A stretch of DNA of 64,000 nucleotides. It comes from Spirochaetales bacterium (GTDB lineage: Bacteria > Spirochaetota > Spirochaetia > SZUA-6 > RPPD01). Below are positions 1-64,000 of the stretch, one piece after another (positions within the stretch are counted from its first letter, which is position 1; each line of letters opens with the position of its first letter). The position numbers and the translations under genes were made by a program. The stretch lies in contig JAFGJO010000055.1 of assembly GCA_016929065.1 (NCBI GenBank), positions 401 to 64,400 of the forward strand. The letters run 5' to 3'. Below the pieces are notes generated by a model. It searched no databases. It was not told the origin of the DNA and saw only the letters and a program-made list of their open reading frames with translations.

Positions 1-1
1 A

Positions 2-286
2 GTGCAAAGAGAACCCACTACACCGGGAGAAATACTATTAGAAGAGTTTTTAACCCCACTAGGAATAACGCAAAAACAATTAGCAGTGCATATTGGCTGC
101 GATGTAAAGGTAATTAATCGCATCATCAACGGCAGAACCTCTGTAACAGCCGAGATGGCTTTAAAGTTAGCCAACACTTTTAGTACTACACCTCAATTTT
201 GGCTAAATGCTCAACAGGCAGTAGATATTTATAAAGCATCCCGAAAGATAGAACATCTACCAGAGCCATTTATAAAAGCTAGCTAA
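2..286 (+). CDS. higA: HigA-family XRE helix-turn-helix antitoxin (5' end probably truncated by window edge)
   Basis: Resembles the HigA at 18015-18314 (shared motifs IYPGEIL-EEF, SPDFWLG/TPQFWLN). No partner toxin inside the window. Confidence 0.7.
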   Translation: MQREPTTPGEILLEEFLTPLGITQKQLAVHIGCDVKVINRIINGRTSVTAEMALKLANTFSTTPQFWLNAQQAVDIYKASRKIEHLPEPFIKAS

Positions 287-641
287 ATAGAACAAAACTT
301 TACATATTTACTTATTATCATAAAATGATATAAGGAGAAATTATAAGCAATGAGTTATTGTCAAATGTTGTGGATTGGAATTAGGGGCTGTTTTCTGAAT
401 GTATAAACGATGAATATATTAAGAAAGAATACTTCACTTTGAACAGTTTCTTTTGTAATAAATTTATTATCATCACGATGTTATTTGTGTTTTCTTGTGA
501 TTTTTTATCGGAAAACAGCAATCATTCACGGGTTACTATTCGGCTTGAAAATGGAACAAACGCCAGAGCTGTGGTCGCAAATCCTGACGGTACCGGGGTA
601 ACCGGATTTGAGCAGTACGTTGAGTCCGCGAACTGTTTCGG

Positions 642-761
642 CTGCTTCGGTCAGGATTGACTGTCCAACTTTTCACACTCTCGACTGCTTCGGGTGATTG
701 AATTATCGTCCTGTTATTGATATACTAAATTTTTCCAATTCAGGAAATATTTTCTCCCGGA
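642..761 (+). repeat. Copy 1 of a 120-bp direct repeat (5 mismatches versus copy 2 at 3311-3430)
   Basis: Direct base-by-base comparison of the two stretches. Contains an internal 'ctgcttcgg' direct repeat. Confidence 0.9.
698..726 (+). promoter_or_regulatory. Sigma70-like promoter inside repeat copy 1
   Basis: -35 TTGAAT (698-703), 17-nt spacer, extended -10 TGaTATACT (718-726). Would read into the 1257 gene through a ~500-nt leader. Confidence 0.4.
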
Positions 762-833
762 CCATCCCGCACCCTGCACCCTCCGGACACACACGCTCGA
801 ACCGGTGCTGACACAAGCGGCTGCACGCCTTGA

Positions 834-1133
834 TCATATTCCTGTATAGGTATACTCCCCGGAATAACGAAAACTGCAGTCAACGCCGTTAACAATGAAC
901 TCGCCTTCGATCCCAACTGATTCTCCGGGGACAGAAGAAATAGTGACACTGAGTGTGGCGCTGTCTTGAGGCACAATTGCGTCTTGACCAAGCGGAAAAT
1001 TCCACAATATTCTGAAAAATCCTGAATCGGCGACAGCTGTCCATGTACCCACGGGTACTTGATTAAAAGTTTGTGTTGGATCCCCCTGGCTGTCGAACAT
1101 GAGTTCAACGTAATATCCAGTACCTGTTTCCAT
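834..1133 (-). CDS. Hypothetical 99-aa protein
   Basis: ORF only. No convincing RBS. Lies between repeat copy 1 and the start of the 1257 gene. Confidence 0.2.
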   Translation of the reverse strand: METGTGYYVELMFDSQGDPTQTFNQVPVGTWTAVADSGFFRILWNFPLGQDAIVPQDSATLSVTISSVPGESVGIEGEFIVNGVDCSFRYSGEYTYTGI

Positions 1134-1256
1134 GGGTAACGGTCATAATCAAATATCAATTTTCTGATTGCATAATGGACGGTTTTCAACATAATTGACG
1201 GTGCGGAACATGTTTTTAACATTCTGTCAGTTCCGGTAAGCAAAAAGGAGGAAAAT

Positions 1257-3173
1257 ATGATAAAAGTTCGTTTGCAGGGAGGAGCTCTCTTTGGTTTGTT
1301 TTTCACAATACTCATGATTGTCCCCGGCGTACTGGCATCAGGTCAGCTCAGTGTGGTGACCAGTGACAGAACTCAGGTAAAAGACAAGGACACGATCACC
1401 CCGATTGGTTTTCAGGGGATCCTGCTTATTTCCAGTCCTGAGTACCGTGTCATCACAGTGAAGAACGAGGGCACAGCGGTTGTAATCAATAAAATATCCA
1501 TTGAAGGCGATCCAGATTTTACTGTCAACACCGCGGATTCGGGGCTTAATCTCTGGGAGAAAAAACCGCTTGCGGCAGATAACGTTCTGCTGGACACCGG
1601 CAAGTCATTCGACTTTCATCTGGATTTTTGTCCGGTTTCGGGCGGCGACAGATCGGCCGTCATTACTATCGCGTATGATTCGGGAAAAACCTTTATGTTC
1701 ACCGTCAAGGGCAGGGGCCGGCCGGAATCAATCAAGGGGTTCACGCACGGCTCTGAAATCATGGACAAGATATGGGGCGGATACAATAAAAACCAGGACG
1801 AGCGGCCGGCTGGCATGGTCGCGGATAGCTCGGGAAACATATATTTTTCCGGGAATGGAAAATACATTTCCTCGGACACCTTTTATTACGACATTTTCGT
1901 CGGAAAAATCAACGCGGATCAGACACTGGGCTGGCAGATGGTCTATCATTCCAAATTTAATGACCGGTTTCCTGATCCAAGCCAGAATGACGAGTCCGGC
2001 GGAAGTGCGAACACGATCTGTATGGATGAAAAGGGTTTTCTCTATATTGCGGCAAGTGTGGGAAACAATTCCAACAATTCGTATCTGGCTATGGTGATGA
2101 AGATCAATCCGAAGGACGGGAAAGAGGTATGGAGAAAATACTGGGTTTCCAATACCACACGTCTGAAGTACACGGATTCATCGGAAGTGTATGCTCTTGC
2201 GGTGTCTGACAACATGGTTTTCATTACCGGGGAAGGATTTGATTATGATACGTCAACCCAGGGTATCTTTGTCACTGCCCTTTCTGCCGAGGACGGCAGT
2301 CAGAAATGGAGCCGTATTATCAATCCCAACAGCAATAAGTACAAAGACAAAGGGTATGCGATCAAGGCGGACGGGAAGGGAAATCTCTTTGTCGCCGGCT
2401 GGCAGGGGGAAAGCACCGGTTCGCCATTTCTGTGCAAGCTTGCCGACATTACCTCAAAGCCGAACCTGAGTTGGGCGGTCAATTTCAGTATGGGCACTGG
2501 CTGTAATTTCAATGCCATCGATATCGACGAGTCGGGCAATGTGTATCTCTCCGCGGACAGGCGCGGCGCTGCGACCTTTTTCTCGATTATAAAAGTCAGC
2601 GCTGATGGAAAACAGATAACGGGCAAGACATTTCCCGGAACTTCCGGTGGGAACAACAACGCAAAAATAGTCCGGGTAGCCGGCGATTCGGTATATGTAG
2701 GCGGCAGGATCGGTTTTTCAGGGCTCGACACGGGCCGTGGCGACGGCATGCTCCTGAAACTGAAGAACAGTGATTTGAGTCTCCAGTGGGCAGCGCTGTA
2801 TTTTACCGGGACAGGGCCGAAAGAGGTATGTTCTCATCATTTGAAGGGGATTGAGGTCGTAAACAATGAACTCTATCTCTACGGTGAAGTGTATACGGGA
2901 AACAGCAATAATTTCCGGTATTATGGTTACTGGTTTGATCTCCCCGGAGCACTGGAAGATTACGCACCGCAGAATACGGACGTCACCTCCAAAACTGTTT
3001 TTGCTCCGCTTGCAAAGTCAGGACTGGTAGACGGCACCACCAATGGAGGGATATACGAGCCGATCAGTTTGTCTGCCAACATTGAATTTCAGGATGCGAA
3101 TGCCAAAAACGAAAAAACCCACGGCAGTCAGGTGGATGGAGATGTCTTTTTTATGAAACTGAAGCTGAAATAA
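1257..3173 (+). CDS. Secreted beta-propeller repeat protein (SBBP-like repeats)
   Basis: RBS aaaaGGAGGaaaat before the ATG. N-terminal signal peptide. Recurring blade motifs GNIYFSG, GFLYIAASVG, MVFITGEG, GNLFVAGW, GNVYLSAD, SVYVGGRIGF, NELYLYGEV. Confidence 0.7.
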   Translation: MIKVRLQGGALFGLFFTILMIVPGVLASGQLSVVTSDRTQVKDKDTITPIGFQGILLISSPEYRVITVKNEGTAVVINKISIEGDPDFTVNTADSGLNLWEKKPLAADNVLLDTGKSFDFHLDFCPVSGGDRSAVITIAYDSGKTFMFTVKGRGRPESIKGFTHGSEIMDKIWGGYNKNQDERPAGMVADSSGNIYFSGNGKYISSDTFYYDIFVGKINADQTLGWQMVYHSKFNDRFPDPSQNDESGGSANTICMDEKGFLYIAASVGNNSNNSYLAMVMKINPKDGKEVWRKYWVSNTTRLKYTDSSEVYALAVSDNMVFITGEGFDYDTSTQGIFVTALSAEDGSQKWSRIINPNSNKYKDKGYAIKADGKGNLFVAGWQGESTGSPFLCKLADITSKPNLSWAVNFSMGTGCNFNAIDIDESGNVYLSADRRGAATFFSIIKVSADGKQITGKTFPGTSGGNNNAKIVRVAGDSVYVGGRIGFSGLDTGRGDGMLLKLKNSDLSLQWAALYFTGTGPKEVCSHHLKGIEVVNNELYLYGEVYTGNSNNFRYYGYWFDLPGALEDYAPQNTDVTSKTVFAPLAKSGLVDGTTNGGIYEPISLSANIEFQDANAKNEKTHGSQVDGDVFFMKLKLK

Positions 3174-3193
3174 TTTGTATGGCACTGCCAATT

Positions 3194-3226
3194 AAACCGC
3201 CTTTGACATCAAGGGCGGTTTTTTAT
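3194..3226 (+). terminator. Rho-independent terminator after the beta-propeller gene
   Basis: accgccttt-gacatc-aagggcggt stem-loop followed by a T-run. Confidence 0.6.
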
Positions 3227-3310
3227 ATGTATTGCAGATTCAGGTTTACAGGACATTCACCAAATGACTGTATTATGTCAGGTTGCGCGTGCATGATAGC
3301 GAGGTCGCGG

Positions 3311-3430
3311 CTGCATCGGTCAGGATTGACTGTCCAACTTTTTACACTCTCGACTGCTTCGGGCGATTGAATTATCGTCCAGTTATTGATATACTAACTT
3401 TTTCCAATTCAGGAAATATTTTCTCCCGGA
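3311..3430 (+). repeat. Copy 2 of the 120-bp direct repeat, ending 6 nt before the start of the 3437 gene
   Basis: About 96% identical to 642-761. Followed directly by GGAGG and ATG. Confidence 0.9.
3367..3395 (+). promoter_or_regulatory. Sigma70-like promoter inside repeat copy 2, driving the 3437 gene
   Basis: -35 TTGAAT, 17-nt spacer, TGaTATACT. Predicted leader about 35 nt. Confidence 0.45.
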
Positions 3431-3436
3431 GGAACA

Positions 3437-3940
3437 ATGAGTCTGCTCGATAATAATACGATTGAAATAAAGGATTATTCCCACAGGGAAGGCTGGCTGG
3501 TGGTGTTGATCTTCTTTCTTGTCGTGCTGCATCCGTTTGCACATCTGTATGTAATATGGGGCCGCTTTGAAAGCCTTCCCCGGGTTTTTTCACAATTCAG
3601 TACAGAACCTCTTAATATTTTATTGTATATAGGAATCCTTGTTATTGTGGCGGGTACCATTATCCTCTCGGTTGTTTCCGGGATCTTGTTATGGAAAAAA
3701 AAGCGGCTGGGTGTGTTGCTGACAAAAATCTTTCTTGTCATCAGTGTTGCAGTGGGGTTGACGAATGTTCCCGATTTTCTGGCAAATGCTCAGTCAATCG
3801 AGTTTATGACCGCAGTGCAGTATCTGATCCGGCTGGGAGTGAATGCAGTGGTCGTTCCCGTGGCATGGTTTTTATATCTTTTGTTTTCGAAACGGGTAAA
3901 GACCATCTATTTCAATAACAGCGAATCAAACTCAAAATAA
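3437..3940 (+). CDS. Hypothetical integral membrane protein (about 4 TM)
   Basis: Strong RBS. Hydrophobic helices. Confidence 0.6.
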   Translation: MSLLDNNTIEIKDYSHREGWLVVLIFFLVVLHPFAHLYVIWGRFESLPRVFSQFSTEPLNILLYIGILVIVAGTIILSVVSGILLWKKKRLGVLLTKIFLVISVAVGLTNVPDFLANAQSIEFMTAVQYLIRLGVNAVVVPVAWFLYLLFSKRVKTIYFNNSESNSK

Positions 3941-3950
3941 GGAATTTTTT

Positions 3951-4712
3951 ATGCGGGAATTTGAAAAGCCATACAGTTTTCTCCGCTCAATCGGAATTTA
4001 TTTTATCATTGTCTTCCGGCAGCTGCCGGTATTTTTACTGAGTTTTTTCATGTTTGTTATTATTCCATCCGGATTGCTGTATGCGGCATTTTATTTTTTC
4101 CCCGAACTGTTTCGGGACCGATATCTGGTGCTTGCCGGAGTCCAGGCACTGCTGGTATTTTTCTTTTTTGAATTCAGCGGCATGTGCAGGGAGAGCATTG
4201 ATGGCAAATCGTACAGGATTTTTTCCGGATTCGGAAAAAATATTTTTTCGGTATTGTCTGCCGCGGTCATTACCTTCGCGTTCAGCGTGACGATTCAGGC
4301 CCTGAGTGAAATTCTTGCTGCATTGATGCCGAATTTTGAATTCTCGGACATGATCATTATCATCATCACCAAACTGTTTTTTCTTGTGCTGCCGGCCGCA
4401 GTGTATGCAATTTCCCGGAAGAATGATTTAAAGAGTTCTTTCGGGATTGCGGTGAAATTCCTGCGTGAGAATCTGGGAAAAGTAATGCTTCTTGGAGTGG
4501 TAATTCTTATTTTGTCGGTTTTTGGGGCGGGTGTTATTGTCGGTGTGCTGCGCCTTCAATTGCCGGATATCGGCGACAACACCAGACTGATTCTTATATT
4601 TTTAATCGGCCACTTTTTCACTGCTTTTTTGCATCCGGTGATGGCTGTCACGTTTGTAAAAGTATCCCAATATGAAGATATTGAATTAAAAGACCCGCTG
4701 ATAAAAGAATAA
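3951..4712 (+). CDS. Hypothetical polytopic membrane protein
   Basis: Several hydrophobic segments. Starts 10 bp after the previous gene. Confidence 0.6.
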   Translation: MREFEKPYSFLRSIGIYFIIVFRQLPVFLLSFFMFVIIPSGLLYAAFYFFPELFRDRYLVLAGVQALLVFFFFEFSGMCRESIDGKSYRIFSGFGKNIFSVLSAAVITFAFSVTIQALSEILAALMPNFEFSDMIIIIITKLFFLVLPAAVYAISRKNDLKSSFGIAVKFLRENLGKVMLLGVVILILSVFGAGVIVGVLRLQLPDIGDNTRLILIFLIGHFFTAFLHPVMAVTFVKVSQYEDIELKDPLIKE

Positions 4713-4897
4713 CATCAATAGATCAACCCGCCGATGTTCGGGGCTGCGAATGTGTATCATATATCATACATGCCATTTTATGAGTTACAGCATTGAAACA
4801 GCTTCCGGGAGTCAATATTTATATCCGGTTTGCGATTGAAATTCTATGAAAAGACCGGTACATTAATTACCTGAAGATTATTGAACAGGAGTTTGTC

Positions 4898-5479
4898 ATG
4901 AAAAAAATGGTATTTTCGATATTGTTGCTTTTTATTTTTGCTGGCACATGTTCTTTCGTGTTTGCAGAAGAAGTTAATCCCAGGGTATTTCTGGATATCG
5001 CCATTAATGGAAAGGCGGCCGGCCGGATTGTTATCGAACTGCGTGCCGATGTTGTCCCTAAAACAGCGGAAAACTTCCGGGCATTATGTACCGGGGAAAA
5101 AGGGTATGGCTACAAGGGGAGTGTTCTTCACCGTATAATTCCGGGTTTTATGGCGCAGGGCGGTGATTTTACAGCCGGGAACGGCACGGGCGGAAAGTCC
5201 ATTTACGGGCCGACTTTTAATGACGAGAACTTCCAGCTTGAGCATTCCAGGAGAGGTGTATTGTCAATGGCAAACCGGGGCCGCAATACAAACGGTTCCC
5301 AGTTTTTTATTACCTTTGCGCCGACAAAATGGCTGAATTTCAAACATGTTGTTTTTGGTTATGTTGTAGAAGGTTTTGATGTGCTCGACAAACTCGAAGC
5401 CCTGGGAACGAATTCCGGAACCCCGACTGCGAAGGCAGTGATTACCAACTGCGGTGAGCTGAAACCGGTGAAAAAATAA
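4898..5479 (+). CDS. Secreted cyclophilin-type peptidyl-prolyl cis-trans isomerase
   Basis: Signal peptide. Motifs [15 protein letters not shown] and [17 protein letters not shown]. Confidence 0.9.
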
Positions 5480-5521
5480 CAGTTAAATAAAATGAATGCC
5501 TGATACCTCAAAAAAGGGATT

Positions 5522-5950
5522 ATGGCTGTAAAACAACAGGAAGAACAGTCTATGAAAATAAAGTTTGATTTAATCGGTATTTTTGTAGGTGACATTCATA
5601 AAATGGTTTCTTTTTACAGGGATATCATCGGTATTGCCACTGACTGGAAGGATGACCCTCCCTATGCTGAGTTTCAACATGACGGAATCCGGTTTGCGAT
5701 GTATGAGCGCAGGGAGCTGCCGAAATTGCTGGGGCAGATGCCGGAATATCCTGAAAAACTGAACGGGACGTTTGAGCTCGCCATAAATGTGGGTGAACCC
5801 GAAAACGTAGATGTGTATTTCAATAAATATGTTGATGCAGGAGCCGTGCCGGTGTACGAGCCGCGAAACGAGCCATGGAAAATGCGGTCTGCCATGATCG
5901 CAGATCCCGAAGGGAATTTAATCGAAATTGGATCGGACTTTTGGGAGTAG
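5522..5950 (+). CDS. VOC/glyoxalase-bleomycin-resistance family protein
   Basis: Size and pattern typical of small VOC proteins. Confidence 0.65.
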   Translation: MAVKQQEEQSMKIKFDLIGIFVGDIHKMVSFYRDIIGIATDWKDDPPYAEFQHDGIRFAMYERRELPKLLGQMPEYPEKLNGTFELAINVGEPENVDVYFNKYVDAGAVPVYEPRNEPWKMRSAMIADPEGNLIEIGSDFWE

Positions 5951-5986
5951 TACCAGTGAAAGTTTTCCCTGATGGCAGGTAATCTG

Positions 5987-8428
5987 TTATCCTGACGGCA
6001 GGGTAACAATCAGTTTTGTTCCTTTATTTAACTCACTTTCGATTGTTATTGATCCATTGTGGTGCTCTACGATTCGTTTACAGATTGCAAGCCCGATCCC
6101 CGAACCTTCATACTGTGTACGGGTATGCAGCCGTTGAAACACTCCAAAAATACGGTCATGGTATTGTGCATCAATTCCAATGCCATTGTCTTCAAATATA
6201 ATAGCATGTGAATTCTTCGTCCGCGGCCCCAATGATATCGTTATTTGTGGTTGAATGTTTTCCTGGTGAAATTTCAAGGAATTGGAAAGAATATTCTGAA
6301 AAAGCTGGAACATCTGGATTGGTTCTGCCTTGATGACGGGCAGTTTTTCAACGGTGATTTTCGCGTTTGATTCCTTGATAACAAGATCCAGTACCGAGAG
6401 CACCTCCCTGACAATTAATGAAAGATCGACAGTTTTAAGGTCCTCCGCAGTAACTTTAACCCGCGAATAGGCAAGAAGGTCGCGGATCATTTCACGCATT
6501 AAATCGGTCGCGTTGATGATTTTTGAATAATATCCCTTTGAGATATCCGTCTGTTCCCGCGCGATAAGCTCGCTGAATACGGAAATCTTTCGAAGCGGTT
6601 CCTGCAGATCATGCGCAACGATATAGGCAAATTGTTCAAGTTCCCTGTTCGACCGGGCGAGTTCCTGTTTTTGAAGTTCAAGAGTCCTTTCAGATTGAAT
6701 TTGTTTTTCTAGAATCATGGTTCCCCAGATAATACTGCTTAGCTGCATTCTCAATAGCACATACACTGATGTCTCTTTCGGGCCTGCTTCAAATACAGCG
6801 TAGCCTATCTGGTTTTCCTTGTAGTAGAGCGGTTCTGTGACAAGTGTCATGGGTGCGCCGGCTGGCAAGTATTCCTTCGGAATCAGATGTTCGGCGGAAA
6901 AAAAGATTTCCTGATCACCCGAAAAAACAAATTTTCGTTCCCCCCGGGTGTACGCAAGAATGAGCCGTGCTTCATTATATACCGGGGCATTTTTCTGATT
7001 GTACAGACAAAGATAGAAGGATGGAATATCAAATGATGGTAATTCACGGGCAAGGATATCCGCCAGTTCCTCTATATTGAAAATGGTTGTCCAGGAATGG
7101 CCTGTGTGAATCAGCGTTTCGGTATATTTGTGCAGTTCCAGCCACTTTTTTGTTTCCTCTTTTGCTTCAAATTCCTTGATAAGAACAAGTGCATGCTGCA
7201 GAATATGCAGGCAACGGGTGATTTGCGAGGCACTTAAATTCCACTCGGGCCGTGGCCTGCATATTCTCACAATTTCATCCAATCTGAGTGCGCTGATTCC
7301 TGTTTTTCCCGTTTTTTCCAAAAAAGAACCAAGTGTTACATGAAATTGGCCGTGGCTGGCTTCTGAAAAATCAGCAATAAAACTGGTCGCCAGAACGCGG
7401 TCCCATTGTTCTGTGTCGTTTACAATTCCTTTTGGCAACAGTCTGGAAATCCCGTTTATCAGCTCCTGGGCGAGTGCAGGGTAATCCGGAATTATCGTGG
7501 TATGCGCATCCGGAGATTCCGGAGTTGGGGAGATGGACAGGTTTTCCAAAACATTTTTACAGCCGCATGACTGCCGGTATATCGGTTTACAGGGTATGGT
7601 TGTTATTTCCGGAATGATTTTTCCCGATAATTTGTCAAGCAGTAGCTTTGCTGCAATTTGCCCGCGTTCATACAGCATGATCGGGGCGGTGGTGAGTGAC
7701 GGTGTGTTTGCCCTGCATTCGGGGCGTTCATCGAACGCAATGACACTTACATCCCCGGGGATGTTGATTCTACGTTTTTCCAGCTCCAAAAGGGCTCCAA
7801 TAATAAATTTAAGGCTGGCTCCCGCAACCGCATCAAACGCGATTCGGTGTTCATCACAAATCTTCCTGATTGTTTCGACACCATGTTCCGGGGCCCAGTC
7901 GCGGTTTTCCGAGACAAGCAGGGGGTCATAGGGTATCCTGTTTTTGTCCAACGCGTCCTTATACGCCCGGAACCGTTCCGAACTGTCGAAATGGTTCCGG
8001 GGGCCCTGTATGAAAACTATTTTCTTTCGGCCATGCACATTAATCAGATGGTCAATCATTTCATACATGCCGCTATAGCTGTCCGCGAGCACGCTTGGAA
8101 TATTCGCTATCGGAGTCCCAATCGAAACAACGGGCATGACAGCGGAATATTTTTCGCAAAATGACTGTAATTCATCGGGTGTGACAAAACAGCCGATTAC
8201 CGAGGCCCAGATTATCAGTGCATCGATATTCGATTTTCCGATAAAATTGTACAGAATGTTGCCCTGTATGTTATATTCGTTTTGATCCCTGAGGCGACCA
8301 CCGTTAAAATGGATTAAATTGAAATTCTGTTCCACAGAATAGTCGGTGAGCCCATGAAACAGGTCATGATCGTTTGAATCGGTCAAATCATATGCAAGAA
8401 GGCCAATGGTGTATCGGGTTTTTTTCAC
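5987..8428 (-). CDS. Sensor histidine kinase with N-terminal periplasmic-binding-protein (LacI/sugar-binding-like) domain
   Basis: N-terminal PBP-like fold motifs. C-terminal HisKA (AHDLQEPLRKI) and HATPase_c (GSGIGLAICKRIVEHHNG). Confidence 0.8.
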   Translation of the reverse strand: MKKTRYTIGLLAYDLTDSNDHDLFHGLTDYSVEQNFNLIHFNGGRLRDQNEYNIQGNILYNFIGKSNIDALIIWASVIGCFVTPDELQSFCEKYSAVMPVVSIGTPIANIPSVLADSYSGMYEMIDHLINVHGRKKIVFIQGPRNHFDSSERFRAYKDALDKNRIPYDPLLVSENRDWAPEHGVETIRKICDEHRIAFDAVAGASLKFIIGALLELEKRRINIPGDVSVIAFDERPECRANTPSLTTAPIMLYERGQIAAKLLLDKLSGKIIPEITTIPCKPIYRQSCGCKNVLENLSISPTPESPDAHTTIIPDYPALAQELINGISRLLPKGIVNDTEQWDRVLATSFIADFSEASHGQFHVTLGSFLEKTGKTGISALRLDEIVRICRPRPEWNLSASQITRCLHILQHALVLIKEFEAKEETKKWLELHKYTETLIHTGHSWTTIFNIEELADILARELPSFDIPSFYLCLYNQKNAPVYNEARLILAYTRGERKFVFSGDQEIFFSAEHLIPKEYLPAGAPMTLVTEPLYYKENQIGYAVFEAGPKETSVYVLLRMQLSSIIWGTMILEKQIQSERTLELQKQELARSNRELEQFAYIVAHDLQEPLRKISVFSELIAREQTDISKGYYSKIINATDLMREMIRDLLAYSRVKVTAEDLKTVDLSLIVREVLSVLDLVIKESNAKITVEKLPVIKAEPIQMFQLFQNILSNSLKFHQENIQPQITISLGPRTKNSHAIIFEDNGIGIDAQYHDRIFGVFQRLHTRTQYEGSGIGLAICKRIVEHHNGSITIESELNKGTKLIVTLPSG

Positions 8429-8511
8429 GTTATTCCTCTTTCCATAGTATAGAAGAGAGATTGTGCGGATTCAAACGAAAAACAGGATATGTTTAAAATA
8501 AACAGGGTAAT

Positions 8512-8540
8512 AAAAAACCCGGCTGTTGCCGGGCTTTTTA
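8512..8540. terminator. Bidirectional hairpin terminator
   Basis: aaaaaacccggc-tgtt-gccgggcttttt, perfect 6-bp GC stem flanked by A-run and T-run. Confidence 0.6.
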
Positions 8541-8589
8541 AAGAATTATCAATCAGCCTTAAAAAGAAGTTTCTTCAAGGGTATGTCAA

Positions 8590-9882
8590 TCAGGTTTCAT
8601 CCCATCCAGCAAGCCGTGCCCAGAGCCACCAGGCAGCATATGCTTTCATGTTTGCGTTGACCGAAACAGAATGTGCTGCCCCGCAATCATACCAGTCTGT
8701 GCCCTCTGTATGAGCATCCTGCCAGTCATACGCCCAGTTGGCATCGTTGTCAAGCGGGGTTGTTTCATCAGTGTATTCGGGTGTCCCGTCACCGTCGGCG
8801 TCATAGATACAACCGTCAGTGGGGTAGTGGTCGCCGTAGAAGGTGCCGTCGGGGTCATATGTCTCGATATCGGCAAAATCGAAGAGCCATTTATTGTTGT
8901 CGGTGCAGTACTGCCGGATCTGCTCATTGCGCAGATGCAAATTGCCTTCAGTTCCGGTCCCGTTAAGGTGCCCGGTCATATAAATAAAGGTGACATCCGG
9001 ATAATCCTCTTCCAGCTGCTCCATCAGGGAGAGGTAATTACTGATCATGGTTTCCTCTGACTGAGAGGATACCTGACCGCACCAGGACCACATAATCACA
9101 TTTATTTCGGCATTGGCGGGATTGTCCAGATATTCCCGTGTTTCCAGGTACCAGTTCTGCTGATGCCCGTTTGTTTCCCAGTCCGAAGCCAGATAGCCTG
9201 CATCGTGGTCCAGATCTCCGTCACCGTAACCGTCGCCTTCACGAAGATCGAGCGCTTCTCCACCACCGCCGCGATTCCAGTTGAATAATCCGGGAGTTCC
9301 TGTATATTGACTTTCACACCCGGTACCGTCGGCAAACCCGACAAGACCGGTCATGCCGTCCGTGAGCTGACTGCCGTGGGAAGTATGTCCATACCCGATA
9401 TGAAGCGCTGCTTTCGCAGCGAGGATTGCAGGGATCTCAAGATTTCCCTGACGTACCCAGTTAATCACTGAATGATCGGCAACCAGAGTGCCGGTTGCAG
9501 CAGCGGGCTCTGAGAGCGTGGTCACATTGCCGCCTGTTGATTCAGCTGAATCGCCTGCCGAATTGACCGCCCGGACCCGGTAATAATATGTGGAATTTTC
9601 TGACAATGTTCCGCGGTCGATAAATGAGGTTGTATTCGCAGCAGTGGTTATTTCAATAACGCTGGTGTACAGAGCATCTTCGCTCCGCGAAATGATAAAT
9701 GATTCCTCATCTGCTGAATTGTCCTGCCAGCTGACAAGTACACTGCACCATGAAATTGCGTCAAGGGCGACACTGCCCGGGGCCTGAGGTGGAGTTGCCG
9801 GCTGTTGCGCAGCCAGTCCGCAGGATACGGCCAGGATTAGTGAAACAACAATACAGATCATGTTTGCATTTTTCATAATCAT
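8590..9882 (-). CDS. Secreted lipoprotein with fibronectin type III domain and Asp/Gly-rich C-terminal domain
   Basis: Signal peptide with lipobox-like AVSCG. FN3 signature (W..Y.YRVRAVNSAGDS). Confidence 0.6.
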   Translation of the reverse strand: MIMKNANMICIVVSLILAVSCGLAAQQPATPPQAPGSVALDAISWCSVLVSWQDNSADEESFIISRSEDALYTSVIEITTAANTTSFIDRGTLSENSTYYYRVRAVNSAGDSAESTGGNVTTLSEPAAATGTLVADHSVINWVRQGNLEIPAILAAKAALHIGYGHTSHGSQLTDGMTGLVGFADGTGCESQYTGTPGLFNWNRGGGGEALDLREGDGYGDGDLDHDAGYLASDWETNGHQQNWYLETREYLDNPANAEINVIMWSWCGQVSSQSEETMISNYLSLMEQLEEDYPDVTFIYMTGHLNGTGTEGNLHLRNEQIRQYCTDNNKWLFDFADIETYDPDGTFYGDHYPTDGCIYDADGDGTPEYTDETTPLDNDANWAYDWQDAHTEGTDWYDCGAAHSVSVNANMKAYAAWWLWARLAGWDET

Positions 9883-9953
9883 TCCTTTTTTATCATTTTC
9901 TATTCTATATTAGCTATTTCCGCTTTGTACGACATATACCTTTTGGCATGTTT

Positions 9954-10982
9954 TTAAAAGCGTAATACAAAGGCCATGGTAAAAAGATCGATCGATATGG
10001 ATTGTGTTTTTCCGGTATCGGGTGATTCCGGATGAAACGCAAAGAGCAGCCGGCCGATGGTAAAGTCCATGGCCATGAAATTCTCAAAATACAGGATCGC
10101 ATGCAGATTGAAACCGGTTCTGAAAAAGATTGTTACGCCGGATGCAGAGGCAAACGAACCCGGATCAGAGATGTATGCAGGTGCAAAGCCTGTCCAGATA
10201 TCCATGGCTGCGATAATCCGGTTCCCGGCACGTATGGACAGGGGGATGATAATGATTTCATCAGACGGCGAAAAAATACGTTCCCAATAGCCGGATCCCG
10301 TATCCCCGACTGTCCGCGCATACCCGATGCCGGAGCATAAGAAACTGTTATAATGCCAAAACAGAATTGTCTCAAGGGTAAATGACGACAACTGGGCCGC
10401 GCCATCGGGAGCCAGCAGCAGGCGGCCGCCGGCACCGGCAGAAATGGTAAAGATTTTTTTGTTCATCTCTCGGGTGAATTTCAGGTCAAGAAGTGTATTC
10501 TCGCCGATCAGCACCGCAATTTCTGCATCCTCCATAATATCCTGCGGTAATGCGGGAAGATTTGCAGAAAGTTCATTTATCATCGGCCGGAATTCCGAGG
10601 ACGGGATCAGGGATTCAGCGAGTAAAAGGGAATAGCGATGTCTGTTTTTAATGTCATGGAAAACCAGGTAATATTGTGATTTTATTTTGGTAACAAGTAC
10701 TGTTGAGTGGCAGTATTTTTTATAGGCGAGTTCAGAGAAAAAACCGATTTCCGGTTTTTCAAGGTTGTAAGCTGCCTGGGAATACATGAGTACAATATTT
10801 TTTCTGGAGGCAAGCTCCCGGGTAATTGCATAGGATAGTTCCTTGAGTTTGGCAAGTTCCGGTGTGTTTTCGCCTGTGTGAACAATAAAAAGCATCTGTT
10901 CCCGGAATGTGTCTGTATTATTCGATTGAGAGAAAAGAGCGGCGGATGCAAGCAAAAAGTAGATTAAAAAATATTTTATCAT
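9954..10982 (-). CDS. Hypothetical secreted protein
   Basis: Signal peptide LLASAALFSQS. Start/stop abuts the upstream gene (10982/10984). Confidence 0.55.
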   Translation of the reverse strand: MIKYFLIYFLLASAALFSQSNNTDTFREQMLFIVHTGENTPELAKLKELSYAITRELASRKNIVLMYSQAAYNLEKPEIGFFSELAYKKYCHSTVLVTKIKSQYYLVFHDIKNRHRYSLLLAESLIPSSEFRPMINELSANLPALPQDIMEDAEIAVLIGENTLLDLKFTREMNKKIFTISAGAGGRLLLAPDGAAQLSSFTLETILFWHYNSFLCSGIGYARTVGDTGSGYWERIFSPSDEIIIIPLSIRAGNRIIAAMDIWTGFAPAYISDPGSFASASGVTIFFRTGFNLHAILYFENFMAMDFTIGRLLFAFHPESPDTGKTQSISIDLFTMAFVLRF

Positions 10983-10983
10983 G

Positions 10984-12108
10984 CTATAAAACCAATCCGA
11001 AATACATGGAATATGATCCGATTACTGTATAAATGACAGTATTGGAACTGCTGAAACCGGCAAAAAGTGTTGAATTGAATCCGTAGAATTTAAAACGAAA
11101 ATCAATGAAAAAAGCTGAAGTGAAATAATGGGCAAAACCGAATTGCAGGGGAACCGAGACCGAATAATTGATATCACCGGTTCCTGAATATCCCGAATAT
11201 GAATTGTAATCGATAATAACCGCTATGCCGGTATCAATGTGAAATGATGTCCGGTAGGGAAAGTGAAGGCCGATAAGTGCTTCTAATGTCATTTCGGCAA
11301 GCGGATGGTCTGGTTCAAATATATTGAACGGTAAATACGTTGCGCCGATCCTGAAATGTGCTATCTGGTTGAAAATATATGTATATTCCATATTAATTGC
11401 CGGTGCAGCAGATACTGAATCCTGTAATGAATAAATCGTCCGGCCGAACTCAAGTCCCGTGCCAGGAGAGAATGCGATCTCATGATGGGGAACAAATACC
11501 GCTCTTGCGAACCTGTCTTCTTTCAGAAAATGTTCCTTCAGCTCTTTATCCTCGAGCGATTCATAGACCTGTTCGTGCGGCAGCTGTCTGGGCTTTTCAT
11601 TGACGGTTTTGACAATATCATCAGCCATGCGCTGGATATCCTGTAACAGATTGCCGGTGATTGGCAGAATTTCTATGAAGGCATTTTTTATCTGTGATGA
11701 CAAAATATCATAGACAAGAATATTGATATGAAGATCAGAGTCGTTTACAAAATATTCTCCAAATATGCAGGCTTCGGCCTTGTTTTCTGATTCAAGTTTC
11801 GCCATCAGGCGTTCAAACTGAAGTCCATTGATATATACAGCGGTATCTGCTTTGTCCGGAAAAACCGGCTCGATAGAATCAGCCAGGGAGAGATTGGAGC
11901 GCAGTTTGTCGTAAATAAAATCAGAGAGGCGGGAATATTCTTCGTTGCTCACCGTCTGGCGGATGGGAAGCAGTGCGACAGTTTTTTTTCCTGGATATGT
12001 CTGCTGGGCGAAGAGCGGCAGATTGAGGAAAAAGAACAATAAAACTCCGGCCAGGATTACTTTTATCATAATACAGAGTACTATACATAAAATCAGTAAC
12101 CGTCGCAA
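10984..12108 (-). CDS. Hypothetical membrane-anchored or secreted protein (true start possibly 12069)
   Basis: Hydrophobic N-terminus ...LPLFAQQ. Operonic with 9954-10982. Confidence 0.55.
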   Translation of the reverse strand: MRRLLILCIVLCIMIKVILAGVLLFFFLNLPLFAQQTYPGKKTVALLPIRQTVSNEEYSRLSDFIYDKLRSNLSLADSIEPVFPDKADTAVYINGLQFERLMAKLESENKAEACIFGEYFVNDSDLHINILVYDILSSQIKNAFIEILPITGNLLQDIQRMADDIVKTVNEKPRQLPHEQVYESLEDKELKEHFLKEDRFARAVFVPHHEIAFSPGTGLEFGRTIYSLQDSVSAAPAINMEYTYIFNQIAHFRIGATYLPFNIFEPDHPLAEMTLEALIGLHFPYRTSFHIDTGIAVIIDYNSYSGYSGTGDINYSVSVPLQFGFAHYFTSAFFIDFRFKFYGFNSTLFAGFSSSNTVIYTVIGSYSMYFGLVL

Positions 12109-12329
12109 TGTCCGGTGTGCGGATTTATCATTTTCATTTGTTTCATGATAATCATCCGCGACTTGTGATGTTGCATTTTAATGTGAATCTGTATAATGAT
12201 GGAGGAAACAATCACAAGGAAACAAGGCAGGAAATTTGCAGGGTGCTGACAAACTGGTTGTCTGTCAATACCCTGTTAGATAAAGAAAGACAGCCTTGCC
12301 CGGTTGAAAGACGGAGGATGATTTATAAC

Positions 12330-12785
12330 ATGAGAAAAATGGTTTTGTATGTTATCGCAGTTGTTGTTACAGGGGCACTGTTGTCTGGTTGCCCCGCTGG
12401 ATCGAACCGGGTAACCAGCCGGGAATTCAAGACATCCGTCGAACGAGTCCATGCATTGAAAAAGTATTATCATCCAAAAACCGGGATTATAGATACAGAG
12501 TTCGACATTTTTGATGTGAACATGAATGCAGAGCGAAGCATCCCGGGGGCCAGCTCAAGAGATTTTAAATTGATCCTTTATGTTGCGCCCGGGGACATTG
12601 ACGCCTGGATCGATACCACGGAAATTACCTCGTTTCCGGTTGATTACAATTGGGTATTTGATGTTTCCTCCCGGCTTACGCTGCAGGATCTGCAAGGAGC
12701 GGTCTTGACAATGAAAAGTGAATTTCGAAGTATATTGGTTCTTGCGGAAAAAGGCATTGTCATTATCAGAATTCAGGAGTTTTGA
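12330..12785 (+). CDS. Hypothetical lipoprotein
   Basis: Internal ATG with the lipoprotein signal MRKMVLYVIAVVVTGALLSGC. The upstream part of the listed ORF lacks protein-like features. Confidence 0.5.
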   Translation: MRKMVLYVIAVVVTGALLSGCPAGSNRVTSREFKTSVERVHALKKYYHPKTGIIDTEFDIFDVNMNAERSIPGASSRDFKLILYVAPGDIDAWIDTTEITSFPVDYNWVFDVSSRLTLQDLQGAVLTMKSEFRSILVLAEKGIVIIRIQEF

Positions 12786-12795
12786 GGGAAAGACA

Positions 12796-13281
12796 TTGGA
12801 TATTTGTATAAAGTCAGCGTGTGCACAAGATGCCCCCCGCCTTACCGAGATCGCATTTGCGGCGAAACGCCACTGGCTGTATCCCGAAGAATGGATGGAT
12901 GTCTGGAAAGACGAACTTACCATAACACCTGAATATATCAACCGGCACATGGTTTTTACTGCATCATATAATGACCGGATTGTCGGGTTTTATTCGGTTG
13001 TAAAAAATACAGAAAGACACCATATCGGGTTGATTCTGATCGATAAGGGGTATTGGCTGGAGCATATTTTTATCGACCCTGCGTTTATCGGCAGGGGGAT
13101 CGGTACCCGCCTGATTGGGCATTTACGGACAGAGTGCCGATTCCGCAATATCGACAAAGTCCTCGCGTTCGTTGATCCGAATGCTGAGGGATTTTATAAA
13201 AAAATCGGGGCACGATTCAAACGCATGTCCATGTCCAGTATTCCGGGCAGGAATGTTCCGGTGTATGTACTCGAACTGTAG
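12796..13281 (+). CDS. GNAT-family N-acetyltransferase (probable TTG start)
   Basis: Acetyl-CoA-binding motif IDPAFIGRGIGTRLI. RBS gagggaaag 5 nt before the TTG. Confidence 0.6.
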   Translation: MDICIKSACAQDAPRLTEIAFAAKRHWLYPEEWMDVWKDELTITPEYINRHMVFTASYNDRIVGFYSVVKNTERHHIGLILIDKGYWLEHIFIDPAFIGRGIGTRLIGHLRTECRFRNIDKVLAFVDPNAEGFYKKIGARFKRMSMSSIPGRNVPVYVLEL

Positions 13282-13313
13282 ACTGAAATCCGGGAATGTG
13301 ATATCGTTTTTAC

Positions 13314-14468
13314 ATGCGTATATACACCATTATCATCACGATTTTAATTCTCCTGCTCTGTGGCTGTGAAACAGTCAGTATCTATGATGCAGGCCCTTTG
13401 GCAAAGGAATACAGGGCGATTCCGATGTCGGTTTTTCAGGATTCCATCCTGCATGCCCGGTATGAGTTCAAGGATTATCAGCCGCCATATCCGGTGTATA
13501 CCGCCAAACAGATTGCAGGCGTTGCAGAAAACATGCTGCTTTTGCAGCGTGAGGACGGTGGATGGCCGAAAAACGTGGACTGGATGCAGATCCTCGATGA
13601 GAAATCACTGGTATCGGTCCGCAGCGCCGCAAGCGGGGAGAAAAGCACTCTGGATAACCGGTCAACATACAGCCACATCGATTATCTGGCCCAGGTGTAT
13701 GCCCAGATACCAAATGAGAATTACAAAAAATCCATTGAGAAAGGCATTGCCTGGATGTTATCTGTTCAAAACAGGGATTCCGGGGGATTTTCCGGCGCAG
13801 ATGTCGATGCAGTTACCTATAACGATGATGTCATGACCGGGGTACTGACAACACTGCGGGGGATCGGCAGAAATGACAAGCTGTACGGTTTTCTGGATCA
13901 GGAGATTCGCCAAAAAGCAATGGATTCCTATTTTCGGGGACTCAAATGCGTTCTTGACACACAGATCAAAATAAAGGGAAAGCTCACAGCCTGGTGTCAG
14001 CAGCATGATCACAAGACCCTTCAGCCTATCTGGGCAAGAAATTACGAGCCGCCTTCCATTACCGCTTCCGAAAGTGTCGGTATTCTGATCATGCTCATGG
14101 AAATCGATGATCCGTCCGAATCGGTAAAAAAGGCCATCATCGCGGGCTGTGAATGGCTGGAATCGGCAACAATATTCGGCAAAAAACTGGTACGTATCCC
14201 CGCCCCGCCTGCAACATTAAATGGAAGATATTCAGACTACGAACGGGTGATGGAGGATGACGCTTCGGCCACGCCGATCTGGTGCCGGTTTTATGATCTT
14301 GAAACCCAAAAGCCGCTGTTGTATGACCGGAATTTCAAAAAGGTCAATCATTATAATGAAATCAGCCGCGAGCGGCGTGTCGGGTACAGTTATTTCGGTA
14401 CCTGGCCGGAACCCTTGCTGAACAGTGTATATCCGGCCTGGCGGAAAAAAATGGGACTGGATAAATAA
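13314..14468 (+). CDS. Lipoprotein with QW-like (Q..DGGW) alpha/alpha-toroid repeats; possible PL10-type pectate lyase
   Basis: Lipobox LLLCGC. Motifs QREDGGWPKN and QNRDSGGFSG. Family assignment is from memory of PL10 and toroid folds and is not verified. Confidence 0.5.
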   Translation: MRIYTIIITILILLLCGCETVSIYDAGPLAKEYRAIPMSVFQDSILHARYEFKDYQPPYPVYTAKQIAGVAENMLLLQREDGGWPKNVDWMQILDEKSLVSVRSAASGEKSTLDNRSTYSHIDYLAQVYAQIPNENYKKSIEKGIAWMLSVQNRDSGGFSGADVDAVTYNDDVMTGVLTTLRGIGRNDKLYGFLDQEIRQKAMDSYFRGLKCVLDTQIKIKGKLTAWCQQHDHKTLQPIWARNYEPPSITASESVGILIMLMEIDDPSESVKKAIIAGCEWLESATIFGKKLVRIPAPPATLNGRYSDYERVMEDDASATPIWCRFYDLETQKPLLYDRNFKKVNHYNEISRERRVGYSYFGTWPEPLLNSVYPAWRKKMGLDK

Positions 14469-14474
14469 TTAAAT

Positions 14475-15038
14475 CTATTCTCTGATTTCCAGCGTTTTGA
14501 TTATATTACCGGTATCCTCTTTTTCTTCACCGATAATAAAAAGGCCGATCAAAAGCACTTCCTGCGAGGCGTCAATATTTTCTACGTAATTATATATGCG
14601 CATCATTATGTCTTCATTATTCTGATTTTCATTTTTATAAAGGTTGTACTTGATGCATATACCTTTTCTTCCCCACATTTCACCATCCTGGCCTGAGCCA
14701 TTGACTATGCAATTTTCAAAGCCTGGGAACGAAAGCGCTTTTTGTACCATTATGCGTCCGCCCATTGTAAGGGCATCTGAGAGGCTTATGTCACTGCGGG
14801 CTTTTGTCAGTGTTATTTGAATTGTACGCAAATTGTCATCGCTAAACAGCTGTAATTGATCTGTTCCAGTACGGGCTCGCGGATTGACCGAATAATTCCA
14901 TCCAACCGGAATGACAATTGAAATACGATTAAAATTAATTCTTTCCCCGGTTCCCTTTTTAATGTCACCCAGTTCTTGTGAAAATATGGAAGCACAAATA
15001 CCATTGAGAAACAAGAATAAAAGAACGTATCTTTTCAT
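14475..15038 (-). CDS. Hypothetical secreted protein
   Basis: Signal peptide MKRYVLLFLFLNGICASIFSQE from an internal ATG. Confidence 0.5.
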   Translation of the reverse strand: MKRYVLLFLFLNGICASIFSQELGDIKKGTGERINFNRISIVIPVGWNYSVNPRARTGTDQLQLFSDDNLRTIQITLTKARSDISLSDALTMGGRIMVQKALSFPGFENCIVNGSGQDGEMWGRKGICIKYNLYKNENQNNEDIMMRIYNYVENIDASQEVLLIGLFIIGEEKEDTGNIIKTLEIRE

Positions 15039-15059
15039 ATAATACTCCAATTCCATAAA

Positions 15060-15313
15060 ATTGATTAACTATAGCATATTTCGATGAGATGTCCATATAT
15101 GACATTCAAGATTTTAGCCTGAGCTGGGGATGCCGAGCTACTGCCGTCCGGGGTGACCATCATGGCAATCTCGACACACTGGGTGCCGAGTCCGGTGATG
15201 CGCCCGGACCATTCTCCTTCGACCATGGCACGTCCTTCAAGCTTCAGACCCAGTTCGGTGAAAAAAAGAAGGCTGTATCAAGAGATTCTACCACGATGCC
15301 AATGTGGTCCATT
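15060..15313 (-). pseudogene. Frameshifted and truncated VOC/glyoxalase gene remnant
   Basis: MDHIGIVVESLD start is in frame with the upstream SRPBCC ORF. After an A7/T7 homopolymer (15263-15269) the -1 frame reads FTELGLKLEGRAMVEGEWSGRITGLGTQCVEIAMMVTPDG, typical of glyoxalase-family proteins. It then ends early. Confidence 0.45.
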
Positions 15314-15753
15314 CGCAGCAATTTACTTTTTGTCAAAGTTTTTACACGTTCCAAAGCCTTGGGAACTATGCCCTGAAAGGTTTCTGTTTGTCCGGGGGGG
15401 ACATCGATAGCGATAGTCAGAACAGTGACATCATCCTTTTCCGCCAGCGAATAACTCTCGGCTCCTCCAGCCCATTCTTTTTCCCGTTCCTGCGTTCCGC
15501 TCTCCTGTGTATCAGCCATATGCCTGAACAATACGAACTCGTTTGGAACAAGTTTTTCCACCAGGCTTGTCACGCCATAGCCATTAACCGATGAAATCCA
15601 CTGGACTTCGTTTCCTTCCCGTATTTCTCCAGCCAGATAGAGTCCCTCGTCAATATTTTTTGCCCAGTCACGAAACGTAGTATCATCCCAAAGCGTATGC
15701 CAGACTTTATCTTTTTGGGCTCTTATTTTGATTGTAAATTGCATTTTTACCAT
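15244..15753 (-). CDS. SRPBCC (AHSA1/polyketide-cyclase-like) family protein running into the VOC remnant without a stop
   Basis: About 145-aa SRPBCC-like body. The last about 22 codons are the VOC N-terminus. Confidence 0.6.
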   Translation of the reverse strand: MVKMQFTIKIRAQKDKVWHTLWDDTTFRDWAKNIDEGLYLAGEIREGNEVQWISSVNGYGVTSLVEKLVPNEFVLFRHMADTQESGTQEREKEWAGGAESYSLAEKDDVTVLTIAIDVPPGQTETFQGIVPKALERVKTLTKSKLLRMDHIGIVVESLDTAFFFSPNWV

Positions 15754-16130
15754 ATTTTTATCTTTGTTTATAAATTAATATGAAATCATTATCGTTGACA
15801 ACTTTTAACGGGAAAAACAGGATTTAATTTCCTGACCGTGGCTGCGTTTTTTCACAAATATACTGTGTCACACTGAGGTATTCGTCCCTCGACCAGCACG
15901 AAACAGTATGCCGGTATTTTAATAAAAGGGGGAAAATATGAAAAAGGCGCCTATTTTTATTTCCTGCTCCTTATGTTCAGTTTGATGCAGCAAACTGGAG
16001 TTCTTTTTTGATACGGTGACGGATGGCCTCAGGCTCGCTGCCAGTCGAAAATCATTGACACACCGTGGCGGAGTGACTCCCTTGTAGGGTCGCGGAGAGA
16101 AAAAGGCTGTTGGGTGCAGTAGTGCTCCTC

Positions 16131-16159
16131 TTGACATATCACTAAATTATCATTATTTT
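16131..16159 (+). promoter_or_regulatory. Putative sigma70 promoter of the phd-relE module
   Basis: TTGACA, 17 nt, TATTTT. RBS gagagg follows. Confidence 0.3.
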
Positions 16160-16181
16160 GATATTGAATGAGAGGTTGTTA

Positions 16182-16448
16182 ATGCCCAAAATAAGGCCGA
16201 TTTCAGATTTACGGAACAATTTTACACAGTTATCAAAAAGTCTCCACGAAGAGAATGAGCCGATTTTCCTCACAAGAAATGGTGTCGGTGACATAGTTGT
16301 TATGAGTATTTCATACTATGAGAAATTATTAGCCAAATACGAGGTTTATCAAAAATTAGATGCTGCAGAAACTGAAATTAAAGATGGGGCACTTGGAAAA
16401 GATTATAAAAGCGTAATTAGAAAAGCCAAAGCAAAAATTAATGCCTAA
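16182..16448 (+). CDS. Phd/YefM-family antitoxin
   Basis: MPKIRPISDLRNNFTQL... resembles YefM. Overlaps the downstream toxin by 8 nt. Confidence 0.8.
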   Translation: MPKIRPISDLRNNFTQLSKSLHEENEPIFLTRNGVGDIVVMSISYYEKLLAKYEVYQKLDAAETEIKDGALGKDYKSVIRKAKAKINA

Positions 16449-16749
16449 GAAAAAATATTCAGTTTTGATTTATCCACTTGCAGAGCAAGATATGGATGAG
16501 ATCATATTGTTTCTAAAAGAACTTTCATTGAAAGGGGCCAATGCTTTTTTAGATAAACTATCATCAAAACTGAACAAGCTTGAAGAATATCCAGAAATGT
16601 TTCCCCTCGTTAAGGATGAAAGACTTTCTGAAAAAGGATATAGAATAATTCCAGTTGATAATTACATCGTGTTCTACGTAGTAATGAAAAAAAATGTACA
16701 AGTCAGAAGGATGATTTATGGAAAAAGAAATTATTTCGATTTCCTGTAA
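16441..16749 (+). CDS. RelE/ParE-family toxin
   Basis: About 100 aa with a typical ParE/RelE C-terminal pattern. Coupled to the Phd gene. Confidence 0.8.
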   Translation: MPKKKYSVLIYPLAEQDMDEIILFLKELSLKGANAFLDKLSSKLNKLEEYPEMFPLVKDERLSEKGYRIIPVDNYIVFYVVMKKNVQVRRMIYGKRNYFDFL

Positions 16750-16830
16750 ATCTGCTGAGCACTATTGCGCCAAACGGGAAGCGCCAGGCTCTCGAAGCAT
16801 AACGCTGCTTGATGTTTAATAACCAATAAA

Positions 16831-16873
16831 AAAAACCGTCTGTGTACTTGAAAGCACAGGCGGCTTTTTATTG
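16831..16873. terminator. Bidirectional terminator between convergent toxin-antitoxin modules
   Basis: aaaaaaaaccgtctgtg-tacttgaaag-cacaggcggcttttt. Confidence 0.55.
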
Positions 16874-16919
16874 TCAGCGCAGCGTCAAGGCTTCTATTCG
16901 TTGGGTGAAGTGCGCTGAT

Positions 16920-17312
16920 TCAAAGGAATTTCAATCCATGCTTTTTGTAAAGGTCCAAATTTTCATCCAGACTGAGTAATGTGAAATCATTTTGAATTGC
17001 TTGCCAAATAATTGCCCTATCAAATGGATCTTTGTGTTCTATGGGAAGCTTGTAAAATGAAATAAGCTCTTGATTCTCATTTTTTTTGCAAACAAAAAAA
17101 CTATTTTCAACTTCATTGAAAAGTTGTTCTGGATTGATACCTTTAATATGAAGTTTCCCTATGCCGTATTTTATTGATATTTCCCATAAGCTAAATTGAC
17201 TATAATAAATTGTATGATCATTGTTTAAGAGAATCTTTTGGAATTTAGGTTTCAGCTTCTCAGGATTGGTAAAGGACCAAATCAAAATATGAGTATCGAC
17301 AATAAAATTCAT
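16920..17312 (-). CDS. vapC: PIN-domain VapC toxin
   Basis: N-terminal FIVDTHILIW PIN motif. About 130 aa. 4-nt overlap with the upstream antitoxin. Confidence 0.8.
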   Translation of the reverse strand: MNFIVDTHILIWSFTNPEKLKPKFQKILLNNDHTIYYSQFSLWEISIKYGIGKLHIKGINPEQLFNEVENSFFVCKKNENQELISFYKLPIEHKDPFDRAIIWQAIQNDFTLLSLDENLDLYKKHGLKFL

Positions 17313-17548
17313 GAAGTCAATAACTCGTCATCGGTAATAATGAAATCTTTGGAAAAGCTTACTTTTACCTTTCCCTTGAGGGATCCAAGTTTCCTGTTCT
17401 GGTTTTTCTTATATTCACTATAAGGAATAATGACGGCTATTGTTTCTTTTTTACGACCGAATGAAATAGCGATTTTATGTCCAGATTCAACTTCTTTTAA
17501 AAGAGAAGAAAGATGAGATTTTACTTCAGCAACCGGAATAGTTTTCAT
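17309..17548 (-). CDS. Phd/YefM-type antitoxin partner of VapC
   Basis: 79 aa. MKTIPVAEVKSHLSSLLKEV... Operonic. Confidence 0.75.
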   Translation of the reverse strand: MKTIPVAEVKSHLSSLLKEVESGHKIAISFGRKKETIAVIIPYSEYKKNQNRKLGSLKGKVKVSFSKDFIITDDELLTS

Positions 17549-17688
17549 ATGATAAAGTTAGCATAAGTGACCAACATAGTCAAGTATTATTTTCGGCCCC
17601 AGGAATTGCATACAACGTTCAGTGTTGGCGCCCGATCAGGGCGTGGAGGTTTACACAGTATTGAAGCTGCGGCGGGTAATAATAACGT

Positions 17689-17722
17689 TTGACAATACTA
17701 ACGTTAAGCAGTATTATACATT
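17689..17722 (+). promoter_or_regulatory. Promoter with overlapping palindromic operator for higBA (probably leaderless)
   Basis: TTGACA (17689-94), 17 nt, TATTAT (17712-17). Inverted repeat aatact..agtatt around the palindrome aacgtt. ATG at 17723. Confidence 0.45.
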
Positions 17723-18025
17723 ATGCTACAGTCTTTTCAAGATAAAGAAACGGAAAAGGTATGGAATCAAGAATACTCAAAAAAGTTACCAAGGGATATT
17801 CAAAGGGTTGGGTTAAGAAAACTGTTTATGCTGAACAGGGCAATAGATTTGGATGATTTGAAAATACCACCATCAAATTGCCTGGAAAAGTTGAAAGGCA
17901 ACAGGAAGGGGCAATTTAGTATCAGAATTAACCAGCAATGGCGAATATGTTTTAATTGGAAGGACGGGGAAGCATACAAAGTTGAGATTGTAGACTATCA
18001 TCAGGAGGATTGTAATGAAAGATAA
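17723..18025 (+). CDS. higB: HigB toxin (RelE/ParE superfamily)
   Basis: KGNRKGQFSIRINQQWRICFNW motif. Confidence 0.8.
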   Translation: MLQSFQDKETEKVWNQEYSKKLPRDIQRVGLRKLFMLNRAIDLDDLKIPPSNCLEKLKGNRKGQFSIRINQQWRICFNWKDGEAYKVEIVDYHQEDCNER

Positions 18026-18314
18026 AATACCAAATATATATCCAGGAGAAATCCTCGAAGAAGAGTTTATAAAGCCGATGAATATATCAGCCTACAGGCT
18101 TGCTAAAGAAACACATTTACCCGCAACAAGAATATCAGAAATATTGCACAATAAGCGGAAGATTACAGCAGACACGGCTTTAAGATTTTCAAAATATTTT
18201 GGTAATAGTCCGGATTTCTGGCTAGGAATACAAATCGAGTATGATTTACGCGAAGAGATGGCAAAGAATAAAAAAGAAATTAATCAGATAAAGAAAATCG
18301 AAATAGCTGTTTAG
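18015..18314 (+). CDS. higA: HigA antitoxin (XRE helix-turn-helix)
   Basis: Overlaps higB by 11 nt. Helix-turn-helix. Confidence 0.85.
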   Translation: MKDKIPNIYPGEILEEEFIKPMNISAYRLAKETHLPATRISEILHNKRKITADTALRFSKYFGNSPDFWLGIQIEYDLREEMAKNKKEINQIKKIEIAV

Positions 18315-18382
18315 GAATTAATTCCGGCTATAATTTCAGATTACTCCTGGTATACCCACAACTCTTCAATTAAAAAACGAAT

Positions 18383-18622
18383 ATGGAGGTAAACTATGAG
18401 AAAAAACATTATGATTTTTCAAATGCAATAAAAAACCCTTATATAAATAAACTCAAGAAGCAAATATCTATTCGATTGGATAATGATATCTTGGAATATT
18501 TTAAAGAATTATCAGAGGAGATTGGTATCCCTTATCAAAAGTTAATAAACTTTTATCTTGCCGAATGTGCTAGTAAACGTATCAAACCAAAGCTTGTCTG
18601 GAATAATAATGCAAAGGCATGA
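18383..18622 (+). CDS. BrnA-like antitoxin, N-terminally short, with no BrnT partner
   Basis: KNPYINKLKKQISIRLDNDILEYFKELSEEIGIPYQKLINFYL matches the BrnA C-terminal region as I remember it. The GGAGG sits better for an 11-codon out-of-frame ATG at 18397. Confidence 0.55.
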   Translation: MEVNYEKKHYDFSNAIKNPYINKLKKQISIRLDNDILEYFKELSEEIGIPYQKLINFYLAECASKRIKPKLVWNNNAKA

Positions 18623-18639
18623 CATCTAACGGTTGAGAG

Positions 18640-18795
18640 TGAATCTAAAGCTACAGGATATCGATTCAAAAAACAAGACCATTACTGTCAGGCAGGGGAA
18701 AAGATATAAAGACAGGCAGATTGTTTTTTCCGATACGCTGTATGGTATTCTGAAAGAGTACTACCGTATAGCCTCATTGAATCGGCAAAATTAAA
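18640..18795 (+). pseudogene. Tyrosine-recombinase (XerC/D, integrase) C-terminal fragment
   Basis: Translates to ...ITVRQGKRYKDRQIVFSDTLYGILKEYYR, a degraded copy of the recombinase GKGxKxRxVPL motif. 51 codons with no start. Confidence 0.4.
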
Positions 18796-19181
18796 CAACT
18801 GAATCCGTTTGAATATTTATATTACATGTATTCGAAAATACCGTACGCCAAAACACAGGAAGATTTTATTTCATTGTTATCGTTCAATCTTGATCCTGAA
18901 AAGATCAAGGGAGGGTAAGATTTAGCGCTTACAAACCTTTGATCGCAGTGTCTTTTTGATACTGCTGGGTAATTGTTTGATGCATAACATCCTCCTTGAA
19001 TTTGTTTCAAGGAGAATTCCAATCGATTTTAAATTTATTCATAAAAATGTCGCAAGATAAGCCGCCGCCGGCAGGCGGTTTTGTTCAACGGCAAGCGCCA
19101 GGTTGGAGCCGAAGGCGGAACGCAGGACGCGCAGTTAGGCGATGTATTTGATTTTTAAAACACAATATTATTTAACACTAA

Positions 19182-19976
19182 TCAAAAAGGTATACCATCA
19201 GGCTCTTTAGTTTTTGACTCATTATGAAATGACAGGAGATTCTTGTTGTTTTGAATCCATTGTATACCGTTTTTAGTAACTACATATGCTTTGTATTCTT
19301 CATTATTATATTCAGTATCAGTCAATATCTTAGTTGCTAAAAAACCTTTTTCTTCCAATGCTGTCACACCAAGAGCTACAGCAATATCATTAAAATTTAA
19401 ACTGAGCATTTTTTGTTTGAGCTGATATTGAGATATACCTCCATCCATTGTTGTCCAATATGCAAATGCGGTAGATAGAATTGCAACCTCATAATCTTTG
19501 AGATCAGATTGTTGTTCAGTTTCCGGTTTTAAAGTTTGAACACTAGACATTCTTGAGTAATCTTTTAACTCATTTTTAGTCCATTTTATGATATTTTTTT
19601 CTAATTCATCATATCCGCTTCTGGAATCAGTACGGTAATATATTACTGGTCTATGTTGAATATCAAAAGGCAGACGACTTCTTTTTGCTTTATCGCATAA
19701 AATAACAGTGGGTCTAAAAAGAGCCAATGCATATCCTAATTCTAACCATACATTTGGATTGTCTTCACTAACTTCGGCGATACAAATTGCTGCAGAACGA
19801 ATATTTGATTCGATTTTTTCAATTATAGGATTTAAACCTAAAATATCGTCTGCTCTTTGAGGATCAACATTTGCCTTTAATAATGCAGGTTTAATAGTTT
19901 CTATATATCTTCTATCATAAGGCCCATTATCAAAGTGTTGGATAACAAAACAAAGTGGTTTGGTATTTTCACTCAT
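19182..19976 (-). CDS. Nucleoside 2-deoxyribosyltransferase-like domain fused to a C-terminal winged-helix-like domain
   Basis: ATG at 19976 with aaaGGAG 5 nt upstream (the track's longer start is TTG). NDT-like beta1 CFVIQHFDNG and catalytic-region pattern NVWLELGYALALFRPTVIL. AT-rich context. Confidence 0.65.
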   Translation of the reverse strand: MSENTKPLCFVIQHFDNGPYDRRYIETIKPALLKANVDPQRADDILGLNPIIEKIESNIRSAAICIAEVSEDNPNVWLELGYALALFRPTVILCDKAKRSRLPFDIQHRPVIYYRTDSRSGYDELEKNIIKWTKNELKDYSRMSSVQTLKPETEQQSDLKDYEVAILSTAFAYWTTMDGGISQYQLKQKMLSLNFNDIAVALGVTALEEKGFLATKILTDTEYNNEEYKAYVVTKNGIQWIQNNKNLLSFHNESKTKEPDGIPF

Positions 19977-20364
19977 ATCATGCTCCTTTAACAATAATTA
20001 TTATTGCTTTAAAATAACATCAAACATATCACCCATCTCCCGGTATCTGCACAAATCTTTACCTGAAAATCATACTCAGATTAACTATCCCCTGCAAGCA
20101 AAAAAAAAGTGGTTATAAATTGGTATTTACGTGGATGATTGAAAGTGTTCCCTAACAAATTATGGAACACTTTCAAACCAATAGGAGTGACCTCAAGGCC
20201 ATTTAAACCGAGCTCTTGAATTTACAGCCAGCTTGACCGCATGGTATTGTATGGATATCAGTTATCCCGTCTCGAACCAGTTTCGAGGCTATTCGCGAAA
20301 ACGCGCGCGATTGAACGCGTGCGTGGGTATTCGTAGTACACTCATCCTGTCTCTTTGTTGCTGT

Positions 20365-20859
20365 TTAGACATCAAACCAGAATCGAAGCCCCAGGGCGAT
20401 TTGTGCCTGGAATTTTTCATAATCCATTTCACTGGCATAAAGCGGAACCCATGCAGGAGCCACCTCCAGAAACATTTCCACTGTTTCGTTGTTGGCCGGC
20501 CAAATCTGAAGCCCAATCGGCAGTCGAAGACCGGCCGAGTACCACAGGGCATCCAGAGTCATTGCTCCGTAAAGGCCAAGGCCAAGATAAAAATTGATGG
20601 CTCCGCTTGTGTGAAAAAGCCAGTAGTCGATGGTCGCGGTGAGCTCGGTTTCACCGCTGAGCTCATTGTAAAAGTTCGCGCCAAAGGCCAAAAACAGCGG
20701 TATTCCCGGCAGGTGAAAAGTAGCCATCGCGCCGAAGGTTTCCGGGCTGGTGTAGATGCCTTCAACGCCGAATGCAAGATCCCGTGTGTTTTTAAGGGAG
20801 AAACCCTGCACAGCAAAAGCCAAAAGGCCGATCAGTACAAGTACAGTCAATTTGTTCAT
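20365..20859 (-). CDS. Small outer-membrane beta-barrel-like protein
   Basis: Signal peptide. Alternating amphipathic beta strands. C-terminal aromatic RFWFDV. Confidence 0.55.
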   Translation of the reverse strand: MNKLTVLVLIGLLAFAVQGFSLKNTRDLAFGVEGIYTSPETFGAMATFHLPGIPLFLAFGANFYNELSGETELTATIDYWLFHTSGAINFYLGLGLYGAMTLDALWYSAGLRLPIGLQIWPANNETVEMFLEVAPAWVPLYASEMDYEKFQAQIALGLRFWFDV

Positions 20860-21110
20860 ATTGCCACCTCTTGAAGATATATTGTATTACTTTTCCGCAG
20901 GGTATCCCATTGAACAACCGCGGTCAATGTCATTGAGGAAAATCATGCCAAAAGGCATATCAGTATAGTTAGAAAAGATGTTCTTCCGCCCTCTTGTTCG
21001 GTTTGATCTATAAATCAGTTTATACTATTGGACAAAACAAAAAAATCGTATAAAATATTTCCGACTGGGAACATTGCATCCTCAACATACTCTTTTAGAG
21101 GTTTTTTTAC

Positions 21111-22901
21111 ATGGCCAAGAAACACAATTACGACGAAAGCAAGGTCAAAACCCTTAGTTCTCTCGAACATATCCGTCTTCGCTCCGGAATGTATATCGGG
21201 CGGCTGGGTGACGGCTCCAATATTGATGACGGTGTTTATATTCTTTTAAAGGAAGTCATCGACAATTCGGTGGACGAATTTATCATGGGGCATGGAACAA
21301 AAATACACATTTCCATCGATGGCAAGCTGGTCAAAGTGCGGGATTACGGACGCGGCATTCCCCTCGGCAAGGTAATTGACTGTGTATCAATTATTAATAC
21401 CGGTGCAAAATACAATGACGACGTGTTTCAGTTCAGCGTCGGATTAAACGGGGTGGGAACCAAGGCGGTCAATGCGCTTTCAAAACACTTTCGGGTGGTT
21501 TCTGTCCGTGACGGGAAATATTTCGAAGCCGTTTTTTCAAAAGGAAAATTGAAAAACAAGGCTGAGGGAACAGCATCAAAAGATAAAGCCGGCACCTATG
21601 TCGAGTTTGAGCCGGATCCGGAAATATTTGGGGAATTCACATTCAACATGGAATACATTGACCAGCGGATGTGGAATTACGCGTACCTTAATTCCGGATT
21701 GACCATGGTCTTCAACAAACAGGAGTACCAGTCCCAGCGGGGCCTGTACGACCTGCTTGAGTCCGAGGTCGGCGATGAACCCGTATACGATATTTCCTAT
21801 TATAAGGGCGACCATATTGAGTTTGCCTTTACTCACACCCAGGCATACGGGGAGACGTACTTTTCGTTTGTAAACGGCCAGTTTACCTCGGACGGCGGGA
21901 CGCATTTAAGCGCGTTCCGCGAGGGGCTCCTGAAGGGTGTCAACGAGTTTTATCAAAAGTCGTATTCCGGAATCGATGTGCGTGAGGGCATCGCCGGTGT
22001 TATATCGGTAAAACTGAAAAGTCCTGTTTTTGAAAGCCAGACAAAAAACAAGCTCGGCAATACCGAAATCCGATCATGGATTATCAATGACACCAAAGCA
22101 GCAGTGGTCGATTTTCTGCATAAAAACAACCTTGCCGCCAAAAAACTCGAAGAGAAGATCGCCAACAATGAGAAACTCCGCAAGGAACTGAATGTTGTCC
22201 GCAAGGAAGCAAAGGACGCGGCCAAAAAAATAGCGCTTAAAATCCCCAACCTCAAGGACTGCAAGGATCACCTTGGAGACAAAAACGGCGAGTACTCCAT
22301 GATTTTCATTACTGAAGGCCAGTCCGCTTCGGGGTCGATGGTTTCATGCCGCGATGTGTACACCCAGGCAATTTTTTCGCTCAAGGGCAAACCGCAGAAC
22401 ATGTTTGACCGCAGGCAGGCGGAGATCTATAAAAATGCCGAGCTGTACAACATGATGATGGCGCTCGGGATCGAAAACGATATCGAAGGCCTGCGGTATG
22501 CCAAAATTGTCATCGCGACCGATGCGGACAACGACGGCTTTCATATCAGAAATTTGCTGATGACCTTTTTCCTGAACTTTTTCGAGGAACTGGTGGTTGC
22601 ACAGCGGGTCTATATTCTTGAAACCCCGCTGTTCCGTGTCCGCAATAAAAAAGAAACCGTGTACTGTTACAGCGAGAAAGAACGCGATGAAGCAACCCAA
22701 CGGCTCGCAAACCCGGAAGTAACCCGGTTCAAGGGACTGGGAGAGATCAGCCCGAACGAGTTTGGACAATTTATCGGCGATAATATACGGCTGGTGAATG
22801 TGAATATCAAAACGATGAAGGAAGTTCCGGGTATCCTGGAATTCTATATGGGAAAAAACACTCCTGAGCGCAGGGAATATATAATGGAGAATTTGATCTG
22901 A
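21111..22901 (+). CDS. parE: Type IIA topoisomerase subunit B (short ParE/GyrB-like, 596 aa)
   Basis: GHKL ATPase and TOPRIM motifs (GLNGVGTKAVNALS, ATDADNDGFHI). Confidence 0.9.
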   Translation: MAKKHNYDESKVKTLSSLEHIRLRSGMYIGRLGDGSNIDDGVYILLKEVIDNSVDEFIMGHGTKIHISIDGKLVKVRDYGRGIPLGKVIDCVSIINTGAKYNDDVFQFSVGLNGVGTKAVNALSKHFRVVSVRDGKYFEAVFSKGKLKNKAEGTASKDKAGTYVEFEPDPEIFGEFTFNMEYIDQRMWNYAYLNSGLTMVFNKQEYQSQRGLYDLLESEVGDEPVYDISYYKGDHIEFAFTHTQAYGETYFSFVNGQFTSDGGTHLSAFREGLLKGVNEFYQKSYSGIDVREGIAGVISVKLKSPVFESQTKNKLGNTEIRSWIINDTKAAVVDFLHKNNLAAKKLEEKIANNEKLRKELNVVRKEAKDAAKKIALKIPNLKDCKDHLGDKNGEYSMIFITEGQSASGSMVSCRDVYTQAIFSLKGKPQNMFDRRQAEIYKNAELYNMMMALGIENDIEGLRYAKIVIATDADNDGFHIRNLLMTFFLNFFEELVVAQRVYILETPLFRVRNKKETVYCYSEKERDEATQRLANPEVTRFKGLGEISPNEFGQFIGDNIRLVNVNIKTMKEVPGILEFYMGKNTPERREYIMENLI

Positions 22902-22902
22902 T

Positions 22903-25014
22903 ATGGCATATGTAAAAACTCTTTTTGATACCAATTTTCTGGAATACGCTTCTTATGTTATCAAGGACCGGGCTATCCCCCATTTGAATGATGGGCTCAA
23001 ACCCGTGCAGCGGCGTATCCTGCATTCCCTGCTGGAAATGGATGACGGAAAATTCCATAAAGTGGCGAATGTTGTCGGACACTGTATGAAATATCACCCG
23101 CACGGCGATGCATCCATTTATTCGGCGCTCGTTGTGTTGGCAAACAAGGAACTGTTTATCGACCGGCAGGGAAACTTTGGAAATATTTTTACCGGTGATG
23201 AGGCATCCGCTGCCAGGTATATTGAATGCCGAATCCTTCCCCTTGCAAAAAAGATACTGTATAACCCGGAGATTACACGGTATGAGGATTCTTATGACGG
23301 CAGGAACAAAGAGCCGGTCACCTTCCCGGCCAAGGTTCCGCTGGTTTTGGTCATGGGAGCAGAAGGCATCGCAGTCGGGATGTCCACTAAAATACTTCCT
23401 CATAACTTTGTGGAGGTGCTCGAAGCGGTAAAAGGCGGCCTGCGGGGGAAAAAAACCTTGCTTTATCCCGATTTCCTCACAGGGGGCGAAGTGGATGTGT
23501 CGGACTATCAGGACGGAATGGGTAAAGTTCTTGTCCGCGCAAAACTGGATGTTTCTGATCCGAAGCGCATCCTTATTACCGAACTCCCGTTCGGGTCCAC
23601 GACAGAATCGCTGATAACCTCGATAGAAAATGCCGCGAAAAAGAACAAGATCAAGATTGCCGGGATAAATGATTTTACTACTGACAAGGTGGAAATCGAG
23701 ATCAAACTCCAGCGGGGCACCTATACCACAGAGGTCGTTGATGCACTCTATGCGTTTACCGACTGCGAGATGTCGATATCAGTGAACTCACTTATTATAG
23801 TAGAAAAAAACCCGCGGCTCATGACGGTGAGTGAAATTATTGCCCATCACAGCCAGCGGCTTTTGAAGATTCTTTCAGCAGAACTCAAAATCGAAGAGGG
23901 AAAACTGAAAGACAGGCATCATGCGCGGACGCTTGAGCAGATATTCATCCAGGAACGCATTTATAAAAAGATTGAGGACAAAAAGACACAGGCGGGTGTG
24001 GTGAAAGCGGTATTGGACGGATTAAAACCGTTTGCGAATGTTATAAAACGCGAGGTGATCGAGGAAGATGTCGAGCGCCTGTTAAAGATACCGATCCGAA
24101 GAATTTCTTTATATGATATCAACAGGGCGCGGACCGAACTCGAAGAAATCGAAGCCAGACTGAAGGAAGTGCGCAGGCACCTGAAAAATATTATTGAGTA
24201 TGCAGAAGGATTTCTGGACGAGGTGATCCGCGATTATGGAGCACAATTCCAGCGGAAGACCGTGATCACCAGTTTTGAAAAAATCGATGCCCGCGAAGCC
24301 GCTGCAGCACAGCGGAATCTGGATCTGCGGTATGACGAGGAAACCGGGTATATCGGAACCGGTGTCAATACGGGGCGGCTGTTGTTCAAGGTTTCCTCCT
24401 ATGACAGAATTCTGGTGATACGCAGGACCGGTGCGTACTCGGTGATTGATGTACCGGACAGGCTGTTTGTCGACAAGGGAATGTATCACTGCGTGATGGC
24501 CGACAAGGACGAGATGGCCAGAACAGTGATCTCTGCGGTATATAAAAACAAAACCACCGGGCATCCGTATATAAAACGCTGTATCATCGACAAGTTTATC
24601 ATCGGCAAAGGGTACACTCTTGTCGGCGACGAGTTTCAGATGCTCTGTCTGACTGCACAGAAAGACGGGTTTGTTCGTGTACAATATCTTCCGAAACCGC
24701 GGGTAAAAATGACCGAGCAATATTTTAAAATATCCAGCTATCTGGTGAAGGGGATCAAGGCCGGCGGCGTGCGGCTGTCGACCCGCGAGGCAAAGGATGC
24801 AGGTATTGTCGACAGGGAAAAAAAGACTGAAAACACAACCGCTCCCGCGGGAAAAACAGCAGTAAAAAATGTTTCCTTAAAAAAGAAACCGGTTAAAAAA
24901 AAGAAGTTTGTGAAAAAGTCAGCCGGAAATAAAAAGGCTGCTGTGTCAAAAAAGCAGCCGGCAAAAAAATCAGGGCTGCTGCAGAAGATGACAAAAAAAA
25001 GAAAGAAACAATAA
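22903..25014 (+). CDS. parC: Type IIA topoisomerase subunit A (ParC/GyrA-like) with Lys-rich C-terminal tail
   Basis: GLKPVQRRILHSL and HPHGDASIY motifs. Starts 1 nt after the B-subunit stop. Last about 100 aa are K-rich. Confidence 0.9.
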   Translation: MAYVKTLFDTNFLEYASYVIKDRAIPHLNDGLKPVQRRILHSLLEMDDGKFHKVANVVGHCMKYHPHGDASIYSALVVLANKELFIDRQGNFGNIFTGDEASAARYIECRILPLAKKILYNPEITRYEDSYDGRNKEPVTFPAKVPLVLVMGAEGIAVGMSTKILPHNFVEVLEAVKGGLRGKKTLLYPDFLTGGEVDVSDYQDGMGKVLVRAKLDVSDPKRILITELPFGSTTESLITSIENAAKKNKIKIAGINDFTTDKVEIEIKLQRGTYTTEVVDALYAFTDCEMSISVNSLIIVEKNPRLMTVSEIIAHHSQRLLKILSAELKIEEGKLKDRHHARTLEQIFIQERIYKKIEDKKTQAGVVKAVLDGLKPFANVIKREVIEEDVERLLKIPIRRISLYDINRARTELEEIEARLKEVRRHLKNIIEYAEGFLDEVIRDYGAQFQRKTVITSFEKIDAREAAAAQRNLDLRYDEETGYIGTGVNTGRLLFKVSSYDRILVIRRTGAYSVIDVPDRLFVDKGMYHCVMADKDEMARTVISAVYKNKTTGHPYIKRCIIDKFIIGKGYTLVGDEFQMLCLTAQKDGFVRVQYLPKPRVKMTEQYFKISSYLVKGIKAGGVRLSTREAKDAGIVDREKKTENTTAPAGKTAVKNVSLKKKPVKKKKFVKKSAGNKKAAVSKKQPAKKSGLLQKMTKKRKKQ

Positions 25015-25059
25015 ACAGCATCACCAGCTTGAGAATCTCAAAAATTTCGCAGTTATAGG

Positions 25060-25161
25060 TCAACACAGAAAAGTGTGGTTAAGAAAAAAGCCTTTACAAA
25101 TCCGGGAAAGAAAATAAAAGCTGTGTCTGCGAAGATATTTAAGAAGTGTTTCCCTCTTCAT
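25060..25161 (-). pseudogene. Truncated HicA-like toxin ORF (33 codons), coupled to HicB
   Basis: MKRETLLKYLRRHSFYFLSRICKGFF resembles the HicA/YcfA N-terminus (MKxxELIxxLExxG..). TGATG stop/start overlap with HicB. Ends early at TGA. Confidence 0.3.
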
Positions 25162-25373
25162 CAGAGCGTAACTATTTCCTTGATCGCATTTCCCGGAATT
25201 CCACGCATGGCATCTTCCCGCCTGTCTTCCAGTATAAGGGATATCGCTTCTTTAAGATTTTGAATACATTCAGCTGTTGTTTTCCCCTGACCATTCGCAC
25301 CGGGAATTTCCGGACAATATCCAATATACCATTCTCCATCTTTTTCCAGAATTGCGGTAAACTCGTTATGCAT
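25161..25373 (-). CDS. hicB: HicB-family antitoxin (UPF0150)
   Basis: FTAILEKDGEWYIGYCPEIPGANGQGKTTAECIQNLKEAI. RBS GGGGGA before the internal ATG. Confidence 0.65.
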   Translation of the reverse strand: MHNEFTAILEKDGEWYIGYCPEIPGANGQGKTTAECIQNLKEAISLILEDRREDAMRGIPGNAIKEIVTL

Positions 25374-25932
25374 ATTTTCCCCCGTTAACTGATTATACTG
25401 TTTTATTTTTGGTTTTTCAATTCCGGTTATCATGCATTCAAACGACGACAGTACCTGTGTGTCGGAATATCTTTCGATTATCCGTGTCGGCTATATCTGT
25501 GGCAACGTTGAAACCGTCGCCAATTTTGACACTGTTTTGAGTATGATATCCTGTAGTTCATACAGTTCACGATAATTTATTTGCGTATCCATGATGGTTA
25601 AGCCTTCCATGTTTGACGAAATAACACTGCGTAAGAAAGATCACGGCGTTTTTCAAGCCGGCCTGAAACCGTAAGTGCCGGCAGCGAGTGCCGAAGCTTC
25701 TCAAAATCAGGATCATTGTGCAGTAATTTTTCTTATGCTGTTTCAACATCGATGGTATAGTCGCCCCAAAAGCATTAATCGAGAACTTTACGCAATACGT
25801 TTTGCCTTGCTGAATCCATATCAAAAAAATTATACCAGATTAAACAAGAGAAGGGAATGCTGTGCTCATGCCACAGAATGTTTCCGCTGAATTTCCATTC
25901 TGTAAAGCACATATTCATGCTACACTGTACCC

Positions 25933-27102
25933 ATGTCCACCGAATGGTTCGGCAATGCCGTTATCTACCATATTCTGATTGACCGCTTTGCCGGTTTTAC
26001 CGTTCAAGAAAATAAATCTTCCCCAAAACAACCCGGGTTTATGGGGGGAACGCTCTCCGGTATTACCGAAAAGCTCGATTACATACAGAATCTCGGCATG
26101 AATACAATCTGGCTTTCCCCGTTCTATAAAACAACCGCGTATCACGGGTATCATATTACCGATTTTTATTCTGTTGAACCGCGGTTTGGAACGCTTGGTG
26201 ATTTGAAAGTGCTGATAAAAGCTGCTCATGACCGGGGCCTTCGGACTATAGCGGATTTCGTGCCGAATCATTGCAGTTATCAGCATCCCTTTTTCAAAGA
26301 TGCAAAGAGCAATCCGGAAAGCCCCTACCGAAACTGGTTTTTCTTTTCAAAATGGCCGAATAAATACCGGGCGTTTTTTGACTTTTTTGAACTGCCGAAA
26401 CTCAATGTGAATAATCCGGAAACTGCGCAACATCTTTTAGAGGCTGCAGAGTACTGGACAAGGATGGGAATAGACGGATTTCGAATCGACCATGCGGTTG
26501 GAGTCCCGAAAATATTCCTGAAGGATTTGTCCAGGGCAATTAAAAAGGAGAACCCGAATGCTATACTGATTGGCGAGGCCTGGATGGCCAATCCGGGGTG
26601 GAAATATTTACAGGACATTGATTTGCCCAACAAATACCTGCGAAGGCTGTTCGGCTGCATCACCCAGGAGTTTGTCCAGCGTGAATACGTCGGCATCCTG
26701 GATGGCGTTCTGGATTTTTTTGTTCGTGATTTAATGCTCGAGTTTATTGCGCATAAAGACTAGCCAGAATTTCATTCCGGTGTGTTGTGGAAAAAATTGC
26801 AGAAACATTACTCGCAGTATCCAAAAGATTTTTACCTGCCTGTTTTTTTGGACAATCATGATACAAACAGATTTTTGTTTGAATGCGGGGGAAATAGTGA
26901 AAAACTGAAAAGAGGGATGGCGGCCCTCAGGCAGACAGGACAGCCGGTCGTAATCTATTATGGTACAGAAATACAAATGTCTCATGATACTTCGGTTGAT
27001 CAGGGAACGGCTTATTCCGAAGAAGCGGCCCGCGGCAGGATGGTGTGGAATCATGATGACGCAAAATTACGGGAATACATCCGGCACTTGTTTTTGGAAT
27101 AA
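25933..27102 (+). pseudogene. GH13 alpha-amylase-family gene interrupted by one in-frame TAG at 26761-26763
   Basis: GH13 regions DFVPNH, GFRIDHA and FLDNHDTNRF. The two listed ORFs are in the same frame, separated only by the TAG. Confidence 0.6.
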
Positions 27103-27334
27103 TGTCTGCTATGTATTATGAGAAATGATCCAAAAATCTAAAATATATAAAATATGACTAACACCAATCCCTTATATAAAATATGCTCAACAACAAAAAA
27201 TTGATCAGATATACTATTCCCTTGTTTATGCGTTTTCCTTCATCATGGACAGGAATGTATTGCTTCACATTATTACTTATTAAGTAACAATCAAAAAACG
27301 GAGTTACATTTAAATTTTTTTAGGGGGAATATGT

Positions 27335-29350
27335 ATGAAGAGGAGTATTCTTACAGTTCTGGCGGCAGCGCTGTTCGCTGTTGCATTTATCGCGGCCTGT
27401 ACCGCTCCGGTCGGCGACGGCGGCGGTGGCGGAAGCACTACATGGATCGGTACCGGTATCAAGGTTGCGTATGTAACCGACTCGACAAACGCAGGACTTA
27501 CCTATCCGAATGACACGGTCATATATCCAGCACTTGTGGCGGATGCGGCCTTCGATGTGCTGGCGGTTGATGCCGGCAGCGCAGATCTTGCAACGATCTG
27601 CGGCGAAGCGGATGTAGTATATTGTTCTGAAATTCCCAAATCCGATAATACTGGCTGGGCGACGCTTGAGGGTTTTAACAAGCCGATGCTCTTCAACAAA
27701 GTGTATGCGTATAAAGAAACCGTATGGAACTGGGCAACGACCGGATATGGTGATAATGGTACAGCGACAAATATTGTTCTTGATGATCCCGGACATGCGA
27801 TTTTTACCGGTTTATCCGGAACGACTGTTCCTGTTCTCAGCGCGGTTGGCGGTGCTACTCCCAAGGGAATCAGTTATATGAATCCTGCAAGTTTTACCGG
27901 TGGACCGACGGTTTCTACGCTTGCGCATGTTGATGGAGCGGCATCTCAGGTCTCTATCCTTGAAATTGACGCTGATGTAAACATGAACGGCACCGTACTG
28001 CCTCAGAAGTTTCTCCAGTTTGCTATTAATGGAGAATCATACGCGAATGTCACTGCTGATGGTGTTACCATTATTAAAAACTCTATCTACTACCTGGCGA
28101 CCGGTACCGTACCCGGATTTGTCGAAACCCTGGACGGAACCATCACGGTGAGTCTCAGCGGTGCGGGTGCGAACGATACGCAGAATCTGCTGGCCATGTC
28201 AGTGTCTCCGGAAGCTACGGGTTTAGCTACTATTACCGGCGGCGTGGCATCCTTTGCCCTCTCTACCGACGGCGGAGCAACCGACTATGTCTACTCAGGC
28301 GGTGCAAATATCACCATCAGGGCTTTTATTGATGTTGACGACAGCGGCGGAACAGAGCCGAATGCAGGCGATCTGGTATACGTTTCACCCACTCCGGTGG
28401 TTGTTGACGGCAATATGACCGTTAACCTGACCCTGTCGGATTTCACAACCTATGTCCTGTCTACTGACGCGACCCTGTCAAACCTGACACTCTCAACAAG
28501 TACACTTGTTTCGACAGGAACGTATACCTATACAGGGACGGCCGGATCATTTGATGCTTCTGCGACCGTGACTCCGACCGCAAATGATGCGAATGCAACG
28601 ATTCAGGTGCAGGTTAACAGCGGCGGATACTCATCGGTTACTTCAGGAGCAGCCTCGGGAAGCCTTGATTTAAATGAAGGCGCGAACACTATTGAGGTGC
28701 TGGTAACAGCTGAGGATCCTGCATCTACCCTCACCTATACAATCACGGTGACGAGAACCATCAATTACGGCGACATGACAACCGGTCTAACCAATTACCA
28801 GGCAGCAGTAGTAACTGCAGCAGGAACCGGTTGGAGCTATGATACCGGAACCATGACTATTACCGGAGCAGGAGATACCGGTTCTACCGCTGAAGCCATG
28901 AATACTTATTGGGCAACAAAAGCGGTGACCGGTGATTTTGTGTTCACTGTACGTCTGGTTACCCAGGGAGGAGCTGGTTCATCCAATCATGCACGGAGCG
29001 GTCTGGTAGCGGCATCAGCTGCGACAGCTGCAGATGTGTCTGGTACTAATTATTACTCGGTAATACGGTATTCAGATGGCACAGGTATCCGTGACTGCAG
29101 ATATATCGACGGTTCCGGAAGCAATAGTTCAAATATTGGATCTGATTTTACTATTCCGAAATATTTGAGATTGAGGAGAGTGGGAAACACTTTTTATGGA
29201 GAAACATCTGCCGACGGGAGTACATGGGCTACCCGGAACAGGACTGAGGTATTTCCTGCTACAGTGTATATAGGTTTTTTTGTCAGTTCCGGTGTTAATG
29301 ACGGAACTGCGGTTGCTACTTTTGACAATATTTCTCTTATTATGCCTTAA
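27335..29350 (+). CDS. Secreted Thr/Gly/Ser-rich surface lipoprotein; its C-terminal beta-sandwich-like domain is shared with the pectate lyase
   Basis: Lipobox IAACT followed by a G-rich linker. C-terminal 170 aa aligns with the last 170 aa of the 29618 gene. Confidence 0.7.
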   Translation: MKRSILTVLAAALFAVAFIAACTAPVGDGGGGGSTTWIGTGIKVAYVTDSTNAGLTYPNDTVIYPALVADAAFDVLAVDAGSADLATICGEADVVYCSEIPKSDNTGWATLEGFNKPMLFNKVYAYKETVWNWATTGYGDNGTATNIVLDDPGHAIFTGLSGTTVPVLSAVGGATPKGISYMNPASFTGGPTVSTLAHVDGAASQVSILEIDADVNMNGTVLPQKFLQFAINGESYANVTADGVTIIKNSIYYLATGTVPGFVETLDGTITVSLSGAGANDTQNLLAMSVSPEATGLATITGGVASFALSTDGGATDYVYSGGANITIRAFIDVDDSGGTEPNAGDLVYVSPTPVVVDGNMTVNLTLSDFTTYVLSTDATLSNLTLSTSTLVSTGTYTYTGTAGSFDASATVTPTANDANATIQVQVNSGGYSSVTSGAASGSLDLNEGANTIEVLVTAEDPASTLTYTITVTRTINYGDMTTGLTNYQAAVVTAAGTGWSYDTGTMTITGAGDTGSTAEAMNTYWATKAVTGDFVFTVRLVTQGGAGSSNHARSGLVAASAATAADVSGTNYYSVIRYSDGTGIRDCRYIDGSGSNSSNIGSDFTIPKYLRLRRVGNTFYGETSADGSTWATRNRTEVFPATVYIGFFVSSGVNDGTAVATFDNISLIMP

Positions 29351-29376
29351 AAGAGATCCTGATTCTGGTTTTAACA

Positions 29377-29412
29377 AGCCGTTCGCCGAAAGGTGGACGG
29401 CTTTTTTTTTCG
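29377..29412 (+). terminator. Rho-independent terminator
   Basis: agccgttc-gccgaaaggt-ggacggct followed by T9. Confidence 0.5.
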
Positions 29413-29617
29413 GGGGAAAAATTATCAAAATAAAACAATTTATACTGATAAATAAGAACATGATAATGAAATACTGCCAGGTAAAGACAGTCCCTTTTTT
29501 TATATAAATTGACCAGATATTGTATGTAAAAAACAATAGTGCAGGTATACATTGTTTTTATCAACTAATCTTTTTTTAAAAAATCGGAACATATATATAG
29601 CATAAGGAGTTTACTGA

Positions 29618-32065
29618 ATGAAAAAGACCGTATTTTTAACAGCGGGAATTACTGTTTTTTTATTAATTTCGTTTATCACCTGTTCCCCTCCGGGCGGCGG
29701 GAATACAACACCCGGCGGCGGGGGAATCCCGGTTGGACCTTTGGCCGGATATGTCGGTTTTGCGACGCTCAACGGCGGGACAACCGGCGGTGCGGGCGGT
29801 GATGAGGTAACTGTCTCTACCGGAACAGAGCTTCAGAATGCTATTAATGTCTATAAATCTGAGAATCCGACTGGCCGGGCGGCAATGGACAGCCCCCGAA
29901 TAATCTATATTTCCGGTTCAATAACCACTGACAATTCACCTGAAGATGTTATTTATCTGAAAGGCAGTTCAGATACAAAGCTTTTTGAGAATATTTCAAT
30001 TATTGGTGTCGGAACTTCGGGTGAGTTTAATGGTATTGGTTTGAAAATTGAACGTGCGCACAACATTATTATCCAGAATATTGCCTTTCACCATGTTCGC
30101 GCCGGTGTAGGAGACGGAGACGGGATGGGCGTGAACGGACCGGCGACCAACATCTGGGTTGACCACTGTGAATTCTACAATGAAGTCGGTGATCTTGACG
30201 GGGACGGCACTATTGGGGACGGTGGCGATAAAGACTATTACGATGCCCTTCTGGATACAAAGTATGAAGGAATCGGATACATCACATACTCCTATAATAC
30301 CTTCCATGACAGCTATAAAACAAGTCTTATTGGATATACAACAGATGATGCCCGTGACTGGAATATCACCATTTACAGGAACTATTACTATAATTGTAAT
30401 TCGCGACTTCCATTAATTCGGGGAGGTAATGTTCATATATTGAATAATTACTATTATAATAATATGGGTTCGGGAATTAATTTGCGCTGTGGCGGTACAG
30501 TATTAATAGAAGGGAATTACTTCAAGGATTCAAAGGATGTCATCGGCCATTTTTATAATGACCCCACAGGATACTGGGACCTTGGCCCGGGATCGTCTGA
30601 TTCCAACATCTATGACAATGTGACATGGAGTACAATCGCCGATGATATTTATGCGACAGCACAAAGTGAGGGATTTGCAGATACCGGAACCTGGACACCG
30701 CCCTATTCATATACCGCTCTGGCTGCTTCTGAGGTTCCCGCTGCAGTAGAACACAGTACTGGCGTCGGGAATATTGATGACGGTATCGAACAAACCGATG
30801 CCCAAAAAGTAGCCGCGGCAAAAGCGCTGTTATCGGGGGAACTTTTAGGTGTTTATTATATTGACAAGGCCACAACCGAGGCAGCTGTTGCAGCCGTAAT
30901 TGCGGCAGTCGAAGGCGATTTTGCGGACACGGTTGAAGTGACCATTCTCACCGATGAACCGGGCGAAACCACAACGATTACCATTACCAGCGGACTGGAA
31001 AGCGATACAATTGTCATTCAGCCGCAGACTGCCGATGACAAAATATCCGATGCATATGACCTGGTGGATACTGCGGTTTCGGGAATTTCATATACCACGG
31101 CCGCTTTAACACTCACCGCAGCCGAAGACGCAATTGATTCGGTTTCTGCGGGCTTTGCCACTGGAGTAAGTGCTGTTGCGGCAATTGACGCCGGGAACAA
31201 CGACAATATTGTCATCACCATATCATGCGCGGGCGGGACAGATCAGACAATTACCATCTTGGCTCCGACGAGCGCCGAACGCGTTGCGTATGCAAAATCG
31301 GTCCTTTTGGGAAATTCTGCAATCAGATGGGATACTGATGTTGCCACCACCTACGCAAATGTCTCCGCGGCAGTGGCGATTACGAACGGCGATGGATCGC
31401 TGTGGGAAGCGACTGCGTCCGCAGCCATTGACGGCGATACGGTCGTCATTACCATTACTCACGGGATCGAGAGTGACACAATCGTTCTTTCGGCGACGGT
31501 CGACTGGGTGAACGCTGATATCGGTTCAGCCGCGGGAGTGACATCCGAATCAGCCGGCACGTATACCATTACAGGAACCGGAAAGTTCGAGAGTTCACAG
31601 CAGACATTCCGGTATATGTATACAGAAATTACCGGCGACTTTACAATGACCGCCCGGGTAGAGAGTTTTACCGCAACAAGCAATCAGGGGTGGGCGGGAA
31701 TACTGATGACTCCCAACAATGCAGCTTCATTTTCCACCGGTACAGATATGCTGTTCAGTGCGAGCATCAAGCGCGGAGACGGAACCTGGTACTATGGTCA
31801 CCGTCTTGCAGCAGGCGCTACTCTTACCAAGAATGCCATGACGGCGCCGTCCGGCAGCGGGAATACCTATGTAAAACTCGTACGGACCGGCGACAGCTAC
31901 AGCGCGTCGTACTCACTTGACGGTGGAAGCACCTGGGGAGCAGCGACAACCAATTCATTTGCAGCAGCACTTCCTGCCACGCTGTATGTCGGACTTTGCG
32001 TAAACTCCGGCAGCAGTTCTGCATCTGCGACCGCGGTGTTCAGCGATGTAATGATTACGCAATAA
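29618..32065 (+). CDS. PL1-family pectate lyase with long C-terminal extension (linker plus shared beta-sandwich domain)
   Basis: Lipoprotein signal. Motifs NIWVDHCEF and NCNSRLPLIRGG (the pectate-lyase R-P-R region). Confidence 0.85.
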   Translation: MKKTVFLTAGITVFLLISFITCSPPGGGNTTPGGGGIPVGPLAGYVGFATLNGGTTGGAGGDEVTVSTGTELQNAINVYKSENPTGRAAMDSPRIIYISGSITTDNSPEDVIYLKGSSDTKLFENISIIGVGTSGEFNGIGLKIERAHNIIIQNIAFHHVRAGVGDGDGMGVNGPATNIWVDHCEFYNEVGDLDGDGTIGDGGDKDYYDALLDTKYEGIGYITYSYNTFHDSYKTSLIGYTTDDARDWNITIYRNYYYNCNSRLPLIRGGNVHILNNYYYNNMGSGINLRCGGTVLIEGNYFKDSKDVIGHFYNDPTGYWDLGPGSSDSNIYDNVTWSTIADDIYATAQSEGFADTGTWTPPYSYTALAASEVPAAVEHSTGVGNIDDGIEQTDAQKVAAAKALLSGELLGVYYIDKATTEAAVAAVIAAVEGDFADTVEVTILTDEPGETTTITITSGLESDTIVIQPQTADDKISDAYDLVDTAVSGISYTTAALTLTAAEDAIDSVSAGFATGVSAVAAIDAGNNDNIVITISCAGGTDQTITILAPTSAERVAYAKSVLLGNSAIRWDTDVATTYANVSAAVAITNGDGSLWEATASAAIDGDTVVITITHGIESDTIVLSATVDWVNADIGSAAGVTSESAGTYTITGTGKFESSQQTFRYMYTEITGDFTMTARVESFTATSNQGWAGILMTPNNAASFSTGTDMLFSASIKRGDGTWYYGHRLAAGATLTKNAMTAPSGSGNTYVKLVRTGDSYSASYSLDGGSTWGAATTNSFAAALPATLYVGLCVNSGSSSASATAVFSDVMITQ

Positions 32066-32080
32066 CTGTTTTTTGATGTA

Positions 32081-32112
32081 TTTTTAAGGGCTGCCGTTGA
32101 CTGGACAGCCCT
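32081..32112 (+). terminator. Rho-independent terminator
   Basis: gggctg-ccgttgactgga-cagccc followed by T7. Confidence 0.6.
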
Positions 32113-32199
32113 TTTTTTCATTCCTCCCCTTGATACCAATTGGATTATTTACTAATTTAAACTGAAATCCCGAAAGCAAAAATACCTAATGGAGAGTGC

Positions 32200-33915
32200 A
32201 TGGTCCGCAGATTTTTAAAATATTATAAACCGCACCTTTTTTTGTTCATCCTTGACCTTGCTGCTGCGGTTGGCAGTTCATTTCTTGCGATTTTAATTCC
32301 ATACCTTACCCGTGATCTGCTGCGTACCTATATCCCGCAGCAGAACTTTGACATGATACTTATTGTCCTGGGCATTATTCTGGGGATTTATTGTGTAAAA
32401 ACATATTTGACGTATGTGCGGGTGAAATGGGGGCATATATTGGGCCTTCGGATGGAATACGATATGCGGGATGATTTGTTTCAGCATATCCAGAAACTCT
32501 CGTTTTCCTATTTTGATAATGTAAAAACCGGCCATATCATGTCGAGGATCTCAAGCGACCTCAACATGATTGCGGAGATTGCCCATCATGCCCCCGAAGA
32601 CCTTCTCATCTCCGCTCTGGTGCTGATCGGCAGCTTTATTTTTATGTTTACTTTTAATGTTTATCTCAGTCTGATCGCGCTTATTCCGCTGCCGTTCATG
32701 CTGGTGTGGGGCTGGGTGTACGGCCTTAAAATGCGGCACAATTTTCGGCAGGTGCGCAAAACCATCGCGGATATTAACAGTACTGTTGAAAATTCTGTTC
32801 AGGGGATACGGGAGGTAAAATCGTACGCAAATGAAAAACTGGAGATGTCGAAATTCTCCCAATCAAATACCAACTTCAAAAATGCGCTTCAGGCAGCTTA
32901 TTCCCGGATGGCGGTTTTTTTCAGCGGCATGAATTTTCTGCGGGATTTTTATTATCTGGTGATCATCACTGGAGGGATTATTCTTATCTACTATACACTC
33001 CTTGATGTGACAGAGCTTGTCACTTTTATTTTGTTTGTCAGCATCATTCTTCCTCCGATTGACCGGCTGATTAACTTTATCGAACAGTACCAGCAGGGGG
33101 TGGCATCTTTTGAACGGTTTCTGGAAATCATGGACATTGAACCGGATATTACCGATGCAAAACATGCGGGAAAATTGTCCGGCGTAAAGGGTGAAATCAA
33201 ATTCGATCATGTGTCTTTCCGGTATAAAACGTCTCCGGGGGTTATCCTTGACGATGTAAGTTTTACCATAAAGCCGGGTGAGAAAATCGCGATTGTCGGG
33301 GAATCGGGTGCGGGGAAAAGCACGATCGTCTCGCTTCTGCCGCGGTTTTATGAACCGCAGCAGGGTGTCATTACCATCGATGGAAAAAATGTTCTGGATA
33401 TCAAACAGCATTCACTCAGGCAGGCCATCGGCCTGGTCCAGCAGAATGTGTTTTTGTTTGATTCCACGGTTCAGGAAAATATTATGTACGGGAATCCCTC
33501 CGCGACTTTTGAGGAAATGGTGGAAGCGGCAAAAATGTCGCATATTTTCGACTACATCGACAGCCTGCCGGATAAATTCGACACGCTTGTGGGAGAGCGC
33601 GGGATAAAACTGTCGGGAGGGCAGAAACAGCGGATTTCGATTGCGAGAGTGTTTCTGAAAAATCCTCCGATACTGATTTTTGACGAGGCGACCTCGTCGC
33701 TTGATTCAGAGTCTGAAAGTTATGTGCAGGATGCGATGGCCAAACTCAGTCAAAACAGAACAACAATTATCATCGCGCACCGGCTTTCCACGGTAAAATC
33801 TGTTGACAGAATTTATGTGCTGCGGGAAGGTAAAATAATAGAAGAGGGAACGCATGAAAAATTGATCGGGTTAGAAGGTTACTATCATACGCTCTATGAG
33901 AAGAATTTGTTATGA
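32200..33915 (+). CDS. ABC exporter, fused permease and ATPase (MsbA-like)
   Basis: 6-TM N-terminal half. Walker A GESGAGKST and signature LSGGQKQRISIAR. Confidence 0.9.
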   Translation: MVRRFLKYYKPHLFLFILDLAAAVGSSFLAILIPYLTRDLLRTYIPQQNFDMILIVLGIILGIYCVKTYLTYVRVKWGHILGLRMEYDMRDDLFQHIQKLSFSYFDNVKTGHIMSRISSDLNMIAEIAHHAPEDLLISALVLIGSFIFMFTFNVYLSLIALIPLPFMLVWGWVYGLKMRHNFRQVRKTIADINSTVENSVQGIREVKSYANEKLEMSKFSQSNTNFKNALQAAYSRMAVFFSGMNFLRDFYYLVIITGGIILIYYTLLDVTELVTFILFVSIILPPIDRLINFIEQYQQGVASFERFLEIMDIEPDITDAKHAGKLSGVKGEIKFDHVSFRYKTSPGVILDDVSFTIKPGEKIAIVGESGAGKSTIVSLLPRFYEPQQGVITIDGKNVLDIKQHSLRQAIGLVQQNVFLFDSTVQENIMYGNPSATFEEMVEAAKMSHIFDYIDSLPDKFDTLVGERGIKLSGGQKQRISIARVFLKNPPILIFDEATSSLDSESESYVQDAMAKLSQNRTTIIIAHRLSTVKSVDRIYVLREGKIIEEGTHEKLIGLEGYYHTLYEKNLL

Positions 33916-33946
33916 ATTATCCCTGTAATTTCTCGATGCAGTCATA

Positions 33947-34030
33947 AAAGCGAAATATTTTTTTCGTCCCCCGAACGGTTCATACCTGCAGTAGTGAGGG
34001 GGCAAAAAATATTTCGCTTTCCTTTTTTTT
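33947..34030. terminator. Long imperfect hairpin (about 22-bp stem, 25-nt loop) plus T8, nested inside an 11-bp outer inverted repeat (33922-34046)
   Basis: aaagcgaaatattttttt-cgtccccc / gggggc-aaaaaatatttcgcttt. Outer repeat cctgtaatttc / gaaattacagg. Confidence 0.6.
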
Positions 34031-34125
34031 AAGAAGAAATTACAGGAGCAGGATTTGTTTTTATCATAAATAGAGAAGGTGTCCGATTATCTGTCGGACA
34101 CCTTCGTGCTGTTGCTGATTTGTTT

Positions 34126-35544
34126 TTAATATCTGTAATGCTCAGGCTTGTACGGCCCTTCTACAGGAATGTTCAGGTAGTCAGCCTGCTGTTTTGTAAG
34201 AGTGGTAAGTTTTGCCTGTAATTGACTCAAATGCAGTCTGGCAACTTCCTCATCCAGTTTTTTGGAAAGGGTATACACTCCGATCTCTCTTTTTTGTGTT
34301 GCAAGGTCAATTTGCGCGAGCACTTGATTGGTAAAGCTGTTTGACATGACAAAACTTGGATGGCCGGTCGCGCACCCAAGGTTTACCAGGCGGCCTTCGG
34401 CAAGGACAATAATGGAGCGGCCGGATTCGAGCGTCCATTTGTCGACCTGCGGTTTTACAGTCTCTTTTTTGCATTTCGGGTTTTCTTCAAGATACGACAT
34501 CTGTATTTCTGAATCAAAGTGGCCGATGTTGCATACGATAGATTCATCTTTCATTTTTTCCATATGCTCACCGCGGATGACATCGCAGCATCCTGTCGTG
34601 GTAACAAAAATATCACCGATGGTTGCTGCGTCTTCCATGGTGGTAACCTGGTAACCTTCCATGGTTGCCTGCAACGCGCAGATGGGGTCAATCTCGGTGA
34701 CAATGACCCGCGCACCGAATCCGCGCATGGACTGGCAGCATCCCTTGCCGACATCGCCGTATCCCGCAATCACCACAACTTTTCCCGCGACCATGACATC
34801 GGTCGCGCGCTTGATGCCGTCGGCCAAAGATTCGCGGCATCCGTACAAATTATCGAACTTTGATTTGGTAACGGAATCATTCACATTGATAGCCGGAAAC
34901 AAAAGCTCGTTGCTGCTCATCATCTGGTAAAGCCGGTGAACGCCCGTGGTTGTCTCTTCGGATACACCCTTTATTTTTTCGGCAACACGAGTCCAGCGGG
35001 ACGGGTCTTTTTTATAGCCGTGCGCAAGCCGGTCGATGATGATCTGGAATTCTTTGTTGTCATATTTTTTTTCCAGAAGCGATGGATCCTTCTCGATTTT
35101 CACGCCTTGGTGGATCATCAGGGTCGCATCACCTCCGTCATCGACGATGAGGTCCGGGCCAAAGCCGTCGGGCCAGGTCAGTGCCTGTTCGGTGCACCAC
35201 CAGTATTCCTCAAGCGTTTCACCCTTCCAGGCAAAAACTGCTGTTCTGCCTTCTTTGGCAATGGCCGCGGCAGCATGATCCTGAGTCGAAAAAATATTAC
35301 AGGATGCCCAGCGGACATCGGCACCGAGCGCCTCAAGCGTTTCAATCAGCATCGCTGTCTGAATAGTCATGTGCAGTGAGCCCATGATTTTAAGACCCTT
35401 TAGCGGTTTTTCTGCACCGTATTTTTTACGGCAGGACATGAGTCCGGGCATTTCTTTTTCTGCCAGCTGCATTTCCCTGCGGCCCCATTCGGCGAGAGAG
35501 ATATCGGCAATTTTATGCTTAAGTGTTTTGTCAAGTTCAAGCAT
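34126..35544 (-). CDS. ahcY: Adenosylhomocysteinase
   Basis: Full-length SAH hydrolase with NAD-binding [12 protein letters not shown]. Confidence 0.95.
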
Positions 35545-35564
35545 GGTATTCCTCCATAGAGTAT

Positions 35565-36479
35565 TTATTGTTTTCCTGCGCTCAATACAAGCACAGTTAA
35601 TTCCTTTGTTATGGCAATTTCCTTTTTATCCACAATCGCAAAACCGGCCCGAACCAGCCAGTCCTGGAGTTCTTTTATCTGGAATCCAAGCCATCGGTCA
35701 CCGTATCTGCTGCGCATCATTTCCGAGGTGTGGCCGGAAAAATCCGCTATGATAAGTTGTCCTTTTGGTTTTAATATTCTGTTTATCTCAACAAGGCCGG
35801 CCAGTGGTTCGGGGAGATGGTGCAGCACCATATTGCATATAGCCGTATCCGCTTCCCCTTCCCGCAGGGGCAGATGTTCCAGCTCGCCCATCCGCACCTC
35901 GACTTTTCCGGATTCCGCGGCAAACCTTTTCCGGGTATGGGCGATCATCTGCGGGGATGAATCAACGCCGATCACCGTTTTTGCTTTTTGAATGAGCCCT
36001 TCGATCAGGTCTCCGGTGCCGCATCCCAGATCAGCGCAAACGACGCTATTGAAAATGCCGGAAAGGATAATTTCATTAATATCAGTTTTTCCAAAGAGTG
36101 ATATTTTCATTTGTTCCCAATGCGGTGCCAGGGAATCAAAGAGCTGTATCGATTTTTCTGTCCGCTGTTTCAATACCTTCTTTGCAGTTTTATTGTCAGC
36201 AGTAATCTGTATTTCGTTTTCCAGTAAAGAGGGCAATATGTCGATAAGCGTTTTTTTGGTATTGCCTTTTTCCGCTGAAAAGAAACTCCACAAACCGTCT
36301 TTTCTTTTTTTTAACAGTTCACTGTCAGTCAGTATTTTCAGATGACGGGAAATTCCAGACTGTCCGATATCAAGAATTTCCACAATTTCATTGACATTCA
36401 GTTCATGATTCAGTAAAAGATTCATGATCCGCAATCGGGTGGGGTCTGATAATGCTTTAAAAACAGGTAATACTTTCAT
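35565..36479 (-). CDS. sahR: ArsR-family helix-turn-helix fused to SAM-dependent methyltransferase-like domain (SahR-type regulator)
   Basis: ArsR helix-turn-helix ([33 protein letters not shown]) plus methyltransferase motif I ([12 protein letters not shown]). Directly upstream of ahcY. Confidence 0.75.
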
Positions 36480-36483
36480 ATCG

Positions 36484-36499
36484 ATATATCATGATATAT
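36484..36499. promoter_or_regulatory. Perfect 16-bp palindrome ATATATCATGATATAT 5 bp upstream of the sahR start; candidate operator
   Basis: Read directly from the sequence. Adjacent palindrome ATATCGATAT overlaps the start codon. Confidence 0.35.
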
Positions 36500-36545
36500 T
36501 GATATATTACTGATGGAAAGGAAATGAGTCAAGTGGAAAGTATAA

Positions 36546-36580
36546 AAAAACCCCATCACTTTATGTGACGGGGTTTATTG
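36546..36580 (-). terminator. Terminator for glnN
   Basis: ccccgtcac-ataaag-tgatgggg followed by T7, minus-strand orientation. Confidence 0.55.
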
Positions 36581-36596
36581 GTTGGAAAAGTTTACT

Positions 36597-38723
36597 TTAC
36601 AGTCTGAAGAGCATATCCTCATAGGTCGGGTACGGCCAGTATTCCTGGGAGACAAGGCATTCAAGCTTGTCTGCGGGTGTACGGACTGCACTCATCGCGG
36701 GAAATACTTTTTCACGGAATGCTTTCGCCTGTGCATGCACATCCTCAACAGCCTGCGCGGCAACAAGAACCTTCTCAAGTTCCAGTGTTTTTGCCCGGAG
36801 TGTGTCAATTCCGCCACAGATATCTTCGAGCAGTTTCTCGAGGGTACCGGTCGGTGCTTTGGATAAAATAGCCTTGACCCCGCCGATTGTCCCTGCAAGA
36901 GAACTCATGTATTCGGTTGCTGCGGGCAAAATATCCCGCGTAGCCATGGATATCATAAGCTGGGCCTCGATATTGATCTGTTTGGCATAGCGTTCAAGCG
37001 AGATGTGAAAACGGGATTCCAGTTCCTTGTGTGTATAGACCTTGTGTTTTTCAAAAAGTGCAACAGATTCTTTTTTCGTAAGTTCAGAAAGGGCTTCAAC
37101 CGTTGATTTCATGTTCGGCAGGCCGCGTTTTTCTGCTTCTGCAAGCCATTCATCAGAGTATCCATTTCCGTTGAAAATAATTTTATTGTGCGCTTTGTAT
37201 GTATCGGTGACAATGTCCTGAATCGCCTTGTTTTTATCCGATGCTTTTTCCAGTTTGTCTGCAATTTCCGAAAGAATATCCGCTACAGTTGTGTTGAGAA
37301 CCACGTTCGGTTCTGCAATTGATTCTGATGAGGGAACCATCCGGAATTCAAACTTGTTCCCGGTAAAGGCAAACGGAGAGGTTCTGTTTCTGTCGGTCAA
37401 ATCTTTTGGAAGATCCGGCAACGTGCTCACGCCAAGCAGCATTTTCTGACCCTTTGAGTTGGTCACTGGTTTGCCCTCCGAAAGATTTTTCAGAATCTCC
37501 TGCAGCTGGTCACCGAGGAATACCGAAATAATGGCCGGAGGCGCTTCATTGGCACCAAGGCGGTGGTCATTTCCTGGGTTTGCTGCAGAGACGCGGAGGA
37601 GACCTGCATACTTATCAACCGACTTTAACACAGCCGAAAGAAAAACAAGAAACTGTGCATTTTCATGCGGATCATCGCCTGGTTCAAGGAGATTTAATCC
37701 GTCATCAGTTCCCATTGACCAGTTGTTGTGTTTGCCTGATCCATTGACCCCTGCAAAGGGTTTTTCGTGCAGCAATGCAACGAGGCCATGCCGTCCTGCG
37801 ATTTTTTGCATCGTTTCCATAACCAACTGGTTTCGGTCTGCGGCGACGTTCGAAACATCATAAATAGGTGCAAGTTCAAACTGGTTTGGCGCAACTTCGT
37901 TATGCTGGGTTTTCGCAGAAATTCCCAGTTTCCAGAGTTCAAAGTTGAGTTCCCGCATGAAGGCGGCGACCCGTTCCTTGATTGATCCGAAATAATGGTC
38001 CTCAAGCTCCTGGCCTTTTGATGGCATTGAGCCAAAGAGGGTGCGGCCTGCCAGCATCAAATCCATCCGCTGTTCCCAGTATTCTTTATCGATGAGGAAA
38101 TATTCCTGCTCGGGTCCGACAGTCGTTATCACTCTTGAGGAGGTTGTGTTTCCCAGTGCCTTGAGCACACGCATTGCCTGCTTTGACAGAGCTTCCATGG
38201 AACGGAGCAGAGGTACTTTTTTATCAAGTGCTTCACCAGTATACGAAATAAATGCCGTCGGGATGTACAGGGTGACACCGGTGTTGTCTTCTTTCAGAAA
38301 TGCCGGCGAGGTGGTGTCCCATGCAGTATACCCGCGTGCTTCGAACGTTGAGCGCAATCCGCCGCTGGGAAAGGACGATGCATCCGGTTCACCCTTGATA
38401 AGTTCTTTTCCAGAGAACTCCATCATGACTTTTCCGTCTGGTGTGGGAGAAATGAACGAATCATGTTTTTCGGCGGTGAGCCCGGTGAGCGGCTGAAACC
38501 AATGCGTGAAATGGGTGGCGCCTTTCTCAATTGCCCAGTCTTTCATTGCCATGGCGACGATGTCTGCGACTTCGAGGGTGAGGTCAGCGTTTCCTTCCTG
38601 AACTTTCTTGAGGGCACGGTAAATGTTTTTGGGAAGGCGTTCCTTCATGACTGCGTCATTAAAGCAGTGCATGCCGTAAATTTCTGTTACGGGATGTTTG
38701 GTGAAATCAATGGTTTTTTCCAT
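36597..38723 (-). CDS. glnN: Glutamine synthetase type III
   Basis: 708 aa with the GSIII-specific N-terminal domain and catalytic core. Confidence 0.9.
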   Translation of the reverse strand: MEKTIDFTKHPVTEIYGMHCFNDAVMKERLPKNIYRALKKVQEGNADLTLEVADIVAMAMKDWAIEKGATHFTHWFQPLTGLTAEKHDSFISPTPDGKVMMEFSGKELIKGEPDASSFPSGGLRSTFEARGYTAWDTTSPAFLKEDNTGVTLYIPTAFISYTGEALDKKVPLLRSMEALSKQAMRVLKALGNTTSSRVITTVGPEQEYFLIDKEYWEQRMDLMLAGRTLFGSMPSKGQELEDHYFGSIKERVAAFMRELNFELWKLGISAKTQHNEVAPNQFELAPIYDVSNVAADRNQLVMETMQKIAGRHGLVALLHEKPFAGVNGSGKHNNWSMGTDDGLNLLEPGDDPHENAQFLVFLSAVLKSVDKYAGLLRVSAANPGNDHRLGANEAPPAIISVFLGDQLQEILKNLSEGKPVTNSKGQKMLLGVSTLPDLPKDLTDRNRTSPFAFTGNKFEFRMVPSSESIAEPNVVLNTTVADILSEIADKLEKASDKNKAIQDIVTDTYKAHNKIIFNGNGYSDEWLAEAEKRGLPNMKSTVEALSELTKKESVALFEKHKVYTHKELESRFHISLERYAKQINIEAQLMISMATRDILPAATEYMSSLAGTIGGVKAILSKAPTGTLEKLLEDICGGIDTLRAKTLELEKVLVAAQAVEDVHAQAKAFREKVFPAMSAVRTPADKLECLVSQEYWPYPTYEDMLFRL

Positions 38724-39019
38724 CTAAGACTCCTGTGGTTTGTGGTATTTTTTTATTCTTTCCTCATGCTGCTCCAGCTTGCCAGAGTAAGAACAAAAAT
38801 CCCCAATTCATGAGGATAATTCTTTTGATACTGTGAAAATTAATTACCACTCCGCAGAAAATATACAAAAGTATATCTTTGTTCACCACAGATATTCCAA
38901 TTGCCAGGCGGGTGCGTTAGCAATACTCCAAGGAATAACGATAATTTACCTTATGAAAAAACAAAGGTCAAGAGAAAAAAGCTTTTTTTTTGGAGCAAGC
39001 CGGATTAGAATACTATAGA

Positions 39020-39048
39020 GTGTCGTTGACAGGGCGCTGTGTTTTGAA
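39020..39048 (+). promoter_or_regulatory. Putative sigma70 promoter for the cyclase gene
   Basis: TTGACA, 17 nt, TACGAT. Confidence 0.3.
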
Positions 39049-39090
39049 TACGATTAAAAACATCTGAAATGTCAATTTGAGCAGGAATTA

Positions 39091-42000
39091 ATGAGTCTGA
39101 ATAAAGAAGCGAAAATAACCGTTCTCTCTCTACTGAAGTTTTTTTATGATGAAGAAGTGTTCACTCAATTAATTCGAGAATTTTACAATTCGGACCTTGA
39201 TATAAGCCTTGCCGCAATCCGGTCATCCGGTTCAATCGGAAACGAAATAGCCATCCCTCACCTTTATAAAATCCTTGATAAAGGAAAAATCGAGCAGAAA
39301 ATTGAGGTAATCCGGACTCATGCCAGAATCAGGGCCCCGTCTGTAGTGGTCATGCTGTTGAAGTACTTTACGCTGTTTCAGGAAAAGGAACTCCGGCTCG
39401 AAATTCTGCATGCATTGACCAGCATCAACCCGGATGATATCCAGGTTAAGGATTTATGCCGGACGATCATTCAGGACGGCAGTAATGACATCGAGCTGCG
39501 CGTCGCGGCAAGCGATGCCATTATTGAAACAAAGGATATTGCCTATATCATCAAATCCCTGAAAACCGCGCCCGAAGAAATATTAAAAAACATTTTCAAA
39601 AAGGCGATTTTTTTTGATCAGGAAAAAGCAGCAGAGGTCTTTCAGGAATTTGTTGATGTCTCGAAGAGTTTTTCTCCGGAAACCCTGGGATATTTTCTGG
39701 CCGGGTATCTGGTTCATGTAAAAAACGCTGATTATAAGTACCTGATCAACAAACTCACCAGCCGTTCAAAAAGAACGATCCAGATATTTTTGGAAATACT
39801 GTTTGAATGCAAATGTGATTATATTGCCCCGCTTCGGGTTTTTAAAACACTCCTGATCCTGCCGTATGTGAACCGGGAAAGTGAGTCGTTGACCGGAAAA
39901 AATCTCGAAAAGATTGTCGAGCTCATGCGGAAAGAATCTCCATTTGTTTTAAATGAACTTTCGACAATTACTGTTGCGCATCTTGATACGCTGTTTTCGA
40001 AAATCCGGCGTCAGTTTCTTTCAATGGACGGTGTTTCCCAGCGGGAGGTGCTGTTGTCAATACTGTTTGGTCGGCTTGTGGAGCGGTATGCAACCCCTGC
40101 GTTGCTTGAGGATCTCCTGCGGTATTTCAAGGGGAACAGGGTTGTTCCAGCACAAAAACTGATTGAAATGCTGAAACTTGCTCTGCATCCTGCCTCTGAA
40201 GAAGAAAAAAACCGGCTCAAAGCGTGCATTCAGCTTTTTGATCCGCACAACAAAGCCGCGCAGCTGAAAACCCAATCAGTATTAAGCCAGGTGGATCTGG
40301 AACGTCCTTCCCTTATGCGGCGGCTGAACCGGTTTATCCGTCTCGCCGGGCTTCTTGGCATTAAAACAGTAATCAAAAATATCCAACGGATTCTTGAATT
40401 TGCACGGACCGAACGTATTACCTATCTTGAGGAGACATCGGTGGTGAGTTTGTGCCAGCTGTATGACAAGACAACCCTCGATAAATCGGATGAATATTTT
40501 ATGCGCTGGCGCGAGAAACTGCCCGCATTGAAAGGATATATCCGGGGAATGAGATTCTGCAATCCGCCGATTCTCATGAAGGATATCGCAGAACTGCTGG
40601 TCAAGCCGGAGCTGGACAGTGAAATCCGGCGGCTCTGTCTGGATACGGTTGATAAAACCGATTTCAAGGGAGCAAAAAATATTCTTCCATTTTTCATACA
40701 GCTGCTGTTTGTTGAGGGTACTGAGGACGAAATGAAAGAAGCAGCGGGAAAAATTCTTGCACGCTGGGCCGATATAAGCGTGTTTCAGCAGATGCTTGAC
40801 CTGCTTCAGCACGAGGAAGCCTGTATCCGGGTTGTCGGGCTCCATGTGCTCCGTTTTCTGGCAGAACGCGATCCATCGGTACCGCGTGAAGTTTTGGTAA
40901 ACCGGTGTTATGTCCTGCTTGAGGATACTTCCAGCAAAGTGGTTCGTGAAGCACTGGTGACCCTGATCAGCCTGAATGACGATTATGCAATCCAGGTGCT
41001 GGGTGATTTTTTTCTCCCTGAAAAGCTGGAGGATGTCCCCGCAATTATAGAGCATCTGCCGCGTCCGCTTTCCCGGGACGTTATCTCATTGCTCCTGGGG
41101 AAATTGACCATCAATAATGAAAAGATACAGCTTATGTTTCGTGAAGTTCTGGAAGAGGTCGCTGCGAGTGAATCGTCCGAGGAATTGCGGAATGCATTAC
41201 TGGAAGCGCTGCAGACCGGCTCGAAACAGTCGCATAAGCAGGAACTGGAAGGTGCTCTTGACAAGCATACAAATCTGCTTGAAGAAGCAAAGCTGGAATT
41301 CAAATTCAAACGGGAAAATTCACAGATTCTCACTGTATTTTTTTGCGATATCGTCAGTTACACAGAGAAAAGCTCAATCGTCAATACATCTACACTCATG
41401 AAACTGATCCGTTCATTTGAAGGGATCGTCGGGCCGGTCATCAAAGGATACCGCGGTACAATAGTAAAAACCCTTGGCGACGGAATTCTTGCGGTCTTCA
41501 AGCATCCCCTAAATGCGGTGCTGGGGGCAATCAAGATCCAAAAAGAAATCCAGAAGTATAATCAGTACAAGATTGATGAGGAGAAATTTCAGGTCAGGAT
41601 CGGGCTCAACACCGGGCTGGTGATCCGCAAACAGCATGATATATTCGGGGATGTGGTGAATGTGGCTTCCCGTATGCAGACAGCTGCAAACCCCGGGGAT
41701 ATTCTGCTCACGAATTCGACATATCAGGAAATCAAAAACTTTATAAATTGCACCGAATTGGGGAGAATCAAGGTGAAAGGCAAGGAAGAGGCGATCATTG
41801 CCTATGCGGCCCAGGATGCTAAAGAGAATCTTGCCAATATTTTGAAAACTGCCGGGAAGAAAAAAGAAGTTGCGGTGCCAAAAAAGAAAGAGCAGAACGG
41901 TTCATCGCTGGCCGGGCTTCAGGCAAGCATGTTTGCTCCTTCATTTGATATTCCTGAAAACCTTCAGACAGGAAAATCATTGCTCCAGGAATTGGGCAAT

Positions 42001-42186
42001 CTTTTTCAGGATTTGACGGGAGCGGTTGAAGAAATCGCCAAGGATTATCATGAGGAATACGAGTTTAAAAAATATCTGCAGAGTAAATGGGATGCGTTGA
42101 TAAAAAACTGGGGAAAATATACACGAAAACAAGTGGCTGTGGTCAACGAGATGCTGTTCAAGCAGCGTCAAAGTGTCGGGACATGA
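39091..42186 (+). CDS. HEAT/ARM-repeat regulatory domain fused to a C-terminal class III adenylate/guanylate cyclase
   Basis: C-terminal FCDIVSYT...KTLGDGILAVF...GDVVNVASRM cyclase motifs. About 700-aa helical-repeat N-terminus. Confidence 0.8.
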   Translation: MSLNKEAKITVLSLLKFFYDEEVFTQLIREFYNSDLDISLAAIRSSGSIGNEIAIPHLYKILDKGKIEQKIEVIRTHARIRAPSVVVMLLKYFTLFQEKELRLEILHALTSINPDDIQVKDLCRTIIQDGSNDIELRVAASDAIIETKDIAYIIKSLKTAPEEILKNIFKKAIFFDQEKAAEVFQEFVDVSKSFSPETLGYFLAGYLVHVKNADYKYLINKLTSRSKRTIQIFLEILFECKCDYIAPLRVFKTLLILPYVNRESESLTGKNLEKIVELMRKESPFVLNELSTITVAHLDTLFSKIRRQFLSMDGVSQREVLLSILFGRLVERYATPALLEDLLRYFKGNRVVPAQKLIEMLKLALHPASEEEKNRLKACIQLFDPHNKAAQLKTQSVLSQVDLERPSLMRRLNRFIRLAGLLGIKTVIKNIQRILEFARTERITYLEETSVVSLCQLYDKTTLDKSDEYFMRWREKLPALKGYIRGMRFCNPPILMKDIAELLVKPELDSEIRRLCLDTVDKTDFKGAKNILPFFIQLLFVEGTEDEMKEAAGKILARWADISVFQQMLDLLQHEEACIRVVGLHVLRFLAERDPSVPREVLVNRCYVLLEDTSSKVVREALVTLISLNDDYAIQVLGDFFLPEKLEDVPAIIEHLPRPLSRDVISLLLGKLTINNEKIQLMFREVLEEVAASESSEELRNALLEALQTGSKQSHKQELEGALDKHTNLLEEAKLEFKFKRENSQILTVFFCDIVSYTEKSSIVNTSTLMKLIRSFEGIVGPVIKGYRGTIVKTLGDGILAVFKHPLNAVLGAIKIQKEIQKYNQYKIDEEKFQVRIGLNTGLVIRKQHDIFGDVVNVASRMQTAANPGDILLTNSTYQEIKNFINCTELGRIKVKGKEEAIIAYAAQDAKENLANILKTAGKKKEVAVPKKKEQNGSSLAGLQASMFAPSFDIPENLQTGKSLLQELGNLFQDLTGAVEEIAKDYHEEYEFKKYLQSKWDALIKNWGKYTRKQVAVVNEMLFKQRQSVGT

Positions 42187-42276
42187 CGCCAGCAGATCCG
42201 AAAATCAGGGAATTTGAACCTTTTATTTCACTACAATTTTCTTTATAATAAGGAAAAACAGACAAGGGAGGAATTC

Positions 42277-42975
42277 ATGAAAAAAATAATTGTCATGCTG
42301 CTTTTGCCGATGGTATTTCTGTCATGCATATCAGTAAGCGGATTACAGATCCCCACAACCCGGACAAAACCCGGGCTGGATGAAAGAACGATTATTGCCG
42401 GATTAAAGGAAGCTCTGAATATCGGGACAAAAAATGCAGTAAAGTATGTTTCCCGGACAGACGGGTATTTCAAAAATGTCAGAATTAAAATACCCATGCC
42501 GAAAGAACTGTCTGACGTTGACAAAGTTCTGCGGAGGTTCGGACTTGGAAAGAAGGTTGATGAGTTTGTCGAAACCATGAACCGCGGTGCGGAAAAAGCC
42601 GCACCCGAAGCAGTCGATATTTTTGTGGATGCCATCAGCCAGATGACCGTGAGCGACGGCATCGGAATTTTACGCGGAGCAGATAATGCGGCGACCCGCT
42701 ATTTTGAAAACAAGACCAGAAGCAGACTCTATAATGTTTTTCTGCCCATTGTAAAAAAAGTACTCGACAAGGTGGGTGTCACCAGTTTGTACAAATTTAT
42801 TGTGGAAGCGTATAACAAATTCTCTGGCGGAAAAAGGATATCATTTGATATCGATGCATATGTGACAAACAAGGCGCTTGACGGTCTGTTTATCATGGTC
42901 GGTGATGAGGAAAAAAAGATCAGGAAGGATCCTGCTGCCCGTGTTACAGATTTACTCAGAAAAGTGTTCGGCTAA
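42277..42975 (+). CDS. Hypothetical lipoprotein
   Basis: Internal ATG with MKKIIVMLLLPMVFLSC lipobox. Confidence 0.55.
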   Translation: MKKIIVMLLLPMVFLSCISVSGLQIPTTRTKPGLDERTIIAGLKEALNIGTKNAVKYVSRTDGYFKNVRIKIPMPKELSDVDKVLRRFGLGKKVDEFVETMNRGAEKAAPEAVDIFVDAISQMTVSDGIGILRGADNAATRYFENKTRSRLYNVFLPIVKKVLDKVGVTSLYKFIVEAYNKFSGGKRISFDIDAYVTNKALDGLFIMVGDEEKKIRKDPAARVTDLLRKVFG

Positions 42976-42993
42976 AATATTTTTTTAATAAAT

Positions 42994-43030
42994 CCAGGGG
43001 TTGTCCAGCAAGCAGGCCAGCCCCTTTTTT
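42994..43030 (+). terminator. Probable terminator
   Basis: ggggttg...cagcccc stem followed by T8. Confidence 0.4.
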
Positions 43031-43684
43031 TTATACTGTTTTATCAGGATACCTGCATAGCTGTTTGATTTCGCAGCCGGGACAGTCGGGTTTTCTGGAT
43101 TTGCAGCGGAATCTGCCGTGCCAGTTGACAACATCCGAGAGGATGGTCTGATGCTGTTCCGGTAAAAACGAACGGATATCGGCTTCGAGTTTGTCAGGGT
43201 TGTTTTCCGTTGTAAGCCCAATGCGGAAACTGACCCGTTTGAAGTGGGTGTCCACAATGACCGCCGGCTTTGCAAAGCAGTGGCCGATAATGACATTTGC
43301 TGTTTTTCTCCCAATTCCCGGAAGTGTCACGAGTTTTTCTATTGTGTCGGGAACCTCGCCTTCATGATTTTTTATCAATGCATCGCAGAGTGCGAGAATG
43401 TTTTTCGCCTTGTTTCTGAAAAAACCGGTGGAATGAATGAGTCGTTCAAGTTCTGCCTGAGGGACGGAGGTCATCATTTTGGGTGACGAGGCTCGTAAAA
43501 ACAGGGCAGGGGTTACTGTATTTACCCGCTGGTCGGTACACTGGGCTGCAAGAATTGTCGCAATAAGCAGTTCAAAGCAGTTTTTATACCGCAGAAGGGG
43601 TTTTGCATCCGGATACACATTTTTTAAAATATCAATTACCTGAATAGCCAGCTTTTTTCTTTCGCTGTCTGAAATACTCATCAA
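43031..43684 (-). CDS. nth: Endonuclease III (start possibly downstream; overlaps the polX stop)
   Basis: HhH-GPD plus 4Fe-4S cluster loop C-x6-C-x2-C-x5-C. Confidence 0.85.
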   Translation of the reverse strand: MMSISDSERKKLAIQVIDILKNVYPDAKPLLRYKNCFELLIATILAAQCTDQRVNTVTPALFLRASSPKMMTSVPQAELERLIHSTGFFRNKAKNILALCDALIKNHEGEVPDTIEKLVTLPGIGRKTANVIIGHCFAKPAVIVDTHFKRVSFRIGLTTENNPDKLEADIRSFLPEQHQTILSDVVNWHGRFRCKSRKPDCPGCEIKQLCRYPDKTV

Positions 43685-45398
43685 TTTCCTCTTTCGTTTT
43701 GCAGTTTAAAATATGCCGCGGTTCGCACCATGCCTTGCGCGCCATTGTTATTCCCAACCTGATGTGATCAAGGCCTGATGATTCGTGCAGATCCGGATTA
43801 ATGGAAGTGAGGACGCCAGCTTTGATGGCTTTTTTCATCATCTGCCAGGGAATATCCATGCGGTGCGGATTTGCATTGTGTTCAATAACCACTCCGTACT
43901 GGACGGCAGCCCGAATCACTGCATCCTCATCGTAGCTGTATCCGTCCCGGCGAAGCAATAGCCGGCCTGATGGATGGGCGAGGATAGTCGTGAAAGGATT
44001 CGAAATAGCTGTGATCAATCTTTTCGTGGCTTCATCTTTGGTCATCGTGAATTTTGAATGTACTGCACCGATGACAAAATCGAGCTTTGCCAGGATGCCT
44101 GCGGGGTAATCCAGTGTGCCGTCGGGATGGATATCAGATTCAATCCCCTTGAAAATATGAAACGGGGCGAGTTTTCTGTTGAGCATCTCTATCTCGTCAA
44201 TCTGCAAAAGAAGCCGGTCAACCGATAACCCTCCTGCGTAGGGAGCGCTTTGGGAATGGTCGCTGACGCACATATATGAAAGACCGTTTTTTATACACAA
44301 TTCTGCAAGCTGCAGAAGGGTGAGCTCACCGTCAGAGGCAGTGGTGTGGCAATGGATAAGGCCTTTTATATCCTGATCTGTGACAAGCCGGGGGAACGCC
44401 CCCGATTTTGCATGCTCAATTTCCTCCCCGGCTTCCCGAAGTTCCGGCGGAATAGAGCTGAGCCCGAGATACTGGTAAAACTCCTCTTCAGATTTCGGGT
44501 AGAGCGGGCCGGAAGAATCAAGAATTTCATATTCATTGACCTTTTTTCCCTGTTCCTTCGCAATTCCCCGAATCATTGTATTGTGCTCCTTTGAACCGGT
44601 AAAATACTGAAAGGCACAGGCAAATGACTTTTCTTCAATAACACGAAAATCAATCTGGAGGCCAAGAAACCGCAGTGATGTCTTTGTTTTTCCGCTTCCG
44701 GTGATAACGGGATTGCCGTTTTTGTCTTTGTCGGCAAATGTGACAAGCATATCCTGGATTGTATCAATTGTACTGCCGGCTTTTGAAACAAGCAGAATAT
44801 CCGCGTCCTTCACAATTTCTTTGCCGCGACGAAGGCTGCCGGCTATTTCTATCCGGGAAAAAAGGTGTGAAGCTTCAAGCTGTTTTTTTATCTGCTCTGC
44901 AATGAATAATGCTTGGAAAGAGAGAAACAGTCCTTCGGATTCTTTGTGAAACTGAATTGCTTTCAGGATTTTTTCTTCGGTTTTTGCCCCGAACCCGGCG
45001 AGATCCTGCAGGAGGTGGTTTTGCGCAGCCGCTTCAAGCTGTTCGATGGTGGTGATTTCTTTTTCCTGCCAGACGGAACGGATTTTTTTGGGACCCATCC
45101 CCTGGAGGGAAAGCATCGCAATGAGTCCTTCGGGAATCTGTTTTTTCAGGTTTTGTTCCTCGGTGCAGGTGCCGGTTGCAATCAGTTCGGTGATTGTGTC
45201 GGCAAGTGCTTCTCCAATGCCTCTGAGTTTGGTCAGCCTGCCTTCTGCAGCCAAATCAGAAACTGTTTCAGGCAGGTTTTCTAACATACGCCCGGCATTT
45301 TCAAAAGCGCGAATCTTAAAGGTGTTTTCACCCGCAAGTTGTTTTAAGACAGCGATTTCAGCGAGCTTGTCTGCAATTTCCCTGTTGTCCATGTACAT
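43632..45398 (-). CDS. polX: DNA polymerase X with C-terminal PHP phosphoesterase domain
   Basis: PolX HhH and palm motifs. PHP HCHTTASDG. Confidence 0.85.
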   Translation of the reverse strand: MYMDNREIADKLAEIAVLKQLAGENTFKIRAFENAGRMLENLPETVSDLAAEGRLTKLRGIGEALADTITELIATGTCTEEQNLKKQIPEGLIAMLSLQGMGPKKIRSVWQEKEITTIEQLEAAAQNHLLQDLAGFGAKTEEKILKAIQFHKESEGLFLSFQALFIAEQIKKQLEASHLFSRIEIAGSLRRGKEIVKDADILLVSKAGSTIDTIQDMLVTFADKDKNGNPVITGSGKTKTSLRFLGLQIDFRVIEEKSFACAFQYFTGSKEHNTMIRGIAKEQGKKVNEYEILDSSGPLYPKSEEEFYQYLGLSSIPPELREAGEEIEHAKSGAFPRLVTDQDIKGLIHCHTTASDGELTLLQLAELCIKNGLSYMCVSDHSQSAPYAGGLSVDRLLLQIDEIEMLNRKLAPFHIFKGIESDIHPDGTLDYPAGILAKLDFVIGAVHSKFTMTKDEATKRLITAISNPFTTILAHPSGRLLLRRDGYSYDEDAVIRAAVQYGVVIEHNANPHRMDIPWQMMKKAIKAGVLTSINPDLHESSGLDHIRLGITMARKAWCEPRHILNCKTKEEIDEYFRQRKKKAGYSGN

Positions 45399-45491
45399 TA
45401 ATGCATAAAACTGAAATACAAAAAAGTCAATGGGATAATATACTTTTGATTTTTCACCTGAATCATGGTAGACTGAGAACAGGAGAACATC

Positions 45492-46007
45492 ATGAGGAAG
45501 TTTAATTGTTTACTGATTTCAGTTTTTTTACTTTCAGCTGTGTATTGCTTCGCCGATGAAACTAAAGACCGTCTTGGAATCAAGGGCGAAAAAATATTGT
45601 ACAGTTTCAGGATTTATCATTCAGAGAAAATTATATCGATTGTGGAAACTGCCCGGAAAACTCTCGAATACAGATTTGGCAAACCAGGCGCTGTAGAACT
45701 TGTTTACCCCGCGGTGTATAAAAAAGATGAAACAGTCTTTACGCTTCGCTGGTATATGCGGCCCGGCCTGGGCGGAACAAATATGGGAATGACCCGGCTC
45801 CGGTTTGAGTTTTTCAACAATGGATACAAATACAGAGTATATTTTGATGACTATGACGAGGATAACAGTCAGCAGAGCGGCATAGAAATTTACAATCCCC
45901 AGGGGAAGCAGGTTGCGGATTTAAAGGGTTATGACGTGATCGGGTCGCTGCTGGTTTTAATGGACGATCACCGGGTTAACACGGTTTTAATGCCGGGCGG
46001 CGAGTAG
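45492..46007 (+). CDS. Hypothetical secreted protein
   Basis: Signal peptide. Confidence 0.5.
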   Translation: MRKFNCLLISVFLLSAVYCFADETKDRLGIKGEKILYSFRIYHSEKIISIVETARKTLEYRFGKPGAVELVYPAVYKKDETVFTLRWYMRPGLGGTNMGMTRLRFEFFNNGYKYRVYFDDYDEDNSQQSGIEIYNPQGKQVADLKGYDVIGSLLVLMDDHRVNTVLMPGGE

Positions 46008-46080
46008 GCCAAACGTTTTCATTCGGCTTTCTTGACCAATAGAACCGGGTCTTTGTATACTTGCCCAAGCAGGGGGCTTT

Positions 46081-47331
46081 ATGGATTCCCGGTTCGGCAG
46101 GGCAGGTTTTTTATTTTTCGCGTTTATTTTTCTCTTTACAATAGTCCCCCGCGATATTCCGCACGCTCAGGAAGTTATTCCGGAGACAGGCGCGGAAGAA
46201 TCTGCAGCATCGACGGGCGGGGATATTATTTCACAACTGTTTTCTGTTTTTAATCATCCCCTGTTTACCGACTTTAAAGTACTGCATCTTTTCATCGTCA
46301 TCGTCGCGCTGCTGGCAGCAATGCTGTTCGGAAAAATGGTCTCTGCTTTGTTTAAAGGGTATATCACCCATCTGACGCAGCAGGGCGGCCGCAAAAAGGT
46401 GGTCGGATCGGTGCTGAATGCGTTCCGCCGTCCGGTTGTGGTCCTGTTGTGGGCGGGAATGATTCGTGTGGCCGGAGTTTTTCTGGAACCGCAATATTTG
46501 TCCGCGGTACTGTGGCTGACCGATGTCGGAATAAATTTTGCCGTCCTGTTGGTTATCTATGATTTTGCAGAAGTGCTTGAACAAATCCTCCTGGAACGGG
46601 CAAAACTGCCGGAATCCAGCATTAATGAAAAAATAGTTCCTTTCCTGAAAAAATTCATCCGTGTTGTCGCGGTATTAATCGTGGCGATTCAGGTGTTTCA
46701 GATTGTCTCTGGCCAGAGTGTCACCACCATTATCGCAGGATTCGGGATCGCGGGAATGGCGGTAGCCCTGGGCGCGCAGGACACCATAAAAAATTTATTC
46801 GGGTTTTTGATGATCATGATGGACAAGCCGTTTCAGATCGGGGACGAAATCACCTTTGAAGGCCATGAGGGGAAAGTGGAATCAATTGGCCTGCGCTCCA
46901 TGAAAATGAGGCGGTATGACGGGCATGTGGTAACGATTCCCAACATGCAGGCGGTTGACCGGCCGATTCACAATATCAGCAACCGTCCGAATATCAGAAG
47001 AAAAATAAAAATTGCATTACCTTATAATACAAAACCGGAAAAGATTCAGAAAGCGTTAACAATTTTAAAGGAACTCTTTAATAACCATGAAGGATGCAGG
47101 CCAAAGTTTCCGCCGCGGATCCATTTTACCGAATTGAATGCGGATAATCTCGAGGTTCGGGTACTGTACTGGTATCATCCGGCCAATTACTGGGCGTTCT
47201 GCGAGCATGCTGAAAAAATAAATCTTGCGATACTCACCCGTTTTAACAAAGCCGGTATAGAGTTTGCATTTCCAACACAGACCGTGGTCATCACACCGTC
47301 TGCGACAAAAAAAACGCATAAGAATACATGA
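46081..47331 (+). CDS. Mechanosensitive channel, MscS family
   Basis: Pore-helix pattern GFGIAGMAVALGAQDTIKN plus the beta domain. Confidence 0.8.
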   Translation: MDSRFGRAGFLFFAFIFLFTIVPRDIPHAQEVIPETGAEESAASTGGDIISQLFSVFNHPLFTDFKVLHLFIVIVALLAAMLFGKMVSALFKGYITHLTQQGGRKKVVGSVLNAFRRPVVVLLWAGMIRVAGVFLEPQYLSAVLWLTDVGINFAVLLVIYDFAEVLEQILLERAKLPESSINEKIVPFLKKFIRVVAVLIVAIQVFQIVSGQSVTTIIAGFGIAGMAVALGAQDTIKNLFGFLMIMMDKPFQIGDEITFEGHEGKVESIGLRSMKMRRYDGHVVTIPNMQAVDRPIHNISNRPNIRRKIKIALPYNTKPEKIQKALTILKELFNNHEGCRPKFPPRIHFTELNADNLEVRVLYWYHPANYWAFCEHAEKINLAILTRFNKAGIEFAFPTQTVVITPSATKKTHKNT

Positions 47332-47346
47332 AAATATCAGTATCTG

Positions 47347-48753
47347 TCAGGCTGTCGCCATGTCTCCCCGCGCCGGAACGCTGACATTGCCGAACCCTTT
47401 ATTCTCAAGTTCTTTTTTAAAGCTGAATGCAGCTGTTTCTTCTCCGTGGACAACAAACGCATGCTCGGGGATTTTTTTCCAGTCGGCCATCCAGGAAAGC
47501 ATTTCGTTTTTGTCGGCATGTGCGCTGAAACCGTCAATTTTTTCCACTTTTGCACGGACATGATACTCTTCGCCGAAAATCTTGATGTCTTTTTCTCCTG
47601 TTGAAATGCGCCTGCCAAGTGTGTTTTCTGCCTGGTATCCGACAAAAAGAATGGTATTGTGCTCATTTTCACAGTTGTTCTTTAAATGGTGAAGAATTCT
47701 GCCGGTTTCCGCCATGCCGCTCGCACTGATAATGACCGCTGGTTCTTTCAGGTCATTCAGGCGTTTTGATTCGGCTGCGGTGCGGGTATACTGCATCCGT
47801 TCGAATCCGAACGGGTCATGGGAAGGGCTCTCGTTCATGAGTTGCTGGGTCTCGGTGTCCCATACCTCCGGGTGCAGACGGAATATGCCGGTTGCGTCGC
47901 AGGCCAGCGGGCTGTCGACATAGACCGGTAGTTTTGCCGGCAGCTGTTGGGTATTGATCAGCTGATGGATGCTGTAGACCAGTTCCTGTGTCCTGCCGAC
48001 GGCAAATGACGGGACAATGACTTTGCCGCCCTGGTTGATGGTCTTTAAAATAATGTCTTTGAGCCGGCCTTCCGAGGCGCTGCTTTCCTCGTGCACCCGG
48101 TCGCCATAGGTGCTTTCTATTATAAGAATGTTTGCTCCGTCAATTTTTTCGGGGTCACGGATGATTGGCTTGTTTACCCTGCCCAGATCGCCGGAGAAAA
48201 CGAGCCGTTTCTGTTTTCCTTCATCCTCATCGACAAAATCAAGAACAACAAATGCCGAGCCAAGGATATGGCCGGCATCAAAGAACGTGAGGCTGATGCC
48301 CGGTGCAATTTCTCTTGTCCGGTTATATCCCATTCCCAGAAAGTATTTCAGGCTTTCCACCGCATCATCCATTATATATAAGGGTTTGAATGGAGGGAGG
48401 TTTTTTTCTGCCCTTTTTTTATTGGCATAGATGATATCCTGTTCCTGGATATGCGCGCTGTCGCGAAGCATGATTGAGCACAAATCGCGGGTCGCATAGG
48501 TGCAGATGATATCGCCCCTGAAACCGTTTTTTACCAGACGCGGGATATTGCCGCTGTGGTCGATATGCGCGTGAGAAAGCACGAGGATATCAACCGAAGA
48601 TGCATCGAACGGCGTTTTTTTATTGATTTCATAACTTTCCTCGCGTTTGCCCTGAAACAGCCCGCAGTCAAGCAATATTTTTTTACCGTTGATTACCAGC
48701 AGATGTTGTGTTCCGGTCACTGTCTGCGCTGCGCCATGGAAAAATAGTTTCAT
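47347..48753 (-). CDS. MBL-fold beta-CASP ribonuclease
   Basis: HAHIDHSG motif. beta-CASP and RNA-specificity regions. Confidence 0.8.
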   Translation of the reverse strand: MKLFFHGAAQTVTGTQHLLVINGKKILLDCGLFQGKREESYEINKKTPFDASSVDILVLSHAHIDHSGNIPRLVKNGFRGDIICTYATRDLCSIMLRDSAHIQEQDIIYANKKRAEKNLPPFKPLYIMDDAVESLKYFLGMGYNRTREIAPGISLTFFDAGHILGSAFVVLDFVDEDEGKQKRLVFSGDLGRVNKPIIRDPEKIDGANILIIESTYGDRVHEESSASEGRLKDIILKTINQGGKVIVPSFAVGRTQELVYSIHQLINTQQLPAKLPVYVDSPLACDATGIFRLHPEVWDTETQQLMNESPSHDPFGFERMQYTRTAAESKRLNDLKEPAVIISASGMAETGRILHHLKNNCENEHNTILFVGYQAENTLGRRISTGEKDIKIFGEEYHVRAKVEKIDGFSAHADKNEMLSWMADWKKIPEHAFVVHGEETAAFSFKKELENKGFGNVSVPARGDMATA

Positions 48754-48949
48754 GAAAGGCTCCTTGTTGTAATATTTACCCGGGTATAATTTCCGATTGT
48801 CAATCATGGTACCCTGTACTTTATTATAATGATAATATTATAATTTTCTATCAATTATTATCTTTTTTTCCCATTGTTATTGCATAATTATACGTAAATA
48901 ATGTATATTTATACAGTTAAAATACAGCAGCTGGATAAAGGACAGTGAT

Positions 48950-49903
48950 ATGAAATATACGGTATTTGTTGACGGGCATGAGGGAACAACGGGCCTTGAA
49001 ATTCTGGACAGGCTCAACACGCATCCGTCGGTTGAACTGTTGATGATTGACGCAGAAAAACGAAAAGATCCCAATGAGCGGAAAAAATATTTAAATGAAG
49101 CGCATTTGTCATTTTTATGCCTTCCGGACGATGCTGCACGGGAATCAGTGAGCCTGGTAATCAATCCGGAAAGCAAAATAATTGACGCAAGTACCGCTCA
49201 CCGGATTCATCCTGACTGGGTTTACGGCATGCCCGAGCTTTCACTATTGCAGCGGAGCAGACTGCAAAGTTCAAAGCGCACCTCTGTCCCCGGCTGTCAT
49301 TCCAGTGCGTTTCTGCTTCCGCTCGCTCCCTTGGTCGCCGCGAATATTGTGCCAGCCGATTACCCGATTACCGCACAATCCCTTACCGGGTATTCCGGCG
49401 GCGGGAAAAAGCTGATTGCCGAATATGAACAGACCGGAAACGGGACAGAGTACCTGAAAAGCCCCCGGCCGTATGCCCTTTCCCTGAATCACAAACATCT
49501 TCCCGAGATGCAGCACCATGCAGGGCTTTCCGGTCCGCCGCTGTTTATGCCGGTACTGGGAAATTATTATAAAGGACTGGCTGTCGCGATACCGCTGTTT
49601 TGCGGTCTTCTTCCCAATAGGACATCTGCAATGGACATCCATGGTTTTTTAAGTGATTTTTACCATGATGCCGTGTTTGTCGATGTTATGCCGTTTGCAG
49701 GCGAAGGGCATTTGATCAACAATGGTTTTCATGTGACCGGCTGTATCAACACAAACAAAGCCGAAATATTTGTATTTGGCAATGACGCACAGGTACTGAT
49801 CCTCACCCGGATTGACAATCTGGGCAAGGGTGCCTCCGGTGCAGCGGTACAATGCATGAATATCATGTTTGGGATTGATGAAACAACCGGCCTGATTGTC
49901 TGA
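48950..49903 (+). CDS. argC: N-acetyl-gamma-glutamyl-phosphate reductase, short type 2
   Basis: GTTGLEIL N-terminus. Active-site PGCHSSA. Confidence 0.85.
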   Translation: MKYTVFVDGHEGTTGLEILDRLNTHPSVELLMIDAEKRKDPNERKKYLNEAHLSFLCLPDDAARESVSLVINPESKIIDASTAHRIHPDWVYGMPELSLLQRSRLQSSKRTSVPGCHSSAFLLPLAPLVAANIVPADYPITAQSLTGYSGGGKKLIAEYEQTGNGTEYLKSPRPYALSLNHKHLPEMQHHAGLSGPPLFMPVLGNYYKGLAVAIPLFCGLLPNRTSAMDIHGFLSDFYHDAVFVDVMPFAGEGHLINNGFHVTGCINTNKAEIFVFGNDAQVLILTRIDNLGKGASGAAVQCMNIMFGIDETTGLIV

Positions 49904-49922
49904 TGTGCCCGGCACGGAGGAA

Positions 49923-50093
49923 ATGATGTTCAATAACATCCGATGCCCGTTTTGCTCCGCCCCCGTTGAACAGTTTCTTCCAAAAAAAACAGGATCATTT
50001 AAAATCCAGTGTGAAACCTGTCACAGAACCTTCCTGTTGATCGTTGGAAAGATTTGGGGTTTTTTTTCTGTTAAAAAAACGAAAATACTGTAA
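49923..50093 (+). CDS. Small zinc-ribbon protein (CxxC...CxxC)
   Basis: GGAGG RBS. CPFC and CETCH pairs. Confidence 0.4.
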   Translation: MMFNNIRCPFCSAPVEQFLPKKTGSFKIQCETCHRTFLLIVGKIWGFFSVKKTKIL

Positions 50094-50322
50094 ATATTTT
50101 GAGGGATTTTCTTTATTTTCACGATGTACAATATGGAAAGGAAAATAAAGCCGAATTATTCTATTTATATCATATATTGGGTAGAAATTAACAGGAAAAA
50201 CTGCTATATTCTGGCAGATTTATTTTTTATTTGTGATATATTTTTCTATTATGTAGAAAACAGTAGAATAATTTTTATCTACCTTCTAAACAAAATCAAT
50301 TTTTTCAAAAAAGGAGCAATAC

Positions 50323-53307
50323 ATGCGGAAAATCCTGATTCTTCTCATGGGAACAGCACTTATTCTGTTTGCAGCATTTGCCTGTGATCCAAAGACATCC
50401 GGTAAAGATGATATTACGGTTTCAACTGAGTCCTTGGCAAATGGATTTAAAGGCACTGTCTATACACCAGTGCAGCTTGAGGCAGCCGGCGGAGACGATA
50501 CTGCATATTCATGGCAGGTCACCTCCGGGACAATGCCTGCGGGTTTGACGCTTTCAGCAGCCGGAGAGATTTCCGGAACACCAACCGAGGACGGAGAATT
50601 TATCTTCACGGTTCAGGTGAGTGATGCCATAAATAATCCGGGGACACAGGAGCTTTCAATTCAGGTTGACGCCATTGCAATCAGCCCCGCAACACTCACA
50701 GCAGCGCAAAAAGACGAAATATATTCGGCGACGATCAGTGCATCCGGCGGACAGGCTCCCTATACCTTTACACTTGATGCCGGCAACGTTCCCTCCGGTT
50801 TGGGCCTTGCTGTTGACGGTTCAATCACCGGTACGCCGGATACCTTTGAAGTGTGTGATTTTACCGTGCTCGTGACTGACAATAATGGCGCATACAATGA
50901 GCATGATTATACTCTTTCGGTCATTTCCGGTGTTCCCGTCGAGATCGATACCACATCCTGTGCGAACGGGTTTATCAACGGTACGTACTCAGAAACAGTT
51001 TCTGCTTCGGGTGGACAGGGGACCTATACCTGGACAATTTCTGCCGGCACTCTGCCTGCAGGGCTTTCAATAAATCCATCAACCGGTGAAATATCGGGAA
51101 CTCCTTCCAGTGCGGGTTCATCAACCTTTACGGTCCGGGCGACCGATGATGTTGAAACAGCGAACTATGGCGAACAGGAATTCACCATCGTCATCCGCTC
51201 CGCAGTGAGTGTCACCACTACTGTCTGTGATAACGGGTTTGAAGGCGGCTCCTATTCCGAATCCGTCGCGGCAACCGGCGGTTCGGGGACCTATACCTGG
51301 AGCATTGCTTCCGGCGCCCTGCCGACAGGATTGAGCATTAATCCTTCAACCGGTGAAATATCCGGTACCTCATCTGCAGCGGGAACATTCAATTTTACGG
51401 TCAAAGCAGAGGATAGCGAAAACCCGGCGAATTCCGACAATCAGGCATTGTCAATTGTGATTGGTACGGCAGTTTCGATTACCACCGCCACGCTCCCCTC
51501 GGTCGGCGGCAATATCGTGTATTCCGAGACATTGGGTAAAACAGGAGGAAGCGGAAGCTATACATGGTCGATCGATTCAGGATCGCTGCCGCAGGATGTG
51601 ACCCTTGGTTCTTCGAATGGTATTATTTCCGGGTATCCGGGAAAACCGGGGACCTATACATTTACCATTCGCTGTGCAGACAGTGCGAACTCGAATAATT
51701 ATGACACCCAGTCATTATCGATCGAAGTAACCAATTTTGAATGGACCTTGATGATTTACCTTGACGGTGATAATAATCTGGAACCGTTTGCATTCGCAGA
51801 TATCAATGAAATAGAAGCCGCAGACCTCCAGGGATATGGAATTAAAGTGATTGTCGTCATGGATGGAAATGGCGGTTATTACAGCGAGACAAGTGCATTC
51901 AGCGGCACGCGGCTGTATGAAATAACCTATGATTCTGCCGGTGATGCCACAACGACAGGTATACAGTCCACACGGCTCGCATCAACAGCGCTTGGATTGT
52001 CTGCTACCGGCACGCAGGAGCTCAACATGGCAGATCCCGCAACAGCAACAAATTTTATTACGTTTGTAAAATCAAATTATGCAGCCGATGATTATTCTCT
52101 GATTTTCTGGAACCATGGCGACGGGTGGAGGAGTAAATCTGAAGATGAAAAGAAGGATGTCTGGAAAGCTGTCTGTTCTGACGATACATCATCAGATATT
52201 TTATCCACAAAAGAAATCGGTCAGATTGTCTCCGGGCAGGGACTGTCGCTTATCGGGTTTGATGCATGTCTGCTCGGCATGATGGAAGTAGCATACGAAC
52301 TCAAGGCAGATGCCGAAGTCATGGTTGGCTCCGAGGAGAATGAACCGGGTGACGGCTGGGAATATGATACCCTGCTCAATAATTTCAAGGCAAAAGGAAC
52401 AAAAGAGGCAGAAGACCTGGGTGAATCAATTGTCACTGCGTATCAGACACGATACGCGGCGACTGCAGGGACGACTCTTTCTGCTATCAGACTGTCAGAA
52501 ATGGATAATCTGGTTTCAGCCTTGGAAACATTTATAACAGGATGTAACTCGGCAGGGTTTGAAACAGTGTATGCAGCGATAAATTCAGCCGGTTCGGTAC
52601 AGAGATTCGGCGGAGATGGTGAATTTATGTCGCATCTCGATATATGGGACCTTGCAGATACACTTTCTTCTGTTGCGGGAGCAAGTGCATTAAAGACCGC
52701 GGTCGAAGATGCAGTCATACAAAATTTCCATTATGGAACAGCGGTCGCCAATGCGCATGGAATCGCCTTGTATTTTCCGATGAACAATGATGTACTCGGT
52801 GTGCCGTTCCAGGCATACAGCACAGCGTACCTGGATTTTGCAGGAGACGGAAACTGGGATGAGTTTATTCATACAATCTGGCGGGGAAATGACGCGTACG
52901 AACCGAATGACAATTTCCTGATTGCCGCGACAACCATATCTGATGGTATTAACTACAACGCATATATCCAGTTTCCCGGTGATGAAACAACCGAAGTCTG
53001 GGCAGACCAGGATATTTATAAGTTTTATGTTACCGCAAACGGTACATTTACATTCAATCTTTCTGCGAACGGGAACTCGGATATTGACGCAGTCATTCTT
53101 CTTATTCATGAATCGGATACAGGAACTGTTCTCACCGGTGCAGACAGCACCTATATGTACGGCGATGAATCATTTTCGTACAACACAACGACAGGAGCAG
53201 GAACAGGCTGGTATTATGTAATTGTGATGTCCTATGGACTGGATGAATACGACAGAACCGATCCCTATACAATCAATGTGGTGCAGGGAACTGCGACGAT
53301 TCAGTAA
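50323..53307 (+). CDS. Secreted multidomain protease: 5-6 putative-Ig (He_PIG-like) repeats, C11 clostripain-like peptidase, C-terminal PPC domain
   Basis: Repeated ..SASGG.G.YT..L..G.LP.GLS.. units. C11 motifs LMIYLDGDNNLE, His FWNHGDGW and Cys GFDACLLG. PPC-like tail. Confidence 0.8.
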   Translation: MRKILILLMGTALILFAAFACDPKTSGKDDITVSTESLANGFKGTVYTPVQLEAAGGDDTAYSWQVTSGTMPAGLTLSAAGEISGTPTEDGEFIFTVQVSDAINNPGTQELSIQVDAIAISPATLTAAQKDEIYSATISASGGQAPYTFTLDAGNVPSGLGLAVDGSITGTPDTFEVCDFTVLVTDNNGAYNEHDYTLSVISGVPVEIDTTSCANGFINGTYSETVSASGGQGTYTWTISAGTLPAGLSINPSTGEISGTPSSAGSSTFTVRATDDVETANYGEQEFTIVIRSAVSVTTTVCDNGFEGGSYSESVAATGGSGTYTWSIASGALPTGLSINPSTGEISGTSSAAGTFNFTVKAEDSENPANSDNQALSIVIGTAVSITTATLPSVGGNIVYSETLGKTGGSGSYTWSIDSGSLPQDVTLGSSNGIISGYPGKPGTYTFTIRCADSANSNNYDTQSLSIEVTNFEWTLMIYLDGDNNLEPFAFADINEIEAADLQGYGIKVIVVMDGNGGYYSETSAFSGTRLYEITYDSAGDATTTGIQSTRLASTALGLSATGTQELNMADPATATNFITFVKSNYAADDYSLIFWNHGDGWRSKSEDEKKDVWKAVCSDDTSSDILSTKEIGQIVSGQGLSLIGFDACLLGMMEVAYELKADAEVMVGSEENEPGDGWEYDTLLNNFKAKGTKEAEDLGESIVTAYQTRYAATAGTTLSAIRLSEMDNLVSALETFITGCNSAGFETVYAAINSAGSVQRFGGDGEFMSHLDIWDLADTLSSVAGASALKTAVEDAVIQNFHYGTAVANAHGIALYFPMNNDVLGVPFQAYSTAYLDFAGDGNWDEFIHTIWRGNDAYEPNDNFLIAATTISDGINYNAYIQFPGDETTEVWADQDIYKFYVTANGTFTFNLSANGNSDIDAVILLIHESDTGTVLTGADSTYMYGDESFSYNTTTGAGTGWYYVIVMSYGLDEYDRTDPYTINVVQGTATIQ

Positions 53308-53328
53308 AACAAATATTTCTGTTATTAT

Positions 53329-53365
53329 GGGATTAGCCGGAAAATATACCGGCTAATCCTTTTTA
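53329..53365 (+). terminator. Rho-independent terminator
   Basis: ggattagccgg-aaaatata-ccggctaatcc followed by a T-run. Confidence 0.65.
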
Positions 53366-53387
53366 TTTTTTACCGGAGGAACAAACC

Positions 53388-53906
53388 ATGAGAATTCAAA
53401 AACCGCAAAATATTATTTTATTTATTCTTCTGGTTTTTTCCTGCACCAGTGTTGAATCATCGCCCAACGGCCAAAATCATGTGTGGCGCTACGAAATCGA
53501 AATCATCGCTCCCGGCACCCGCAGTGAAGGGCAGATTGGGCATTTGTATCTCAACGATAAAGAAATTCCTGCTGTATTTGATTCTATCATTATCGGAGAA
53601 ACTGAATATATTTTTATCATGCGGGAATACCTGTGGGGATTCGGCGGATATAAAATTGTTGATGAAAACAGGAAAATGGTATCCATCAGTTCGCATTCTG
53701 TGGCGGCTGATGAATTGCAAAAAGGTTATTACCCGGCTCCTTTTTTAATGAAAAAGAAAGACACACCCCTGGAATGGGTCTGGGTGAAACGCGATACCCT
53801 GGAAGCATTTGTGAACCCGGTAATTCTACCGGAATTTATCCAGGAGTTTGGGCTTACACAATTATCCCCTTTCCGGGATGCATTGCGAAAAGATTTTGAA
53901 AAATAA
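53388..53906 (+). CDS. Hypothetical lipoprotein
   Basis: Signal and lipobox LVFSC. Confidence 0.5.
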   Translation: MRIQKPQNIILFILLVFSCTSVESSPNGQNHVWRYEIEIIAPGTRSEGQIGHLYLNDKEIPAVFDSIIIGETEYIFIMREYLWGFGGYKIVDENRKMVSISSHSVAADELQKGYYPAPFLMKKKDTPLEWVWVKRDTLEAFVNPVILPEFIQEFGLTQLSPFRDALRKDFEK

Positions 53907-53921
53907 CCATTCCGGATACCT

Positions 53922-54626
53922 GTGCAGAAACAAATGATAACCAATATTATTTTTGATTTTTTTGGCACTCTGGTTGACTATTCAGCAGAGAGAAATCTGG
54001 CGGTTGTCAGTACGTCTCACGATTATCTGCGTGAACTGGGTTTTTCCATTGACAAAGACCGGTATATAGAGGAATTTGACCGCTGTTTTATTGAACTTGA
54101 ACAGAAAGCAATCAACAGTAAAACCGAATTCCATATGGAAGAGCTGGGCAAATATTTTTTTAAAAGCTGTTTTGATTATGATGTTGCAGAGGAACAAAAT
54201 AAAAAATTTGTTGAAGAATATATTCAAAACTGGAATATACAAACCATCTTCCTGGAAAACATCAAGTCGTTTATCAAAGCGTGTGCTGCAAAATACAGAC
54301 TGAGTATTTTGTCAAACACTCATTATCCCCCGTTAATTCATGAAAATCTGAAAGCGATGAAAATAGCTCAAAATTTTTTCCGTGTATATACGTCTGTTGA
54401 AATTGGAATTCGCAAGCCGAACAGGGAAATATTTTTACAGACTTTGGATGATTTGAAAATCAAGCCAGCCCAGGCTGTTTTTATCGGTGACAATTACCAT
54501 GATGACTATCTTGGAGCATTGTCGGTTGAGTTGAAATGTTTCCTGATCGACAAAGACAAAAAGTACAACGGCCTTGTACAAAACCGTCTTGACCATCTGT
54601 TTGATTTTTTAACAGTATCTCTCTAA
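53922..54626 (+). CDS. HAD-IA family hydrolase
   Basis: Motif I DFFGTLVD. Motif IV GDNYHDD. Confidence 0.7.
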   Translation: MQKQMITNIIFDFFGTLVDYSAERNLAVVSTSHDYLRELGFSIDKDRYIEEFDRCFIELEQKAINSKTEFHMEELGKYFFKSCFDYDVAEEQNKKFVEEYIQNWNIQTIFLENIKSFIKACAAKYRLSILSNTHYPPLIHENLKAMKIAQNFFRVYTSVEIGIRKPNREIFLQTLDDLKIKPAQAVFIGDNYHDDYLGALSVELKCFLIDKDKKYNGLVQNRLDHLFDFLTVSL

Positions 54627-54650
54627 AAACCGGCTATTGTGAATGAAATC

Positions 54651-55328
54651 TCATGCATGAAGTATTGTTTTTTCCATAAGCTGCCACAGCACATCCTTTG
54701 GAGGTGCGGCAGTAATTTTGACAATGGTTCCGGTAGAGGGGTGGCAAAACTCGAGAAGCCGTGCATGCAGATGAATGCTCCGGTCATGATTCTTGCGGCG
54801 GGCGCCGTATTTTATGTCTCCCTTGATCATTGCCCCAATTGCAGCAAGCTGTGTCCGAATCTGGTGATGGCGGCCGGTGACAAGCCGGATTTCAAGAAAT
54901 GTATACCGGTCGCTTTTCCCGATCACAGTATAATTCAACTCCGCCTTTTTCCCGGTGCTTTCCGCCACATACGATTTGTTTTTTGACTTGTTTGTGTCAA
55001 TGAAATGGATAAGGGTATCAGTCTGTTTCGGCGGGGAATCCACAGTAATTGCCCAGTAGATTTTTTTTATTTTTCGTTCCCGAAAAAGCAGGCCGAACTG
55101 CTCGGCAGCCGCAGGAGTTTTTGCAAATAATACAATGCCGCTTGCAGGCCGGTCCAGCCGGTGAACAGGTTCCAGAAATGGTGCAGGCGATATCCCGGCA
55201 GCCAGCCTCCCGGTAAGCAGGTCCTTTAATGACGGATCACCGGTTTTGTCCGGGAGCACATTCATACACGGGGGTTTGTTGAGTATACAAATATATTCGT
55301 CCTCATACAGAAACGTCTCATTAATCAT
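54651..55328 (-). CDS. RluA-family pseudouridine synthase
   Basis: HRLDRPASGIVLFAK catalytic motif. Confidence 0.85.
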   Translation of the reverse strand: MINETFLYEDEYICILNKPPCMNVLPDKTGDPSLKDLLTGRLAAGISPAPFLEPVHRLDRPASGIVLFAKTPAAAEQFGLLFRERKIKKIYWAITVDSPPKQTDTLIHFIDTNKSKNKSYVAESTGKKAELNYTVIGKSDRYTFLEIRLVTGRHHQIRTQLAAIGAMIKGDIKYGARRKNHDRSIHLHARLLEFCHPSTGTIVKITAAPPKDVLWQLMEKTILHA

Positions 55329-55406
55329 TATTGCATTCTACAGTAACGGAAAAAATGATTGCATTACAACCGGTTTTGAAAATAATTTGATATACAGAGG
55401 AATGTT

Positions 55407-56732
55407 ATGAAAAAAAACAAGCATCATGAGAAAGCCTGGGTGGTGAGTGTCCGGATGGGCCTTGGGCATCAGCGGGCAGCCTTTGCACTTGCCCATCTGG
55501 CAGGTGACGGCGTGCTCAATGTCGGAGAACCAGTTACCTGTGAACCCGACGAACTCAAATTGTGGCATAATATTACCAATGGATATGAGACCATTTCCCG
55601 GATGAAAAATGTGCCGATTATCGGGAACGGGTTATTTAATCTGATGAATGCCCTTCTGTATATTCCGCCGTTTTACCCGATCCGGGATCTTTCAAAACCG
55701 AACATGCAGGCGAAGTTTATCCGGGGATATCTCGAAAAGGGAATGGGGAAAAAACTGATGGAAATTGTGGAAACAAGACCGCTTCCCATGATTTCCACCT
55801 ATTTTGTTCCATCTTTGATTGCCGATTTTTACAATTACAGCCGGAACTATTGCGTGGTCACCGATGCGGAAATAAACCGCGCATGGGTTCCGGTTGATCC
55901 GACGGCCAGTAAAACAATCTATCTTGCCCCGTGCAGCAGAGCCATGAACCGCCTCAAGGAATACGGGGTGCGTGATGACAAAATATTTCTCACCGGATTT
56001 CCCATTCCCCGCGAGCTTTTGGGCAGTGAAAAACTTGAAATACTGCTTCCGGACCTGGGCCAAAGGCTTCGTCAGCTTGATCCCGAAAACAGGTTCTGGC
56101 CTTTGCACGGCAGCAGTGTGGAACATTTTATCGGCCATCGCAATGTCCGTCAAAAAATGAAACGGCCGCTGACCATATTGTATGCAGTGGGCGGGGCGGG
56201 CGCCTTGTGGGAAACAGGGCTTGCCGCGGTAAAAAGCCTGAAAAAACAGATTATGAGAAAAGAGCTCCGGTTTGCATTGGCACCCGGTGTGCGGCCGGAA
56301 ATCTACAACAAATATGTCGAGGGGCTCCATGAATTGCGCATTCCACGCGAGCTGGTCCCGATCATTTACTCCCCGGATACAGTTAATTATTTCGAACTGT
56401 TCACCCGTTTTATCCGCGAAACCGATATTCTGTGGACAAAACCCAGTGAACTGGTTTTCTACAGCGCATTGGGACTGCCGATTATCATGACCGAACCGGT
56501 TGGTGCACAGGAAGAGTATAATAAAAAATGGCTTCTTGAGATACAGGCCGGCATGTCACAGGAAGATCCTGCGTATGCGAACGAGTGGCTGCTGGATTTG
56601 CTTCATTTTGGGAGATTTGCCGAAAGCGCCTGGGACGGTTTTTTGAAAGCCAGAAAATTCGGTATTTATAAAATAGAAGAAATCCTGCGGACGGGTACCA
56701 TGATTCGGGAGTCGTCTCCGCTTCGTCGATAA
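55407..56732 (+). CDS. Hypothetical GT-B-fold glycosyltransferase-like protein
   Basis: N-terminal GLGHQRAAFALAHL resembles the GT1/GT28 G-loop. Weak. Confidence 0.45.
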   Translation: MKKNKHHEKAWVVSVRMGLGHQRAAFALAHLAGDGVLNVGEPVTCEPDELKLWHNITNGYETISRMKNVPIIGNGLFNLMNALLYIPPFYPIRDLSKPNMQAKFIRGYLEKGMGKKLMEIVETRPLPMISTYFVPSLIADFYNYSRNYCVVTDAEINRAWVPVDPTASKTIYLAPCSRAMNRLKEYGVRDDKIFLTGFPIPRELLGSEKLEILLPDLGQRLRQLDPENRFWPLHGSSVEHFIGHRNVRQKMKRPLTILYAVGGAGALWETGLAAVKSLKKQIMRKELRFALAPGVRPEIYNKYVEGLHELRIPRELVPIIYSPDTVNYFELFTRFIRETDILWTKPSELVFYSALGLPIIMTEPVGAQEEYNKKWLLEIQAGMSQEDPAYANEWLLDLLHFGRFAESAWDGFLKARKFGIYKIEEILRTGTMIRESSPLRR

Positions 56733-56792
56733 AGAAATTATTTGGTGAGAGCCTGTTATTTATGAAAAAACCTGTTATAATTGAAGGTATAT

Positions 56793-58769
56793 ATGAATAA
56801 AATACCCAATAATCCATACATCGTTGGAAATCCGATCAAAACAAAGGAGATGTTTTTCGGACGCGAAGACGATTTCATGTTTGTCACCCGAAAAGTGGGT
56901 GTTGAAAAGGCGAACCAGGTTATTATTTTCTGCGGTGAGCGTCGATCGGGAAAAACGTCAATTCTGTTTCAAATTCTTTCCGGACAGCTGGGTGAGTTTT
57001 TTTTGCCGATTCTTGTTGATATGCAGATCCTTGCCGGGCTGAAAAGCGATTTGGAGTTTTTTCGGGCAGTGCTTGAGGTGGGATGTGAGAGCCTGAAGAT
57101 ACCGGGACTCACGCTTGAAGCTGTGGAAAAGGAAGCGCGCGAAAAAACCGTGGAAAGAATTTTTGAGGCATTTCTGGCTTTTGTTGCCAAATCCTGTCCC
57201 GGAAAGGTTGTTTTGTTTTTGCTTGATGAATATGAGCTTATCGAGGCGAAAATAAAGGAAGGGAGCTTGAGTGAATCGGTCATTCATTACCTTTCGGGAG
57301 TGCTTGAGAGCAAATACAGGATTTCATTTATTTTTACCGGCTCAACCAACCTGGAAAACAGAAAAGTCGATTACTGGAAATCATTGCTCGGAAAATCCAT
57401 TTATCGGAAAATATCATATTTATCAGAACATGACACCCGGAGGCTGATCACCGAGCCTCTGAAAAACCATATTGATTACCCGGATGAAGTAATTGACCGG
57501 ATTTACCGGCTCACCGGCGGACAGCCCTTTTATACACAGGTAATGTGCCAGAATCTTGTTGACATTCTCATGGAAGAAGGCCGGAATGATCCGGAAAAAA
57601 AAGATCTCGAATCGGTTGTGAAGGATATTATCGAGAATCCGCTGCCGCAGATGATCTATTCATGGAACAGCCTTGGGGACTGGATAAAATTTACCATGTC
57701 CTCTCTTGCCGGAGCGTGTCACACCTCAAAAGACTGGGCGGATGCACAGTCGGTGTATCAGTATCTTTCCAAAAGTAAAATCGCCCTGACGTTTAAACGG
57801 GAACGGCTGAATGTGTTTCTGGAGGAAGCGTATCAAAAAGAATTTCTGCAGAAAAACGATCAGAGCGAATACTGTTTTAAAATGGATTTGTACCGCCGGT
57901 GGATCCGCAAGGAACATTCGATATGGAAAGTGATCAAGGAAGTCAAACTGGAGATAAAAAAATCGGCGGGAATTAAAAAGATCGTCGCGATCGCGGCGGC
58001 GGCGGGGATCCTTGTCGGGATCGGCATCGTGATTACATTCATTATTATTAATGGCGGCTCACAGCATGCGGTCACTGTAGAAGACGGTCAAATTCGCGGT
58101 TTGAAGGTCATTTCAAACCAGGCGCCGTTCCAGGTGATGATTGATGATGCCCTTACGGTTACCAGCCAGGGGCTGGAAAACGAAAAGGAACTCGTTCTGC
58201 CCCCGCTTTTGCCGGGAAAGCATGTTTTTGTGTATCAGAATCCACGGACCAAAGAGCGCAGAGTGGATACTGTTGAAATCAAGGCAGGTATGAATGATCT
58301 CTCTATCCGGTTTCTGCAGGAAGATCCCGGTTCGAATATGTCAGCAGATGCAGGGTCATTGTTTGTGTCCTCCTCTCCGGACGGAGCAAAAATATATATC
58401 GATGGGAAATATCATGCTACATCTCCCAAAGTGATCAGCAATATCACGGCAGGCCGGCACAAAGTAACCGTTGAGCGCGAAGGGTACAGAACGGAAGAGT
58501 TCTGGGTTGATGTAACTGTTCAGGGAATCACCGAACGTAAAATACAACTATCCCCTGTTTATGGTTATGTGTCTTTTAAGATACTCCCCACGGCAAAAAT
58601 ATATCTTGACGGTGCATTTTTGGTTGAAGTACCCATTGTCGAGCCGAGCCGGATACAAACCGGAAAACATACTCTGACAATTGTCAATGAAAGTATGGGA
58701 TACCGGGAGGATATTCCCATTGTTGTCAAAGAGGGAGAGACAGTTCCCATCGAAAGGAAATTGCGATGA
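56793..58769 (+). CDS. Membrane-spanning P-loop NTPase: cytoplasmic archaeal-ATPase (PF01637)-like module, one TM, two periplasmic PEGA domains
   Basis: FFGREDDF followed by Walker A GERRSGKTSIL and Walker B LLDEYE. TM segment IVAIAAAAGILVGIGIVITFIII. PEGA patterns (..PDGAKIYIDGK...G.HKVTVEREGY). Confidence 0.75.
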   Translation: MNKIPNNPYIVGNPIKTKEMFFGREDDFMFVTRKVGVEKANQVIIFCGERRSGKTSILFQILSGQLGEFFLPILVDMQILAGLKSDLEFFRAVLEVGCESLKIPGLTLEAVEKEAREKTVERIFEAFLAFVAKSCPGKVVLFLLDEYELIEAKIKEGSLSESVIHYLSGVLESKYRISFIFTGSTNLENRKVDYWKSLLGKSIYRKISYLSEHDTRRLITEPLKNHIDYPDEVIDRIYRLTGGQPFYTQVMCQNLVDILMEEGRNDPEKKDLESVVKDIIENPLPQMIYSWNSLGDWIKFTMSSLAGACHTSKDWADAQSVYQYLSKSKIALTFKRERLNVFLEEAYQKEFLQKNDQSEYCFKMDLYRRWIRKEHSIWKVIKEVKLEIKKSAGIKKIVAIAAAAGILVGIGIVITFIIINGGSQHAVTVEDGQIRGLKVISNQAPFQVMIDDALTVTSQGLENEKELVLPPLLPGKHVFVYQNPRTKERRVDTVEIKAGMNDLSIRFLQEDPGSNMSADAGSLFVSSSPDGAKIYIDGKYHATSPKVISNITAGRHKVTVEREGYRTEEFWVDVTVQGITERKIQLSPVYGYVSFKILPTAKIYLDGAFLVEVPIVEPSRIQTGKHTLTIVNESMGYREDIPIVVKEGETVPIERKLR

Positions 58770-59683
58770 ATGAGATGTTGAATAAAAAAATATTTTTTTT
58801 TCTTGTTGTATTTTTTATTTCAGTTTTATCAATATCTGCTCAGGAACCCGTTTCTGCAATAACCGGAACAGCGGAGCGGGTTAATCAAATTCAGCAGTTG
58901 TATCGAAGTGCAGAGTATGCACAATGTCTTCAGCTTATTGATACTGCGATCAAACAGCATGAGGACGGCAGTGTGGGACTCCCCTTTTTTCAGCTGGCGC
59001 GGGTCTATATATTCAAAGCGCTTGTTGTCTATGCATACCGTGAAGAGGGGTTTCAGGAAACCGTAAAGGAATTACTCCTGAAAGCGGTTTCTACTGATAT
59101 CAATTTTGAATTTGATGATTATGCAATTATCCCGACGTACATTGTCGATATGTTTGTAAAAATAAAACGCGAGTATCTGGAGCAGTTTTCAAAAACCACA
59201 CGCCGGCACACGCTTGGTGTGTACGGTTCGTTGACCGCACTGCCGACACTTCTTGATAATCCGGAATATTTAAAGCCGGGGATTCATTATTCATTCAATT
59301 TTTCAGAGTCCTTTATGCTGCTCGCCGATGTTGAATTCCCCGCATCCGGAAATATCTTCAACACTATTATGGGGCGTGCAGGGGTTATCTGGTTCCCCTC
59401 ATTTAAAATCGAAACAGTATCGATGGGGCTCGGAATGATGTATGCAATGAGAGTTGAGCGCAATGCGAATACACTTCATGTTTTTTCTGTAGAAGGATAC
59501 GGGGAACTGATTTTACGGTTTGGGTTGGGGTTGGCTGCCAGCATCGAGCTGGTCCGCTTTGACCTGAGTGTTGGAGATTACCCGAGCAATTTTAGCAGCG
59601 GTGGTGCAGTCAGTTTTTTTCAGAGTGACTCTGCTCAGCTCTCGTTTGCCAATTTGCGCATATACATATTTTTTACATTTTAA
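58766..59683 (+). CDS. Secreted protein with C-terminal outer-membrane beta-barrel-like region
   Basis: ATGA overlap with the upstream gene. Signal peptide. C-terminal amphipathic strands ending ...IFFTF. Confidence 0.55.
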   Translation: MNEMLNKKIFFFLVVFFISVLSISAQEPVSAITGTAERVNQIQQLYRSAEYAQCLQLIDTAIKQHEDGSVGLPFFQLARVYIFKALVVYAYREEGFQETVKELLLKAVSTDINFEFDDYAIIPTYIVDMFVKIKREYLEQFSKTTRRHTLGVYGSLTALPTLLDNPEYLKPGIHYSFNFSESFMLLADVEFPASGNIFNTIMGRAGVIWFPSFKIETVSMGLGMMYAMRVERNANTLHVFSVEGYGELILRFGLGLAASIELVRFDLSVGDYPSNFSSGGAVSFFQSDSAQLSFANLRIYIFFTF

Positions 59684-59692
59684 GGAGCAGCC

Positions 59693-60694
59693 ATGGTAAA
59701 TCCGGAACTGCCGGTTGTCGATCCGAATCAGTTTATCGGCCAGCGGAGTACTGTCAGAAGAATCTTTTCCCGAATCGGCGCCGAGCGTCCCCAGTCGGTG
59801 GCTGTCATTGGCGGGCGAAAGATTGGAAAAAGTTCCCTGCTGAATTATTTGAATACTGCACAGGCCCAGCAAGAAAATTTAACTGATTTGGAAAATTATA
59901 TTTTTCTTCACTTTTCTCCCCAAAATGACCCTGAGTTGAGTGTCGATGTTCTCCTGCACCGGATCCTTCTCGATCTGGGTGCGACAAACGGGGGGAATGA
60001 AAGTCTTTATACAACGCTGCAAAGGACTGTTGAACAGCTGCATCATTCGGGAAAGAAAATTGTTTTCATGTTTGATGATTTTCATAATACAACGACCAAT
60101 GAAAATTTTCCCCTTGAGTTTTTTTCGTTTCTGCGGTCGCTGGCAAATAATTATAACCTTGCGTATGTTACCAGTTCCTATCTTGAACTGCAGAAGCTGT
60201 GTGTGGCAAAAGATATAGAAGAATCTCCGTTTTTCAATATTTTTACAAACGTACCTGTCGGACTCTTAAAACACGACGAGGCTGCAAGCCTTTTTTCCCG
60301 ACTTACCGGGCTGGATGAGCAGGAAGTTGAACGTGTCGTTACATGGTGCGGTCCGTCCCCGTATGTAGTGAAACTGATCGCTTCCCGGATTAATGATGCG
60401 GTGTTAAACCTGAATAATCTGGAAAAAGAATTTTTACCGCTTCTTTCAGACTATTTTACCATGATTGTATCTGTTGTTCCCCGGGCTGCATTCAAGCCGT
60501 TAAAAGAACTCGTAAAAGGAAAACAGCCCGGGCAGCACGAATCGTATCTTCTCCAGCCGCTTGTCCGGCACCGGTTTCTTGAGGAAGATGAAGACCAGAT
60601 CATGTTTTTCTCGGAGGCATTCAAGCTTTTTATCATGAAAAAGCTGACACCGGAAATGCTTGTCGGCCACGAGAATAAAACCAGACAGGAGTAA
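59693..60694 (+). CDS. Stand-alone paralogous archaeal-ATPase-like P-loop NTPase
   Basis: FIGQRSTV...GGRKIGKSSLLNYL, FMFDDFH, SPFFNIFT, C-terminal winged-helix-like tail. aaGGAG RBS. Confidence 0.7.
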   Translation: MVNPELPVVDPNQFIGQRSTVRRIFSRIGAERPQSVAVIGGRKIGKSSLLNYLNTAQAQQENLTDLENYIFLHFSPQNDPELSVDVLLHRILLDLGATNGGNESLYTTLQRTVEQLHHSGKKIVFMFDDFHNTTTNENFPLEFFSFLRSLANNYNLAYVTSSYLELQKLCVAKDIEESPFFNIFTNVPVGLLKHDEAASLFSRLTGLDEQEVERVVTWCGPSPYVVKLIASRINDAVLNLNNLEKEFLPLLSDYFTMIVSVVPRAAFKPLKELVKGKQPGQHESYLLQPLVRHRFLEEDEDQIMFFSEAFKLFIMKKLTPEMLVGHENKTRQE

Positions 60695-60700
60695 CAGGCA

Positions 60701-62464
60701 ATGCCGAATATTGATGATCTTCTTCGAAAAAGAAAAGAACTTATGGAAGAAATCGACCAGGAGATCAGATCCCGGTATACCAAAGCAGTAACCCTTCTTT
60801 TTACCGATATTGTGGGGTCGACCCGGTTTTTTGAGGAAATGGGCGATATCGCAGGTCGGCAGATGATTCAGACGCATAATGACCTGCTGTTTCCTGTGAT
60901 TGACAAATTCGGGGGACGGGTGATCAAGACAATCGGTGATTCCATCATGGCCAGCTTTGACGACTCAAAGCAGGCTGTAAGCGGCGCAGTGACGATGCAG
61001 AAGGCATTGGAAAAATACAACAAGGCGACCGATGACAGGCATAAAATACGCGTCCGGATGGGACTGCATTTTGGTGAAGCGGTGGTCGATGAAAAAGACC
61101 TCTTTGGCGATATGGTCAATACTTCCGCCCGGGTGGAAGCGCGGGCGAATGCAGATGAAATCATTATTTCCCATGCATTAAAGGAACAGATTGAGGGACA
61201 TGATTTTCCCATGGTGTTTCTGGGAACCGATGTGGTTAAAGGCAAGAAAGAGAAAATTGATTTTTTTCTGGTAAACTGGAATTCCCGGGATGAAAAGGAA
61301 ATTGTCGAGTCGTGGAAAACACGCATCACCATCACAATTACGCATGAAAAAAGCGCAGCAAAGGCGCCCGGTGTGGTAGTCAAAAAAAATATTGCCATAT
61401 CCCCGGATATTCCCCCGCTCACGCGGAAGGGAAATCCGTATCTGAACCGTGTCATGCTTCCGCATCCTTCTCTGTTTTTCGGAAGAAAAGCGCTGGTAAA
61501 ACGGATCTTTTCAAGGATAGAGTCGGATCGGCCTCAGTCAATTTCTGTTGTCGGCGAGCGCAGGATTGGAAAATCGTCTCTGCTGAATTTTCTGAATTTT
61601 CCAAGCACCCGGGCAGCGCTGATGTCTGCACCCGAAAAATATATTTTTACATTTGTCGATTTTCAGCAGGTCCGGGCCCAGGCGGCAAGTGAAATTGTCG
61701 GAATCATTTTCCGGGAAATGGAGCGGACTCTCTGTGACGGCATTTCAATTAATGTTGAACCGGATTTTGACGGAATGAAGACACTGGTTGAAGCAGTCAC
61801 TTCTGCGGGGTTCCGCCTGATTTTGTTTTTTGACGAGTTTGAATCGGTGACGAAAAATGAGCATATAAAGCCGGATTTTTACAGTTTTTTCCGCTCCCTG
61901 GCCAATAATTACCCGCTCGCATTTGTGACTGCAAGCGGACGAAATCTCAAGGATATGTGTGTTACCCACGAAATTTCCGATTCCCCTTTTTTCAATATCT
62001 TTACTGTTCAGAATGTCGGGCTGTTCAGCGAAAAGGAGGCAGCTGAATTAATCGCCGGACCGTCTGTAGAATCCAGGGTGCCGCTTGCCCCGCTGACAGA
62101 GTCAATTATTGCTGAAGCAGGCTGTTATCCGTTTTTTTTGCAGATGATGTGCGGTGCGTGGTTTGAATATCTGGATGCAGAAGGGGCAATGGCGGAAGAA
62201 TTCACCTCGAAACCGGCACCCAAAGAGGTGATTGCCCTTTTTAAAGAAGAAGCAGAACCTCATTTCGAATATATTGCAGAGACTTTTTCAAAAGAAGAAG
62301 AAAAGCTGTGCAGACAAATTGCAGATCAGAAGCCGGTCGCAACAGATTCACCGGTTGCAGAACAGTTGTTGCGGCGGGGGTATTGTATCGAGGATGAGCA
62401 GCGGGGACTGCGCCTGTTCGGCAGTCAGTTTGAATTGTTTTTGAAAAAATATTATTCACGGTGA
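60701..62464 (+). CDS. Class III nucleotidyl cyclase fused to a paralogous P-loop NTPase
   Basis: N-terminal LLFTDIVGST...KTIGDSIMASF...GDMVNTSARVE. Then FFGRKALV...GERRIGKSSLLNFL, FFDEFE, SPFFNIFT. Confidence 0.75.
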   Translation: MPNIDDLLRKRKELMEEIDQEIRSRYTKAVTLLFTDIVGSTRFFEEMGDIAGRQMIQTHNDLLFPVIDKFGGRVIKTIGDSIMASFDDSKQAVSGAVTMQKALEKYNKATDDRHKIRVRMGLHFGEAVVDEKDLFGDMVNTSARVEARANADEIIISHALKEQIEGHDFPMVFLGTDVVKGKKEKIDFFLVNWNSRDEKEIVESWKTRITITITHEKSAAKAPGVVVKKNIAISPDIPPLTRKGNPYLNRVMLPHPSLFFGRKALVKRIFSRIESDRPQSISVVGERRIGKSSLLNFLNFPSTRAALMSAPEKYIFTFVDFQQVRAQAASEIVGIIFREMERTLCDGISINVEPDFDGMKTLVEAVTSAGFRLILFFDEFESVTKNEHIKPDFYSFFRSLANNYPLAFVTASGRNLKDMCVTHEISDSPFFNIFTVQNVGLFSEKEAAELIAGPSVESRVPLAPLTESIIAEAGCYPFFLQMMCGAWFEYLDAEGAMAEEFTSKPAPKEVIALFKEEAEPHFEYIAETFSKEEEKLCRQIADQKPVATDSPVAEQLLRRGYCIEDEQRGLRLFGSQFELFLKKYYSR

Positions 62465-62505
62465 ACCGGGTTGCCGGGAAAGTCAAAACGAGTTAAAATA
62501 TTTTC

Positions 62506-62703
62506 ATGAATTGTCAAAACAAACCACAAAATAAAACACAATGCAATTGCACCTATCCGGGATGCAGCAGGCACGGCGTCTGCTGTGAATGCATCCAGTA
62601 CCACCGCCGAAGCAATGAACTCCCTGCCTGTTTTTTCACTGCACAGGAAGAGCGTACATACAATCGCAGTATTTCTTTTTTTGTAAAAAACCGTTCACGG
62701 TAA
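62506..62703 (+). CDS. Small Cys-rich protein (C-x-C...C-x3-G-x-C-C-x-C)
   Basis: 65-aa ORF with 8 Cys in an ordered pattern. Confidence 0.4.
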
Positions 62704-62805
62704 TTTGTTGGTGACAGTATTCAGGAAAGGATATCGCTCCCTGTCTGATTCATCTTGTAAAATATATCACCTGCGATTATTATTAATACAGGGAGCACCG
62801 TTCGT

Positions 62806-64000
62806 ATGGCAGGCAGCACAGGGACCTTTGTTTTTGATACCTTCGAAGAAATAGACCTCTATGATCTCGCGCAGACCGCACAAAATGAAGATTATAAAAA
62901 ACTGTCCGGGTGGCTCTGTAAATACAAGGAAAGCAAACTCATTGAAAATAACCTGCTGTGGGAGCAGGAAAAACGGAAAGAATATCAGCATGAATACCAG
63001 TTTTTGCTGAAATTGATTGACTCCTACATCGCCATTACGTCAAAAGACCATAAAACAGGAAAAACCAATTTTTATGAAAAATTGAAAATGCGGAGACGAA
63101 TTCGCCAGCTTACCGGTGAAATATTCAGCAGCCTGAACCTGCCGGACAAAACTGCGGTTGTCCTTGATAATTACCTGCGGAAAAAAAACTTTGACAATTC
63201 TTTTCGTGATTTTGTTGAAGAACACTTCCGCGGAAACACGGCCCGGGATGATGTGGCCGGCGAATTGAAAATGTCCAACAGGGAGAAAAAAGAGCTCCAT
63301 GAGTTTATCAACAAGAAAATGACCGCTCTGGAGAAATATGAATACGGCCGGGAGTTTGTTGATATTGATGTTTATCTTGCCGAATATGAGAAAAAGCTGG
63401 GAAATCATATTTTCCTTCTCGATGAGCTGGTGGATATTTTAAGTACGGAATATGACCGGCGGATACTTTCCACGCGGCACCGTTTTGAGGAATACCTTCA
63501 GCCGCTGAAGCGGGTTCTTGAAAGAATAGACGATGAGATCCGCGAGATAGACAAAGACATCGGTTTTCTTGCCAAAGACACCTCAATTGATAAAGCTGAT
63601 AAAAAAAAGCTTGAGACAGCATTCAAGCAAAAGCGGAACGAACTTCTGTCGCTGAAAAAACAGGAGTTTGAAAAGCTCAACTCGATAAAACTGGTTTCAG
63701 AAAACATCAAGGAAGGAGTCAAACAGTTTCATCTGCTTATAGACCGGTTGAGCGACAAACTCAGATATTTTAAAAACCGTCAGTTTTACATTGAAAAACT
63801 CGCCCGATACGGTGCCGACATTCCAAAACTCAAGAATATCCTCAATGATCTGTATTCGACGTTTAACAGGCATATCAAGACGCTGCAGAAAAGTTTTCTT
63901 CTATTCGACTTGTCCTTTCAAAAAACAGTACTCAGTGCAATCGAAGACCAGAGCGTCATTAACCGCATTGTATTGTCCCCTCACGGGATTGTGGACGCGG
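62806..64000 (+). CDS. Large charged, coiled-coil-rich hypothetical protein (3' end beyond window)
   Basis: ORF open from the ATG at 62806 to the window end (absent from the ORF track for lack of a stop). RBS gggag. All overlapping minus-strand ORFs look like shadows. Confidence 0.55.
   Translation, partial: MAGSTGTFVFDTFEEIDLYDLAQTAQNEDYKKLSGWLCKYKESKLIENNLLWEQEKRKEYQHEYQFLLKLIDSYIAITSKDHKTGKTNFYEKLKMRRRIRQLTGEIFSSLNLPDKTAVVLDNYLRKKNFDNSFRDFVEEHFRGNTARDDVAGELKMSNREKKELHEFINKKMTALEKYEYGREFVDIDVYLAEYEKKLGNHIFLLDELVDILSTEYDRRILSTRHRFEEYLQPLKRVLERIDDEIREIDKDIGFLAKDTSIDKADKKKLETAFKQKRNELLSLKKQEFEKLNSIKLVSENIKEGVKQFHLLIDRLSDKLRYFKNRQFYIEKLARYGADIPKLKNILNDLYSTFNRHIKTLQKSFLLFDLSFQKTVLSAIEDQSVINRIVLSPHGIVDA

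Follow-up and report, generated by a model that had tools for sequence, protein, structure and literature searches.

A membrane-anchored nSTAND2-like ATPase with periplasmic PEGA domains is the predicted receptor subunit of a four-gene operon in Spirochaetota

Analysis of a 64,000-nucleotide stretch of Spirochaetales DNA (hereafter, the window, meaning the whole of that stretch) identified a gene whose product probably, in our judgment, acts as the transmembrane receptor subunit of a four-gene STAND-type module, in which a signal would pass outside-in, via a hetero-oligomer of paralogous ATPases, to activation of a nucleotide cyclase. The operon comprises, in order, a membrane ATPase (the target of this study), a secreted OmpA-like barrel protein, a stand-alone nSTAND2 ATPase, and a cyclase-nSTAND2 fusion, located as follows:

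56793..58769, + strand: target gene, predicted receptor subunit, a 658-aa membrane-anchored nSTAND2-like ATPase with a PEGA outer domain
58766..59683, + strand: gene 2, a 305-aa secreted protein with a signal peptide and a predicted outer-membrane barrel
59693..60694, + strand: gene 3, a stand-alone nSTAND2 ATPase of 333 aa (Pfam nSTAND2, E 1.5e-29)
60701..62464, + strand: gene 4, a class III nucleotide cyclase-nSTAND2 fusion (Pfam Guanylate_cyc and nSTAND2)

The target open reading frame extends from 56781 or 56793 to 58769 on the + strand, and alignment with 27 orthologues identifies the ATG at 56793 as its start codon, so that the protein begins MNKIPNNPY. An identical protein exists in NCBI, from a Spirochaetales metagenome-assembled genome, under the name 'PEGA domain-containing protein'. 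The start codon of gene 2 overlaps the target stop codon (ATGA), and the other intergenic gaps measure 6 to 9 nt, a spacing from which the four genes are predicted to be co-transcribed and translationally coupled. Promoter and terminator scans returned counts at the level of shuffled sequence (15 versus 11.9 ± 3.3 and 12 versus 9.5 ± 2.8), and therefore we make no claim on transcription signals.

The cytoplasmic part of the target was resolved into the following elements:

56793..57947, + strand: cytoplasmic module (aa 1 to 385) with an NPYIVGNP/FFGRE N-terminal motif, a P-loop NTPase, a helical GxP region, and a winged helix
56934..56960, + strand: Walker A, GERRSGKTS (aa 48 to 56), from the 28-sequence alignment
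57213..57236, + strand: Walker B, LFLLDEYE (aa 141 to 148), from the orthologue alignment

More specifically, Walker A residues G48, R50, R51, G53, K54, T55, and S56 and Walker B residues D145, E146, Y147, and E148 were invariant in all 28 sequences, matching the Walker A plus hhhhD[DE] Walker B pattern of STAND ATPases. The GxP motif (G243-x-P245) was likewise invariant in the orthologue alignment, and the AlphaFold2 model (mean pLDDT 86.5) places helices at residues 231 to 308 and a winged-helix-like unit at 318 to 374, i.e., the helical GxP domain and winged helix that directly follow the NTPase in STAND proteins. In place of the C-terminal repeat sensor (TPR, WD40, or LRR) of that class, the target carries a transmembrane helix and beta-sandwiches. 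R190 is one candidate arginine-finger residue in this ATPase.

Pfam ATPase_2 scored 32 bits against the full protein and 35.4 bits against the isolated module (cut-off, 33.2), and the target showed no sequence-level membership in NACHT or NB-ARC. By Foldseek, the cytoplasmic part could be superposed on both Orc1/Cdc6 and the tomato NLR NRC3 (about 400 aligned columns), the top matches being archaeal Orc1/Cdc6 proteins (E 7e-12 to 1e-10, 11 to 14% identity); a fold comparison by itself cannot tell STAND and ORC-type AAA+ proteins apart. At the sequence level, Pfam nSTAND2 (PF20702) reached 11.5 bits on the target module (E 0.18), below its gathering threshold of 24 bits. A local jackhmmer search merged the target family with nSTAND2, so that its E-values cannot separate the two, and the relationship was therefore tested by profile-profile comparison. 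With hhalign, the target family matched the neighboring nSTAND2 family throughout the stretch between NPY motif and winged helix (328 columns, 99.4%, E 1.4e-21). Because this homology spans the whole module, we classify the target ATPase, on profile evidence, as a predicted third, divergent nSTAND2 paralogue belonging to a sister clade beyond the current Pfam boundary.

The module is followed by a membrane anchor:

57981..58049, + strand: single transmembrane helix (aa 397 to 419), supported by Kyte-Doolittle hydrophobicity, AlphaFold2, and 28 orthologues

It is the only hydrophobic segment of the protein, 23 residues long, with a Kyte-Doolittle 19-residue peak of 2.73; AlphaFold2 models a helix at 392 to 419, and the segment was kept in 28/28 aligned orthologues (minimum peak, 1.89). 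Within the 15 residues flanking it, K+R averaged 4.9 on the ATPase side versus 1.8 on the far side, and by the positive-inside rule we therefore predict a single-pass, N-in/C-out protein with the ATPase in the cytoplasm and three beta-sandwiches in the periplasm. An initial sequence-only reading of this gene had proposed the same receptor-like layout, with a cytoplasmic NTPase, one 23-residue hydrophobic helix, and outer PEGA domains, and hydrophobicity, the AlphaFold2 model, and the K/R flanks all agree with it. That reading had also called the topology unusual for the NTPase family, which holds for STAND ATPases in general but not within the subfamily of the target, where a hydrophobic segment lies after an N-terminal module in 189/192 proteins and before a C-terminal one in 32/38. 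Thus, membrane tethering is the rule in this subfamily rather than an oddity.

Might the architecture itself be an artefact, in which two genes were fused by a frameshift or an assembly error, or in which a hydrophobic stretch arose by chance? One relative, locus L007, encodes its ATPase and PEGA part as separate genes, as such an artefact would lead one to expect. However, the nSTAND2 and cyclase genes of L007 are fragmented as well, and on that account L007 itself appears to be the degraded or mis-assembled locus. Moreover, independent assemblies yield the full-length target architecture in over 100 homologue clusters (34 to 57% identity, 96 to 100% coverage), and the hydrophobic segment is present in every aligned orthologue. 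We accordingly rejected the artefact as next to impossible; the homologue comparison that the sequence-only reading had called for thus came out in its favor.

The extracytoplasmic part (aa 421 to 658, about 238 residues) forms three beta-sandwiches in the AlphaFold2 model, which places them at residues 432 to 505, 520 to 585, and 590 to 656; the corresponding features are as follows:

58086..58316, + strand: outer beta-sandwich 1, divergent (aa 432 to 508), from AlphaFold2 strands (pLDDT about 90)
58344..58559, + strand: PEGA domain 2 (aa 518 to 589), Pfam PF08308
58560..58766, + strand: PEGA domain 3 (aa 590 to 658), from hhalign to repeat 2 and the AlphaFold2 sandwich

The whole protein scored 63 bits against PEGA PF08308 (E 2.4e-17), well past the threshold of 20.8 bits. 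Taken alone, repeat 2 reached 58.7 bits (E 5.5e-16; gathering threshold, 20.8 bits), and repeat 3 remained under that cut-off at 15.1 bits; by hhalign, repeat 3 matched repeat 2 over 60 columns (96.9%, E 1.5e-10), identifying it as a second PEGA copy. Sandwich 1 had no Pfam match and gave weak hhalign similarity to repeats 2 and 3 (25 to 56%), and at the sequence level it is not demonstrably PEGA. The two PEGA domains originally described are therefore borne out, and one further divergent sandwich is added to them.

Mean pairwise identity was 0.57 for the cytoplasmic module versus 0.29 for the outer domain, and a module so much more conserved than its outer domain has the pattern usual for receptors. 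Among 40 non-Spirochaete relatives scanned, we found CarboxypepD_reg in 22, Reg_prop in 17, and PEGA in 10, with Y_Y_Y, Peripla_BP_6/ANF_receptor, and FGE-sulfatase as further outer domains. These comparisons indicate that the outer domains are interchangeable and sensor-type. Across phyla, the module is almost always membrane-tethered.

The same region could be an anchor rather than a sensor, the PEGA domains tethering an nSTAND2-cyclase complex to peptidoglycan or the outer membrane while the soluble paralogues sense in the cytoplasm. We know of no established ligand for PEGA, which would suit an anchor, and the soluble nSTAND2 proteins (genes 3 and 4) likewise lack obvious sensor repeats. 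The possibility arises because PEGA has been treated as peptidoglycan-associating, and in iSTAND systems it follows a transmembrane segment (Kaur et al. 2020, PMC7159879). On the other hand, an anchor would have no need of an intact, extremely conserved ATPase and winged-helix module, homologues replace PEGA with bona fide ligand-binding Reg_prop/Y_Y_Y domains or periplasmic binding proteins, and the outer domain diverges in the fashion of a sensor. We regard a passive anchor as improbable and retain the receptor reading.

The operon partners, which make the target interpretable, were absent from the sequence-only reading. Gene 2 encodes a signal peptide in a hydrophobic N-terminus, a helical periplasmic domain (aa 29 to 142), and a predicted 8-stranded beta-barrel ending in ...NLRIYIFFTF, with a conserved C-terminal motif NLRxYxFxTF. 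Its AlphaFold2 model contains eight strand elements at a pLDDT of 70.7; a homologue search with the 305-aa protein returned 5 matches only, and the resulting shallow alignment (5 sequences) explains why the model is only moderately confident. Foldseek matched it to the OmpA, NspA, Ail, OprH, OmpX, and OprF barrels (probability about 1.0, E about 1e-4). We therefore assign gene 2, with moderate confidence and on the basis of this model, as a putative small OmpA/OmpX-like outer-membrane barrel. A gene 2 homologue was syntenic in 19 Spirochaetota loci, 15 of which carried the complete operon; in Calditrichota and in locus L009 its slot is taken by unrelated proteins that begin with a signal peptide and end in Phe, and many lineages lack the barrel.

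Both soluble ATPases appear intact: gene 3 keeps its Walker A, with G40, G45, K46, and D128 invariant in 26 orthologues, and Walker A and Walker B are retained in the target, gene 3, and gene 4 alike. In gene 4, a cyclase domain (aa 26 to 191, nt 60776-61273; Pfam Guanylate_cyc E 7.3e-21) precedes an nSTAND2 ATPase (aa 245 to 587, nt 61433-62461; Pfam nSTAND2 E 3.6e-44). Cyclase residues D36, K76, D80, D137, N140, and R144 were conserved in 24/24 sequences; we take these to comprise the two metal-binding Asp, the substrate-specifying Lys and Asp, and the transition-state Asn and Arg. The nearest solved homologues are Ma1120 (the closest) and LipJ. Gene 4 is thus predicted to be a catalytically competent class III adenylyl cyclase, ATP being the predicted substrate because the substrate-defining Lys and Asp are present, and the probable output of the four-gene operon is the messenger cAMP. 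The cassette contains no conserved cAMP receptor or effector gene in the loci compared.

The four-gene order was conserved in at least 15 species-level Spirochaetota genomes. Loci L001, L002, and L004 share it with the window amid different flanking genes; among the loci compared, flanks differ between the window, L002, and L001, and are common to L001 and L004. The upstream C11 peptidase and DUF6938 genes of the window were rejected as parts of the system, because they are not conserved beside the cassette in other genomes. More widely, the subfamily comprises 812 representatives at 50% identity (E ≤ 1e-30), and a pattern-based scan of 185,579 species genomes confirmed 218 relatives, mostly from uncultured lineages (Spirochaetota, Acidobacteriota, Calditrichota, Cloacimonadota, and Eisenbacteria). 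Family members are currently annotated only as "PEGA domain-containing protein" or "predicted ATPase".

An nSTAND2 gene lay within 5 kb of the target homologue in 50 of 58 testable loci (86%; those with at least 4 kb on both sides), a pattern seen across phyla, and no adjacent nSTAND2 gene was present in the other 8/58. The domains counted in 59 fusion partners were nSTAND2 (59), Pkinase (37), Guanylate_cyc (24), Sigma54_activat (1), and SpoIIE (1), so that the output joined to the partner nSTAND2 is, across phyla, a Ser/Thr kinase, a cyclase, a PP2C phosphatase, or a sigma-54 activator. In Calditrichota, kinase, cyclase, and nSTAND2 are united within one protein.

This comparative picture bears on the direction of signaling. 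The sequence-only reading had inferred inside-out signaling, but topology alone gives no direction; comparative architecture suggests instead that signaling runs outside-in, because the module is joined elsewhere to ligand-sensing outer domains and because its partners carry signaling outputs. A related idea is an inside-out energizing machine, in which the PEGA domains and the barrel would be altered at the expense of ATP, for example in envelope assembly, secretion, or gating. Such a machine would make use of the intact ATPase motifs and of an operon that spans the envelope, from an inner-membrane ATPase with periplasmic reach to an outer-membrane barrel. STAND and ORC-type ATPases, however, act as switches, not motors; the module is found on either side of the transmembrane helix, and hence no fixed mechanical coupling is conserved; and the partner that stays the same is an nSTAND2 protein bearing a signaling output, the barrel being missing in many lineages. 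We consider this explanation very unlikely.

Under the favored receptor model, the periplasmic domains would register an envelope or extracellular cue, perhaps with the barrel protein of the outer membrane, or the cell wall, as intermediary. Once clustered by ligand, or after exchanging its nucleotide, the receptor ATPase would seed assembly of an ATP-dependent hetero-oligomer together with the two soluble paralogues, a step that we liken to a sensor NLR recruiting helper NLRs. The oligomer would bring the N-terminal cyclase domains together and so switch on cAMP synthesis, since the active site of class III cyclases forms across a dimer. In other phyla, the same receptor module would act on a Ser/Thr kinase, a PP2C phosphatase, or a sigma-54 activator instead.

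An opposing account of the biological role, which leaves the assembly mechanism unchanged, is that the operon is an anti-phage or conflict system, whose membrane ATPase senses an invader attacking the envelope and whose nSTAND2 pair responds, in the manner of Pycsar or CBASS, with a cyclic-nucleotide alarm that arrests growth or kills the cell. The nSTAND2 family was described as central to a two-gene operon predicted to act against invaders, and the group that defined it interprets such operons as anti-invader conflict systems rather than housekeeping signaling (PMC8195603). Work on Avs cited in 10.1101/2023.09.22.558884 has also established STAND ATPases as sensors of phage. Furthermore, the gene 4 cyclase is weakly similar to Pycsar PycC models (best E 2.3e-9, the level of a generic cyclase), and the outer domain of a paralogous receptor at locus L008 is of the FGE-sulfatase type, a fold that hypervariable sensors also employ. 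In contrast, PADLOC-DB v2 gave no match for genes 1 and 2 and marginal PDC-S27 matches for genes 3 and 4 (E about 5e-3), toxin and effector genes (HEPN, TIR, nuclease, or pore) are missing from the cassette, and the alternative outputs (kinase, PP2C, and sigma-54 activator) are regulatory. The flanking genes common to L001 and L004, whose target proteins are each 46 to 47% identical to the window protein, may reflect vertical inheritance rather than a mobile island, and all three ATPases are intact, as opposed to one eroded partner in the described nSTAND2 pair. A conflict role therefore seems rather unlikely to us, and we maintain the reading of a regulatory receptor.

Accounts of bacterial transmembrane signaling usually center on histidine kinases, chemoreceptors, Ser/Thr kinases, membrane cyclases, and anti-sigma factors. 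We tentatively raise the possibility that the operon represents an undescribed, phylum-spanning signaling class, in which a STAND-ATPase receptor would nucleate an nSTAND2 signalosome with outputs driven by induced proximity, the Spirochaetota and Calditrichota versions being barrel-wired, trans-envelope sensors. Our literature search found no description of this operon system and no paper coupling PEGA with STAND. If the proposal is true, these assemblies would be a bacterial counterpart of sensor/helper NLR assemblies that reads extracytoplasmic ligands; the STAND-type ATPase receptor would add to transmembrane signaling a modular route with interchangeable outputs, and the NLR-like oligomerization principle would extend from cytoplasmic immunity to sensing across a membrane.

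The closest described system is the nSTAND2 two-gene operon (Pfam PF20702; Kaur, Iyer, Burroughs, and Aravind, eLife 2021, PMC8195603). As in that system, two bona fide nSTAND2 genes are adjacent (genes 3 and 4, a pair conserved across the compared loci), one carries a variable N-terminal output domain, and the proposed action is a hetero-oligomer of paralogous ATPases. Here, however, the pair is joined by a membrane-anchored third paralogue and by a secreted barrel protein, and the outputs are a cyclase, kinase, PP2C, or sigma-54 activator versus GT4 or HEPN there. All NTP-binding motifs are kept, both partner families retaining Walker A and B, whereas one partner of the described pair is eroded, with a fusion to GT4 or HEPN (PMC8195603). 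The nSTAND2 tables of that study have no PEGA entry and no Spirochaete entry. A second relative is the iSTAND ternary (vWA-MoxR) system with transmembrane and PEGA/OmpA/PASTA domains (Kaur et al., eLife 2020, PMC7159879), which resembles the target in placing a STAND-type component by the membrane, followed by a transmembrane segment and extracytoplasmic PEGA, read there as contact with the cell wall. iSTAND systems differ in needing MoxR and vWA along with an inactive STAND protein, whereas neither gene occurs here and the ATPase is intact; in addition, PEGA is an effector domain in iSTAND but occupies the sensor position here.

Orc1/Cdc6 proteins, with their AAA+ base, lid, and winged helix, are the closest structural matches to the target module, but they lack a transmembrane helix, and the target, whose winged helix adjoins the membrane, shows no sign of a role in DNA replication. 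Cyclase/kinase-STAND fusions (the mycobacterial Rv0386-type cyclase-ATPase-HTH proteins, PknK, and the TOMM kinase/cyclase fusion, TIGR03903) likewise place a cyclase and/or Ser/Thr kinase N-terminal to a STAND-type ATPase, and in NCBIfam gene 4 weakly matched TIGR03903 and TIGR04510, far below the cut-offs (22 versus 705 bits). Such fusions generally consist of one soluble polypeptide carrying TPR or HTH tails, whereas sensing in the target operon is assigned to a membrane protein of its own. Acidobacterial relatives of the target, in which a periplasmic Reg_prop propeller and Y_Y_Y domain precede a transmembrane helix, recall the hybrid two-component sensors of Bacteroides, except that the transmitter is a STAND-like ATPase with a separate kinase-nSTAND2 protein instead of a histidine kinase and receiver, and that the window protein has PEGA rather than Reg_prop.

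Finally, the layout of NTPase, helical domain, and winged helix is shared with the NLR pairs (NAIP-NLRC4 and plant sensor NLR-NRC) and with bacterial Avs proteins. In sensor/helper NLRs, a ligand-bound sensor paralogue nucleates oligomerization of the helper, whose N-terminal domains are activated by proximity, and we infer by analogy that the same logic would apply to the target operon. Whereas NLR and Avs sensors are soluble and bind cytoplasmic ligands via LRR, TPR, or WD40 repeats, the predicted receptor described here carries a transmembrane helix and periplasmic domains.

The gene at 56793-58769 belongs to a four-gene cassette, a probable transmembrane signalling system built on STAND ATPases that is conserved and widespread but uncharacterised, a finding that exceeds the single gene. 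Its open reading frame lies on the + strand (56781/56793 to 58769), and the product and 27 full-length orthologues share the N-terminus M-x-x-I-x-x-NPYIVGNP; the start is therefore the ATG at 56793, as a sequence-only reading had placed it, and the protein has 658 residues. That reading had described an N-terminal cytoplasmic P-loop NTPase, a 23-residue hydrophobic helix and two outer PEGA domains, an observation that our analysis confirmed. More specifically, none of the 28 aligned sequences departs from Walker A (GERRSGKTS) or Walker B (LLDEYE), and the Pfam ATPase_2 score (cut-off 33.2) rises from 32 bits for the full-length protein to 35.4 bits when the N-terminal module (aa 1-385) is taken alone. 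The sole strongly hydrophobic segment (aa 397-419, 23 residues; Kyte-Doolittle peak 2.73) falls within one long helix (aa 392-419) of the AlphaFold2 model (mean pLDDT 86.5), and has a counterpart at the same position in 28/28 aligned orthologues (lowest peak 1.89). The protein is predicted to be single-pass, N-in/C-out, because the 15 flanking residues hold on average 4.9 Lys+Arg on the ATPase side versus 1.8 on the opposite side (28 aligned orthologues), a signal peptide is absent, and the ATPase needs cytoplasmic ATP. Beyond the helix, the model contains three beta-sandwiches (432-505, 520-585 and 590-656), one more than had been noted. The middle one is unambiguously PEGA (58.7-63 bits versus a Pfam cut-off of 20.8); the last is sub-threshold alone (15.1 bits), but a profile-profile comparison pairs it with its middle neighbour (96.9%, E 1.5e-10); the first is divergent, with a weak hhalign match and none in a Pfam scan. 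The architecture is conserved, which excludes a fusion artefact.

To place the ATPase, we compared the cytoplasmic part by structure and by profile. Foldseek returned archaeal Orc1/Cdc6 as closest (E 7e-12 to 1e-10, 11-14% identity), followed by eukaryotic ORC and Cdc6, clamp loaders and one plant NLR. The part is built in three tiers, namely an NTPase base, a helical lid and a winged helix, a layout common to ORC-type AAA+ and STAND proteins. Within the helical region, G243-x-P245 is invariant in the 28-sequence alignment, and we read it as the "GxP" motif of STAND proteins (Leipe et al. 2004). The protein went unrecognised by the nSTAND2 model of Pfam (11.5 bits). Aligned with each other, the profiles of its family and of the adjoining nSTAND2 proteins matched across 328 columns that begin at the NPY motif and extend as far as the winged helix (probability 99.4%, E 1.4e-21), so the ATPase forms a divergent sister clade of nSTAND2.

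The receptor gene and the second gene overlap at their stop and start codons, and the later intergenic gaps are 9 nt and then 6 nt. Downstream of the receptor, the operon comprises:

58766-59683, + strand: gene 2, predicted small outer-membrane barrel protein (from its hydrophobic N-terminus, C-terminal motif and model)
59693-60694, + strand: gene 3, stand-alone nSTAND2 ATPase (Pfam nSTAND2, E 1.5e-29)
60701-62464, + strand: gene 4, class III cyclase fused to nSTAND2 (Pfam cyclase, E 7.3e-21; nSTAND2, E 3.6e-44)

Gene 2 had no match in a Pfam scan; its C-terminus is conserved (NLRxYxFxTF), and its model (pLDDT 70.7), in which eight strand elements come after a helical domain, gave structural matches to OmpA, NspA, Ail, OprH, OmpX and OprF, all small outer-membrane barrels. 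The families of gene 3 and gene 4 both retain intact Walker A and B motifs. An active class III adenylyl cyclase is defined by six residues, here D36, K76, D80, D137, N140 and R144, which are present in 24/24 cyclase-bearing orthologues; the nearest solved relative of this cyclase is mycobacterial Ma1120. The identical gene order recurs elsewhere in Spirochaetota at 46-57% identity with differing flanking genes, and the complete set was found in 15 of the 19 loci bearing a barrel homologue, the others being mostly cut by contig ends.

As for the surroundings, a 441-aa protein (55407-56732, +) directly upstream carries DUF6938 with weak DUF6937 and MGDG_synth similarity and may be glycosyltransferase-like; the equivalent position lacks it in three related loci (L001, L002 and L004). 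Further upstream lies a 994-aa secreted protein (50323-53307, +) with five He_PIG Ig-like repeats, PKD and Y_Y_Y-like domains and a clostripain domain (Peptidase_C11, E 1.4e-55), whose adjacency to the cassette is not conserved in other genomes. Just 3' of the operon is a cysteine-rich 65-aa ORF (62506-62703, +), and the next 1.3 kb holds no long ORF on either strand. In two diverged genomes, genes for a periplasmic protease (HtrA-like, trypsin-PDZ) and a DUF4097 protein directly follow the cassette (L001 13838-14833; L004 13781-14740, - strand); in the window they are not found at this place. Positions 16001-20000 have a G+C of 0.34-0.36 versus ~0.45 elsewhere in the window, and may represent foreign or specialised DNA.

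In a scan that took one genome per species, we found 218 relatives of the receptor in Spirochaetota, Calditrichota, Acidobacteriota, Cloacimonadota, Eisenbacteria, Krumholzibacteriia and others. An exhaustive search (representatives at 50% identity) returned 812 proteins at E <= 1e-30, and all of the best 150 of these covered the full 385-residue module. The module is N-terminal, with a hydrophobic segment <=90 residues after it in 189/192 proteins, or C-terminal, with such a segment <=100 residues ahead of it in 32/38. The architecture, which had been regarded as an exception, is thus the norm within its own subfamily. This variable attachment to the helix, an ATPase of switch type and the lack of the barrel in many lineages fit poorly with an ATP-driven envelope machine.

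The outer parts are interchangeable: 40 scanned non-Spirochaete relatives bore CarboxypepD_reg (22/40), Reg_prop propellers (17/40) and PEGA (10/40), as well as Y_Y_Y, Peripla_BP_6/ANF_receptor and FGE-sulfatase domains. Within the spirochaete family, mean pairwise identity is 57% for the cytoplasmic module versus 29% for the outer domain. PEGA has been called peptidoglycan-associating (PMC7159879) and could be a passive anchor, but such a role fits poorly with an intact, strongly conserved ATPase and with homologues that bear ligand-binding domains.

Among 58 loci having at least 4 kb on each side, 50 carried an nSTAND2 gene within 5 kb of the receptor gene. For the fusion partners, nSTAND2 was counted in 59/59, a Ser/Thr kinase domain in 37, a cyclase in 24, and a sigma-54 activator and a SpoIIE/PP2C phosphatase in 1 each; Calditrichota partners combine kinase and cyclase. 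These outputs are regulatory and the cassette has no toxin gene, which weighs against the anti-invader role that the authors defining nSTAND2 propose for its operons (PMC8195603). Such a role is conceivable, but the receptor and barrel had no defence-database match, the nSTAND2 genes gave marginal matches only, flanks are conserved between diverged genomes (L001 and L004), and no ATPase of the cassette is eroded, whereas one member of the described nSTAND2 pair is.

Several loci vary the arrangement. In Calditrichota and at L009, the gene after the receptor again encodes a protein that starts with a signal peptide and ends in Phe, with no detectable relation to the spirochaete barrel. L045 and some 30 further loci from Acidobacteriota (e.g., L046, L051 and L057) encode ~1,400-aa receptors in which a signal sequence, two CarboxypepD_reg, a Reg_prop propeller, Y_Y_Y and a transmembrane helix precede a C-terminal module; paired with a ~650-aa Ser/Thr kinase-nSTAND2 gene, they form a two-gene version of the system. 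Contig L008 carries two receptor paralogues (1255-3696 and 8001-9914), one with an FGE-sulfatase and one with a PEGA outer domain; between them lie genes for a TonB-dependent receptor and a kinase-nSTAND2 protein, and after them comes a small protein consisting of PEGA only. Tandem paralogues of 1491 and 667 aa on a Cloacimonadales chromosome (L052 400-9995) come after cyclase-nSTAND2 and stand-alone nSTAND2 genes, an order inverted relative to Spirochaetota. At L007 (5099-11044), two separate genes encode the ATPase (386 aa) and the PEGA part (297 aa), while nSTAND2 and cyclase are fragmentary, reflecting either a decaying locus or an assembly error.

Taken together, our data show the receptor's topology, the operon, the homology of its three ATPases and intact catalytic motifs, together with a conserved association with output-bearing nSTAND2 proteins and modular, sensor-type outer domains. 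The earlier interpretation is partly supported: "receptor-like" holds, whereas the "inside-out" direction found no specific support, as the homologues' sensor-type domains and the partners' signalling outputs point the opposite way. We propose that the outer domain would sense an envelope or external cue, perhaps via the barrel protein or cell wall, and that the receptor module would then nucleate an ATP-dependent hetero-oligomer with its soluble paralogues. The cyclase domains, which must dimerise to build an active site, could thereby be activated by proximity, yielding cAMP. That the module joins the helix by either end argues for such clustering over a fixed piston-like coupling.

Our literature search found no paper describing the receptor family or the cassette. 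Membrane-associated STAND proteins have precedent, since a transmembrane segment followed by PEGA was noted in MoxR/vWA-dependent iSTAND systems (PMC7159879), and hypermutation targets include NACHT proteins that span the membrane and bear periplasmic lectin domains (10.1101/2023.09.22.558884). Among described systems, the nSTAND2 two-gene operon comes closest (PMC8195603); the nSTAND2 neighbourhood tables of that paper hold no PEGA or Spirochaete entries. Like that operon, the cassette has a paralogous nSTAND2 pair; it differs in its outputs, in keeping all of its ATPases intact, and in two added components, one a membrane paralogue and the other an outer-membrane protein.
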